A DNA stretch of 62,705 bases, the filler included. It is 10 parts of 10 records of this genome, joined end to end, with 100 filler letters (N's around TTAATTAATTAA, not from the genome) between each part and the next. Parts side by side here need not be neighbours in the genome. Positions count along the whole stretch, not along the records: positions 19,187 to 29,804 come from SRR15195285_2162; 9 more parts are not named here. The stretch is one strand, 5' to 3'. Positions 1-62,705 of the stretch are shown piece by piece (the first letter of the stretch is position 1; each line of letters begins with the position of its first letter). Position numbers and translations under genes: made by a program. Under the pieces are notes generated by a model. The model saw nothing but the letters and a program-made list of their open reading frames with translations. It did not search any database and was not told the DNA's origin.

Positions 1-1
1 G

Positions 2-3000
2 TGCACCGAACAACAGGGGTGCATTTACACAGCGCCAGTCTTCACACCAGCCAGTTGCGCTGGATATTTTGAGGCTAGTGCGGATGCTTATCCGGGCTCT
101 TGCACGAGTCTTTCCGGCTGTTCGTATGTTGCTGCGGTCCACGAAACTTATCCAACAACTCCAGTCTGCGACGTGCATTTTACCAACAAGCTTGCAAAAT
201 ATGACGGAAGCGGAAGTTTGGAAGCGATCGACCTGCATCGTGCTATCCCGGCGGATGCACTCGAGGAGTCCTGCTGGAAAGGGTGCGATTACACGCCTTT
301 CGTCGAAGATTATGTTCCAGTCTGTGACTTAGATGCAAACACCGATGGATCGATAGCCTGCCCATCGGGATGTACGTTCGTCGACGCGACAGGTTCTTGT
401 GGAGCAATAGGCATGGTGCAGTGCGGCCAAGTATGTGTGCCTGCAGCCAGTGCGACACCTGCATGCGAAGCTCATTTTGCGTCTGCGCTTCAGTGCTACA
501 TCGACCAGACGTCTGCAAGCAACTGTGAGGTGTTCTACGATGACGTGCCGAAGATGGCAGAACAGACCAGGATGTCAGACACCAACGTAGGAAATTTATG
601 CTGGAATGGGTGCGAATATGCGGCAGCTGTCGCCGAAAGCTTTCCAGCATGTGACCTGGACCCAAGCACAGATGCCGAGTTTGGCAATGAGTGCCCTCCC
701 GGGTGCACGTTAATTACTGCAGATCAGTGCGACTCGTACAGCCGACTAGTGGTAGAGTATGAGCATGAGCGTTTTCGTGCAGACTGGCTGTGGACTGACG
801 ATACAGAGAATGATGACCACGTTTTCTGCCGGTTTGTCCGGACCATCCCCCCGGTGAAGCCGTCCGTGGTGGGAGACACTCTGGCCATCTCCGTTGATGA
901 AGACGGGCCGGAAACAGACTACGTTGTGCAACTTCTGTCGAAACCTCGCTATGACGTTATCGTTGAAGTAATTCCAGACCGACAGTTACTGGTCGAGCCG
1001 TCTGCTGTAGTTTTCACGCCGGACAACTGGGAGGCAGGAGCAATTATCCGCGTCGCAGCTGTCAGTGACTTCATGGTAGACTTCACGCACCACGGCTCCA
1101 TATCACACGCCTTTACCAGCAGGGACGCATTTTATCAACGCTTTGAAACGGGATCCGTCAACGCGCTCATAGAGGACAACGGCAAGTTTTCACCTGGGGT
1201 GGTGGCTCGGCCATACACTGTATTGGGGTGCAGTGATCCCAGCGCTTTCAATTACCTTCCGCAGACGACGCTCAATTACACTTGCATCGCAAGAAGCTTT
1301 GGCTGCACAGATTACACTGCCATCAATTACGACATCAGCGCAAATACCGACAACAGCAACTGCACTGCAAGAGTTGACGGCTGTACCGAACCCGCGGCAT
1401 ATAATTACGATCCAAATGCGACACACAACGAGGACGGGCTCAACGCGTGTATCTACGACATTTGTCTTGCGGGTGTGCATAATTGTTCAGTAGCTGCAAC
1501 TTGTACATTCTTGGGTGACGAACTCTTCACGTGTGCGTGCAACCCCGGATATATGGGCGATGGGTACGAATGTAAGCCCACCAAGGAAGGTTGCATTGAT
1601 GAAGAAGCATATAATTTTGATCCAAATGCGACTTTGATGCTCGAAGACAGCTGTATTCCTCGGCGCTATGGCTGCATCAACGACACAATGTTCAATTTCA
1701 ACGCATCAGCAAACACAGACAGCGAAACGGAATCGTTTTGTATTCCCAAGGTTTTCGGCTGCACAGATCCGATTGCGTTAAACGCCGACCCAACCGTAAA
1801 CGTAGACGATGGGTCTTGCCAGGATGCGCACATAGCGACGTTGGGCGTACAGACTGGGACTTTTGCGAACGAAGTTTCATGGGCTCTTTTAAATCCAGTC
1901 GGTGAGGAAGTTGAAGAGGCGTGCACGGCGGTTCGAGGAAGTCCTCCGCCACTTGGGACCCAGCCCATCTACCAGGGCGACGATGGGGTGTGCTTCGCTG
2001 CTGATGCAGCGGCTGGACTTTCAGGTTGCGAACTTATTTCGCCCATCTACGGCAGTGGAAGTGGTTGCCAGCCTAGCTACTCCGACACGACGAACTACTC
2101 GTACTCCATCCCTATTTCAGCTGGCACCTACACCTTCAAGGCAATCAATCACCGTGGGTTTTACGGCTGGTCGGGGACTGTCGTGACAGTGACGCGCACC
2201 GACGGTAGTAAAATCTTTGAGGAAATGCCGCTGCTTGGCGATTGGATGGTGAACGAGTTCACTTTCGCTGTGGATTGCACTGAGCATGAGCACTGCACAG
2301 AGTTCTACAATCATACCTACTGCGACCTGGACCATCAATGCTCAGACTGCAAAGCATGTTTCAACGATCGCCACGGCGTGCCCAGGCTGAACTCTACAGG
2401 TTTAACTTCGACAGATGGTGCTTGCCCAGCCGACTGCTTGGTTCTGTCAAGACCAGGCTGTGTAGACCCAACTGCCGCCAACTTTGATCCTTCCGCGAGT
2501 GTCGACGACGGCAGCTGCGTTCCAGGTAAACGGGGCTGCATGGATTCAGACGCGTCCAACTATGATCCGGAAGCAAACATCAACGTGGGTGTGTGCATTC
2601 CGGTCATCTACGGCTGTAACCTCATGGAGACTGCAGATGGTTACCCGACTCACAACTACAACCCCGTAGCAAACACGCACGATGGAAGCTGTGAGGCAAT
2701 TGTCGGTGGTTGCATAGATCCGGCAGCTGACAACTATCTCGTCCCTTCAACACCGATGCTGCTCTCGCGCGGCCGGCCGACAAGATCGATGTCGCAATTC
2801 ACATCTGACACGGGCCCAGAGAAGGCAGTTGATGGGGATACACGGCGATGGTGGCCCAACCTTTTCCAAGCGGGAGGCAACGGGGGCTATCAGTGGTGGT
2901 ACGTGCATCTGGCATATCCGACATCCAATCCTACTATCCGGCTATATAATCGTGACTGCTGCATGGGAGATTTCAACTCTGAGCTGGAAATAAGGCTGAG

Positions 3001-6000
3001 CCCCACGGATGTGCTTGCTGACGCGGTTTTGTGCGAGAAGCTCCGGCTGCTGCAGCCCTCTACTGACGTGGATCTCAGCTGCGATGGCTTGTATGGGGAG
3101 TACGTGTTCGTTGCAGCGTTCGGTTGGATGTCGTTTGCTGAAATAGAAGTGACTGGGGTGCCGGATATCCCTGCGAATGTCGATGCTGGCACGTGTACGT
3201 ACAGTCCGCATCCGTGTCCCGATATGATTACAGCCGCACCTGTTGCAGCGATTGACGCCAGCAGACCAGCTGGTGGCGATACTGTTACTCTTGCTGAACC
3301 GGACCCGTCCATTTTGCATGGGCAGACACTCCAGGTAGCCGATGCCCCCGCTACCTGTATGGACCCTGGAACTGTCTGTGCCTCGGCCGTCGGAGAGTGC
3401 CCTCCAGGGTGCAGCGGCACCCCTGGCGCTTGCACTGGTCGTGCAACGTGTTCGTTTAACGTTGTGCTGTGCAGCGGCGAAGCGACACCTGTAGCCGCTA
3501 CGTGCGGCACTGGAACTGATATGGACGGCGATCAGTGCAAGGTGAATGCAGCCGGTGATGATTGCGAAAGTCTGACTGGCTCGTGCAGTTTCGTCGCCGG
3601 GTTCACCCCAACGTGTGACCTTGATGCCACTACAGACTCAAGTGCCATATGCCCACTTGGCTGCGACGCCGGGTTGGGGGGATTGGCAGTCGACTGCCCG
3701 GGCGAGTGTTCGTACACGTCGGGCCGAAGCTGCCAAGCTACCCCGAAGCACACAGACCTGGTCGTCTCAGGCATGAGCGAAGATTCGACTGTGATCACAT
3801 TTGCTACCGATTTGACCGCATCGGATGGAAGTGCAAGCTCGAGCTGCGTGATCACCAGATCTGAACAAGTTCCAGAATTAGCCAGGTCGTGGGGTGAGAT
3901 CACGGCTGCCGCTGTGGGTGCTGCGATCGACGCAACACCGGCACTGGGCAGTGACACCATCACTCTCGCTTCCGGAGACGCAAGCATCCGGACCGGTCAG
4001 CGAGTTCAACTCGTAGATGCGAGACCTGTCGCTACCTGTAGAGACCCGGGGACTGCGTGTGCTGCGGCCGTAGGCGAGTGTCCCCCAGGATGCACCGGAA
4101 CGGCTGGGGCCTGCACCGGAACTGCCACGTGCGCACTGGGTAGTCGTGGTCTTGAGGAGGACTGCCTTGCAGGCTGCACATTCAGTGGTGCGCAGCTCTG
4201 TGCGGCTGCTCCTAAGTACACAGACTTGGTCGTTGCTTACATCAGTGACGATTGGTCTGTGCTAACTCTATCCACCGACCTGACAGCGTCCGATGCAAGC
4301 GCAAGTACGAATTGCGTCGTGAGACGCGAAGCGCACACGTCGCCCACAGCATGCGTGGATGACGCTGTCTGCAGCATGATCTCCGCGAATGCAACTTGCA
4401 CGTGCAATGCTGGGCTGACTGGAACTGGTAAGCCCATGCCTCAGGGCTACGAATGCCCGCCAGGAGCAAATGTCACATATGCGCCTTCCAACATCTCACA
4501 GGCAAACGACACAGGATCATGGAGTGATAGCGAGTCTGACTCGAGCTCATGGTCCGAGTATTCGGATGACCCAGAACCAGAGGACACGACTTGCCGCCTT
4601 GGACATCCCGGGTTGGATGGCCAGTGGTGCCCAGTTGTGACTCACGGCTGCGTCCCGGTGGTTGCGGGATGCATGGATTCATGTGCTCTCAATTACAACA
4701 GCTCTGCTACGCAGGATGATGGTAGCTGCGTGATTTGCACTCCAAGTGGCAAGTTTTGCTATATCGGAAAACACGTCTTGGGATGCACTGATGAGCTCGC
4801 CAGCAACTTCAACAAGTACGCAACGCGAGACGACCAGACGTGTCAGCCAGCTATTCTTGGCTGCATGGACATACATGCACACAACTACCTGGCAAATGCG
4901 ACAGTAGATGATGGGTCGTGCCTTGATCCATGTACTCGCAATGCGACTGGCCACAAGGTCAACGCATGCTTGGCCGACACTGCAGTCTGTGATGCCCAGC
5001 CTTTTGGCAATACCACGTGTAGGTGCATTGATGGCTACGTGGGGGACGGGACAGAGGCATGCGAGGTCGCTGTTCCAGGCTGCACCCAAGTCGGTATGTT
5101 CAACTTTGACCCAGACGCGAACATTCCAACGAACGAAACCAATGGAGGATGTGTCCCTGTCACCCCAGGCTGCATTGACCGACGGGCAAACAACTTCAAT
5201 GCTACTGCAAATGTCGATGATGGACTCTGCATCATAAATCCGTGCCTAGATGGCTCACACGGGTGCTCGAAGTTTGCGGAATGCATTATCAGTGGCCCAG
5301 TCACAACTCGGTGCGAGTGCAGAAGTGGTTATATGCGGAACAGCAGTGATCTAGATAATCGCGGCGATGCTGCTTGTCTGGCAATCATTCGAGGATGCAC
5401 TGATATCGAAGCTTTCAATTTCGAGCCACGTGCGAATGAAGACGATGGAAGTTGCGTGACCAAAATTTATGGCTGCACGGATTCCGATGCGTTCAACTTT
5501 GATTACAGGTCCAATACAGACGATGGAAGCTGCATCCCCACTGTTTCCGGCTGTACAGACTCAGTGGCAGCCAACTACGACCCTGCAGCGAATGTAGCAG
5601 CAGAGTGTTTGCCTGTCGTTTCCATCGCCGAAGGCAACTTGTCGCAGATCGGGAGCCTCCCAGTCAGGAACGGCGAAGTTGTTCACGTGAGCCTCCAGTC
5701 ACAGCCCCGCTCACCAGTCAATATCACAATCAGAATTGTGTACCTGGAAAACCTTACGCTTGCAGAGAAACCTGCAGACCCAGCAATTTGTGCGGAAGCT
5801 GCATATCGCCCCTGTCCTGCTGGGTGTGCGAGCGGAGACCGAGACGGTGCTGATCTCTGTATTGGCGAAGCGACAACCTACGTACACTGGCAGGTCGAAA
5901 ACCAGCTGGCCATTGAGCCATCAACATTCACGTTTTATGGTGCTGACGACTGCAGCCCCCACAATTCAGCATTTTGTGACTGGAATACATCCGTGCCAGT

Positions 6001-9000
6001 TGTTGTGTCTCCAGTCCATGACCTCGTTGACGAGGACCGCTACTTTTTCAGAATGCAGGTATTCGGCGAGAGCGAAGATCCTCTATATCACGGCTTGCTT
6101 GAAGAGAAAACAACGTTTGTGCTTTACGACAACGATGTCGCTGCAGTTCTAATGACACCAACCTCAGACAACATTGACTCTATCACTGAAACTGACGACA
6201 CCGTGCACTTCACTATCACTCTGGCTACGCAACCGATGGACACTGTGGTGGTTCTACTATCAGCTGATGAGTCTACCATCATTCTGAGTCCAGCGCCGAA
6301 CTGTACATTTACTACTTCGAACTGGAACCAGACATTTGAGTTTGAAGCTGTTGCAGTCTTTGACGAAATCGATGAAGGAGATATCGTGTACGCGCCAATA
6401 CAATCCACCATAATCACTCAGGACTACAAGTATAGTCGAATTCCGATCCCTGTACTGAGGCTGCGAATCATTGATGACGACGATGCTTTTGTACTGCTGT
6501 CGAGTTCGTTTCTGGACATCTCTGAAGATGGCGGCAACGCAAACTTTACGATGAGGTTGTCCTCTCAGCCTACTGCTGAGGTGACGATCACTTTGTTCGA
6601 TGACGATCAGTTGGCAGTGTTTCCTGAACAGATTGTCTTCTCAGCAGACACATGGCGGATTCCACAGACGGTAACCTTGGCTGCAGTGGACGATCTGGTG
6701 GCCGAGGACGAGCACGTCGGACACGTGTCATGGAGAATGGAGAGCCGCGATAGTTTTTATAACGGGGTATATTGGTTTTTATGCGCAGAGTCTATGGGAT
6801 GCGAGTCGGAAAATCCGACCACGTTCGGTGCTGGTCTAGTCGGTGTCTCTGTGAATCGAATAGAAGCCACGATCGCTGACAATGATGTGGCGTCGGTTGG
6901 CATGACACCCTCAGTGACTGAAATCCAGGAATGCCGTGAACCAGCAGTGGCAACCTTGTCGCTCACGTCTGAGCCAACAGCAGAGGTCTCCGTAACTATT
7001 GACTTCTATCACACCGACAGGCTCGGTCCAGAGGTATGCGAAGCACTTGGAGCGTTCGAGCTGTGTTATAGCATTGATTCGTGCGTCCCGATAGGATGGC
7101 CTTGTGTTTTTGTCTCCCCATTTGGACGTGATTTGGCGTTATCTCCAGCCTACTTAGCTTTCGACGCGACGGCATGGGTCAATGCGACTGTTGAGGTTGC
7201 TATTGCTTTGGACTTTTTGACCGAGGACACGTCGCTCTACAGGTTGGAGTATGCGTTGAGCTCGCAAGATTCATTCTATGACGGCATGATGGGCCAGGGA
7301 ACTCTAGTTGTTGCGCACGACGATGACGTACCAGGGCTGGATGTGTCCGTCACTTACACATCAGTTGATTCATGCGTCGTACCGCGTGCTGCACGTCCGG
7401 AGGTGCTTGTTGCGGAGGATGGCACCACAGCGGTCTACTTCCTGAGGCTTGTAGCGCAGCCAGCTAGCCCCGTGGTGGTAACGATGGGTTTCAACGAGCA
7501 GATCACTGTAACCCCAAGCTATGTGGTCTTCACACAGGACGACTGGTCAGAGGGACGCGAGGTCGTCGTCGCCGCAGTAGACGATTTCATTGAAGAGCAA
7601 CACAACACTAGTGTCATTATGCATTCGATGACTAGCGACGATGTCCTGTACGATGGATTGGCGGCACCACAAATGGGGGTAACAATCGTCGACAATGATG
7701 TTTCGGGTATCAGGGCCTGGTCCGATGGTACTATTTCTACACAGTTTGGTATGGTACTTCCAGTTGCCGAAGGGGTGCCGTCGTATTCAGTCTCACTGAC
7801 GTTGACATCCGAGCCGACGTCAACGGTAGTCGTCGAGACCTCGCTTGCCAAGGTGGCATCGGACCAGTGCGTTGGAGAACCCCGCATATGCAGTGAAAAC
7901 ACTGTACGATACCAGCGCGAGCAGGTACTAGCTGACCCGCTGGTTTTGACTTTCACGCCATCTACGTGGAACATTCCGTCAACTTTTACTCTTGCTGGGG
8001 TGCAAGACTCGGTGGACGAGCCAGCACTGTTCTACGAGATCGTTCATAGGATTGTCGGTTTGCCAGAACCCGAGTGTGACTATCAGGGATGCGAAAGTTT
8101 GGCACCACAAGGATTGTGGAAGAGCTGTGGCGGCAGTTCTTGCGTACTACGGTCTGAGTGTGCCACGGGCTGCCCGGATACTGTATATAACGGTATGCGA
8201 CGAACGTCATTATTCATTATGGTGCGAGACGACGATCGTGCTCAGGTGATCATATCAGATCCTGCAGTCTCAATTTACGAATCCGGTTCGAACGTATGCA
8301 GGCTTGCTGGCTGTGAGATGTTGGCACCACACGGCGCATGGGAGATGTGCGACAGCACCTGTGTTCCGCGTGGAGAATGTTTGTATGCTGGGGCCTGCCC
8401 GAACTCTTACCACGTAGTGCTGGCGACGCAACCCCTCAGAAGCAATGTCAACGTTTACATTTTCTCTGACCAACTGAAAGCGACTGTGGCGCCAGCACAG
8501 CTCACATTTACTGTCGACAACTGGGACATTCCGCAACAAGTAATCGTGTACGCGGCTGACAACGCCGTTGACGAGGGCTTCTCTCACCGCACGACACTGC
8601 GGCATGCCGTCTTGTCAGGTGACTCAATGTACGATAAAATCTTGATCCCAGATGTTGATGTCGTAATATTCGACAACGATGCTGCGGGAGTTAGGCTCTC
8701 GGGAAGGTCGATTGTAGTGAGTGAGGGTGGCGACACATCGACTTATGCGGTTGCACTGAATTCAGAGCCCACAGCTGAAGTGATGGTCCAGCTGTTGGTG
8801 AGCACTGCAAACAATGAACGCTGCGATGGTGTTGCGGATGTAGTTCCAGGCTGGTGCATCCACGCAAGTGGCGTTGTGTTGCTTGCAACCAACGAGCATG
8901 ATTGCATTTCCGGGAGCATGCTGCATCCACGTGGGGCTTGGATGCCCGCTCAGCAGCCGACCTGCGACCTGGACACAGCTACAGATGACACTGCAGAGTG

Positions 9001-9106
9001 TCCTGCTGGCTGCATGTACGAACAGTGGAGTGAGTCCGACCAAATCATTCTTGAGCAGCGCACCTTAGTGTTCAATGCATCGACGTGGAATTTGCCGCAG
9101 CAGGTC
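2..9106 (+). CDS. Giant Cys-rich extracellular adhesin-like protein (partial at both ends, >3030 aa, intronless): ~18 GCxD..A.N[YF]...A..DDGSC repeats, 4 EGF-like domains, F-type lectin (FTP)-like domain, ~9 Calx-beta/Ig-like domains
   Basis: Frame is open from base 2 (CTEQQGC...) to the N spacer, so the ORF-track start at 173 is an internal GTG. Repeats such as GCTDPIALNADPTVNVDDGSC; EGF ICLAGVHNCSVAATC..CACNPGYMGDGYEC; FTP-like AVDGD..WWYVHL..IRLYNRDCC..FAEIEV; Calx-beta-like V.E.G...Y.V.L.SQP...L.F...NW..PQ.V.V.A.DD..E...S.D..Y...I.DND. Confidence 0.85.
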
Positions 9107-9206
9107 NNNNNNNNNNNNNNNNNNNNNNNNNNNNNNNNNNNNNNNNNNNNTTAATTAATTAANNNNNNNNNNNNNNNNNNNNNNNNNNNNNNNNNNNNNN
9201 NNNNNN
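9107..9206. other. Artificial contig spacer N44-TTAATTAATTAA-N44
   Basis: 100 nt with a six-frame stop 12-mer flanked by Ns; identical at 9 sites. Confidence 0.99.
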
Positions 9207-9305
9207 GTCGTAGCCGCTGTGTGAGAATCAACCCGGAGCCGTCGGATGATGGCGATCTGGGCGGGGCGGGGGTGAGCGCACCGCGGGCTTGTGTCTGGTG
9301 GTGCG

Positions 9306-10468
9306 ATGGGGGCGCTGAGCACGCTTGCAGTGCTGGCGGCGGCCGTGGTTCTGGGTGGGATGGCGCTGCTGTACGGCGTGGAGGAGCAGACGATGCGGCG
9401 CTTTCTGGAGGACGGCGAGAACGATGGGGAGGATGACGATGCGCTGGCTGGCTGCACGATCGAGAAAGTCGGCTGCTTCACCGTGCGTTGCTCGGGCTCG
9501 CTTGATATTCGTACAGCGGTGCCGCGTGCCAGAGCTGTGCTGCCCCGCACTGTCCTAAGGCCACTGACGTCGCTGCTGTGCCTGCACAGGACGGCTGTGA
9601 CGGGCAGGAGTGCCGAAGTCTACAGTACGGCGTGGACGGATGTTCGGGTCCGGGCACCACGCCCGCACCCACCCCTAGTCCCGCGTGCGATCAGCCCAGC
9701 CTCACGAACGAGCTTTGCGGCCAGTACTGCTTCGAGTGGCTAAGCGGGCTCAGCGCCGAGATTTGGGCCGGCACAAACAACGGCGAGTGCTACTGTGATA
9801 CTGAGTACACTCCGGGTGGTGACGACAATGGACAGTGTGCCGTCGAGTGCCCCGAGTCCACCAGTGGCTGCGACCAGCCGTGTGCTGGAGATCCGACAGA
9901 GGATTGTGGCGGCGCGTGGTTCAACCAGATCGTGAAGGTCTCGTGCGGCGGGTGGTCGTGGGCGTGGCCGTTCATCTACGGCTTCGGTGGCCTGACCGTC
10001 GGGTATATCGTGCTTGGAACGGCATTTAACATGAGCACGGGCAAGAACGAGCTACCGAACGCAGGTTTCTGGAGAATTCTAGGTGGCCTCGTCAACGATG
10101 GTATGGCTTACACGATGGGGCACAACTCGGGCGCGGACGCTTACAAGCCGATACCCCCCTCGGAAGCGTTTGTACCGCAGCAGCAGATTGTACCACCGCA
10201 ACAGCAACAGCAGCAGGCCATTTTGACCGGAACGCCGTATGCTCAAGCGGTGGTGCAACCGATGGGCTCTGCTGTGGTGGTTGCAGAATCACCAAGCTCT
10301 GGGGAGAGAAGGAAGAAGAAGAAGGTGCGGTCGAGCAGCCGCGGTGAAGAAGGGGGCGAGAGCAAGTCAAGACGAAAGAAGAAAGATGGTGGCGAGGGCG
10401 GGAAGGAGAAAAAGATGAGGAAGAAGAAGAAGCCAGCACACCCCGGGCCAGTTTCAGGTATGGAATGA
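9306..10468 (+). CDS. WSC-domain membrane protein with M6P-receptor/ATG27-like TM and juxtamembrane segment; exons 9306-9482, 9590-10468
   Basis: Hydrophobic N-terminus. Intron 9483-9589 (GTGCGT...CACTGAC...CACAG, phase 0) restores the WSC start GCFT|DG. WSC Cys pattern LTNELCGQYC..GECYC..CAGDPTEDCGG; TM followed by LPNAGFWRILGGLVNDG; Lys-rich tail. Confidence 0.75.
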
Positions 10469-10573
10469 ACACGCACTGGTGGTTCTCTTGTGCTGGTGGC
10501 GTTTTTGGTCTGCTCTTGTCAAAATGGGCATTGCAACAACTACGCTCCGCCGGCAGTACAGCATCGGTGGTCC

Positions 10574-11944
10574 CTAGCCTGTTTCTTTCTTTCCAGCCTT
10601 TGCTGCGGCTTGTGCTAGCTTCTTGTAGAGCGCAACTATCTCGTGCGTGTTCCTATTCAGCTGCTGGATTTTTTTCTCCGCTTGCACAAGGCTTTCCTTC
10701 TGCTTTGCTTTCGACTTGGACTTCTCCTGCTGGTGCTTATCGATGTCGACCACAAGCTGCTCGTTCTCCTCAAGCAACTCATCCACCTGGTTGAACGCCG
10801 CGCGAGTGGTCTCAACGGTGCACACTCAACGAGAACATCTGTATAGAATGAGAACCAGAGCATACCTCGGTAAATTCCGGGATGGCTCGCCGAACTCTAG
10901 ACTCTAGCTCAGCGAGTTTGCTTCGCTTCGCTGAAGGGGCACCTTCGTCAGCTGTTCACACGCGCCCAAGCAAACGCACAGCGTTAGTTGCGTTCACACC
11001 TATGCTGAACTATTTGGCAGGCGCGCATACGCACTGCCCTGTGACGGAGCAGGCCGCTTTCCCATGTTGCGCGTCGATGGTCGAGCCTTTGAATCGGCCG
11101 ACGCAGCAGCCGGCGGGTCCGCCGACATGCTCTGTTCTACTGAAGTGGCGGCACCACCTGGCGTGTTGGCGTCGGCCACCATTGACACCATAGCGTCAAC
11201 GCGCGCGCTAACAGCGTCAGCCCCGTCGCCTCCCCCTGCTGGCAAAGCCGCTGGTGAGTTATCCGCCTGTACCCCATTGGAGTCGTCAGAACTAGCAGCA
11301 TCGGTACCAGCCTCAGCCTCGGCAGCAACACTGATCTCTGCCGTATCTATCTTGCCTGATGTCGTATTCGCAGCAGTGATTTCGTCGCTGGACAACTCTG
11401 CAGGCGCTGTAGCCGCCGCAGCCGAAGAAGCGACGGTGAGAGCAGCGTCACCCGAGTTCCCGTCGGCGGCGGAGGGCTGAGCAGCGCCAGGAGAAGAGCC
11501 CAGAGTGTCACCGGGTGCGCTACCTTCGCCGGCGGATGGGGCAGCGGCGACGGACTCCGACGAAGATGCGGGGGCGCCGCCAGACATGCTACCTTCGTCG
11601 GTTTTTAAAGCTGCGGCGGGAGACTCAGCGGATGTCTTGACTTCGGCTGCGGTGGGAACAGCGGACGAAGACGACGAGGCGGATGCAACACCGTCCGCAG
11701 CGGAGGGGATAGTGGCCAGCCCAGCGCTCGGAGCCTCTTGAGGGTTACTATGGGGAGCAACGCTCAGTGTGGCTGCGGGGCCCGCATCGGAGACTGCGGC
11801 GGAGCTGCTGCTGTCTTTTACAGCAGCGGGCTCGGCAGGACATGATGGGGTCGACGCCACAGCCGCTTCCATTTGGGTCGGCTCCGCTACTGCAGGCGCA
11901 GGCACACTCTGAGCTGCTGCCGCGGGCTCTGGGTCGGACGACAT
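10574..11944 (-). CDS. Putative nuclear protein: Ala/Ser-rich disordered N-terminus, bipartite NLS, C-terminal ELF4 (DUF1313)-like helical domain; exons 11944-11035, 10951-10866, 10810-10574
   Basis: Intron 11034-10952 (GTGCGT..CTAAC..ACAG) joins in frame to give KRPAPSQGTDEGAPSAKRSK. Second donor GAG|GTATGC at 10865 needs a GAG acceptor at 10811 (less certain). Last exon FNQVDELLEENEQLVVDIDKHQ...IQQLNRNTHEIVALYKKL. Confidence 0.6.
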
Positions 11945-12373
11945 CTCAAGGCTGGGCCATGTACCGTGCCCCGGCGTGCAGGCGGCCCTGGTGGTGCAGC
12001 GCAGGTGGGGCCACGCCGTCGACTCCCAGCTCGCCACAGGACAGCAGCGCGACAGCGCGAGAGCGCGTGCGTGCGGTGGTGGTCGCGGACTCGCGCGGCG
12101 CTCAGTACCCTGGCCAGGCAAGCGCCGGTAAGAATCGAAAGCAAATGAAAGATGTGAGATCGAAAATGGGGGTTGAGACATTGACAGTTTGACACATTGC
12201 TGGGCGCGTTCGATGCGCTCGCGTCGGCGCTCGGGGGCCGCATTTTTGTGAGCCCGCCGCCGCGCACCGTACGCAGCTCCTTCGCGCCGGCCCTTCGAGT
12301 TGCTCCACGCCCAAACCTACGACCTCCTAACATAGAAACCACGATCGAGCCCGACAAAAAGGGGGGTTTTGGG

Positions 12374-12473
12374 NNNNNNNNNNNNNNNNNNNNNNNNNNN
12401 NNNNNNNNNNNNNNNNNTTAATTAATTAANNNNNNNNNNNNNNNNNNNNNNNNNNNNNNNNNNNNNNNNNNNN
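12374..12473. other. Artificial contig spacer
   Basis: N44-TTAATTAATTAA-N44. Confidence 0.99.
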
Positions 12474-12599
12474 CGGGCGCGGAAGGCAATTCGTACAATA
12501 CATAATGCAGCCGTGCGCGTAGCGCACCATTTGCGACCGGCGCTCGATACATGTTCGTGGCGCTGCCAGCACCGCGTGCTGCTCTTCAACACCCAGGTG

Positions 12600-13746
12600 A
12601 TGCTGCTACTGCTACTTCTGCTGCTGTTCGTGCTTCTCGCAGCCACTGTCGCCGCGCCCAGCACATCCTTCGCCGTGATCGGTGACTGGGGCGCGAGGGC
12701 CCGCGACCGGCATGCGCAGCGTGCCGTGGCGGCACAGCTTCAGCACTACAACCAGAAAATTGCGCCACTGCGCAGCGTCCTGGCCGCCGGGGAGTAAGTC
12801 CCCAGGTCCTCTCGAGCCTTCCATGCAGCGCCTTATGATCAGCAGGTGACCGATTGTGATTTTTGCTGGACACAGCAATTTCTACCCCCACGGCATCCAG
12901 CCGTGCGACGAGACGGAGCAGCAGCTCTACGGTGCGGCAGCCTGCGCCGCAGACGTGGACAGCTGGCTCTTTCGCGACGTATTCGAGGAGGTCTACTCTG
13001 GGCTTGGCGTCCCGTTCTACGCGGCGCTGGGGAACCATGACTACTACCAGAACGCGAACGTCTCGGCACAAGTCGCGTACACCCAGCGCTCGCCCAGCCG
13101 CCAATGGCGCATGCCGAACCGCTACTACTCGTGGGTGGAGAGGGTGGGCGAGGGCAAGACTGTCATTTTCATCACGATCGACACCGTGATCCTCGCGGGC
13201 GCCACTATCCAAGGCTACTATGGCCGCATGCACCCGCTAACTAGGGTGGAAGTCGATGCAGCAGAGCAGCAGTGGTCATGGCTCGAGTCTGAGCTGCGGC
13301 AAGCCCAGCAGGAGAAGGTGGCATTCATCGTCGTCCAGGGCCACTACCCTGTGCACTCCGCGTGTACTCACGGCCCGACGACCGCCGCCGGCTTCGACGA
13401 GCGGCTCTCCGCGCTGCTGGAGAAGTTCAATGTCTCGGTGTACCTCGCTGGGCACGAGCACTGCGTCGAGGTGATCGAGCACGCGGGTGTGACTCACGTG
13501 GTCTCCGGTGCAGCATCGGAGTGTTGCTATCCACCTGTGAACCTGCACACGGTGCCAAAAGGATCGCTGAAGTTCCTGCACGCCGCCGATGGCGAGGAGA
13601 AGCAGGCTAAAATGACGGCCTTCGCCGTGCTCACGGTTTCTCTCGAGCCACAGGAGGGCGCCTATATCGACGTGACGATTGTGGGTCGTGACGGTGGCGT
13701 CATGTACGTCAGCGAGCCGATACGCGAGAGGCAAGCCCCTTGCTAG
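12600..13746 (+). CDS. Secreted purple acid phosphatase (ACP5/TRAP-type metallophosphoesterase); exons 12600-12793, 12876-13746
   Basis: Signal peptide; motifs GDWG, GDNFY (restored by intron 12794-12875, GTAAGT...CACAG), LGNHDY, VQGHYP, LAGHEH. Confidence 0.92.
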
Positions 13747-14278
13747 TATGCATACCCGCTACCAATGGACGGACGACCGTCGCTTAAAAGTGTGGTTTTG
13801 GCATCATCACAAAGCTGGCTGTCATATAGCATTACAAACGACACTCGTCCATGTTGGGAGAACTCATAGCTCAGTTTTCAGCTTCTAGCGCCGCAATAGC
13901 GCTGACTGTTCTCGCACGATTCGCACATCGATGGCGAACTATGAACCGTCTAAACGGCATCGCTGCAAAGCTCTCCGCGGTCGTGCGAACGGACTCCGCG
14001 CTACTTGATGACTGGCTAGCTCAAGGAAGCATGCGAGGCGGCGATGATCAACTATAGCGACAATAAAAAAGATTGATTCGGTCTTATGCACCTCTGTGAA
14101 CATCATTGTTGGTGTAGACTCACGCGAGCGGGCTAACGTTGTGTTTGCGCAACTACTAGCGGCCATGTGATCGCCCCGGCCCTTGGTCAGGTTCTCAGTG
14201 CGACACCTGGCGAGTGTGGATGCTCAGCTCGTTTTGCGTTGCGAGCAACAATACTAGGGGTGCCCGAGCCCTGGCCTG

Positions 14279-15064
14279 TCATGTGTGGCCAACTGCCTTG
14301 GCTCGGCCCGCAACGTCTTCCATGGTCAGCAGGCAGCCCTCTTTGAAGCCTGGGTGCGTCGCAATTGCTGTGCGCGAACCGAAGACATCTCCATCGCAGC
14401 GCAGGTAGTAGTCTTGGAAACCACCGCTCAGGCCCAGGGCAGCAATCACGGCACTCTTCATCTGCAATCCCGTTAGCGTGGGCAGCAAGTAGACCGTCTC
14501 TCTTGTAGTCGCTCCGTCTTGTGCCGTGTACTCGACATGTGCTGCGACTGGCGGCTGTCGAGATGTCAGCGACGCCTGCGCGGCGCCAATCCCCGTGCTC
14601 ACCACCGAGTGCCCTTCTCCGGTCTCTCCGCCACTGGTGGCCTTATGGCCCCACAGTGCGGCTGGTCCTGCCCGTTCCAGCGCTGCCTTCAACGCATCGT
14701 GGGTGCTTAGATCGTCCAACGTATAGGTCACGTCGAGAATGGCAACCGTACCCTCGGCGGGTGAAGCGCAAGTTCGTACGACAAATGCAGACAGATCCGA
14801 TGGCTCGCTAGCCACCCGCTGCTGGAGGACTGGGGGCATGAATGGGGTAATGCGCCGGTAAAATTGTCCCCAAGCGCTGTCGTCGTGGGTGCTGACCACT
14901 ATAGGCGGCGCTGTCTGATCACTGTCGGCCGCGCGTGCCCTGGCAGCAGGCATAGCTACGGCTGCCGCCTCAGGCTCAGGCTCGACCGCGCTCAGCCAGG
15001 ACTCCCCCGCCTCTGGTGTGGCCGCGTCACCAGTTGCTTGTGTCAAAACTGCCGCCAACGACAT
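14279..15064 (-). CDS. Hypothetical protein (261 aa), possible C-terminal ubiquitin-like fold
   Basis: ATG-started intronless ORF with an EPEPE tract. The C-terminal ~75 aa (VYLLPTLTGLQMKSAVIAALGL..QDYYLRCDG..GFKEGCLLTM) fit a beta-grasp pattern by eye only. Confidence 0.55.
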   Translation of the reverse strand: MSLAAVLTQATGDAATPEAGESWLSAVEPEPEAAAVAMPAARARAADSDQTAPPIVVSTHDDSAWGQFYRRITPFMPPVLQQRVASEPSDLSAFVVRTCASPAEGTVAILDVTYTLDDLSTHDALKAALERAGPAALWGHKATSGGETGEGHSVVSTGIGAAQASLTSRQPPVAAHVEYTAQDGATTRETVYLLPTLTGLQMKSAVIAALGLSGGFQDYYLRCDGDVFGSRTAIATHPGFKEGCLLTMEDVAGRAKAVGHT

Positions 15065-15338
15065 CGCGAGAGCACGCGCGTCTCCAATTTCAATCAGCCT
15101 CAGTATGTACCGCCGGTACCCGGGCGGTATTAGCTATTACGTATTAGGGCTATATACTATTCGAATGCTGTGCGGACCGCGCGCGCGGCCGCGCCGCGCG
15201 CGCGCGCGCGGTGGCCGGCGGGGCGCGTCGTCGGGGCGAGTGGGCTACCATACCTACTGTTGCATCAGCGTGCAGCGAGGGTCCGCAGGGAGGAACGTCC
15301 GCCTGCCTGCAAGCCCGGACAGTCCCCGCCCAGGCAAA

Positions 15339-17208
15339 ATGCCCAAGCGCGGTCGCGACGACAGCGCCGAGCGGCAGGCCATCGCCGCTGTCTTCACTCG
15401 CCACAATCCGTCCAAGTTGGAGAATCTTGATGCACTGATCGTGAAGTATGGTGCCGGAAAGCTACTCGAGCTGGTGACGAAGAAATACGAACCCGACGAA
15501 CTACCCAGCACGAGGCAGGGCCCGGAAGAATCGAGGGACGCAGATGAGGCAGTGGAGGAGGACGACGAAGAAATTGAGCCCGATATGATAACGCCCTTGC
15601 TCAACCAAGCGCTGGCGCTTCGTGACTCTATCAGCAGCGACGAAGACCTCGCCGCGTACGAAGCGGCGCTGCGACGCACTCTGGACGAGTCAGTCGAAAC
15701 CCCACCTAGTACAGCATCCGCGGCCAAGAGCGCAATGACAGCTCTCCGACACCTTGCACTGTGTCTCTGCCAGTCTGGCCGCGACTCAGAAGCGGCAGTG
15801 CAACTCGCTACACTCGGTTATGAGTATCGACTCGCTCCAGAAGTCCTCGGTTATGCACTGCCTCAGAACATATCAGTGTCATCTTCCCCTCCGATGGAGC
15901 CGGCTGCTGCCCCACCGGGGAAGTGCGTATGGATCGTAGACAACGCGTTGTCGCCGAAGCTGCTGCAATTTGTGCAAGGCGTCCTTGCCCCGTCCTCACC
16001 ATTCTGGTCCGAGCATAACTACGATATTAACGGCACCCCGCGCCCATACTTCTCGTACCTACACAGCCTGCCAAGTATTCTCTCAACTTCGAAGCCCGTG
16101 GATTCTCAATCTTCGTCTTCTAAGTCGATGCTGGAGACGTTGCTTGCGACTGTATACAAGCTCGCAGTCGCGCAATACCCGCAAGTTGCAGAAGCCAACT
16201 TTGTCGAGTGGTGGACACACTGTCGGCCACACCATTCCGGTCACCAATTTCATTTCGACTCAGAGGACGAAGGGTACGTCTTTGTCGTGCGCGACAGCGA
16301 CCGCTTGCGTGCAATTCATCGTTGTTCGAATCTGCTGCTCGCACCATAATTATCTGTGTACGGTTGGCGTGAACTGCTAGCCTCGACATGAGCGCTGCTG
16401 ATTGCTTGGTGGCTGTTCTAATGCACAGGCGCGGGGGGGTCAGGCACCCTATCATTTCCACGGTACTTGCTCTGTTGAACGTTTTGAAAAGGTGCAAGCG
16501 GTTTTTGTGCTTGACGCAATGTACTGATTGGGCACCGAATCTGCAGGTGCTGTATCTTACGCCGGCTGGGCTCGGTGGGCCTACCTTGGTGACGGACCAG
16601 ACCCTCAAGAAGGAGCAGCTTGCTACTCGGGGCTGGCTTGTGCATCCACGAGCGAACCGATTAGCTGGTTTTGACGGAGCATTGCTGCACGGGGTGGTGC
16701 CCGGGCGCGGCGTTCCAATGAGGTCGTCTAGCAGCGATGGGCACGAGGAGCAGGAGGGTAGTCAGCGGGGTGGCGCGGCGCGGCGGGTCACGTTTATGGC
16801 AGCATTCTGGCGAGGGCCGATGTCTACCACGCCTCGCGCGGACCGAATGCCAGGGTCGTCTCAGCCGATTCGTAAGTGCTGCCTGACGTTACTTATCACG
16901 CACGTTAAGATCGCAACTCATTTCGGCCGTTTACTACACTGCTGCCAGCGTCGTCTGATACCATTCGCGAGCGAGGATACACGTGGCCCGCGTTATTCAC
17001 AGCACCCGATGGGATTGAGGATGGCGAAGAAGAACCCGATGGGATTGAGGATGGTGAAAAAGCCAGACGGCGAGAACAGAAACCATCAGAAGCGCCGGCG
17101 GTTCCTGTCAGTAGAGTATGGGCACGTGTAGATGAGGAGGAGGGCGAGGAGGGCGAGAATCGCTCAGCCCCGATGCCACACTACGAGAAGTGCTTCCAAG
17201 GGTTTTGA
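15339..17208 (+). CDS. 2OG-Fe(II) oxygenase-like protein with N-terminal HNPxKL..KY helical module; exons 15339-16273, 16429-16462, 16547-16871, 16949-17208
   Basis: HxD (HQFHFD), HPIISTVLYL, GGPTLV, distal His (LLHGV) and RVT Arg. Three GT-AG introns (155, 84, 77 nt) give a continuous frame ending ..YEKCFQGF*. Confidence 0.8.
17004..17062 (+). repeat. 30-nt in-frame tandem duplication (PDGIEDGEEE/PDGIEDGEK)
   Basis: acccgatgggattgaggatgg starts at 17004 and 17034. Confidence 0.85.
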
Positions 17209-17290
17209 CTGGACCAAATTCAAATATGAATCGCTAAGACTTGCTACATTAGCTTGAGCTATACCACGCTCCGGTCTCGTAGATGCTGCT

Positions 17291-18403
17291 CTACTGCTTA
17301 GAAGCGCAGATACCCTGTGGGCTCGCCAGGGCCGCCTGCAGATCCTCGTTCAGCAGCAGTGTGCCAGCGTTCGAGCCGGAGCCATCAGGTTGGCAGCCAC
17401 CATGAGTATGGACGGCGAACGCAAGGCCCTCTTGACTCTCGACCCCACTGCCGCTGTCGCCGCCGGTGGTATCGATCGTGTAGCGGGCGGCATTGGGATT
17501 GCCGCCACTGCCTGCGTACGCATCGGGAAGGCCGTGGAACTGCTGAGCCTGAGAGTACTGGTTGCGTGGGTTGGTGGTACCGTATCCGTACTTCTGGACA
17601 TATGTGCCGATCTCGGGGACGTCAGTTGTGAGAGCGTACGCATCTTGCTGCGCTTCCCACGCAGTCAGGCCGGTGTTGGAGTTGGGGAAGGTGCCAAGGT
17701 ACATCCAGTCACGCCCCACCCCGCTGTTGTCGAACTGGACACTGTCCGGATCAACGGCGTACTGGTCTTCCGGCGGTGGATTGATCATGCTCCCATTCGG
17801 ATGCGACAGGGGCACGTTGAACTGCATGGTGCCACCGCCCTGTGCGTTTGTGCCACAGTGACCTGCGGTGAGGAAGCAGTGGTTCTCATCGCGGATCATC
17901 CAACCAGAACAGCCGCCACTGCCGAGGTAGCGCGCCGCGCGTGCGGCGCTGCTCGCTGTCCGGTCGTCAGTCGGCCCGCAGATGGTTGAAACGGAGGAGG
18001 GTGCATCGGCAATCGCGCCTACGACGGAGGGTTCGGATGCCTTGTCTCCCTTGAAGCGAATTTCCACCGCATCGCCGTTGAAGTAGGCGGACGCGTACTG
18101 CCACTGGGCCAGCGTCGTCGCGTTCAGGTGCTGCACGTGGCCGTCGTGCAGAGACTTGATCTCGAGTTTGAACTCAGCGTCACTCCGCACGGTGTCGCGG
18201 TCGAAAGCCACCCGGAGCCAGTCGGCGCCCTTGACTTGGACCTTCTTGTGCCCCTCGCGCCGCTCCAACGACGCATCGTCCATGCGCATGAACTGCTCGT
18301 TGATCGGCGCCATGTCGGGCTGCAGGAACGCCTCGTCGTTGCGGGTCTTATCAGCCGCGTGGGCGGCGGTGGCAAGGAGCGCGAAGGCGGCCATCCGCAT
18401 CAT
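17291..18403 (-). CDS. Secreted trypsin-like (S1) serine protease with pro-domain, bacterial type, intronless
   Basis: Signal peptide MMRMAAFALLATAAHA; mature start ICGPTDDR; catalytic His CFLTAGHC, Asp GRDW, Ser TTGGDSGSGV. Alternative upstream ATG at 18466. Confidence 0.9.
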   Translation of the reverse strand: MMRMAAFALLATAAHAADKTRNDEAFLQPDMAPINEQFMRMDDASLERREGHKKVQVKGADWLRVAFDRDTVRSDAEFKLEIKSLHDGHVQHLNATTLAQWQYASAYFNGDAVEIRFKGDKASEPSVVGAIADAPSSVSTICGPTDDRTASSAARAARYLGSGGCSGWMIRDENHCFLTAGHCGTNAQGGGTMQFNVPLSHPNGSMINPPPEDQYAVDPDSVQFDNSGVGRDWMYLGTFPNSNTGLTAWEAQQDAYALTTDVPEIGTYVQKYGYGTTNPRNQYSQAQQFHGLPDAYAGSGGNPNAARYTIDTTGGDSGSGVESQEGLAFAVHTHGGCQPDGSGSNAGTLLLNEDLQAALASPQGICASKQ

Positions 18404-18977
18404 CGTGGGCGGCGGTGGCAAGGAGGGGGCTCTGCTAGAGAGCTGTCCGTCTCTAATGGAACTCACTGATATATATATAAATGCAGCAGACTAGAAGACT
18501 GAGACTCCGCAGACCGCCCCGAGCCGCTGTTTTGTTCGCATACCAGTGTTGATATTCGACTGGTTCTGGCCCCGCCTGTACAGCTGTATGTGTACTATCG
18601 AATGCAGTCGGTTCCGCTCCCGCCGATTCTCATTCAAGATTGGGCATGAACTCAGCGCGTGCGTCGACGTGGGTGTGTCCGTGTGTGCAGTTGCTTCAAG
18701 TCGATTCCCGGCCTGGCGTCAGGAGCGTCACGAACAGATCACACCGCGCTGAGCTCATCGATCCGTCGCGCGAGTATCCAGATACAGTACTGTGCAATAA
18801 AGCGCCGGGATTTCTTCAAAGCCAAAGGGCAAGGAACACACAAAGAGCACCAATGGTTCGGAACCGAGTCATCGAGCTTCCGTGAGGAGGCTACCAGTAG
18901 TTAAGACAGTACCCGTCAACCCAGTCCCTGATACGCTACCCGTCGCCAGCCCACTATTACCATTACACTCGCGCAGT

Positions 18978-19015
18978 AGTGTTATCACACTTAACTAGAT
19001 TAGTGTGATAACACT
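18978..19015. repeat. Perfect 14-bp inverted repeat (AGTGTTATCACACT-10 nt-AGTGTGATAACACT)
   Basis: Arms at 18978-18991 and 19002-19015 are exact reverse complements; noncoding, 71 nt from the contig end. Confidence 0.85.
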
Positions 19016-19086
19016 GGCACAATCTGATACTTGGTCAACGGCCCCAGTCATTTTGCCAGCCAAACGGCACCCATGCACGCACACGC

Positions 19087-19186
19087 NNNNNNNNNNNNNN
19101 NNNNNNNNNNNNNNNNNNNNNNNNNNNNNNTTAATTAATTAANNNNNNNNNNNNNNNNNNNNNNNNNNNNNNNNNNNNNNNNNNNN
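19087..19186. other. Artificial contig spacer
   Basis: N44-TTAATTAATTAA-N44. Confidence 0.99.
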
Positions 19187-19187
19187 G

Positions 19188-22100
19188 CTGGACCAAGTGG
19201 ATTCCATGGTGGGCGGTGAGGTTGCTCCGGAGACAGGAGATGCACAACAGAGCCTCGGTGATAGCGGCACGATGGCGATCGGTGATGCCGAAGCAGAGGA
19301 GGCAGACATGGCCAAAAAACAGCTACAAGGTACGGCGGCTGTAGCGACAGCGAATTTGGCTCACATTCCTCCTGATTCCTCAGCACGGTTGATGACAGTG
19401 GTTATGGACTCCCTTACCGTGTTTTCAGTACCATTCTCTACGACCATTCCGTGGCCTGCAGCTAGTTGGGCGAAAGTTCCAGAATGGTTGCACTTCATGA
19501 AAGGGGTTGTCCTCGGTCTGCCAGGTCTCTTAGGCGATACCTTGGAATTTTTCTCAGCGATAGTTGCTGCCCTGTTCTTTTGGTTTCCAGACTGGGAATG
19601 GCCAGACTTACATATGCCTCCGTGGGCTGCTCCAGTGCTGGACGTGTTCCCAGATTGGACCTGGCACGTTCAGTTCGGGCGTGGATTCCGCACAATGTTT
19701 TGGGTATGTTCGTCGATGACCGTCATCTTTCCGATGCTTGCAGCGATCGCAAAGCGATACGGTACAAGTGCAGACGTCGCAACTCTGACTCTCATCGTCT
19801 TTGACGCCGCGGCTATGCTGTCTGTGAAGACACTTGCTGGGGGTCTCCTCTGCACAGAGCGAGACTATCCCGCAAACCAAACCGTCCTGGTCGGTCCAAA
19901 CCCTCCTATTGGCGATGGATTCGACGTGCCGATTTATTTTGACTTCCACAACGGACCAGTGTTTACGCTTGACGACAATGCGGGGCAGCTTGATCCATAC
20001 GGCCGGGCAACGATTCCCGCTAACTGGAGCGTGTTCCCTAATGTGACTGTCACCCTTGAGGTCAAATTGGAAGGTCTGTTCCTCGATGCAGTGCCAGACG
20101 ATCAGCCATTGAGGTGTTGGACTCCTGAGCATGGCCCTGTTCTCGTACTGGCACTGATTGCACTGCCACTGTATTATACGCAGTCGATTTACTACAACAG
20201 GGTGTACCAAGCAAAAACGACAGTGGTGGTATACGATCAGCTCTTCCAAATGATTATTGCTCAGCTCAAGTTCTTCTTAGCTGTCACGGCAGCGAGTCCG
20301 ATCGGCGACTGCGGAAACGCATACATCTTGCTGTGCATTTCCTGGCTTGTCACGCTGACAATGCTCCTGCTAACATTTTTCATGCACCCATGCAACGTGC
20401 GTATCCTGGATCACGTGCGTATTGTTGGGCTGCTGAACACACTATACGCTCTCACGATTTCCACGCACCTTGTTTGGCAAGTTGGGGACACCAGATGCGG
20501 CGAGGAGATCGAACCGGAGACGTCAGATTCATGGCATGCTCCAGCGTTGGCATACGGATCGCCTTTATGCATGCTACTCGGTGTACTGTACGTTCTGGTG
20601 CAGCGACAAATGGACAAATCAAAGGAAGCGGCCAACCTGCGAAGTCTGCAGTCAATCCAAGAGCAGTACGCGGATCTACCCGACATCTCATATGGCGCGA
20701 TAAATCAGTACGTGTCAGTTCTACAGCGACGAATTGACCTGCAGGCAGAGAGCCAGAGCAGTCCTACGTACACCAATCCACTTCATCCACGTATCACCAA
20801 TCCACCTACACAAGAGTCAACACTCGACGAGGAACCAGGGCCGCTTTGTATGGACATCGACCTGGCTAAACTGCCGGCAACGTACACGGGCCAGTTAGAG
20901 GGCCCAACGTGGGAATTATTGCTTGGCGCACCTGCAGATGTTGTGATTCGTGGGCTCGACACTGAGTCAGAAGGATGCCAAGCTTTGATCGGTACTGTTC
21001 AATCAGGGTTGATGGATATCATCAAGAAAAAGCTTCACCTGACGTCGGCGGACGATGATGCTCCAGCAGACAATTCAGAAGAGCAGGTAGAGACGATTAT
21101 GGCGCTGCATTTGCTGGTCACTGGATTTGGCAAAGGAACGCAAAAAGTGCTGCAGACCACCCGCCCATCACAACTCGACAGCAGTTCGAAGAAGATTGAA
21201 GTCTCACTCGCGTGCTCAGGACTACTTTCAGACACTGCCAATCTGAAGATGTTTACAGAATACATAAAAGACAACAACGCAGTGATTGAGGTTGATGTCA
21301 GCAACAATTTGATGACTGGTGGCCACATGCTGTACAACACCATGTCAGGTACATCTGACATTTGTGGAGCTGGTGCAGATACGAGCAGCGTGGACGCACT
21401 GTCACAGGTTTTGCAAGACTCACAAACTATCACAAGTTTGACGCTGATGAACTGTGGTCTTACATCTCGAGCAGTGGACATCATCGCAGAAGTCGTCTTG
21501 ACGATGGATCGACTGAGATACATCAACGTATTTCAGAATGATCAAATGGGCGATGCTGGGCTGTATAGTTTGATTGAGAACGTGCAAAAGTCTTCTTCAG
21601 TGCAGACAATTTCTGGGCTCACGGAGAACTCTGAGATGGCGGACTTCTCCAACTTGAAACTAAGCTCAATGGATACGAAAATTGTGGCGGCTGATATCAA
21701 ACTGGCACGTTTCAGCTCCACGTTGAAGTCAATTAAGATGAGGTCAACCGGCGACCGCAACTCGGCAACAGCCTACGTTTTGGACACTCAGAGCACCGAA
21801 GTGCAGCTACAAAAGTGAGCTTCTACTGAATCATCCTGCCTCAACCGCAGTTTCGAATGCCACACGCGCACGCGTAGTTATGCACAGGTTTTGGGCGTAC
21901 TGTACTGACCTTACGTTGTTGTTGCAGGCAAGGCCTGGGCCCGGCTGATTTAGCTCTTGTAGCGAACTGGATGAATCGGCCTGAAGTAGGCTACAACAGC
22001 ATCAACATCGCCCAAAATCCAGTTTTTGGGAATCTGGATGTGCCTCCACTGACAATACTGTTGATCGCTCCACCAGGCTGCCTCAAGTACCACTATGCAT

Positions 22101-25100
22101 CTGTGCTGGCTGAACGGTACAATCTAAAACACATTGATGCAAGTGAGCTCCTAGTGTCTTCCGGGCAAGAGTTCCTTCAAGAAAAGCAAGAGGAGCTCAG
22201 GCAGATGACTGTTAAAGAACTTCGGTTACGGGCCAAAGAAGAGAGCATAAATCTTTCACGCGTGAAGCATGCGCTTGCAGAGGACAACCCAGGAGGCGCA
22301 TTGACTGACCTTCTCATGCAGCACTATCGAGCCATGGAAGGGCAAGAAGGTCAATCGAGCGTGAAAACAGGCAAGATGGTAGCAGACCGCTACATCGCAA
22401 GACCCCTCAGCAGAGCAATTGAGGAAGCTGCAAGGACAGGGTGGGTCATGACTGGCTTCCCGCGCACGGAAGCACAGGCCCACATGCTTCAAGGCTTGCA
22501 CACTTCACCTTCGATGATTGTGGTGCTTGAGGCAGATGCAGAAGAGTGCAAACGTGGATGCGCAGCGCGAAGGGTGGACACCAGAGTAACCCCCTCCGAA
22601 GTTTACGACCTAGAACGCAGACCCCCAGCGCACGAGAAAGTAAAAAGTCGCCTAAAGAAACGTGAAAACGACAATCCCGATATAGTCAACGTCCGGCTTG
22701 GGCATTTTCGAGCCAATTGCCACAGCGTCCTCAACACGTTTGACCCAGAAAATGAGATTACCTTCCGGATACCGACGAGAGAGCACGCGTCCGAGACTCT
22801 CGGAGACATAGTCGAGCTGGTAGAGGCTGTAAACCAGGGCTTGAATACTGACTCCCACACAGAGTATCTGATTGACCTTTTCACCTCGGCTGATATCGAT
22901 GGCTCTGGTCAGCTGAATTATTCAGAGCTGTACGAAGCAATGCAAAACGTAGGGGTGGAAGTATCGAAAGGCACTATCAAGCGAATTATTGAAGCTGCAG
23001 ACGATGACGCAGACGGAAATTTGACGCAGGAAGAGTTTTTGGCGTGTTTTGAAGCTGATTCAGGTCCCGAAGACGTGATCGATCTAGTTGACAGTGCCAT
23101 GACTGGCGGACGTGACCATACGGGGTGGCGGAGTTTCTGCGACGTGATCAGCAACTCAGATGTATGCAAGCTCAACGCAGCACACATTGGAATGGACGAC
23201 AATGCCACCAAGAGGCTTGCAGACTCGCTGACCGACACGCTGGTTGAATTAGACATCACAGGCAACCCGTTCGGTGCAGCAGGTGTCGAAGACCTCGCTA
23301 CAGCATTCACGTCCAAACCAAACATTGTATCCCTGCTTGGATTAGAGGCAGATACACGGTCCCTTGATCTCACCAACGTGGTGATGACACCTTCATCGAC
23401 AGCCCTGCTGGCCACAGAGATTCAGGATGGCAGATCGCTCGGCGCGGTCACCTCAATCGCAGTCAATTCAACCGGAAAGTCAGAAGATCCGCAAAAACTT
23501 TTACTCAAGCATGACACAAGCATACTCGATGTGTCAGACCTGAACTTTGGCCCGTCGGATGCGCTCCTGGTCGCCGCGTTCCTGCAAGCAAACATCGCGT
23601 TCAACAGCAACCTCCGCACTTTGAAAGCTATCACAACTGGAGACTCATCAAACCCACAACCGTACACTCTACGCGTGGAAGACAAGCTCATTGACCTCAT
23701 GGACAAATCTGTTGGTACACAAGATGCAATGCTGCTGACGTCTTGGATCTCCATGCCTTTGGTACGTCAGAATGCTAATGCGATCAATCTTCTCGGCAAT
23801 CCAATCGAAGACAAGGGCCTTGAAGCAGTTTTTGCGATGGTGGATGGCAGTTCCATCGAAAACTTGAACCCCGAAGCGCCCATCGGAACCCGAATTGACA
23901 GCGTCTGCGGGATTATGCGTGGGCAAGACGACCTAGACTGGTCGAATAGAGACCTGAGTGTGGATGACTGTCGAACTATGAGCGCGGACATAAAGTACTC
24001 GATTGAGTACGGTCGTTTCGATGTCACGAACATCAATCTGACAGGCACACTGCTTCCAAATGAAGGAAAACGATTACTTGCAGAAATCTTGCCAGAAGCA
24101 GCGCTGCAGACGTTGACACTTCAGCTAGGAAACAGAGCTGTGCAGCTTGATATGGATTCAAAACATATCGGTGCAGAAGACACTGAACTTGGGCCAGTTG
24201 ACGCTTTTTTGATTTCCAAATGGATGCAGGCAGACGGCCCGCAGAACACTTTGACAAGCATTGATTTGAGTGGATGTTTGATCTCCGGATCACGGAATAT
24301 GGTTCAATCTACCATAAACCCTCGTTATGAGATTGATACAGACCTGAGCGGCTTGAAGGAGTTAATGCCTACCTTGGAAATGATGCCGAACATGCAGGTT
24401 CTAAACCTGGCAAACAACAAGTTTGGTGAACAAGCTGCTGAGTATCTCCTGAGCTCGCTCAACTGGGACAAGACAAAACTCACAGTGAGTCGTGCAGTGG
24501 TAACAACACGTGTAACTGCGTCGATCCGCTCCCATTGAATGCACTGTTGCTGGTATTTTCGCAACTGCTGACACGATGCTGTCCTGCTGCAGACCGTGAC
24601 ACTAGATTCAACTGGAGTTGCCACGTCGACAAATCCGTTCACGCTTGATATATCAGCCAATGAGCTGGATCTTGAGGGCCACGAGCTGAGCTCGTTGGAC
24701 GCACAGCTTGTTGCAAAGTGGCTGCCGAAATCATCTGTCACACGCATCAACCTGTGCCACAACCCAGCATTCAGCGACCCAACACAGTTTGTGGCGATGT
24801 TTCAAGACTCTGAGTCTAAGCTTCGCTCGCTGTGTGGTGTGAAAGAAGGAACTCTTGAGATAGACTGGGCAACTCATTCAATATCGCGTGCTGACTTGAT
24901 CATCTTGTCCGCCGAACTTAAATTGTCGCGAGCTGCATCTGGCATCCAATCTCTTGACCTTTCCCAGACTCACTTGGATGAAGACGGTGGGGCTGTGCTT
25001 GCGGAGGCGCTTGCATCAAAACAACTGAACAGCGATGAGTACATGTCAAGCAAACTCCAAACGCTTAGGATCGGTGGCAAAGCTGCTGTAGGCGTCACAG

Positions 25101-28100
25101 TCATTTTCGAGGGTCGTATAGCACACATATGCGCCGAGAAGCAAGACGAATCCAGGTCGGGCTCCTCCCGCACAATGAAGGTCATGTTTGCAGACGACGG
25201 TACGCGCTGTGCACAGCTCACCTCAATCACACTCGAAGTCGCATCTATTGATCTGCTTTGTCAATATGTCGGTGTGGCTGTTTGCAGATGCGGTCAGTGA
25301 TTGGATTCCAGTTGATAAGATACAGCAAGGCGCCGTGCCATGCGATTTGACTCTGACAGAAGATTCAATCGATGCAACTAGCACGGGACTCAGTGCGGGA
25401 GAAATGCACGTTCTTGCAGCGTGGATCAAGCGTTCAACGACCCAGATACAAACGTTGACGCTGGCTGGGAACCTACTCAGTGGGGCCCAGCGTGAAGAAA
25501 GTGAGTCTGGCGTCACGTGGTCAGCTGTAGACACAGCACTTAGTGGCATGAAGGCACTCTGCAGCGCATTGAATGATGCAAGCGACAGTGTTGGGATCAC
25601 ACACTTAGATTTAGCAAGCTGTGGTCTTGGCGCGCAGAGTACACTACTGCTTGCAAAGTCTCTGGCTACTGACGGACATTTCAAACGCTCAGCAGAGAGA
25701 ATCATATTGGATGGAAACTACGTCACCGATAGCCGCTTTCGTGTACACTCCCGTGACAATGACGGTGCAACCGAGTTGTCTTGGAAACTTGACCAGGACG
25801 TTAGCGCGCTACAGATGCTTGGAAAGTCGCTGCAGTATGCATCGAATTTGGTAGTGCTGAGTTTGGTGGACTGCCACATCGGCCCAGCAGCTCTAGTTGC
25901 CTTTGCTGATGCTGTCGCGTGGTCATCGATTGCGTTGAAGAGTTTGGAACTTGGGGGAAATCCACTCAGCTCTGAGCTCATTCACAGAAGCGATGGGCCA
26001 GTGGACGTCTCGGCAACAAGTCGATTATGTGCACAATTAGGTTGCAGCACTCAGCTGGAATTCATTGGACTAGATCGAATTGGTGGCGGCCCCGAACTAT
26101 TGCTAGATCTCACCGAGGCAATGCGAAAGTTACCAGCTCTGAAAAAGGTCAACCTGTCCGGAAACCTGATTGGCACGGCTTATACACGACCGATTGAAGA
26201 TGTCGACGTTCACGTACCTGTACAACATGGGTGTGTCGCAGCATACCAACACCGCTTCGGTGAAGTTATGCGCGATCCAGATGCAGACGGAGAAGTCCAA
26301 TTGCGTTGGCTTAACAATTCAGCGCTAAGCGATTGGATCAACCACAGCGACCTGTCTCCAGTTGTGGACTCGTTATCGCACATCGTCCGCGATTACTCAC
26401 ACATCAAAGCCTTTGCAGCTGCAATACACTCGCTGGAAGAGGTAGACATTTCCTACTGCGCCTTTGATCGGCACGCTGTGGACTGCTTGGTCAACACCGT
26501 CCGATGGACAGATGCAACGTTCAACCTCAAAGACATGGACTTTGATGGAAACAATTCAGGAGAAGATGCTCGAGGACAACTCGAAGCCACATGCAAAAAC
26601 CACTCAGTTCAGGTCGGCGTGGGACAGGGCGCGCTAGAGATGCAGGAACTTGCTGACAAGGAGTCTAGAGCTGCAGAAGCGTACAGAAATGCAGCCAAGG
26701 CTGAAGAAGACGCTCAGACATCTATCCAGACTGCCAACGAAGCAGCGGCTGCTGCGAAAGAACGCGGGAAAGATGCCGCATTGCGACAGGACTCAGATGA
26801 AGCTAAAGCTGCAGAAATTGAGCGAAAAGCAGCCGAAGCCGTGGCTGCTACGCAGCAGGCAGAGACGAGTAAATTAGCTGCAGCCAGAGAGGCTGCAGAG
26901 CTTCAAAATCGAATCGCGCAGCAGCAACTCGCAGACGCACAACTCAATGCTGCTCAGCAGAAAGTTAAGCCACGGCATTTCCACCGGGTGAGCAAGTCGG
27001 ACCAAGCGCAACTGGCTGTTGCAGAAGAAGCATTTGCCAAAGCGTCAACGATCCTGGACGACGAAGACCGCTTCACGTATGAGCAGAGAGCTGTGGACGA
27101 AGCCAAAGAAGCACTAAAACAAGCAAAGTCGTCACGTGGAAGAAGACAGGCGGAGCAGGCACTCGAGCAGTGCGAGTACAAATTAGAGATGGCGAAAAAG
27201 GATATACTTGCCAAAGAACTGTATCGTCTGGCGGACCAGCAAGAAGCCACTGCTGCACGTGCCGTACGCGCCCTGCGCTCACAAGAAGAGATAGATGCCA
27301 CGAAGGAATCAGTCGCACAAAGTCTTGCTGCAGACAGAGCTGAAGCCAACGCTGCCCAGCAGGATTTGACTGAGGCGCAAGAGCTGCTGCAAAAAGCGAA
27401 GATTGAACAAGAGGCTGCGTTGCAAGCTCGCATCGAAGCAAACCGTCAGGGTATGAAGGGCCTAGTGTTGGCACGGCAGGCCCGAAAGGCTCGTGAACAA
27501 GAGAGACTGAAACAGCTCGCTACAACGAATGTCGTCTACAATGATGAGGCAGAAGACGATCTCAGGGTGAATTGTGGCGTTGACTGCCTGACTGGGGCGG
27601 TCAGCACTGAGGCTAGGCGGAGGCTGACTTTGTTTTCTGTTCTCTTGATACTATGTGGCTCCGTCGGCCTCTTGTGCATGCTTCAGATATTTGATATCCG
27701 AGTACGCGGAGCACAGCAATCTGGGTTGTTTGCGTACATCACTCACTTCCTTGCAATCGGCGCAGTAATCACTCCCATAGCAGGGATATATGGTGCGATG
27801 CAGCACATCGAGCCACTGCTTCGAGGATGCTCCTTCGCCTTGTACGTGCTTACATGTAGCTACCTTGGAATCAGCGCTTCGTTAGTACACGAATCTCGGG
27901 TTCAAGATGGCGCCATGAATGTACTCATTCTAGCGTCTGTTGCAGCTATGCTGTCTGCCACTTGCGCATACTCTGCACTACGCATCTTCTGCGCATGGAC
28001 TTTTCGCCGAGATGACAACGCGATTAAAAAAGGATCACCTTCCACCTGGATGGACCACCCGAAAGCCAAAATTCGTCGTGTGAACCATGTACTGTTTGTC

Positions 28101-29804
28101 TCAGGTTGGTTCGGTTGGTTCAAGGCCACGCACCTGGGAGTTGTGTGTCTACTGCTGTACAATCTTGCGATCGAGTCGCCAACATCCAACCCGGCTGAGT
28201 TCGAATTGTTTCCACGAATGATGCTCGAGTTTTTCGTCTGCTTTTTCACGACATCGGGAAGCTTGATTGATGTACTCATGGTGCCTGGCAATAGACATCT
28301 GTGCTGGTGTTTTCAAGATGCTGTAACTGCATTGGACTCTTTGTGTGTTGTAACCTCGTGGTTCTCCTTTGCTTGGCCACAGTACGGCCGGTTCTTTTCA
28401 CTTGTCAGATGCCTGCGTGTGGTACGACCGATGGTTGCTCTTGCCGAGCTCGAGTTTCTACTAGACGAAGTCCATGCGGCAACGTTGATTGGAATGGCAT
28501 TCACGGCACATGCAAGCTTGTATCAGACTGTGGTGCTGTTTGTGGCGTTCAGCCTGCTGTGTTCCTGTATCATAGCTGTTAACCTGTTCGGAGGCGCAAT
28601 CCAATACTCATGTGAGGCTATCAGCACTGTCACCAATACCACTGGATACATGTGTCCGTCGTCACTTTCTGGCCCAAGGTGGTGGGGGATACCGCCCTGC
28701 AGCCAAGAGTCGGAATGCTATCGCTTGGACCCACCGCGTGAGCTGCTTGGCGGAGATGATACTGGTGAACGCGGCTTCAACTCTGTTCCCCAGGCATTCG
28801 TGACACTGCTAGCCCATATCAGTTGTGATGGTGGCATCAACGATCTCCCAACAGCTGTCCGAGAGGCTGGCGCCAGAGGAAGTGAATTCGCGTGGATGTT
28901 CTTTGCCGTGCTGATTGTAATTCTTCAGTGGGTAGTCTTCACCATGCTGCTTGGTATGGGGGTATACACAATCGGGGAAGCTGAGCAGACGGTGAAAGAT
29001 CATGCGCGCGACTCAAAACAAATCGAGCCGACCAATAGTCGAAAAGCCAAGGCGTCTCTCGGAAGCTTTGGGACGAAAGAATCTCTCGTAAACTTTGACA
29101 AACAGCGACGACAGCTGGCAACTAGTATCGAAGAGCTGAACTGGGATGGCAGTACCTGTTGCAATCTGCAAGTCGGACAAACGAGAAACAAGATTAAGAT
29201 GTTCGCGATCAGCAACACATTCCGCACTATTGTCCTAGTCATGGTACTTCTTTGGACTGGAGTGTTGCTGTCCAAAACAGGCCGAGAGTCGGCAACGAGT
29301 GCAGGTGATGTTGACAACTGGTCTTCAGTACGCCAGCTGCTCGAGCTGTTGCTGCTGGTAGGATTCATTTCAGAGATTGTTGTAAAAGTGATCGGTTTCG
29401 GCGTTCGTAGATTTTTCATATCGTTCGAGAACGTGCTGGACCTCGTGGTTTTCATTGTCACATGCGCAGGTTGGACAATTAGCTACTTTGGATATCTGCG
29501 CGAGATCTATTGTGAAGATGATGCTGCTACTATTGCTCTTGAGATGTACAGTTCGATGCCAGACGAGAATGACACCTTGCAAGAGCTAAATCTGGAGGCA
29601 ACAAAAGCACGCTGCGTGGAGAAAGCAATCAGCGAATCAACCCTAAAGTTTTTCCGCGTCATGCGCATTGTACAAGTTACACGGATTTTATACAAGCAGG
29701 AGGATGTGAACGACGTAATGATCAAAGCCTTTAGCAACTGGCAGCTCGTCTTCGGTGTGTTCGCTGCTGTGGCGTTTCTGGTGATATGTTTCTCTGTGAT
29801 TGGG
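19188..29804 (+). CDS. Giant multidomain membrane protein (partial, >3400 aa): multi-TM region, LRRs, adenylate kinase-like domain, 2 EF-hands, LRRs, coiled coil, 4-TM block, voltage-gated Ca/Na channel repeats I-II; exons 19188-21814, 21928-24484, 24593-25199, 25288-29804
   Basis: Introns 21815-21927 (GTGAGC..TACTGAC..GCAG, phase 2), 24485-24592 (GTGAGT..GCTGAC..GCAG, phase 0) and 25200-25287 (GTACGC..GCAG, phase 1) join four ORFs in frame; the first restores the repeat motif QGLGPADLALVANW. ADK motifs APPGCLK, GWVMTGFPRTEAQA, RENDNPDIVNVRL; EF loops DIDGSGQLNYSEL, DDDADGNLTQEEF; S4 LVRCLRVVRPM and FFRVMRIVQVTRIL; pore GFNSVPQAFVTLLAHISCDGG. Confidence 0.85.
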
Positions 29805-29904
29805 NNNNNNNNNNNNNNNNNNNNNNNNNNNNNNNNNNNNNNNNNNNNTTAATTAATTAANNNNNNNNNNNNNNNNNNNNNNNNNNNNNNNNNNNNNNNN
29901 NNNN
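29805..29904. other. Artificial contig spacer
   Basis: N44-TTAATTAATTAA-N44. Confidence 0.99.
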
Positions 29905-30064
29905 ACTTTCCGCTACCCACGCCTGACACCCCGATTCCAATTAGGTACAGCAATTAATTACCATGTCACACGTGGGCGGGTTGGACAACTGCACGTGCGC
30001 ATGCGCGGCGCCGGCGGCGGCGGCGCGCGCGCTCGCGGCAGTCGTCCGCGCCGATACCGTAGAG

Positions 30065-31528
30065 ATGATCGCGCCCAAGGCTCTGGTGCTACCAGTGCTG
30101 CTGCTACCGGTTGTGTGCACGGCAAGGCTCCCTGCTGAGCCGCCGGCGTTCTCTTGGGAGACAGTCCCGGTCTTTATGCACTCCGGCAACCGCTCCGGCC
30201 TCTCAGCAACGACGGCGCGATTCATGTCGAGATTTCCGATGGTAACAATGGGCGGCTTCCAGGGTTCGCAGAATCCAGGTGGAAACGAAGCCGCGATCAC
30301 GCCCTTTGCCCAGGCAGTGAAGCGAAACAATAGGAGCGCGCATGTGTTGTACTACCAGAACGCGCTCATTAATTTCCCGCAAACCAGGCTAGGCCGCGCG
30401 AACTCGACGCTTCCTAGTTCACTGCTCCTGCACGACGCAAAAGGTCGGTTGGTCTATCTTGGTGGCTGTGGCGGGGGTGCCCACGCCCCCAACCACACCG
30501 TCTACGACCACAGTCAGCCGGAGATGCGCGCGGCTTGGACAGCGAACATTGTGGACGTTGTGCAGGCGCCAGTAAATGATGGTCTGATCGATGGTGTCTT
30601 CTGCGATCGATCGGGTCCGATCACGGCCGTCATATCGAAGTATTTGTCTTGCTACGAATTTGATGAAGGCTTTGCTCAGCGTTGGGACGACGGCCACTGG
30701 CAAGCCGTCGCGGATACTCAAACGGCTCTGAATCGCTTGCTGCCCACCGCTATCGTAGTTGCAAATCATGCTTCTCCAAAGAAGTCGATGCACCTGGAGC
30801 CGACAAATGCTACTTGGAACGCGAAGATGTACGAGCACTTCACACCGGTAAAAGCCGCAGGCATGGACTACGTACCCACGGGCAACCAATTGCGTGCTTT
30901 TATGGACGATGGTGGGTGGTGCCATTTGCCTACGCCCCGCCAAGTCGTAGCATGGAACACTACTCAATACGTCGTTGTTGCTTGGCTTGTCGTCTCAACG
31001 TCTCGTGGCACAGGCCCAGATTTTATTGATGAAGTGCACGTTGACCATTGTCGTGTGGACATGGGTCCCAACTCAAGCCACACTCCCCAGAACCTGCGCG
31101 ACATGTACCGTCGCAGCCTGGCCGCTTTCCTAATTGGCGCGAGCGAATACAGCTACTACGCGTGCACAAACGGGTGGGGTTTCCATCTAGGTTGGCAGCA
31201 TTGGTCGCCCGACTACGATCGCCCGCTTGGTCATCCTCTAGGGTACTTCACGTATTCCTTTCCAGCTTTATAGCTATGCTGTCCACCGCTACTAGTCTGC
31301 GTCCGGCACCATGGTGATCTGAAATGTTCGCGCCTTTAATGTTGGTGCAGGCCGGCGAATAGAACGGAGACTGGCTGGTATAGGAAATTCGCGAGCGGGA
31401 CAGAGGTGTGGCTTGACACTGATGACCAAGAGGCGTTGAAATGGGGCTCCAGCTGCATACGTTGGTCGGATGGTCATGTCACGCGCTCTGGCAAGTTGTG
31501 CAGCGATCAACACGAGCGGGCGTACTAG
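30065..31528 (+). CDS. Secreted glycoside hydrolase, GHL15 (PF14885)/GH168-like; exons 30065-30911, 31014-31242, 31351-31528
   Basis: Signal peptide; PAFSWETVPVFMH, VLYYQN, IDGVFCD, SLAAFLIGA.EYSYY, WSPDYDRPLGHPLG|PA..WYRKFASGT.VWLD. Introns 30912-31013 and 31243-31350 keep the frame. Confidence 0.7.
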
Positions 31529-31657
31529 CAAGCGACATTCTGTCACCACTGACCACAATCACATTATCACCATCCGTTCTAGCCAGCAAATGTAACTATT
31601 GTTTTTGGACACGTTGGCGCCAGCTCTCCCTGGCGCTAGCTCTCCTTGACTAGAGTA

Positions 31658-34234
31658 CTACTGTTCAAGTTTGAACCGCATTACTTGAGGTTCCGTGGAC
31701 TCCGGCTTTGCAGCACGCTTGCGACGACCCCGAGTTGCAACTTCCGCAGAATTGGGCGTGGGGCTAGGAGCTGCACTAGACGGCAATCTCCCCGAACTCG
31801 ATTGAGTCACCTGACCAGTTCCTCCACCACTGGAGGAGGCTTTCTGCACACTTGCTGCCAACGGTGAGGGTCCAACGCCAGACTTCCAGCACTCACCAGC
31901 CTGCTCCCTCAGCCTTTCTTGGAATTTTGTGTCGCGCCACTGAACATCGTACTTTTCGTCGAAAGGCCTTTTTACACGTCCGTTGCCGCTGCCACTACAA
32001 AATCTGCCAGCTGCTCCCTCGACTGCTTCCAAGAACACTTCCAGTACGCCCAATGTCTCGTGGTCAGCCCAATCGCCCCAGACAAACTGGTCTGGAAGAT
32101 GCACACGGCTGACTCCGTCCATAGCGATCCAGTAGATAGACGGATGATCAATCGTGGGTTTGTTGGTCCAGTGAAGTGGAACAGGCCACTTCGCCCCTGC
32201 AGGGAAGTACATCAATACTGGATGAATGAAGGAACCCAGCTGCGCTGTCCGGGCGGAGCGGACCCCACAAAGCAGACTAGTCTCGCGAAGCGCTATGTCG
32301 TTTGTGCCGTAGTAATAGCTCCACAGTAGTCGGCCGTAGTCCTTGTACCTCATGTGTACCATATCTTCAGGTACATCCTCGATGTACCAGGTCTTTTTTC
32401 TGTCGCAATCGAATAGAATTGCGTCTGAGAGGGCTCCACCGACCTGCTCATATGGCCCTCCTGCATTGTTGAGGCGCGCAAGCAGGGCACTGTAAAGTGG
32501 CCGTTCTGCAATGGACGTAGTATTGGTCCCGAAGTCTTGACCGTTAGGACTACCTAGGTCTACTCTGGGAGCTGGCTCCCAGTCAAACGGCTGAGAAGCT
32601 CCAGTTAGTGGTGTCTTGGTACGCGTTCCCCAAGCACCGAAGTCGCTATCCTGCGTCTCGAATCGTGTTTCAAGGATCCTGAAAAGAGTGCGGACATTGA
32701 AACGGAAGCCATGGATGAATCCACCAGAAGCCTGGTATCTGTAACGATCTAGTCCGTGCGAAGCAGCTCCAATAACATAGAGCCCCTGTGTATTGATGGA
32801 CTCGAACTCGGGTGTTAGCGCTGGGTAAGTTTTCTTGTCTGGTCGCTTCGGGTGTCCCGTCATTTCCAGCTGAACGTTTCCGGAGAATACACTGTCATCG
32901 TACTGCCAGCCTAACGATGTGATCACCACGTCAAACGGCTTCTGGAACTCCATTCCACCAGCGACTGTGTATTTGCTGGTGTCGCGTAGCGTAGGCAGAA
33001 GCGCCATCTGTCGGGGCGTCAGTTCCTTACGAATGTCATCGACGCTGATGCACAGCACCTGAGACGCCGGGAAGTTTGCAATTCCAAACATTTTGTTTGC
33101 CACCGTGGCGTGCTTCTTGAGTTGAGCAGGTGCAGGTCGCGTGTAGACGAGCTCGCCAAAGACGCTCCGCGTCTCCTCGATCAACCCTGCGACTGCGTCG
33201 ACAATCGGAGCCAGTACGACGTGCTCACCTTCCTCCACGGTGAAAATGCACACTGCTGGCTTCCCACCGTATCCACTGTTCCCAGCTGTAGAATCGAAGT
33301 CACAACCGACAGCGACGAGCTGGTCCGCGTCGAGCCCCATTGCAGTCTGCCCTTCGTACGACTTGAAGACGTTTGCGTCATGGTACGTGGTGCGTCTGGC
33401 TCGGGTGTCCCCGACGTACCTCGTTTGCTGGAGGGTCTTGCCGCCGCGGTAACGCGAGACGAACACCATGTCCCTCGCATAGTTGCGCAAGTTGTCTCCC
33501 GTCTCTCCGGCTGCGTTTCCCTCACCAAGCACCAAGATGCTCTTGTTGGTAAACGTGCTCGGGTCAACGCCGCGGAGCTGGTCGTAGCGAATGCTAAATC
33601 GGTTGACGTCTTTGACCCAGTCGTCCACGATGCGCGGCTTTTGCATCCCGTTCGCCATCACTACAACCTCGCACTCGAATGTCTTGGCGACGGGTTCGAA
33701 GCTGTCCTCGGACTCAGCGGACTTGTCGACGCAAGACGCCAGGTCGCAAGTCTGCTCCACGGTGACCCGGAAGCTGGAGCCTTCTCGCTGCACTTGCTTC
33801 ACGTCGTGGCAGTAGCGAATCTTACCTTGCTTGACCTGCGGCTCGGCGAACGCGTTGATGTACTCGACCAGCCGGTCGGCCGGCGGCCAGTATTCCTGAG
33901 ACCAGGTGGTGAAGAGCCCGACCGTCTTCTCCGAGCCCAGCAGCGAGTTCCAGTCGTGTCGGAGGTTGAACTCCAGGTCGCCGCTCCGCGTGAAGCGGCG
34001 GTTGATCGAGTTGAGCACGCGGTGCACGGGGAACTGGCTGAAGAACTGCGCGCTCTGCTTCGCCCGCTCCAGCACAACGTAGTCCCTGCCCGCCCTGCCG
34101 TCACCATCCGCCGTCAGGAAGAAGTTCCCGAGCTGAACGCCTGCCGGACCCGCCCCGATCACGCAGTACCTGTGCGCCTCTGGCTCGGCCTGCGCACCGC
34201 AGCAGAGCACCAGCAGCACCAGCCCGACCCTCAT
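31658..34234 (-). CDS. FOXRED2: FAD-dependent oxidoreductase domain-containing protein 2-like (ER flavoprotein), intronless
   Basis: Signal peptide; YCVIGAGPAGVQLG FAD motif; FPVHRVLNSINRRFT..EFNLRHDWNSLL; ILVLGEGNAAGE; ASGGFIHGFRF. Confidence 0.82.
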   Translation of the reverse strand: MRVGLVLLVLCCGAQAEPEAHRYCVIGAGPAGVQLGNFFLTADGDGRAGRDYVVLERAKQSAQFFSQFPVHRVLNSINRRFTRSGDLEFNLRHDWNSLLGSEKTVGLFTTWSQEYWPPADRLVEYINAFAEPQVKQGKIRYCHDVKQVQREGSSFRVTVEQTCDLASCVDKSAESEDSFEPVAKTFECEVVVMANGMQKPRIVDDWVKDVNRFSIRYDQLRGVDPSTFTNKSILVLGEGNAAGETGDNLRNYARDMVFVSRYRGGKTLQQTRYVGDTRARRTTYHDANVFKSYEGQTAMGLDADQLVAVGCDFDSTAGNSGYGGKPAVCIFTVEEGEHVVLAPIVDAVAGLIEETRSVFGELVYTRPAPAQLKKHATVANKMFGIANFPASQVLCISVDDIRKELTPRQMALLPTLRDTSKYTVAGGMEFQKPFDVVITSLGWQYDDSVFSGNVQLEMTGHPKRPDKKTYPALTPEFESINTQGLYVIGAASHGLDRYRYQASGGFIHGFRFNVRTLFRILETRFETQDSDFGAWGTRTKTPLTGASQPFDWEPAPRVDLGSPNGQDFGTNTTSIAERPLYSALLARLNNAGGPYEQVGGALSDAILFDCDRKKTWYIEDVPEDMVHMRYKDYGRLLWSYYYGTNDIALRETSLLCGVRSARTAQLGSFIHPVLMYFPAGAKWPVPLHWTNKPTIDHPSIYWIAMDGVSRVHLPDQFVWGDWADHETLGVLEVFLEAVEGAAGRFCSGSGNGRVKRPFDEKYDVQWRDTKFQERLREQAGECWKSGVGPSPLAASVQKASSSGGGTGQVTQSSSGRLPSSAAPSPTPNSAEVATRGRRKRAAKPESTEPQVMRFKLEQ

Positions 34235-34657
34235 GATCCCCGCGCCCACGTACGGTACGTCCTCCCCGCGTGACTCCCTCTCCAGCTCTCCGCGCCCGCC
34301 CCCTTTCGCACTAGTATCCCAGAGAGCAATCGATCTCTCTGAGAGCGAGTGGCCCAGCGCGCGGACCGGTGGGGGGATGCGCGCGCGCGCCGGGGCACCG
34401 CGGGGCACAGGTCGTCACGCGCGGTGTACACGGTCGTATTGTTGTATACCATTGTAGCATTCGAATATAATTATACTGTAGCCGGGTAGGAAGTCCTAAC
34501 CCCAAGATCTCTAGACACGTTACCGTGTACACGGAACGCTCCCGAACAGCGAACACGCTCGCAGCTGTCCAAGAATCTGAGTCGACTGATCCCCGCACCA
34601 TGTACAGTAGTCAAGTAGTGGGGCATTGACTCGTACAATCATATTGTACCGAATGTG

Positions 34658-34757
34658 NNNNNNNNNNNNNNNNNNNNNNNNNNNNNNNNNNNNNNNNNNN
34701 NTTAATTAATTAANNNNNNNNNNNNNNNNNNNNNNNNNNNNNNNNNNNNNNNNNNNN
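34658..34757. other. Artificial contig spacer
   Basis: N44-TTAATTAATTAA-N44. Confidence 0.99.
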
Positions 34758-35508
34758 ACACTTTGTTCTTTTCATTTTGATTTTAAATTGAGATCTTCAT
34801 TTGATGTCAGGAGCCATAGTACCGTACTGTACAATAAAGCGCCGGAGTATATTAGAAACCGGTGTGAGGAAGTAACACACCGATATACATGTAACTGGGG
34901 ATCCGAACTGGGTTGGTCAGTATTGTACAGTATAATGTATACAGTATGCAGCGATATCGGGAATTACTGGTGCGATCACTGAGTGTCCCGGCGGTACATC
35001 GAGTGAATTCGGGAATCCAACGCGAGATTCACTGAGAAATCTCGTGGACCCTTCTCCCCACCTCGAGTCGCTGCTTTGTTTCGCACATCATTCCTGAAAA
35101 TCGCCTTTGTTCTTCCTTGATAACCGACCCCCGAGTGAAGAAGACCTTAGAAAGCACAACAAACGGCGCCTTCATGCAGAAATGGCACACCATTTTCCAG
35201 CACAAACTGCAGAAAAATTGAAATTGAAATCACCCCGGCGCTTACTGTTGCACGAGCGGCGCTGGCCATGGCGGTGTCGGCTATGGTCAGGCTGGGCAGC
35301 AGCAGCAGCGGTGGTGGCAGCGGTGGTGGTGGCGGCAGTGGTGGCGATGCCCTGCGATGCTCTGCGATGACCTGCTGCCCAGACTGAGTGCGGCTGTTGT
35401 GGGCTCGGGCTCTTTCGCAGCCCAGCCGTCGCGCTCGCCGGTCAGCAGGGCGAGGAACGATGATGAGGGCCGGTCCTACGGGGTGAGCTGGCTGTTCATC
35501 GCAGGGCG

Positions 35509-38500
35509 ATGAACAACGTCAGGACGGTCCTGGCGAAGCACAAGGCCTATAAGCGGGCGCGGCGGCTGTGGGAGGAGTATCTCGAGGTCTCGGAGCTGCG
35601 CGACAAGGTCGAAGCCGACCAGCGCCTCTCGACCTTCCTGGACAACTTCAAGCAGTCCTATGCTGAGCTGTCTGCTGGGCCAGAGGACCGCGAGACACTG
35701 GACAGCATCTTCGGGGAGTGCACCGATATCCTGCAGTCGCTGCTCGCGATGCTCGACAAAAAGATATCGACGGATGGCGAGACCAACCTGGCGGACCTTC
35801 TGAACAACGCCTTGGAGGTGGCCGAGCTGTTGATTCGGGACGAGAAATACCGGCAGGTGGTCAAGGACACGCCAAAACTGCTGTCCCAGATCGTCGATGT
35901 GCTCTCGATCGCTGGAAACTCCGAAGCCAAGAAGATCGTCTTGCGCATGATCAGCTCGTTCGGCTCCGTGTCAGAGAACAAAATGATGGTGGGGCATCAA
36001 GGGGGCTTCCAGAAAATGCTGACTCTGTTGGTCGAGGGCGATGAGGACCTCAGCCGCGAGGTCCTGAAGACGTTGAAGCACTTCCTGAACGTCGAGATTC
36101 GGCAAGCCAGCGAAGGTTCAGACGATGCTGCGATTGGGGTGGTGGGGGGGTTCGCGCTGTTTTCGTCACAGAAGATCGTGCATGCCATGTCCGGTTTCAC
36201 GCAAATCGCATTCGGCGAGGTGAATCGAATGTTTCCCGCTGCAAAGATTGAAGAAAGGATGCAGCTGGTTGCTGCGAATATGGTGGATTCCGCCGCCGAG
36301 GAAGCAGACTTGCTGCGTGAGAGCATGGCGTTTCTCTTGGAAGGAGGGGAGGCGGGGCTGTTCCCACCATCACAGGCTTCCTTGCAGCACGTGTATGATC
36401 AGTACGAAAGTTCGAAGACCGCCGCACAAGTCGCGCTTGCCTCTGCGGGAGACGGCAGTGACGAGGCAACACCGTTACTATCGGGTACAGAGGATGAGGT
36501 CATGAAGGAGCTTATGCGGATGCAAGGTGTTTTGAGCACATTGACATTATCCATTTCTGAAGCTGCGCGGACGGTGCAACTGGACATGATGGAGACCATT
36601 TCTCGTTTGCTGCTCAACAATCCACGAAATCAGCACGAGTTTCGAAGAGCTGACGGATACTCACGCTTTCTACAGCTGTTGGATCGAGTGACGGACTACA
36701 GCGCCCAGGAGAACATGTTGTTTGTCCAGGACGTATTCGACACCATTTTCACCATTGCATTGGATGGCAACCCAGAGCGCGTTGTCGGCAATCCAGATGC
36801 CATGCGGCTGCTTGTTGACCTAGTGTGCACGGGGTCGAGCGCCGTACGAATCCACGCAGTGAGAACCTTGCATGACTTGCTCACCGTGAATTACGTGAAT
36901 GCAGCAGTGCTGCAGACAATCGACGGAGACTTGATGCTCACCGACTTACTTCTTAGTCAGGATGCATTCCCGGATGGGTCCAGTTCCGACGACGACCGCG
37001 CCGAGCTGGTGGACCCCCTGGCGAAGCTATTAGAGTACATGATCTTTTTGCTATCCTCGCATAGTATGGGTCCTTTAGGGCATGTGGTACGCTCATTGGA
37101 TCAAGCGCAAGCCTCACCTACGTCGTTGGACGCGGTCGTGGAAGAAGCGATGCTCAAGCTGGTGTCGAACATTACGTGTGATCTGCGCGCACGCAGAGCA
37201 CCATTCAATGTCTCTGAATTGTTGCCCACGGTAATCGAAATGTTGCGGCGCAGTTTCTCTGCCCCTCAACGTGTCGCGGGTGCAGAAATGCGAACCGGCT
37301 TAACTCGTGATAGGCGCCTGCTGCTGCTGCTGGAGTTAATGGGGGTGCTGGTGCATGACAGTCCACCGTTGGTGATGATTGTCGTGGAGCGTCAGGGTCT
37401 GACGCTGTTGACGAGTATCATCTGTGACAAAACTGGAGAGGTTCCGGGGTCATGTCAGTCGCGGCGGATGGGCACAGATACTGCTGTAGCCGTCCGCCAC
37501 ATGGCTTTATGGATTCTTCAGGACATAATCGGAGCCGGCTGCCAGTCAGGGATGGACCACACAGAATGGCTGGTATCGTTGTTGAACGCTCAGTTGCCTC
37601 TCGAACTGCAGCTCTTAGTGTTTGCAGCAGTACGGCAGGTTGGTATTAGCAGCGCTGTCAAACGCTATTTCCGGACAGCGGGTGCGCTCGACTCTTTGAT
37701 AGAAATTCTGCGAAGCGAGAATGTATCCCTTATCGAGCCTGTCCTCAAGACTCTGGCAGTGCTGACACGTGACTCGGAGGAAAACAAGTCGTACGTCGCC
37801 GAGGAACTGTTGGATGGTGATTATTCTGTCCTGCTAGACGCGTTCGGCTCTGCGCCAATGACGTTGAAGAACTTTCGCATCGCAGTGGAATTGGCGTGTG
37901 TCGGCCCTGCATATTCCATTTTCAGCTATGTCGAACCGGAACCAGAAGAGCCCCCGGCTCAACAGCACGTTCCACCAGCAGTGGGAAATCCAGACGGTGG
38001 CGACGAGAGGCTTGGCGGGAACGAGAGTTCAGATGACGAAGTAGATGGCCTGGGGCCATCCACAGGAGATACAGAAGCTGTACCTCCGCCTGATTTTGCA
38101 AATGATGATCGTGACGCTTCAACTGGCATGGAGCGTAATGCCGAGGATTCAGTGCCAGTTACTGCTCCGCAGGGACAACATCCAGATGTGTGTCCATCGG
38201 GAGCTGGCGGTTGCCCGTGGCACTGTGCAATTCGCGACCATGTCCAGCGTATTCAGGACCCGCAATTTTTGTTCTTGCAGGGCCCCCCTTCCCTGTCGCG
38301 TCACTATGCCTTTCTCATCGCTTTGCAGAAACGGCGCGAACAGACGTCAGAGGACGAAGATACTGGGTCGCTTTCACCCCGCAGCCAGATGACTTCCGAG
38401 CTTCGCGAATCCGACGTGCTGTCGCAGTTCTCTGATTCAGCATCGGAATCGTCATCTATTCGCGATTCTTTAGATCTGGCAGCGCGAGACTTAGCTCTGC

Positions 38501-41500
38501 AAGCACTGCTGAGCGAACAAGCGGGCAGCAAAGCCCGCACAAAAGTGGATGGAAGCAGACCATCACGATGGTGGGAGCTGGGACGGCGCAAGGCGGTGGA
38601 ACCTGAGCCCGAGCCCGAGCCCGAGCCTGAAGAGAGTGTCGCTGTGCCTAAGGGCGTAAAGGTCCGCGCTGACAGCCACACAGACGGCTTCCACCCTGAT
38701 CAAGTGGCTGGTGGGAGACTGGGCCGACAGATCATTACCAGTATGCTTAAGTTCGACCCACAGGTGACCGCAGGCATTGAGGGCGTGCCGTTTTGGCGAC
38801 CCGGATCGGGTTGGGCTGTGGACAGCACAAGGCCAGCGTCAGCACTGGACGATAGAGGTACCATACTCGCCCCAAAAGTGATGATTCGTGGCTCCACAGC
38901 ACTGAGCTGGTTGCTTGAACTGGTACTCCTGAGTGATGATGCTGTGCAGCAAGGTGGCATGGTAGCTAGTCTGCTCCGGATTGCGGCCTCTGGCCTAGCC
39001 GCTCGTCGGTCGATCTGTCATGCTGGTGGGTTGCAACGGTGTCTCCAGCTTTGCTTAGACCCGCGACTGTCAGATTCAGAATCAGTTCAGAGGCTGGTGC
39101 ACGTTCTTGCGAGTGCTGTTGGTCGTTATGACATTTCTCTGATTGAGCTGCGCGAGTTGTTTTTGATGACTTACGGAGCTCAATCTTCGCGCCAGCAAGT
39201 GCAACTGCTCCAAGTCATAGCCGCTGTTGCGCAACGCTGGGAACCAGTAGGACTGATACAACTCAGAGGGCCAGTCTCAGCAGTTACGGCACCTGCACTT
39301 GATAAATTTCCCAAGCCGCAGACCGGCTACACCATTTGTGCCTGGATCAAGTTAGGACCAACTCTGGAGCCAGGCGAGAACTTGGTTTTCTGTTGGAGAG
39401 ACCCCAAATATCTGATCTTCGAGCTTTTTTTCCGAGTCTGGCCGCGCGAGAGATTAGAAGACGGCACTTTAGAGCCAATCCCAAGGCGTAATTTGTGTGT
39501 GCGGATGCGCAACTCACCCTGCACCCACACTGAATACTTCACATACGATGGATTCTCATTTGACCACGTTGATTCTTGGCATCATTTGGTCTTGACTCAC
39601 AACAAGCAGCTCTTATCCTTGTATGTTGATGGACGCTATGTCCAATCATTTCAGCCACTCAATTACCCGATTGGCGTCTCGAGGACCTACCCGCTACGCG
39701 CTGTTATCGGATGCCCACAAGAGGCAGAGACGAATACGCACACTGCATTTTTGGAGCGTTGCACAGGAACGTTCTGTGGCGAATTAGGGTTGCTGCATGT
39801 GACAGAGGGAGTCTGGGATGCTAGCGCCGCACGGGCTGCCGCGAAGAGCTTTCCTTACCAACGAAATTTGCAGGCAGTAGGAGTGAATCACAAGCAGCTG
39901 CTGTGTATGGATCCTCTTGATTGCCCATCATTGCCATTCGCCAATGATCAGCGCAGTGTCGGCCAGGACATCGGCGAGAATTCTTTGCCTGGAGGTGCGG
40001 ACGCAATGCAGAGCGAAGACGGGTCTCTGGGCGAAGATCAGTCTACCTTGGATCAGTTCTACCGATTAGATGAGCTTGAGACCTGGCGAGAGCTGCAACG
40101 TGAACAGACACGGGACAAGCAGCACGAGATCGAACGGTGGAGGGACGATCGCCCTGTTGTCTTGTCGAATGACCCAGCGCACGATCCATTTGCATCGCTC
40201 GTTGGCGAGGGCACACATGCAGGTCCTGCGAACGCACCCTCCGTGGTTTCTGAACCTAGTCCTGATGTGGAGTTGCACAATGCGGCAACTAGCGGTCACG
40301 TGGAACGGGCGCCGGACGTGGTACTAAAATCGCCAGTGTGTGCAGATAAGCGATCAGACCTGACAGCGGGACCTAGTACACTAAATACTGCAATCACGCC
40401 AACCATGAGTAGCCAGGACCCCACCAGGTCGGATGCAGAAGCACTGCCAGCAGAAGATTTGTCGACAATTGTCCTCGAGGAGATACAGAAGGCGGTTGCA
40501 CCACTTGTTGTTCAGGGTGATGTCGACATCCATCATATGGGGTCTTTTCATGACGTGGCCCATGAAATTGGAGACTTCTACCTGCCATTGCCATTTCTGA
40601 GGATGGCGCCGCCACAGCGAGCGTTGGGGTTGCGAGTATTATTGGAAATGCTGTGTGCTAACGAGCAGACAGTCCGATCTTTTCGTGACGCTCGCGCTGG
40701 CAGCACCGTCCTCTATTTGCTCCAGGGCTGGTGCGGACCCGATGGGGAGCCAGACCCGGCTTTTGATTCTTTATTTGAGCTGCTGCGCGAGCAAACTTTG
40801 CCCGTGGGCGAGTGCATGCAGTTGATTTTCGATCTAATGCTGATCGATAACCTGCCAATGCAAAATAACGTGGAGCACTTGCAGACTTTGTCTGAAGTAT
40901 TTCTTGAACAAACAGCTGGGGAAGACGGAGAAGGAGATCCTGACGAGGCGCATATGGTGCAGCAGTGGAAGGATTCATGTGCAGGAATGCCAGCCATGAT
41001 GGAGGTCTTGTCGCGCAGCTCTGGGGAGCAAACCCGCGTAGTGCTGAACATCTTGAGGCTGATGTGGGAGCCTTCGTTTACTAGCGAAGATCTTGAGATG
41101 ATGTTGGAGTTCTGTGTGGGGACTGTTGAGGAGATGCTTTCTATTCTGGAGGATTGTGACAGCGAGGATGATGATGACGAACAGATCCCAATGGGCGAAG
41201 ACCACCATACTCACGATGTTGCAACGACTGATGAGCAGGGTACGGGCATCGATCACCGTGCGATTGAGCTTCGGAATACCTCTGGTGGCGATCGTGGGGA
41301 TGTTGGAGCACCTGTGGTTTGGGCTGCAGAGGAAGGAGAACCCGATACGGCTGCTAGTCGCCTGCAATATCGCAGTGACTACGAAGGTACGGTACCATTG
41401 CAAGTGGTGAAAGATGCGGAGTCAGTACCAGACAAGAGCATGTATGTTTATGGCTACGACTCAGATGATGATGTCGAACTAGGCAGTAGGGGGGAAATTG

Positions 41501-44011
41501 ATGCACGCGTGGCCCATGGTCTGGGCATTGCAGACTGCGATTTTCACGATTGGCTTGGTGACGGAGACATGCACGATGATCAGTTCAAGCCTGCACAGGA
41601 GCCGACAGACACAGACTATGCCGCCCAGATTTCGGAAGCCAAGTTCGAGGCTCTAGTTTTTGTACGCGAGATCCTCGTTGCGAAACCAGCAGATGTGGCG
41701 GTGGACGTCATGCGTGACGCGGGCGGGTTTCAAGTTCTATTTGCACTGCTCAGTTCCCCAGACGAACGAATCCGGTTGCTTGCATTGGATCTAATTGGTC
41801 TATTGATTGTTCATGGCAAGCCAGCAGATGCGAAGGCGTTTGCCTTGGCGGGTGGATTTGATACCGTCGCGAAGTACCTGGTCCGTCACTGGATTTCTCG
41901 GCCAGTAGGGTGGGCATTGCTGTGCTTAGCGGTGCGAACACCCGGTACGATTGTTGATACGTCAGAATGGCTTGAAGGCCGGTGCAATTTGAGTGAAGGA
42001 GGGGAACTGGCCTCCCCGACATCAGGCAGGTCGGCTTCGGACAGGTCTGATGAGGACGCAGCGCCGATGGTCATCAACTTCGAGGCGTTGTACTGCCTAC
42101 TACAATTGTTGCAGTTCGGAACAACCGACAAACCAGTAGAGCGGGACATGTCGGAACGTCTAGCTGAAATCACGATGGCTCCGCATAACTTGGATCAATT
42201 GTTGTCCCACAATTTCGGTGACTGGTGCTTTTCTTTTTTTGCGAAGATCCAACGGCATGCTGTCACGCGCCGTGGAATTCGGAACAAGTCTCACGTATTC
42301 CAAGTAGTGCGCAGGGTCAACGGTGCACTACTGCTCTTGAACATTCCGCGAGCACTGCCGCCGAAGACATTTAAGCAACTGCGAAAGTTCATTTCCGATT
42401 CAGCAGACTTCGGAATCTACTTGGTAGATGACGTCCTGGATCACTATGAATTGAGCCCAGTGCTCTCTGCAGATGATGCCAGCAACACAGTGAAAAACTT
42501 GGCTGGCTTCTTCGACCAGCTTGAAGAGCACACCGATATACCAGTGGAAACATGCGTGTGCATCATTGCACTCATTAACAACATGGCAGTGAGAAACAAT
42601 TCTACATCCCGGAACCACATGATGACGCACAAGCTACTTGACACAAGAGGTGAGCTTTCATGCGAATGCCACCCGCGTTCTGACGCCGCATTTGCAATTG
42701 CCTACATTCTCGACGCCTCGAGAGTACCATTTCATGATGTAATCTGGTTGCTGCAACCCTGTGTTTGTGCAGACCGCCTTGTGCTTCATTGCTTGAAATG
42801 CGATTCATCAGTGGAAGCCTGCTACGAACTTGTTGCGATGCCATTCGAATCTGTCATTGAGCAGCCATCTTTTCGGGAAAAGCACGGACCACTCTATTTG
42901 CTGCGCCATATGCATCGTGCATCCTGCGACCCGTCTCTGCAGGTGCTCTTCGCGAGTGTGATCAAGCATGTCTGCTGTACCGTCGACGAGAACCGCAAGG
43001 TTATTGCAAGGGTCATCGATGACGTCGATATCAGCACACGCATGCTAGGAAATGACTTCGGCGAGAATGTTAGTCAGTGGCTTCGCATTTTACCGCCACG
43101 AGCAGGCGCACCGCCTGGAACTCCGGACGGACACGGCGACAGTGTGACATCTCCAAGTCATATGGCCAGCCATCCTGTGATGGGTGACGAAGTCCGTTCG
43201 CCAATGCGGCTGGGAGCTGCCGCGGCCGCCTCGACTAGTGAGGTGCTTACAGTCGTGACCCCGCCTGCGTCGGGAGCCTCAGCTGTAACCACTACTGGTG
43301 GAGCGGCCCGTTTTCACCCTGTCTCTCCTGCGCGGAATCGTCCGGTGTCGCCGACGAGCAGCATCGGCAGCGCAACGAGCATCGACGGCGGCGAGCTGAT
43401 GGTTGACACAGTAGCTGACTGCGAAGAATTCCTGGAGTGGTATCACTGCCCTGAACAAGATGAAAAGCGCGAAGCGATTGAGGGACGCCTGGAAAAACTT
43501 TTAGCACCAGCAGACAAATCGTGGCGCCGACTGCACGAGCGTCAGCTCGCTGCACGTTCGAAAGCCTTTCGATCGCGGGTTGAGCTGGCAAGGACTAAGG
43601 AGAGCGCTCTCCTGGATGGCTTCAACGAAGAAGATAAAAAGGTCCGGGCACGTGTTGAAAAGATGGGCACGAACCACCTACGGCGCGTGCAACACTGCAT
43701 CGCGGAGCGCAGGGCTCGGGCCCGGGAGGTGAGTACGGCTGTCTGCGCCCGAATCTTGGTTGCGCTTCCATGTGTTCAATGCCACCACAGGCTATTCCAT
43801 CCGGAGCGCACCGGGTCTGCGTTTCCCTGTGCGTATATGTGGCTCTAACCTAATCGAACCGTTGTCATGCCAGGGACGCGCGGCATGGGAATCTCTCGTG
43901 GCCGGAACAGATGTGACTGACCCAGGGGCAAAAGAGGCCGATGCAGCGAGCAAGTTTTATGGTTTCGTCCCGCCGGCAATATTTTCGTCACGGAAGCGCG
44001 CCGGCCCGTGA
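35509..44011 (+). CDS. ~2740-aa ARM/HEAT solenoid with ConA/LamG-like domain, resembling the N-terminal part of neurobeachin/LYST-type BEACH proteins; exons 35509-42649, 42773-43728, 43874-44011
   Basis: ARM-like helices (NPRNQHEFRRADGY, FRTAGALDSL, MRDAGGFQVLFALL); ConA-like GYTICAWIKL..SWHHLVLTH..LSLYVDG..YP (~39320-39830). Introns 42650-42772 and 43729-43873 (GTGAGT..CTCTAAC..CCAG). 5' end may extend upstream. Confidence 0.7.
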
Positions 44012-44095
44012 CGTTGTGCGGCCGACTGCTAACGATAGAGCGCAAACTCGCCAAAAGAGTTGCGTATCACGTGCCTACAGCCTTGGTATTTAATT

Positions 44096-44851
44096 TCACA
44101 GACCTTGCGCGCTCAAGAACTTCCGCACTTCTGGGTAGATGACGTCCGACTCGGTGCCAGCAAAGTTGCCCAGGACACCGCTGTCTTGGTCGTAATACTC
44201 GATGAGTGGCACGGTCATCTCTGCGTACTTGTCCAGCCGAGCCATGACAGTCTCTGGCTTGTCGTCCTCCCGCTGCTCCAGCGCCTCGCCCGTCACGTCA
44301 TCCTTGCCTTCCTCCTTCGGTGGGTTGTAGTCGTACGCGTACACGCGACCACTAGCCATATGGATCCACCGCCCCGACATGCGCTCCACGATGGTCGCTT
44401 GGGGGATGTCGAGGTTGATCACCATATCAACCTTGATCTCTTTAGACAGTGCCTCCGCCTGAGCCTGCGTCCGTGGAAAGCCGTCCAGCAGGACGTTGGT
44501 CGTCGTCGGCAGCTTTTCCACCTCCTCGAGCACCAGTCGGATGATCAGCTCGTCCGGCACCAGCGCGCCCGAGTCCATGTACTCTTTGGCCTCCAGCCCC
44601 ACGGCTGTGCTGTTCTGGACATGTGCGCGTAGCTCGTCGCCCGTCGAGAGGTGGTGGAAGGGGAACTCCTTCAGGATCTTCTTGGAGATCGTACCCTTGC
44701 CCCCGCCCGGCGGACCCATGATCAGCGCGAACTTCCGCTCGGCCGCCGCCGCCGCAGCAGCGGACGCCAGCATGCGCGGCTGCGCGGCGAAGCGCATCCG
44801 GTGCGCCGCAGCCGCCGCAGGTCGGCGCTGCAAGAGAGACCTCATGAGCAT
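44096..44851 (-). CDS. AK3: Mitochondrial adenylate kinase, GTP:AMP phosphotransferase AK3-like
   Basis: Arg/Ala-rich presequence; GPPGGGKGT, LSTGDELR, GALVPD, LLDGFPRT; LID RWIHMASGRVY..NPPKEEGKDDVTGEALEQREDDKPETV. Confidence 0.9.
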   Translation of the reverse strand: MLMRSLLQRRPAAAAAHRMRFAAQPRMLASAAAAAAAERKFALIMGPPGGGKGTISKKILKEFPFHHLSTGDELRAHVQNSTAVGLEAKEYMDSGALVPDELIIRLVLEEVEKLPTTTNVLLDGFPRTQAQAEALSKEIKVDMVINLDIPQATIVERMSGRWIHMASGRVYAYDYNPPKEEGKDDVTGEALEQREDDKPETVMARLDKYAEMTVPLIEYYDQDSGVLGNFAGTESDVIYPEVRKFLSAQGL

Positions 44852-45339
44852 CCTGGCGTATAGTACTAGAGAGACAGCTCAACCCACTGCCCAGCTGTCC
44901 GATCGTGTCGCGTCGGAGCTCAGCGATCAGCCAATGCTGACCAGCCACCCACCCACGCACGCCGAACAGCTTCCGCTCCGAACCGTCCGTGGTGGTGGTC
45001 GAACGTTTGGGGTTTGGCCACCAAGCAAAACGAAAACCACGGGAATTCAATAGAGAATTCTTGCGTCCAATCTGTCCTCGGGAAGTTCGCGGACGGATTG
45101 GGTCCGCGCAGATATTCACCGGTGAAAATGAGGCACCCCTGTACATGCACACCCTGCACGAGCCACAAACATGAAACAAGCTGCTCCGGTGTGCTGCTCG
45201 GTGTCCGCTGTCCCGGAACTGGATTCAAAATTTCGTTTGAACTTTCGTATACTTTCAATTTACTTTTAAAAATGATTTGAATTATGAAATGGACTTCTAA
45301 ATACGAGTTATCGGATCGGGATTTTGACAAACTGGTTCA

Positions 45340-45439
45340 NNNNNNNNNNNNNNNNNNNNNNNNNNNNNNNNNNNNNNNNNNNNTTAATTAATTAANNNNN
45401 NNNNNNNNNNNNNNNNNNNNNNNNNNNNNNNNNNNNNNN
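45340..45439. other. Artificial contig spacer
   Basis: N44-TTAATTAATTAA-N44. Confidence 0.99.
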
Positions 45440-48409
45440 GTTCACAACCTGTGCGACCAAGTCGTCCGTGCAGTTGCCAACCTCTGCAACCACCTCTGAG
45501 CTGTACAACAACGTCACGTGCTTGTGCTCCTTTTGTGTTTTAAGCAGCTCCTTGCGAACGATTCGCAGCTCCTCCTTTAAAGCGTGCAGTTCTTGCTCCA
45601 GTTGCTTCGACGTACTGTCCCTTTTCGATGCAGACTGAATCTGCAGGAGTAGATCCGCCCGCTGTTTTCTGACGTCTGCTAGTTCCTGTCCCGATGCAGC
45701 AGCCTGCTCTGACAGTTGGCTGCGCAGCTCAGCGCAACTGGCCTCTTCCAAGGCAACTTGCTTCTTGAGGGCTAGCAATTCTTGGTGCGATGTCGCTACC
45801 TGCTCTGATAGTTGCTTTTGTAGCCCACCACAAGTTGCCTCCGAAGTGGCAAGTTGCTCTCCAAGGGCTTGTACCTTCCTTGCCTGCAGTTCTTCTTCTT
45901 CACGTTGCAGCATCTGCTCGAGCGAGTGAGCTGTGAAGTCACACCAGAAGATGAACATCATAGCAACCATGCGAGAATGTCTCCGCCTGTCCGCGCGAGC
46001 GATAGATCTCCAAATCTGCATACGAGCCGAAACAAACATCTGCCACTTGTGCCAGACGTCTGCTAATTTACTGCGAGCGACCACCATCTGCATACGATTT
46101 TGTTGGATTTTCTTCAGAGATCTATCTCTGCTCAGGCGCGACCAAGCAGCCCACACGCGCGTCGTGTGAAACTTGGCAAAGTGAGCAGTGCTTCGGACGA
46201 TCGTCCGTTGCAGAGTACGTCGCTGGGCAGCCCACCCACGCCAGCACACCACAACAGCGGTAGTAGTAGCCTTCAGTTTGTGGGCAGACGCCCTCTGAAC
46301 AAGCGCGCTCAAGTGCAAGCGCTCAGCTGCCCAGTCAGCCCACACTTTCACTGCTGCCAACAGGACTTTGCTCATCATCCTTCCCAACACGCGCTGAGTC
46401 AGCATGACTGATCGTCTGACAGAAGCCACCTTTGCACACCAGCTGCCAAACATCAAGGCAACTTCTTCCTTTCGCTTACGGGTCAGCATGCGTTCAGCTC
46501 TTAAATTGAGGACTTTACCATGGCGTACGTCTGAAACGGTTGTTCGCCACCTCCGCCATACTGACGCCAACATTGAATTGCGCAGTACGCAAAGGAAACG
46601 TTGCATCAGGAGCTTTGATGTCAAACTTTGCGTGGCTTGCGCAGACCAGCTGCGCCAAATGCGTGCCATCCGGCCGCGAGCGAGCGCTGCTGTACACCGT
46701 GCAGCCGCTCGTGCGTGCTGACGCCGAGAGGTAGTTCGACTCTTCCAGCCTGCAAACGCTTGTGTGAGTTTACTCAGGCTATCCGTTTTCCAATGCCTGC
46801 GATGTGTAGCAACAACGACGCGATAGCGCGCCACGTCTCGTGTGCACTGCACCCACGAATCAAATGCTGACACTACACAGGTATGCCGCATTCTCGAGAG
46901 TAGTCGTGCGCTCAGCAGTCTGATGCTGCGCATACTAGCGGTGTGCGTCCACCACGCCTGCAGTGCAGCGTACAGTCTGGCACGGCAGAGCCGTGTCACA
47001 GCATGTGCAACTACTGCACGATTCCTGGTCGTTGATGCTGTGAGCACATGCCAGGCTAGGAATGCACTCATCAGCTGGCGATGTGCACTTCTGAGCAGCA
47101 TTTTGGTGACGAGCCGGCGTTGCTGGGTGCACTCAGACGTCCAGCATCTCCACGCCTCAATCACCACCGCTGCAACTCTTTTCTGCTGCTGAGAACCTAT
47201 CCGCCGAGCAATCATCGCCGCCCGTCGCATCAAGCGGGCGTGTGCAGACCAGTCCTCAAGTATTGCCACAGCAGTTCCATTTTGCCAACGCTTAATCATG
47301 CGCCCAGCTAGCATCTCGGTGATAGCTCTGTGTCTCTCTGTGCTCTGCACACGATGCTGCTGCTGCTGTTCAAGCACATGCTCCTTCCCTTGTAGCTGCT
47401 GCCGCAGGGACATCATCTCCGTTTCGAGCGCTTCGATTCGGGCTTGTCCACTCTGTAGTTCTCGCTGTGTTGCTTTCATGAGCAATCGCTGTTCGTGACG
47501 AAAATTTGACCATTCAACCCACGCATCCCACGCAGTTCTCAGCGATGCAGCATCCAGTCTGATCACTCCGCGGAACGTGGCCTGAGTGGCATGCAGTTTC
47601 CATCTTTGGGTCTGAATCCGCAGCTCCTGGTTTTGTGCCTGCAACTCAGCCTTCTCAAACTCCAGCGTTGACGTGGAATTCAGCCGCTCGTCGTTGGCTG
47701 CAGCAAGTTGTGCGCGTAGGGATGTCATCTCCTTGGCCATTGTCCATGTGGTACCAGCATACTGGCTCTCTCGGGCACGCACAGCGGAGCGCATCTTGGT
47801 CAGCTCTTCCTCTAACTCCTCGACGTACTCCTTCTCCTCTTGTAGCTTTTGCCTCTCGTCGTCTAGTGCCACCCGCAAGTCTCGCTTCGCCTGCTTGAGC
47901 TTCGCCACCTGATCTACCAGGACTTCTTTCGACCGCGGGGACGCGTCCTTTGAGCCGGTAACGACCGGTACTACCTCGTCATCCAGCAACTGTGCTGCAT
48001 CACCCGTTGCCAAGGGCGCGTTCGGGTGAATCGTCGGTGGGTGTTGGCACCTCGCCGCACGAGCGCGGCTCAGGTGTCGTGCTGCAGCCTCCGCACGCCG
48101 CTCGTCCACCCGCTCCTGCTCTGCTGACATCGAGTGGTGAGCTTGTGGTTCTCGCCGTGTCGGGCTGGGCGTCCTCGCTGGATTGTCCTCCTCGGGCCAC
48201 TGCATCCCGCTGACATTGGGCGGCCGGCCGCGACCGCTCGGGCTGCGAACCGCACAACGTTCAGGCTCGCACGGCGAGCCCGGCGCGCTCACCGCCACCG
48301 ACGGCGGCGTCCTGCGATGCTTCTCCAAGGGCCCGCCCGACCGCACCGGCGTCGTCTCCTCGTCACTCCCAAGACTCGCAGCCGCAGTGTAATCCGAAGG
48401 CCGAGGCAT
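45440..48409 (-). CDS. Coiled-coil protein with Sfi1-like (centrin-binding) Trp repeats, 3' partial
   Basis: About 15 basic helical repeats of roughly 33 aa with L..AF..W (LMSAFLAWH, VVSAFDSWV, LTQAFAGWK, LASVWRRWR) between two coiled coils; ORF runs into the spacer. Confidence 0.7.
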
Positions 48410-49252
48410 CCCGCCGCCGCCCCGCTGTCCGTCCTAACACATCTGCCCGTCCGTCCTAACACGTCTCCCTCGCTCGCATCTCGCAGCTGGTGCGCAACAC
48501 ACTCAGCAGGGCCGCCACCACCACCATCATCGGCTACCTTGCTGTCTGTTGTCTTCGGCATGCACCATGCAGTGTCACCGGCGGCTCCTCAAATTCTGCA
48601 TTCTCACTGACTCGGTGAGTGAGTGAGTCGAGCGGCCGATCACATAAACATATGCATTGTGCTGGCGCTAACACGCCGAGACTGGCACGGAACGTGGTGG
48701 ACGTGGCCATGGTGGGGGCGATGTGCGCCGCTGGTAGCGCGAGCGGCGATGCACATCGGTCTGGAAGTGCGCTAGCTAGGGCAGGTGAGGAGCTGGAGGT
48801 GCGGGCTGCGGGGGCGCAAGAAGGGGCAAGGGCCCAAGCTAGGCGACGTAATCCGCGCCCTTCGTCTCGGCGCCGAAGGTGGTGTTGGGCAGATTTCCCG
48901 TAATCTAGTTAGTAGTTTATGGGCGGGTTGTCTAGTCGAAGTGGTACTTGTTTGCCCCCGGCTTTTCGCCTGGATAACCAAAGAGATGTATCGGCGGTTT
49001 AGTTACATCCAGCGGGTGTGTCTCCTTTGTGCCTTTCGGTGGACGACCCACTGAGCATTGATCCTACGTCCGCAAACCATTCGTCCTTGGCCGGTGCTCG
49101 ATCGGTTCCGGCCCTGACCGGAGTTGAGGAAGAACGGGAGCTGATGGTGGTTTTAACTACCCCCATAGAAAAAGTGAATGGTCGATTAGCCGAACGGCTC
49201 AATGTCGAACGGGTGCTCACCAACAAAGCCGCCGTTACGTGATCCGCGACCG

Positions 49253-49352
49253 NNNNNNNNNNNNNNNNNNNNNNNNNNNNNNNNNNNNNNNNNNNNTTAA
49301 TTAATTAANNNNNNNNNNNNNNNNNNNNNNNNNNNNNNNNNNNNNNNNNNNN
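49253..49352. other. Artificial contig spacer
   Basis: N44-TTAATTAATTAA-N44. Confidence 0.99.
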
Positions 49353-49446
49353 AATCCTCAATACCATGTATCATGATGTGATGTCGGTAGGACTAAATTC
49401 AAGCAAATTGCGGGGCAGGGTGCAAATATCCAACCCACCCTCTGAG

Positions 49447-52400
49447 ATGGGGAACGAGCTGTCGTCGCTGTGCTGTGGCGCCCCGGAGGCGGAGGAGGAG
49501 GAGAGCGGCAGTCGGCGGTTGGTGGTGGCGGGCGTGACGGACACTGTAAGGAGATCGATCCCCGCGGAGTAGCGACAGCGACAGCGCAGCGCAGCACTGA
49601 AGCTCTCGCTGTCCGTCCGTCCGTCTGCCTGTCTCCTCCTCCTCCGCCTCCGGGGAGTGCGCGTGTGTGTGTGTGTGCGCTGCGTATACGGCGCTGTATG
49701 ACGTTCGCTCGGCTGCCGTTGTGTGTGTGGGGGGGTGGGACGTGTGTGCGGGCGTGCGTGCGTGTTGGCGGAGCAGGCAGAGCTCACGCGGAGCAGCACA
49801 CCGGCACCGGTGCCATCGCAGCTCAACAACCCCGGCGAGGTGCAGAAGAAGTCGGCCAATGCGCGCGCTCACCTCGACGATGCTGAGGATCCAAGGGTGG
49901 GCAATGCGTCGCCGCCGTCGAGGACCGACTTTGCTGCCGACGAAGAGACCAGGGCAGCGGCTGCCGCCGCGGCTACAAAGCGCGCCGAAGCGCGTAAAGC
50001 CGAGGTGGCGAGCCTCCGAGAGGCCCTCGCGACCGCGCTGCGAGACGCTCAGGACGAGCTCCTCGCGGCACTGGACGGACCCGAGCTCGGCACTGAGCTA
50101 GCAGAGCTGGCGGAGATGGTCGACAACATCGCCGCGGACGATGTCGAGCGCTTCCAGGTCAGGGTGAACAAAGCCATTGTACGTGCGCGTAGCGCCGCCG
50201 AGGCGCGGAGGGAGCGTGTCCGTGCCGCACAAGAGGCGGCAAAGGCAGAGCAGGAGGCATTGCGCCAGGCAGCACAGGAGGCCGCGGAAGCGAGACGCCT
50301 TGCGGAGGCGGAGAGGGTCTTGAACGAGCAGATACGCAAGGCTGCCGAGGAGCAGGCAGAGCAGGAAGCAGCCGCCGCTGCAGCGGCGGCAGCAGCGGAA
50401 GCTGAGCATCAGAGGGAAACGGCAGCGGCGGCCGCTCAGCACGAAGCCGAACTCGCGGCAGCAGAAGCCGCTGAGAGGGAGCGACTGGAGGCTGAACGCC
50501 GGGCGCGGCTAGAAGTCGAGGCAGCAGAGGCCGAGCGGATCGCTGCCGAGGCGGCAGCTGCAAAAAGGGCCGAAGAAGACGCTCTAGCGGCCAAGCTGGC
50601 GGCGGAGCTGGCAGCAATGGAAGCCGAAGACGCGAGAGTTGCCGCTGAGGAGGCAGAAGCTGCGGCGAAGGCCGAGCACGAGCGCGCTGAGCGCGAAGAG
50701 GCTGAGCGTACAGAGGCCGCACTGCAGGCCGCAACGCTGGATGAAGCACTGCACGGTGGCGTGGATGATGTACGCAAGCTGCTGATGCAGCGGGTTGAGC
50801 TGAATACGCTCGACGGATCGGATACCAAAGCCGTCTACACAGAGCAGTGGGAAGAGAAGTGGGACAACTTCAGTGAGTCGCGCGATCCAGATGGCGAGAT
50901 CCTGATTCATAGGATGGTCAAACTCCTCACAGACACTAGCACGAAGTGGACAGACCCAGATTTCCCTGCGGATAATTCGTCGCTGTTCAAGGGCGAACTC
51001 TCGAACGACCAGATCGCCGCAATTGCTGATGGCGAGCAGACTTTTCGCAAGGATCGGGACCCTTTCCTCGCGGGTGTGGATGGCATCGAGTGGAAGCGCG
51101 CAGCAGACCTACTGGATCCCGATGAGCCAGTAGTAGTATGGAGCGCTGATATCCACTCCGACGACATTCAGCAGGGGCGGCTAGGTGACTGCTACTACCT
51201 CGCTGCCTTGGCATCTTGCGCAGTCGGCGTCCAGGACATCTTAATCCGTGATCTGATCGTTGAAGAAGGCATGCCTGTTGGCATGTTTGGTGTGAAGTTC
51301 TACTTGCATGGTCGCTGGGTCACCGTGCCGGTCGATGACTACTTTCCATGCACACTATCGGGAGGACAATGGCGCCCGATCTTTGCCTCGCCGAGCACGG
51401 GCGCCCACCAGGCTGGCAGCGAAAAGGAGATCTGGCCCATGGTATTCGAAAAAGCGTGGGCGAAGCTGCACGGGTCATACGAAGCGACAGCTGGTGGTCA
51501 GACATGCGATGCGCTCAACTATCTGTCCGGGGGAATTGTTCGCCACATCCATTGCCACGTCGACAATGAGGAAGAGTGGCAGCAGCTGCTGAGCCTACAG
51601 GAAGAGCATAACAAGCATGAAATAGTGCATGACAAGGAGCACAACCCGTTTCTCTCGTGCTCTGTGTCGAGTGCTGTCGATGAAGCGCAGTGCAAGCTCG
51701 GCGGTTTGATCAACGGTCATGCCTATTCCGTGCTTTGTATTGTAGAAACCGCGGGTGGGCACCGGCTGCTAAACCTCCGAAACCCATGGGGCAGTTACGA
51801 ATGGAATGGAGACTTCAGCGACGAAAGCGACAAATGGACACCAGAGCTTAAGTTAGAGGTTGGCGCTGATGACTCTGAGGGCGACGGTGTGTCATGCCAA
51901 CTCGTCCACTCACCACTTCACACATAGACATGATCGCTATAGAAGCATGTCTATTATCGGTGGCTGTGTTCCAACTAACGCACACTACTTGTTTCGTTGT
52001 CCGCCGTGCTAGATGGCTCTTTCTGGATGTGCTGGAACGACTTTTGCAAATATTTCGATGAAGTTGGCGTGTGTGACCCAATGTTCATCTCAAAGGCTCT
52101 GCTCGAAGAAGGCGCAAGTTTTGCAGACAAGTGCCACACTCACGTCCAGACGGTCGGATCGGAATGGAAAGCTGGGGTCAATGCAGGCGGGCGACCAGGG
52201 TTCTGCCTTGCTTCACGCTCCGAGACAACCACCTTCAAATACAACCCAACCTTTTCCATCAAGGCCGACGCAAATCAGGTCATTGTCCAGATGTACCAGC
52301 CTGACACACGTGGAGATCCATCGCCCCAGCGTCCGTGGCTGGACATGTATCTTTATCTGATCGACCCAAACGATCCTACCTCACCGGCACCGAAGCGAAT

Positions 52401-53223
52401 TCTTTACCTGCAGCGACGACAGCAGTACGTCATTGTGGATGTTGAAGCTGGGAAGGAGTACCGTCTTGTTGCAGCCGCCTGGGGACCAGGTGTGACCGGT
52501 CGATTTTGGATCAGCGCTGCCGCAAAAGGGCTTGAGTTCAACTGCCCGCAGTTACCCCCACCAGATGCAGCCGCGGCGGAGCAGATGGGGCCTGCGGCTT
52601 TGCGCGCCGACAGTCGCGTTGCACTGTGCGTAAAATGCGGGCAGGGTCCCATCAAAGGACGATACTACGAGCTGGAGGAGGGCCAGTGTCACTCTGAATG
52701 CTACGAGGACTACATCCTCGAGCGCAAGAAAGCCACCGCTACCAAGTGTTTCCACTGCGGTGAGCGAATCATGGAAGACTCTTGGTCTGTTTTCGAGGAA
52801 GAAGACGGCAGCAAGATCAGTGTTCATAAAGATTGCGCCGAGGATTATCGACTATCCAAGGCACCCAAGTGTGAACAGTGCAAGGAAGCACTGGTCGGTG
52901 GCTACGTGGTTCTCGGTGGTGCCAACCTCCATAAGGGCTGCGTAGACGCCTACCGAGAAGCCCAGGCCCCAAAGTGCCCTCAGTGTGGCAACGCGGTCAT
53001 GGGCTCTTATTATCCCTACAGTTCGGATCAGACAAGCAGTGGCAAGGACGAGCAGGTACTTGCTCCAGCCAATGGTTCTCTTGACTGCGCTTCATTTTTG
53101 CATTCAAATTCTGTACTGTTTAGACTGCTGGTCAAGGTTCTCATCATTTTCTCGGACCAGGTACATGTCGAGTGCTCCGACGCGTATGATACGGCGGTCA
53201 AGGCCGCGAAAGCGCGCCCCTGA
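49447..53223 (+). CDS. Calpain-family cysteine protease: acylation signal, E/A/R-rich coiled coil, CysPc, domain III, four CxxC..HxxC zinc fingers; exons 49447-49545, 49777-51886, 52013-53055, 53161-53223
   Basis: Triad QQGRLGDCYYLAAL / NGHAYSVL / LRNPWG; EKAWAKLHGSYE. Intron 51887-52012 (ACTAAC branch) restores DDGSFWM; intron 53056-53160 restores EQ|VHVEC. First exon MGNELSSLCC. Confidence 0.88.
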
Positions 53224-53772
53224 AGATCCTATTCGGCGCCAGATCCAGGATTGACAGACCCTTGAGCTTCTGAAAGGTTTCGTACGGAGGCGAGCCACGC
53301 ACCAAGGTAGGTAGGCACCGAACTAGGGTAGCCTAGCATGCGGGCTGTGCATGTGATTTACACGGGACGATATTGTGCCAAGGATGAGTTGCATCGTATC
53401 CCATCCAGGGCATCCGTTCGCCCGAGCCCACTGCATTTCAACATCAGGCCGGTACTAGTAGCGGAGCACCCACGGCAGCTGTGCGTGCTGTGGGTGCCCC
53501 CTCCCAGTCCACGTTCCCGCCGAATTATGGGATTCTCTTGACTCAGGGACCGGGGGTAGGCCGGAGACGCTCGCTCGCTCGGGAGCGCCCGACCAGTGCA
53601 ACAACAGGGCGAATGGGTCCATAGCACTAGTTGGGGTTGCAAAATGTCCATTAGCTTCTGCAACATGTGCACCTCCGCCGGCACCTCAACACCTCTTAAC
53701 GGCGGCGCTCACCACAGCGCGCCTCCCACTGCGCCTCTGCCCCCAAGCCGCACCTCTACAGAACCGCCGCGC

Positions 53773-53872
53773 NNNNNNNNNNNNNNNNNNNNNNNNNNNN
53801 NNNNNNNNNNNNNNNNTTAATTAATTAANNNNNNNNNNNNNNNNNNNNNNNNNNNNNNNNNNNNNNNNNNNN
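53773..53872. other. Artificial contig spacer
   Basis: N44-TTAATTAATTAA-N44. Confidence 0.99.
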
Positions 53873-53898
53873 GCAGCAGCAGCAGCAGCAGCAGCAGC
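53873..53898 (+). repeat. (GCA)8 microsatellite at contig end
   Basis: Directly visible; lies in the putative intron of the aminopeptidase and is a likely cause of the contig break. Confidence 0.9.
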
Positions 53899-53945
53899 TG
53901 CACTAACTCTCAGAAGACCATTGGATTCGTGCAGTGCAAACTCAC

Positions 53946-54572
53946 CTCTACGGTATCTGTGTTCATCTGCTCAGTCGGCGTTTCTGCGAGTCGAGCACTA
54001 AGACGCACGGCATTGAAAGCTACTGGCGCAACCACAGAGACGGCCGGTCCTTCGAGCAACTTTGCATCACTTCCGACAAAGCCGACGACGATGCTCGGAG
54101 TCGCCGCTGCTGCGGAGGACTTGCGATTGAAGATTGGACACGCCCGTGCAATTGCCCGCCCCGCTGGCTCAACGGCGTTGTCGGTCGGTAGCACGACGAG
54201 TACGGCAGCGTTGCTGCCATCTGCGAGGCCGGCATCCACCAGCCCACCACTCATTGCCATCGAGTGTGTCTTCGAGTACAGCCGGCTGGCCGAGTCGGGC
54301 AGTGGCACGAACACCAGTTGCCTAAGCTTGCTAGGCCCGTCGACGTAGGTGGCAATCGAACTGCCTTCCACACTCGCACTGGCGTCCTCAGCCATCGCCA
54401 CCGTCGCTGGAGAGGCCAGGACGGCCGCCAGTGCCGGCGCACCACCTGCGAGCACCGCCCACGCCGAGCCATCCTTCAGCGCGGCTGCGGGCGCCACGAC
54501 CACGACTTTTTCTGCGCTTTCCACCGAGATTAAGAAATCGTCCGCAGAGGCAGGAAAGGTAACGTGGGCCAT
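53946..54572 (-). CDS. NPEPL1: M17 aminopeptidase NPEPL1-like, first exon only (3' partial)
   Basis: LPDSASR..H, AIARACPIFNRKS, AVRLSARLAETPTEQMNTD match the NPEPL1 N-terminal half; donor GAG|GTGAGT at 53945; catalytic domain is off-contig. Confidence 0.7.
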
Positions 54573-55158
54573 TAACAGTGCACCTCGCGCGAGGAGGAAG
54601 GCGGGCTTGCCAGTGCCGTCGGCCGCGGTCGTGCGCCGCCACGCGTGTGCTCGGCGCGTGGTCGGTATCATCACGAGTATACGCCGCCGCTTGCGCCATG
54701 CTCGGGCGCGGGACTATCGGATATATATTGATAATAGATCTACTACCGTGTGCCGTACTTGAGTACACGAATTCACACCGCACTCGATTCAATCGTCGTA
54801 CATGTCGGAATTAGGCACGATGAATCGATGGTGCTTGATGTATTCTCGCGCTCAAAGACGATAGATCTAGCTAGAGTTCAGGAGTACCAGTAGCGGGAAC
54901 GTGCACTATCGGAACAGCGCGGGCGCGCAAACTCTTACGAAATCCGTCATGCACATGCAGGAGCCGAGGCGCCCGCGCGCGCCACTGCGGTCGCAAACGC
55001 AGCTCCTGTCTAACCTTCAAGAGTGCGTTCTTTTGTTTTCTGGCTGGGCCGTCTTGGTCACAAGCGTCATTCTCCCCATTGCCAGATTCATGCGCCAGTA
55101 TTCAACAATTCATTCCGTCCAACACGTTTGCTACAGCAGCTACCCCAGTACACCATCG

Positions 55159-58100
55159 TTACATTGTGACAGCTTTGATGACGACATCGTCCACCCACAC
55201 CGTCGCGCCATAGTCCTTCCCCTCAAAAGTTTTGGGGGTCACTCGTAGCTGCAACGCCGTACCGTTGTGGTGCGTTGATGCCACAGGGACGTGCACCATC
55301 GCCGCCAGTCGTTGCCACTTCTGCCCACCACTCACGTCTGCGACCGATTCGCCACGGTAAGCTGCTTGAATGTCAGGTGAGGCCTCCTTGATGGTTCCGT
55401 TGCGCACAGACCAGTAACCGGACATGAGCTCGATCATCGTGCCTGGGGGTGAGGCCTGCACAGAGAGCCGCACCTCATACGTCGCTGCCACATCAAACAA
55501 GCAGCAGCAAATGGCCCCATTATATAGTACACGGTGAGTGCAGACAAGATAGTGTTCGACTTGGGGTTCTGAACTTACCTCCTGGAGCCAGAATGACGCT
55601 GGTTGAGAACACTTTCGTCCCCGGTGGCGGTGCATGCTTCGAACCCCAGCTTGCGTCTGCAGGTGGCTTCACCAGTTCAGCGCCAGCCAGTGGAAACACA
55701 ACTGGCTTAGCAGATGGAACCTTGATCTTCACAGAGTGGCGCCCTTCAGCCGCAACAGCAGTGTCACTCGTCATGGTCACCCGTGGATCAGCGTCGCCGT
55801 ATGTGGCCTGGGCCCACCCAGGCATATGCGCCAGCGCTGGTGCCTCCATGGTCGGATTTGTCGCAAGATTATCTGGGTCGGCAGTTGCGAGGTCGCAGCC
55901 GATCCGATAGAGGTTCGTTTCGCCAGGAGCTATGTAGTCACGCGCAGGAAGCCACGTGGGATCTGCCGAACCGGCGCCCGTGCTGACATTGACGCTGACC
56001 CCTGCATTAGCACCACATAATCCAAACGATTGTTATTCAAGCCTGGACGTGAAGGCTATTATGCTGAGTGCCACACACCAGGCGTAAATATCCTCTTCGC
56101 TTGCAAAGCATCGCCTGCTGGAGGACGGCCCCCAACGATCTCGAATTCGAAGTGAGCGTAACTCGAGGTGTTGGAGTTCACCACTGCAATGTGAGCGCAG
56201 AACAAAGCAGGTGCTGCCGGTGCCTCCTGCCAAAGCTTGTGGATCAGAGGCGATGGTACCAGGTCTTCGTCGACCGCTGACCCATCCATATGCAACATAC
56301 GCACACGGACGGACTGAACGGTGTCCATTGCAGAAAATCCTCCACTGTGTCGGATCGAGGGGACGATCTCTAACATTTGCCGTGCAAAATTTGCCATCAC
56401 CGCATCACCTGTCACATCAAGCGAGTCTCTCTTGTAAACAGAAGAACGCGAAAGATGGGACAAATGCGCTGCGAGAGGGAAAGAGGGAGACCGAGACAGA
56501 CAGGCAGACAAACAGACGAACAGAAATACTCGTTGTCGAACAGCTACTCACCCCTGGCATCACCTCCTTCGATAAAATTGAGTTGGTCGTACATGCCCTG
56601 TCACATCAATCAGTCTTTTTGTTCAAACGTCTGAGTTGCATCTAAAGTTCCAATTGGGCCAATCAACTTCATTTCATTCGTGTTAAAGCACTCGCAAAAT
56701 CAAAAGCGCTGGCAAATTAACGCGGTAATTACCGCTGTGATGACCCCTTCCCACATTTCTGAAAACAAGATCGTCTCACCTGCACCGCAGTCCGTTACAG
56801 TTTGCCAATTGCTGCCGAACCCTGGGCAGTTGCATAGTGGCTCGAACGGAATTCCATTCCGCAGCCGCCCGTCGTTGCCCACTCCAGTCGACCATGTCCC
56901 ACCATTCCTGTGGCTAGTCAACCCACCTCCATAATTTTCAATCATGACGTCTGCGAAAAACAATACACATGTGGATTAAAACTGATGGTCAACAATTCAC
57001 TCCTCCTCCAGGGTAAAATGCGTACAGTCCAAGCTGAGCTGCGTATGGGGCTGCTCTCCGAATCCGATGATCGCATCTGAAAAGGTGGCCGTCGGCTCCA
57101 CAGGCGACGACGGCACGTCGGAAAAGATATAGTTATCCGCGCAGTCAGACGCTCCGATGACGATATGATAAGGATCTAGAGCCTTGATGTAATTGTACGC
57201 CTGCGATTGGAAAGCAGTGCCTGCGTGGAGTAGTGCTATTCAGTCAGTACTGCAGGTACTGGTGGCAGGGCAATTCATACACGACCAGGGGCGTACCCGT
57301 GTCTGACTTGCAGCAGTCATCACAGACTACATCAGCACGCAACAAAATGTGAGCGACGAAAACAATCCTCGTCACCAAGACTGTCAAACAATGGAAACGA
57401 AAACGCGGTAGTCGTACTGTAGTATCCGAGAAGCGCAGGGTGGTGTTTGACCAGATGGATGACGTCTTTCAGCCAAGCAAGCTTCGTAGAGTCGTTGAAG
57501 CACAAGCCTCGCATGCCTCGGAGTTCAGCCTGGATTGGATCACCACAATCGCTCAGTTGCTGCCCTACCTCGTACATCACTTTAAACCCACTTGCAGCAA
57601 GTTGATCGAGCACATGGAGCTGGCGCTCTGGAGGATAGGTGAACATGCGATATATCATTCCTTGATTAACGCCTACCGGTGCTTGCGCATGCGCGAGGTA
57701 ATCGGTCATGTTGTCAAAGGTGGCGAACCCACGGCCAGACTCGACGCCACTCATACCGTCCAAATACCAGCCAATACCGACGTAAGGGCGCCCGTCGACA
57801 CGAAGGCCGCGGGCAGCATGGTCGACCTGCACAGGAAGTGCCGAGGATGAGTTCGACAGTGGTGGTGCGCGCATGAACCGCCGTAGTTTCGTGAAGGAAT
57901 GTCCGGTCGAGAGCTTGACGACGACCTTCACGTCCTGGTTGATCAGCTCAGGCATGTGATCGAACGCGAACCTGAGTACAGCTCGCGGACGGGCTACCAC
58001 GGTCCATTTCTGCGTGCGCGCGGGTTCGCAGAAGGGCAGCTCCATCGTGATCTCAGCGATCGGAGCTGCCGTGGTGTCTGACCACACGAGCAAGCTGGCA

Positions 58101-58627
58101 TCCTCCTCCTGACCGACAATGTAGGGGCGGAGCCCGAACGCCACTGCGACCGACTCAAACCACTCAGCCTGCAAACCATTGCCCCAGGTCGTGCCATTGT
58201 CGGTGCTGATGTAGACCATCCCTGGGCCCGCGGCGTCCACGCGTCCGCCGTACACAGTGACGCAGCTCGCGTTGGCGCGACCCACACGCAGCTCGACGGT
58301 CTGCAGCTGGCCACCCTTCCAAGGCCCGAGACTTGTACCATTGAACCACCCACTCGGGCCGTACCAGCTGCGCGCTGGGATATTGAGCGTGCTGGAGACC
58401 TCGCGGACCTGGGCACGCAGCAGCTCGTCATTGCTGTACTCGTTGTTCAGCGTGGTCGTGCCTTCAAATGCCGGTGTAGTGGTGCAGCCGACGCCACACA
58501 CGGTGTGGTGGCCACCGCCCTCCATTGGAAAGCGGAGCACAGGCGCTGATAGCGCATGATCTGCGGCAGCACTGACCGCGCTCGCCGTGGAGAAGAGCGT
58601 GGATAGCAGCGCCAGCACAACCAGCAT
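55159..58627 (-). CDS. Secreted putative glycoside hydrolase-like protein (TIM-barrel-like core plus C-terminal CBM-like beta-sandwich); exons 58627-57418, 57326-57297, 57220-57026, 56950-56733, 56597-56552, 56408-56079, 56001-55579, 55484-55159
   Basis: Seven GT-AG introns (91, 76, 75, 135, 143, 77, 94 nt) give one open frame: GLRVDGRPYVGIGWY, HPALLGYYICDDCC, YNYIKALDPYHIVIG, LSLDYVMIENY, NLATNPTME, AAEGRHSVKI, VWVDDVVI. Signal peptide MLVVLALLSTLFSTASA. Confidence 0.65.
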
Positions 58628-58770
58628 CAGGCTGATCGCCGACGGACGCAGGTCGCCCGCGGCACCGCGCGTGCACGCCGCAAGCATGCAACTTGCATGC
58701 GCGGCGGCACGGCCACGCGAGCCTAGCTAGATAGAGACATATACACACATGAATCCGCGTGGTCGTGACC

Positions 58771-58870
58771 NNNNNNNNNNNNNNNNNNNNNNNNNNNNNN
58801 NNNNNNNNNNNNNNTTAATTAATTAANNNNNNNNNNNNNNNNNNNNNNNNNNNNNNNNNNNNNNNNNNNN
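58771..58870. other. Artificial contig spacer
   Basis: N44-TTAATTAATTAA-N44. Confidence 0.99.
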
Positions 58871-61800
58871 CTGCAGCTGCTTGAACGCAGCAGATGGTGG
58901 CGACAGAGCTTCAGAGTCGAGATCGTCTGGCTCAGCTGCATCCTGCTTCATATCTGTCAAATCCCACTCTGTTGGTGTGCTGGTTACTGCATTGTTGCTG
59001 GTGCCAGTTGTGCTGCTGTTAGAGTCTTCGTAGTGTAGTGCCCATGCTGCAGTCGAATCCACGGCTTGGTCCGCATCGACAACCACATCTTCAGCGCCCG
59101 CCCCGCCAAGGCGACCCTCCGCGGTCAAGGTCTCGTGAAGATCAAGCTGCTCCACGACAACTACGTCGTTCTGGTCGAGCACGTGCTCCTGCTGGTCTGT
59201 TTTCACCAGATCGGAATCCGCCGCGATTGCGGCTGCAGCTGCAGAGAGGTTCAGCATGCCTGCCTCCTCGGCACTGACCGCTGCAGCTGCTGCTTTTCCG
59301 GGCGACATCACAACAGCATCAGTTTCGGCTCCGGATGCGGGGGGAACGCCTTCTCGGGTCTCCGATGAAACGCTATCGCCATCATCTGAACTTTGGATGA
59401 GGGTACTGGCAGTCTGTGCCACAACCTCGTGCTCATTCTCGTCCTCCTGTTTTTGCTCTCGTTCGCTTTCGCTAGTATCTATAGCTTCTTGAGATCGGTA
59501 CTCTCGCGCAGCACACCACCTACAGAACTCTCCGAACAAGATCAAACCACCTCCATCCGCATCACAGGACGCAAACTCAGCAGCAGCCTCCTCGACGGTT
59601 AATTCCAATCTTAGCCTTGCACATGCTGCCGCGAACTCTTGTTCATCAAGTCTGCGATCATGGTCGTTGTCGATCTCAGCGAACTTGTGCCACAGGTTGT
59701 TAAAGTACACAAGAAAGTACAACAGCTTCGAGAATTCAGAACGCTCGATGAAACCATCGCCGCTTGTGTCTGCTGCCTTGTAAGCACGAATCAGCGCAGG
59801 TTTGTGGTCGAAGTCAGGGACCCCGAGCGCACGCCCGATGTGACCCTCTGTGACAGCCTTATCAATCTCTGCAAGTGAGAGCCCACCGTTCCCATTGACG
59901 TCCATTCTGTTGAAGAGCTCTTGCTGGGCACGCCTGTTTGGCATCATCAGGGTTGGATACTTGATGTGTACTGGCTGAAAGCTACCAGTCCGGTCAGTCA
60001 TGTCGTCGCTAAAATCCTGCACAACCGCAGTCACGGCAGATACTTCTTCGTACTCCCTGACACTGGAAACAGCACCCAGTCCAGCGATCATCACCTGGTG
60101 TGCCACTCGACCTATCCTGGATCGGTCTGGCTCAGCAATTGACCTCGGCTGTAGCTCTGGCTCCGGTTCCGGCATAAGTTCCTCTTCCTCGTACGCTTCT
60201 CCCGCGTCGGCCTCCATCGGTCCTCGCTTCGCAGCTGCTCGTTGGTGCCGCTTCGCAACTCGCATACGATCAGAAAATTCTTTCGTCGAGATAAAGCCAT
60301 CGCCATCGCCGTCCATTTCATCCATCACCTGCCTCATTTCCGCCTTGGAAAGACGTACTCCCAATGACTGTATCGCCGCTCTGAACTCTTTGCGCTCTAA
60401 TCCCCCAGAATTATCCGTATCAAACTGATGGAAAATGTGCAGGATGTTGGCACGCTTCTCTTCAGCCTGCTCCAGAATCTTTTTGAACACCTGTCCCGCA
60501 ACTGATTCTTGTGGATCATGGTGGGGATCCTCCTCATCCTGCAGAAGTTGCTTGAACTCTGCCAACCCGATTGTCCCACCTTCATCGGCGTCAACATGAC
60601 TAAACATCTCGCGAAGGCTTGCATCTGAAACGTCAGTCTCTTTCATCTTGACATCTCTACGGACAGCGCTCCTGAATTCATCAAAGTCAAGCTCGCCACT
60701 GTTGTCTCTGTCATAATGAGCGAAAAGCTTATCCAGGTCAATGCCTCCGACAGAGTACGCGGCGGCTTTAAACTTCTGTCTAAGCAGCTTCAGTTTGTTC
60801 TGCCACACCACGTTCATGAACTCCTCAGATGATATCGTGCCGTCGCCGTCCTTATCTAAGTATTTCATAATCGCTTCAATCTTTCTATCGTCGAAGTGCA
60901 GATTCAGGTGCTTCAGCGCTAGCTTCAGCTCACGCTTGTCCAACTCTCCCGAGCCGTCCTTGTCAATCTTGCGAAAGGCCTCCCTTGCTACTGCTTTCGA
61001 GGTGATCTTGTCCGCGAGCAAGGCCATTGCGCTGGTCAAAAACACAGGTTGAGAGTCTGCAGTCCGCGGGGAGCCGCCTTGGAGAGGTCGTTCGATCCGA
61101 GGTGAGTTGCCAGTATCGATGGTGACCTTGCGCTGCCGTGGCGGGGAGCCAAGCCGATTCGAGGCCCTCCTCGATCGCGGCGCAGACACAGCTCTCGGTA
61201 GAGCCGACTGGCGCGTCGGTGTAGCCCGTGGCGCTGACTTTGCGCGGCGGTCGCGTGGCGCGTGTTCGTTCCTCTTGGCCTCGGCGGCAGCCCGGGCGGC
61301 GTCTCGCTTTTGTGCGTGGCCGTACAGCCGGTTGACCGACTCTTCAAGCGCCCCGTCGCTCATCACAGTCTTTTTCTTGTGGCGCGCCTGGGCTATTTCG
61401 TCTTGAAGCTTTTTTGCTTGCTCCTGCCTGTGCCGCTCTGCCCGTTCCGTCCTCCGGTGACGTTGGGATTCTGCGACCTTCATCAACCGATCTACACTCT
61501 CCTCGATGTTCGTGCCTCCTAGTCTCTTGGAGGCCTGTTTACCACTCGAAAGCGTTGGAGAGAACAATCCCTCGACTTCCTTACGTGCATGCATCCTCCG
61601 AGCAGCATCACGATTCACTTGCTTGAGGCTGTGCTTACTGTGCAGGTTAGCGGCCTTTCGTGCGGTCATCCGGGGAGGAGTTTGCTGAACAGTCGATCCC
61701 ATCGCCTTTCGCGACGCTGCCCCACGACTGGTTCGCTTCTTTACGTTCGGCGTGAAGTTGCACTCGGCCAGCTCCTTCGCCTCTCGCTCTCGCTGTGCTT

Positions 61801-62704
61801 GCAACGCCAACTGTTGCCTGCGCTCCTTTTTCCGCTCATTATCCTGGATGAGACGGTTTGCTAGTGCTTGCTGCCTCTCTTTCTGCTCTGCGATCAGCCT
61901 CAGGCGCTCCTCTTCCTCACGCGTGGGCACTGGTCGCACGACAGCCTCTAGTTTGCGAGCCACGCTCTGGTCTAGTTTCTTTGCTTGAGGGCTGGTTTTG
62001 CCGGTCACAAATGTCGTCAAGCGTTCGCGATCCACTGCACGCTGCTCTGCCACTCTGAGCTTTGCTTGTGTGGCTTGTAGCCTCGCTTCTGCTGCCTGGA
62101 GCTTCGCTTCCATTGCAGACTGGTTGCTGTGACGTGGAGTCTTGGCCCGGTGCGGTGATCTGCCTGTGCTCCTCTTCGGCGAACCGCGCTGCTTGGGCTC
62201 AGAGAGCCTCGCGAGCGTCGGGCTAGTCAGGCGGCGGTTGGCCTTCGTCCTCGAGGCTGACTTTCCACTACGTCCCGTCCCACTGCTCCAGACCGTCGGC
62301 GGCATGGTGTGCGGGGTCCCGTACAGCGCAGGACGAACCACTTGTGCAAGAGTTGACTCGAGCATATCGTGGCCAACGCGGCCCTTCGGCGATCGTTTGG
62401 TGGAACTCTGCTGAGGGCTTGGGCCCTGACTCCAAGGGCCCGGTGTCGCCTCTCCATTGCCTGCCGGCCTGCCCTTGATCTCACTCTCCCAGTGCTGCGT
62501 AAACACCGAGTACAACTCGTCCAGATCCTGCGGGGGGGCGTCATTGCGTTGCAGGGTGCTGCCCCGCCGCGGTGATTGCAACCGAGGAATACGCGACGGG
62601 GAGTTCTGCCGCGGGGTGTGCTTGGCTGGCTGTTGCTTCGGTTCGCGCGGCACTGAACCATCCTCCGTCAGGTGTGGCTCGGGCTCCGGCTCAGGCTCGG
62701 GCTC
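58871..62704 (-). CDS. Large EF-hand protein (10 EF-hands) with calflagin/FCaBP-like module and basic coiled-coil N-terminal half; partial at both ends
   Basis: Frame is open to the window end (EPEPEPEPEPHLTEDGSV). EF loops DKDGSGELD, DKDGDGTIS, DRDNSGELD, DADEGGTIG, DTDNSGGLE, DGDGDGFIS, DVNGNGGLS, DTSGDGFIE, DNDHDRRLD, DADGGGLIL; LSLAEID..KPALIRAY..IERSEF..LL resembles calflagin. Confidence 0.82.
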
Positions 62705-62705
62705 C

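Follow-up and report, generated by a model that had tools for sequence, protein, structure and literature searches.

The segment at 19187-29804 of the window, that is, of the whole stretch of 62,705 nucleotides analysed, is one complete contig flanked at either end by N runs that enclose TTAATTAATTAA. This spacer is present in 9 copies in the window versus 0 expected, and the window is therefore 10 contigs artificially joined; the sequences beside 19187-29804 are not its genomic neighbours. The contig originates from a marine protist / marine eukaryote and holds most of one protein-coding gene, which encodes one polytopic membrane protein. It is filled by four plus-strand ORFs (19143-21818, 21878-24538, 24572-25300 and 25179-29852). 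Once three GT..AG introns of 113, 108 and 88 nt are removed, these form a stop-free reading frame of 3,436 codons, open at both ends, just as the first-pass annotation had read it (three canonical introns, four ORFs, a frame of >3400 aa). All features given below lie on the + strand. Exon 1 (19188..21814), delimited by ORF and translation and open at the contig 5' end, carries in an uninterrupted 876-codon frame a short N-terminal tail, then an 8-TM domain that a linker connects to the first leucine-rich repeats (LRRs); exon 2 (21928..24484), the end of the first LRR block, an adenylate kinase (ADK)-like domain, an EF-hand pair and the start of the second LRR array; exon 3 (24593..25199), LRRs; and exon 4 (25288..29804), in a single 1,505-codon frame, LRRs, a helical stalk (about 300 aa), a 4-TM block, and the whole of channel repeat I followed by the first part of repeat II, where the gene leaves the contig 3' end. 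By analogy with the metagenomic homologue P0009, the full-length protein would have about 4,250 aa.

The introns separating these exons, intron 1 (21815..21927, 113 nt, GTGAGC..TTGCAG), intron 2 (24485..24592, 108 nt, GTGAGT..CTGCAG) and intron 3 (25200..25287, 88 nt, GTACGC..TTGCAG), are supported to different extents. The frames fit across introns 1 and 3, and at intron 2 the splice is exact in one contig of the RNA run X15 (24484 joined to 24593, at depth 2.2 and with a shorter flank of 35 nt). The same intron is retained at contig ends in two of the three RNA runs (X8 record 28 and X16 record 18 run into it), which means unspliced RNA or DNA carry-over, and for introns 1 and 3 no RNA joint was seen in the metatranscriptome contigs of the three runs. 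Contigs of the DNA run X1 (records 4, 5 and 7) bridge introns 2 and 3 and the boundary of the helical stalk, 4-TM block and repeat I with 0 gaps. A frameshift error in place of intron 3 is ruled out, since X1 record 5 spans this intron with 0 gaps. All three junctions aligned without gaps to P0009 (3,638 aa), itself a predicted protein, either a single ORF or a spliced model, and a 3,947-aa composite gave one HSP against it (628-3946 against 12-3329, 49.6% identity). The database protein P0006 is 100% identical, with the same exon 4 continuity, and extends the frame through S6 of repeat III, but it possibly derives from the same source as the window and is not independent support. A second species also keeps the ORF continuity: in P0158 (74% identity) the TM domain, linker (64% identical) and LRRs form one ORF that ends at the residue position where exon 1 ends, and in P0007 (62% identical) the LRRs, helix, 4-TM block and channel form another.

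A chimeric assembly, or neighbouring separate genes misread as one, could be suspected in a contig assembled from uncultured material with a spliced RNA contig for only one of the three introns. However, the inter-ORF gaps are of 88-113 nt, have canonical splice signals and lie inside LRR repeats, contigs from an independent DNA run extend across the junctions, two further lineages show the same domain order, and the LRRs, helix, 4-TM block and channel share one ORF with no splicing needed; such an artefact is largely refuted and is considered extremely improbable. The proposal that one gene fuses LRRs, a degenerate ADK and EF-hands to a Cav/Nav-type four-repeat pore was thus borne out by the colinearity of P0009, the continuity in P0158 and P0007, and the RNA joint at intron 2. 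The hydropathy TM segments were found as claimed, with coordinates agreeing within about 50-125 nt, and the domain families proposed were all matched in profile searches (Pfam ADK, EF-hand_7, LRR_6 and Ion_trans).

The 8-TM domain (19389..20603, aa 68-472), delimited by hydropathy, has a loop of about 95 aa with three N-x-S/T sequons. It is 80% identical to P0158, the highest identity of any domain against the closer relatives, and gave no match in Pfam, NCBIfam or PDB, thus belonging to no known family; both AF2 models were too poor to use (pLDDT 38 for the domain and 37.6 for a second model). P0009 begins downstream of this domain, so that its attachment is seen in two of the three lineages only. 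Translation from an internal Met near aa 617-640 would place the upstream TM region in a distinct product or alternative isoform, for which speak the Met start of P0009 at about the aa 617 equivalent, with no TM domain before the LRRs, and the 5'-open frame, giving no start codon context in the contig of the window. This is judged rather unlikely, as the exon 1 frame is unbroken through the TM domain, linker and LRRs, likewise in P0158, the RNA library contigs also cover the TM region (X8 20285-20599, X16 20288-20526), and the P0009 start may equal the first ATG after an upstream intron, as in P0006, P0007 and P0008.

The first LRR block (21096..22042, aa 637-914), recognised by LRR pattern matches, is RNI-like, split by intron 1 and 58% identical to P0009, and its profile (A2) matched the NLRP14 LRR and ribonuclease inhibitor at E 0.015-0.019. 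The second LRR array (23168..26516, aa 1290-2340) comprises about 1,050 aa, spans introns 2 and 3, has a recurring STG-type unit and is 52% identical to P0009; besides the patterns and Pfam LRR_1, it was matched by Pfam LRR_6 (1.1e-7 and 4.7e-5), with the PDB match to ribonuclease inhibitor at E 0.002-0.009 only and no PDB match for its part at 25290-26492. The LRR arrays announced by the first-pass annotation are thus present, with about 20 LRR-like strands by pattern, but are irregular and divergent. Between them, the EF-hand pair (22862..23044; Pfam EF-hand_7 2.3e-9, 37.9 bits versus GA 30) has two loops of canonical form on visual inspection (DxDxS..E at 22892-22927 and DxDxD..E at 23000-23035) and matched RSP7, centrin and calmodulin in PDB; in P0009, EF-hand_7 reaches 25.4 bits, below the Pfam cut-off of 30. 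The stalk that follows the second array (26649..27566, aa 2385-2690) is 46-49% identical to P0009 and P0007, with 63% A/E/K/Q/R, one Pro in 311 aa and a heptad score of 0.32-0.67 versus a protein mean of 0.27. Accordingly, the helix-prone character of the formerly proposed coiled coil held, while the region is coiled-coil-like by composition and heptad score only.

The 4-TM block (27594..28016, aa 2700-2840), found by hydropathy, is tetraspanin-like: it has a GIYGA motif (27783-27800), its second extracellular loop is nearly gone, and it matched by BLASTP (E 5e-5) residues 119-241 of P0023, a protein of a sister clade, where Pfam places Tetraspanin, the direct match to Pfam Tetraspanin being non-significant (E 0.55). 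Channel repeat I (28074..28976, S1-S6; Pfam Ion_trans 2e-20, with Cav1.2 and clade alignments) contains R-x-x-R-x-x-R in S4 (28404-28430) and the filter D in the pore loop ISCDGG (28818-28835); repeat II (29187..29804, S1 to S5, with S4 at 29652-29684; by the same alignments) is cut by the contig end. As to the repeat number (2 versus 4 in the earlier reading), at least 3 are present in P0006, which has the same sequence, and 4 in P0009, with four Pfam Ion_trans matches. The predicted channel is a divergent four-repeat member of the Cav/Nav/NALCN superfamily. Its filter reads D/D/S(G)/E in the alignments to Cav1.2, Cav1.1 and the clade, and S4 of repeats I, II and IV, unlike the charge-poor S4 of repeat III, has spaced charges; since the repeat III filter is non-acidic and S4-III charge-poor, selectivity and voltage dependence are not readable from sequence. 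These two features, together with the very low likeness to solved channels (whole P0006, best E to PDB only 3e-13), would fit a non-conducting four-repeat module that serves as a voltage or conformational sensor controlling the cytosolic arm, comparable to the role of Cav1.1 in excitation-contraction coupling of skeletal muscle. Against it, the pore loops and S6 are conserved in the clade, the repeats being 51-60% identical to P0009, the pore motifs are retained out to the sister clade, the filter is acidic at three of the four positions, and repeat IV of P0009 matches Cav1.1 (5e-29); a pore lost to conduction is therefore very unlikely.

The ADK-like domain (22043..22855, aa 915-1185; Pfam ADK 4.8e-11, 43.4 bits versus GA 26.8) matched AK8 (2.8e-17) and maize ADK (1.6e-15) in PDB, with NCBIfam adk reaching 81 bits versus a cut-off of 168 and matching only from profile position 43. 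The likeness to adenylate kinases, such as ciliary AK8 and the plant long-type ADK, is a fold-level sequence match over the NMP and LID regions: GFPRT, RRxD (here RRVD) and R..ND..(V)RL are kept, whereas Walker A is degenerate (APPGCLKY at 22067-22096, that is, AxxGxLKY versus GxxGxGK[ST]) and followed by an additional helical insert of about 70 aa, and the NMP-site Arg (..LLR..) is replaced by Val. The motif APPG..KY was found in 4 of the 153 fetched proteins, all channel-linked (P0008, the window's own, P0009, P0020 and P0023), and the pseudo-ADK appears to belong to the channel. It shares 74% identity with P0010 and 60% with P0009; with the channel repeats at 63-67% and 51-60%, the 8-TM domain and the pseudo-ADK are as highly conserved or higher, and these accessory domains are probably under constraint.

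The sister clade, consisting of P0023 (3,394 aa) and P0020 (a 1,557-aa fragment), is uncharacterised and new here; like the tetraspanin character of the 4-TM block and the isolation of the contig, it was absent from the first-pass annotation. Its channel repeats are 34-35% identical over 745-999 aa and share the pore motifs of repeats I to III, a tetraspanin-type 4-TM block stands immediately before repeat I, as in the contig protein, and the same pseudo-ADK recurs with both its APPG..KY P-loop and its insert (P0023 2211-2514, E 5e-29). In contrast to the contig protein, the pseudo-ADK is C-terminal to repeat IV and followed by a C2 domain in P0023, the tetraspanin block still has a large Cys-rich loop, repeat IV has Q instead of E at the filter, and LRR, EF-hand and 8-TM domains were not detected by Pfam.

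In the four-repeat channel superfamily, S1 starts in the cytosol. Four TM helices stand between the arm and S1, so the entire 2,200-aa arm should be cytosolic, and the LRRs, placed between cytosolic modules and four TM helices from S1, would be cytosolic RNI-type repeats. The earlier suggestion of LRRs as ligand sensors is thereby weakened in its ligand-receptor part, the RNI-type repeats themselves being present; we infer docking surfaces rather than extracellular ligand receptors. Tentatively, the pore may be a voltage-influenced, Ca2+-permeable cation channel, whose gating the arm would modulate in cis: the EF-hand pair might give Ca2+ feedback, replacing the C-terminal IQ/calmodulin module (by eye, P0009 is without it, having about 40 aa after IVS6), the pseudo-ADK may be a non-catalytic sensor binding adenine nucleotide or a partner, the LRR solenoids and helical stalk could pass the state of the arm on to the pore and serve as docking sites for further proteins, and the conserved 8-TM domain, at the distal end, would provide another anchor in the membrane and be a candidate for the primary sensor.

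The arm may also be mainly structural, anchoring the channel to the axoneme of the flagellum or to the cortical cytoskeleton and setting the Ca2+ entry site with little effect on gating. Scaffold proteins typically contain long helices and LRRs, among solved structures, those most similar to the globular parts of the arm come from the axoneme (AK8 in a doublet-microtubule structure and, at 4e-12, radial spoke protein 7), and two of the four Pfam-scanned non-channel matches (P0011 and P0013) are large multi-ADK proteins, one with CFAP61 domains. However, the AK8 match is a general ADK family likeness, near-equalled by plant ADK, the crippled P-loop is confined, among the 153 fetched proteins, to channel-linked ones, and the sister-clade pseudo-ADK lies C-terminal to the pore without LRRs, which argues for a channel-intrinsic role; a mere tether is accordingly deemed unlikely. 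Taken as a whole, the gene structure with the proposed in-cis regulation of the channel is the best explanation, if by a modest preference.

In the full-text literature searched, no four-repeat channel with an LRR, ADK-like and EF-hand arm and extra membrane domains was found, in agreement with the first claim that the combination is undescribed. Among protists, the oomycete proteins PPTG_13136 and PPTG_13761 (PMC12223298, in excerpt) similarly combine a voltage-sensor-type Ion_trans with a nucleotide-handling domain, but in that excerpt they have a single partial Ion_trans with an active-type guanylate cyclase and are without four-repeat pore, LRR or ADK. The likeness to TRPM2, TRPM6/7 and LRRC8 is in concept only. 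TRPM2 with its NUDT9-H domain, the TRPM6/7 kinase channels and the LRRC8 anion channels join a pore to an enzyme-derived sensor or a cytosolic LRR domain, their pores belonging to unrelated superfamilies or subfamilies and forming tetrameric or hexameric assemblies, none of them four-repeat. UNC79 and UNC80 are large helical-repeat proteins. In the NALCN channelosome (NALCN with UNC79, UNC80 and FAM155, according to the excerpt of PMC12412391), a four-repeat channel is likewise coupled to very large cytosolic scaffolds, which are separate polypeptides of another repeat type, whereas the LRR solenoid is fused in cis here, and the comparison is conceptual. The closest solved structures are Cav1.1 and Cav1.2, with four 6-TM repeats in one chain in common: Cav1.2 is colinear with repeats I to III and Cav1.1 is matched by repeat IV of P0009, and the spaced Arg/Lys in S4 of I, II and IV and the mostly acidic filter are shared with these high-voltage-activated Cav alpha-1 subunits. 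The latter differ in their E/E/E/E filter, in S4-III, charge-poor here, and in the C-terminal EF-like/IQ region, missing in P0009. In the contig protein, repeat I is preceded by about 2,850 aa with 12 additional TM helices, the protein combining a Cav-like four-repeat channel with two further membrane domains and a cytosolic arm of about 2,200 residues.

A single polypeptide combines a Cav-like four-repeat pore, 12 extra transmembrane (TM) helices and an arm bearing an EF-hand pair and a pseudo-adenylate kinase (pseudo-ADK). Its gene lies on the plus strand of one whole contig, 19187-29804, which is bordered on both sides by runs of N around TTAATTAATTAA, a spacer found nine times in the window against none expected (9107-9206, 12374-12473, 19087-19186, 29805-29904 and five more) and thus delimiting 10 contigs. 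Since the window is an artificial joining of these contigs, the sequence flanking 19187-29804 is unlinked to the channel gene. The gene runs past both ends of its contig, and its continuation was absent from the other nine contigs of the window in tblastn searches with two queries, namely P0009, a 3,638-aa metagenomic homologue, and a composite protein, the spliced product lengthened in script with P0006, a 100%-identical database protein. Among those other contigs, one carries at 35467-43848 (+) a single open frame of 2,793 codons, in which Armadillo repeats and, weakly, a neurobeachin-type alpha-solenoid (DUF4704) were recognised, and another a calpain-family cysteine protease (Pfam Peptidase_C2, 1e-55) at 49702-51927 (+).

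Four ORFs were found by ORF scan on the plus strand (19143-21818, 21878-24538, 24572-25300 and 25179-29852), separated by introns of 113 nt (21815-21927, GTGAGC..TTGCAG), 108 nt (24485-24592, GTGAGT..CTGCAG) and 88 nt (25200-25287, GTACGC..TTGCAG), all on the same strand, whose donor/acceptor pairs are the sole pairs restoring the frames. The spliced product of 10,308 nt is 3,436 codons long and free of stops, in agreement with the first-pass annotation, according to which three canonical introns join four ORFs into a frame of more than 3400 aa. Exon 2, used as the query of an exhaustive HMMER search, retrieved the homologue P0009 (E 0); positions 628-3946 of the composite aligned to its residues 12-3329 as a single HSP with 49.6% identity, and with gaps at none of the three intron junctions. 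At the RNA level, splicing was recovered for intron 2, where one contig of the metatranscriptome run X15 joins 24484 to 24593 (GT..AG, skipping 108 nt) and so matches the intron exactly, with a depth of 2.2 and 35 nt on the shorter side of the joint, and the contigs of the RNA runs X8, X15 and X16 showed no such joint at intron 1 or intron 3, parts lacking RNA coverage being of no evidential weight. Contigs of the other two RNA runs, X8 record 28 (24347-24575) and X16 record 18 (24573-24723), extend into intron 2 and represent unspliced RNA or DNA carry-over.

The possibility that the gene model is an artefact is largely excluded. The contigs of the independent DNA run X1 are gap-free over 24247-24874, 24886-25570 and 27503-28402, so the junctions and the boundary between helix and channel are not assembly joins, and the chimeric assembly considered as a refutation of the proposed fusion was not found there. 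Intron 3 was also considered as a sequencing frameshift and this was ruled out, because the X1 contig is gap-free and P0009 shows no additional residues at this point. Leucine-rich repeats (LRRs), the helical stretch, the 4-TM block and the channel, on which the claim depends most, share one uninterrupted frame of 1,505 codons, for which splicing is unneeded. In a closer relative (P0007, 62% identity), one ORF likewise runs from LRR and helix through the 4-TM block and repeat I into the first part of repeat II, and it begins just 3' of the position of intron 3. The database proteins P0006, P0007, P0008 (the window's own protein) and P0158 (a closer relative) each start at the first ATG or read through into an intron, as would be expected of simple ORF predictions; should P0009 be of this kind too, it would correspond to a single ORF of 3,638 codons. 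P0006 and the window may have the same source and hence not be independent.

The window contains the pore as repeat I (aa 2860-3160) and S1-S5 of repeat II (aa 3231-3436, to the contig end), P0006 reaches S6 of repeat III, and P0009 has four Ion_trans stretches, with repeat IV being represented by P0009 alone. The count of channel repeats, given in the first-pass annotation as two or four, is thus four in the homologue and at least three, through P0006, for the window's own sequence. The likeness to known four-repeat channels was evident from the Pfam Ion_trans scores of the window (2e-20), P0006 (2.1e-47) and P0009 (2e-84), and from the nearest solved structures, Cav1.2 and Cav1.1, to which the whole of P0006 was matched at 3e-13 with repeats I-III colinear, and repeat IV of P0009 at 5e-29 (Cav1.1, PDB); NCBIfam gave no match for the channel part, and the ESM Atlas gave no usable match with P0006 as the query. 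In the clade alignment, S4 bears R,R,R in repeat I, K,R,R,(Q),R in repeat II and K,R,K in repeat IV (P0009), and is charge-poor in repeat III, so that Arg/Lys at every third position was found in three of the four repeats, including repeat IV, for which the homologue is the sole source. The filter positions, placed by HMMER alignments to Cav1.2 and Cav1.1 and by the clade alignment, are occupied by D in repeats I and II, by S (window's protein) or G (P0009) in repeat III, and by E in repeat IV, the last from P0009 alone. A Lys of the pore helix in repeat III was also considered as the filter residue and dropped, as the HMMER anchors (AL, ST, LLY) place it 5 positions upstream. The pore would be a voltage-influenced, Ca2+-permeable cation channel; a non-conducting pore working as a sensor is an unlikely alternative, for which the charge-poor S4 of repeat III speaks.

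The four TM helices preceding repeat I (aa 2700-2840, from hydropathy) were considered as a fifth voltage sensor, and this was dropped as they have no spaced charges. Tetraspanins have a large second extracellular loop with a CCG motif, whereas in this block the TM3-TM4 loop has few residues and no Cys motif, and the Pfam Tetraspanin model run directly on it was not significant (E 0.55). The block was, however, matched to the tetraspanin-type block of the sister-clade protein P0023 with E 5e-5 and a common GIYGA motif; the AF2 model of the block with repeat I, from a 4-row alignment, was too poor for a fold search (pLDDT 37.6). The first segment S1 starts in the cytosol in the four-repeat superfamily. 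Given four helices between the arm and S1, the whole arm of ~2,200 aa is then cytosolic, if S1 has the same start here, and under the same condition the eight helices of the N-terminal domain fit a cytosolic arm and place their sequon-bearing loop outside the cell.

This N-terminal part begins, in a frame open at the 5' end, with an acidic tail (aa 1-67), followed by the 8-TM domain (aa 68-472, 19389-20603) with about eight hydrophobic helices by hydropathy and a loop of ~95 aa bearing three N-x-S/T sequons, and by a linker (aa 473-636, 64% identity to P0158). The 8-TM domain is the best conserved part in comparison with the closer relative(s), with 80% identity to P0158, and gave no match in Pfam (including E up to 10), NCBIfam or PDB. 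The profile of its query alignment (A2) gave weak LRR matches only against PDB and none for the TM part, and its AF2 model from a 2-row alignment was too poor for a fold search (pLDDT 38). With the domain and the linker as the query, the best ESM Atlas matches (0.94) were unnamed eukaryotic clusters, most commonly from Oomycota, and a TRP match (PF06011) was obtained at 0.89, both of which serve as leads only. Scans of metagenome contigs with the LRR-channel (A1) and A2 queries gave pattern matches, but tblastn found no relative among them, and the scan of genome contigs with A1 found none either. The 8-TM domain as a separate product is a less likely rival explanation here, being in keeping with P0009, which begins 3' of it; in P0158 (74% identical) the TM domain, the linker and the LRR are encoded by one ORF, the terminus of which is the end residue of exon 1.

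The arm opens with LRR block 1 of the ribonuclease-inhibitor type (aa 637-914, by pattern and profile match) and, 3' of the ADK-like domain and the EF-hands, continues with the irregular LRR block 2 (aa 1290-2340, from LRR_6 and LRR_1 scores). The LRR_6 type, with tandem units of ~28 aa of the form LxxLxLxxN/CxL plus a helix, was recognised with 31.8 and 23.6 bits against a GA of 23.4, the pattern comprising ~20 units of irregular spacing, many of them degenerate. The ribonuclease inhibitor was weakly matched to the LRRs in PDB with E 0.002-0.009, and a stretch of 401 aa in them had no PDB match; no internal repeat pairs emerged when the arm was compared with itself by BLAST (E 1e-3), and weak internal LRR matches appeared in tblastn (2.6e-7 to 3e-5). 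A lineage-specific composite repeat occurs five times in the arm (aa 853-1962, about 21744-25380), each unit consisting of an STG motif, a short acidic/polar stretch and an LRR strand LGPxDAxLxAxW. The helical stretch (aa 2385-2690) consists of A/E/K/Q/R by 63%, contains a single Pro, scores above the rest for heptads and has no Pfam match at E up to 10. The EF-hand pair (aa ~1188-1250, 22862-23044) was identified with Pfam EF-hand_7 (2.3e-9, 37.9 bits against a GA of 30), and both of its 12-residue loops have D/N/S at positions 1, 3 and 5 and E at 12 by eye, as in a predicted Ca2+ site.

The ADK-like domain (aa 915-1185, 22043-22855, plus strand) was recognised by Pfam (4.8e-11, 43.4 bits against a GA of 26.8) and in PDB by AK8 (2.8e-17) and the maize ADK (1.6e-15), while the NCBIfam adk profile, with 81 bits against a cut-off of 168, was matched only from its position 43. 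Catalytic adenylate kinases have the Walker A motif GxxGxGK[ST], whereas the channel has APPGCLKY, which, aligned to GPvGsGKs of AK8, keeps the Lys and loses two Gly and the Ser/Thr; a ~70-aa insert lies 3' of it. The regions of the ADK fold for NMP binding and the LID are kept as in the maize ADK 1zak (GFPRT..Q, RRxD, R.ND, RL). The NMP-site Arg of adenylate kinases (..LLR..) is replaced by Val in the channel. The roles of these motif residues (NMP-site, LID Arg) are those given in the adenylate kinase literature. The pseudo-ADK was also matched weakly by tblastn (25% over 140 aa, E 1e-5) to an ADK-like sequence at 44189-44599 (-) on another contig, perhaps a normal gene of the adenylate kinase family from the same organism.

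Among the 150 matches listed in the exon 2 search, seven were scanned with Pfam and Ion_trans was found in three of them, P0009, P0023 and P0020. P0023 (3,394 aa) contains, in this order, Tetraspanin (31.3 bits, GA 32.1), four Ion_trans, ADK and C2, and P0020 (1,557 aa) is a fragment with three Ion_trans followed by ADK. Their channels have 34-35% identity to the window's over 999 and 745 aa (E 3e-148 and 4e-125) and are far nearer to it than any solved channel; P0023 and P0020 represent a second uncharacterised channel architecture. The C-terminal ADK of P0023 was matched to the ADK-like domain of the window with E 5e-29, including the insert and the degenerate P-loop, which reads APPGCLKY also in P0009 and APPGAQKY in P0023 and P0020. 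The signature APPG..KY was found in four of the 153 fetched proteins (P0008, P0009, P0020 and P0023), all four channel-linked, with the canonical P-loop pattern present in 19, and the pseudo-ADK is among the best conserved parts of the protein (74% identity to the closer relative P0010 and 60% to P0009). The crippled ADK is therefore a module proper to this clade of channels, retained N-terminal to the pore in one arrangement and C-terminal to it in the other.

Alternatively, though less probably, the arm may serve to tether the channel structurally to the axoneme or the cytoskeleton. For this speak the best solved matches, AK8 and RSP7, and the finding that two of the four scanned non-channel matches have several ADK domains; against it speaks the APPG..KY form of the domain, which is channel-linked. 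One of these two multi-ADK matches, P0011 (2,651 aa), is a fusion of ciliary type with no relation to the channel, in which N-terminal and dimerisation domains of CFAP61 are combined with four ADK domains and one pyridine-nucleotide oxidoreductase domain. The precomputed Pfam list of P0009 names PF27087.1, a family missing from the Pfam copy scanned and not encountered in the scans made here. The family in the reachable sequence databases is small, comprising the window's organism, its relative(s) (P0007, P0010 and P0158, with 60-80% identity, from one organism or several), P0009 (about 50%) and the sister clade; part of the stretch occurs in 19 of the 23 public runs listed, from 12 studies, mostly labelled as marine/seawater metagenomes, and the contigs of four of these runs (X1, X8, X15 and X16) were placed on it.

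A voltage-influenced, Ca2+-permeable channel tuned by its own arm is a possible, still tentative, mechanism as a whole. The EF-hand pair would provide Ca2+ feedback, the pseudo-ADK would bind an adenine nucleotide or a partner non-catalytically, the LRR solenoids and the helix would pass the state on and dock partners, and the 8-TM domain would be a second anchor and candidate sensor. A further-reaching version, which we regard as unlikely, supposes a new receptor-channel class, with the conserved 8-TM domain as a sensor tied to the four-repeat Ca2+-permeable pore in the same membrane by an NLR-style LRR arm, whose pseudo-kinase would sense nucleotides and whose EF-hands would sense Ca2+. In this version a stimulus at the 8-TM domain or an LRR partner would lead straight to Ca2+ entry under the gating control of energy charge, and the partnership of pseudo-ADK and four-repeat channel would be old, clade-defining and rearranged at least once. 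If true, this would be a single-polypeptide analogue of the sensor-to-Ca2+-channel signalling of immunity or prey detection in a heterotrophic marine protist.

Four-repeat Cav/Nav-type channels underlie fast electrical and Ca2+ signalling, and to our knowledge they are regulated via separate subunits and short tails. The regulatory machinery in the same polypeptide, including a Ca2+ sensor, a conserved pseudo-kinase, an LRR solenoid of ~1,300 aa, a tetraspanin-like block and an 8-TM domain of unknown family, represents a natural experiment on the gating of four-repeat pores and a candidate new coupling of Ca2+ entry to the nucleotide/Ca2+ state in abundant uncultured marine protists, and the crippled ADK on two differently arranged clades leads to the testable hypothesis that a nucleotide-binding pseudoenzyme serves such channels as a module. 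While the pore belongs to a known family, no description of the architecture or of the channel-specific pseudo-ADK was met with in the literature searched. In CC-licensed PMC and bioRxiv main texts, no fusion of a four-repeat channel with LRR, ADK, tetraspanin-like or similar domains was found, nor, in the same collections, any paper on an adenylate kinase with a four-domain, voltage-gated channel, so the claim that this combination is undescribed on a Cav/Nav-type pore stands for these texts. The survey of 277 four-domain channels in PMC5824947 lists many protist filters, including oomycete and cryptophyte clusters with a D/D/K/D(G) filter, and its main text has no mention of LRR, EF-hand or an N-terminal domain and no DDGE, DDSE or DDGQ. 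The D/D/S(G)/E filter extends the catalogue of protist filters of unknown selectivity. In comparison with the HVA Cav channels, which have an E/E/E/E filter and a C-terminal pre-IQ/IQ calmodulin-binding region, the channel described here has D/D/S(G)/E and, in P0009, ends ~40 aa after IVS6 with no IQ-type motif recognised by eye, the absent IQ/calmodulin module being one that the EF-hand pair of the arm would replace.
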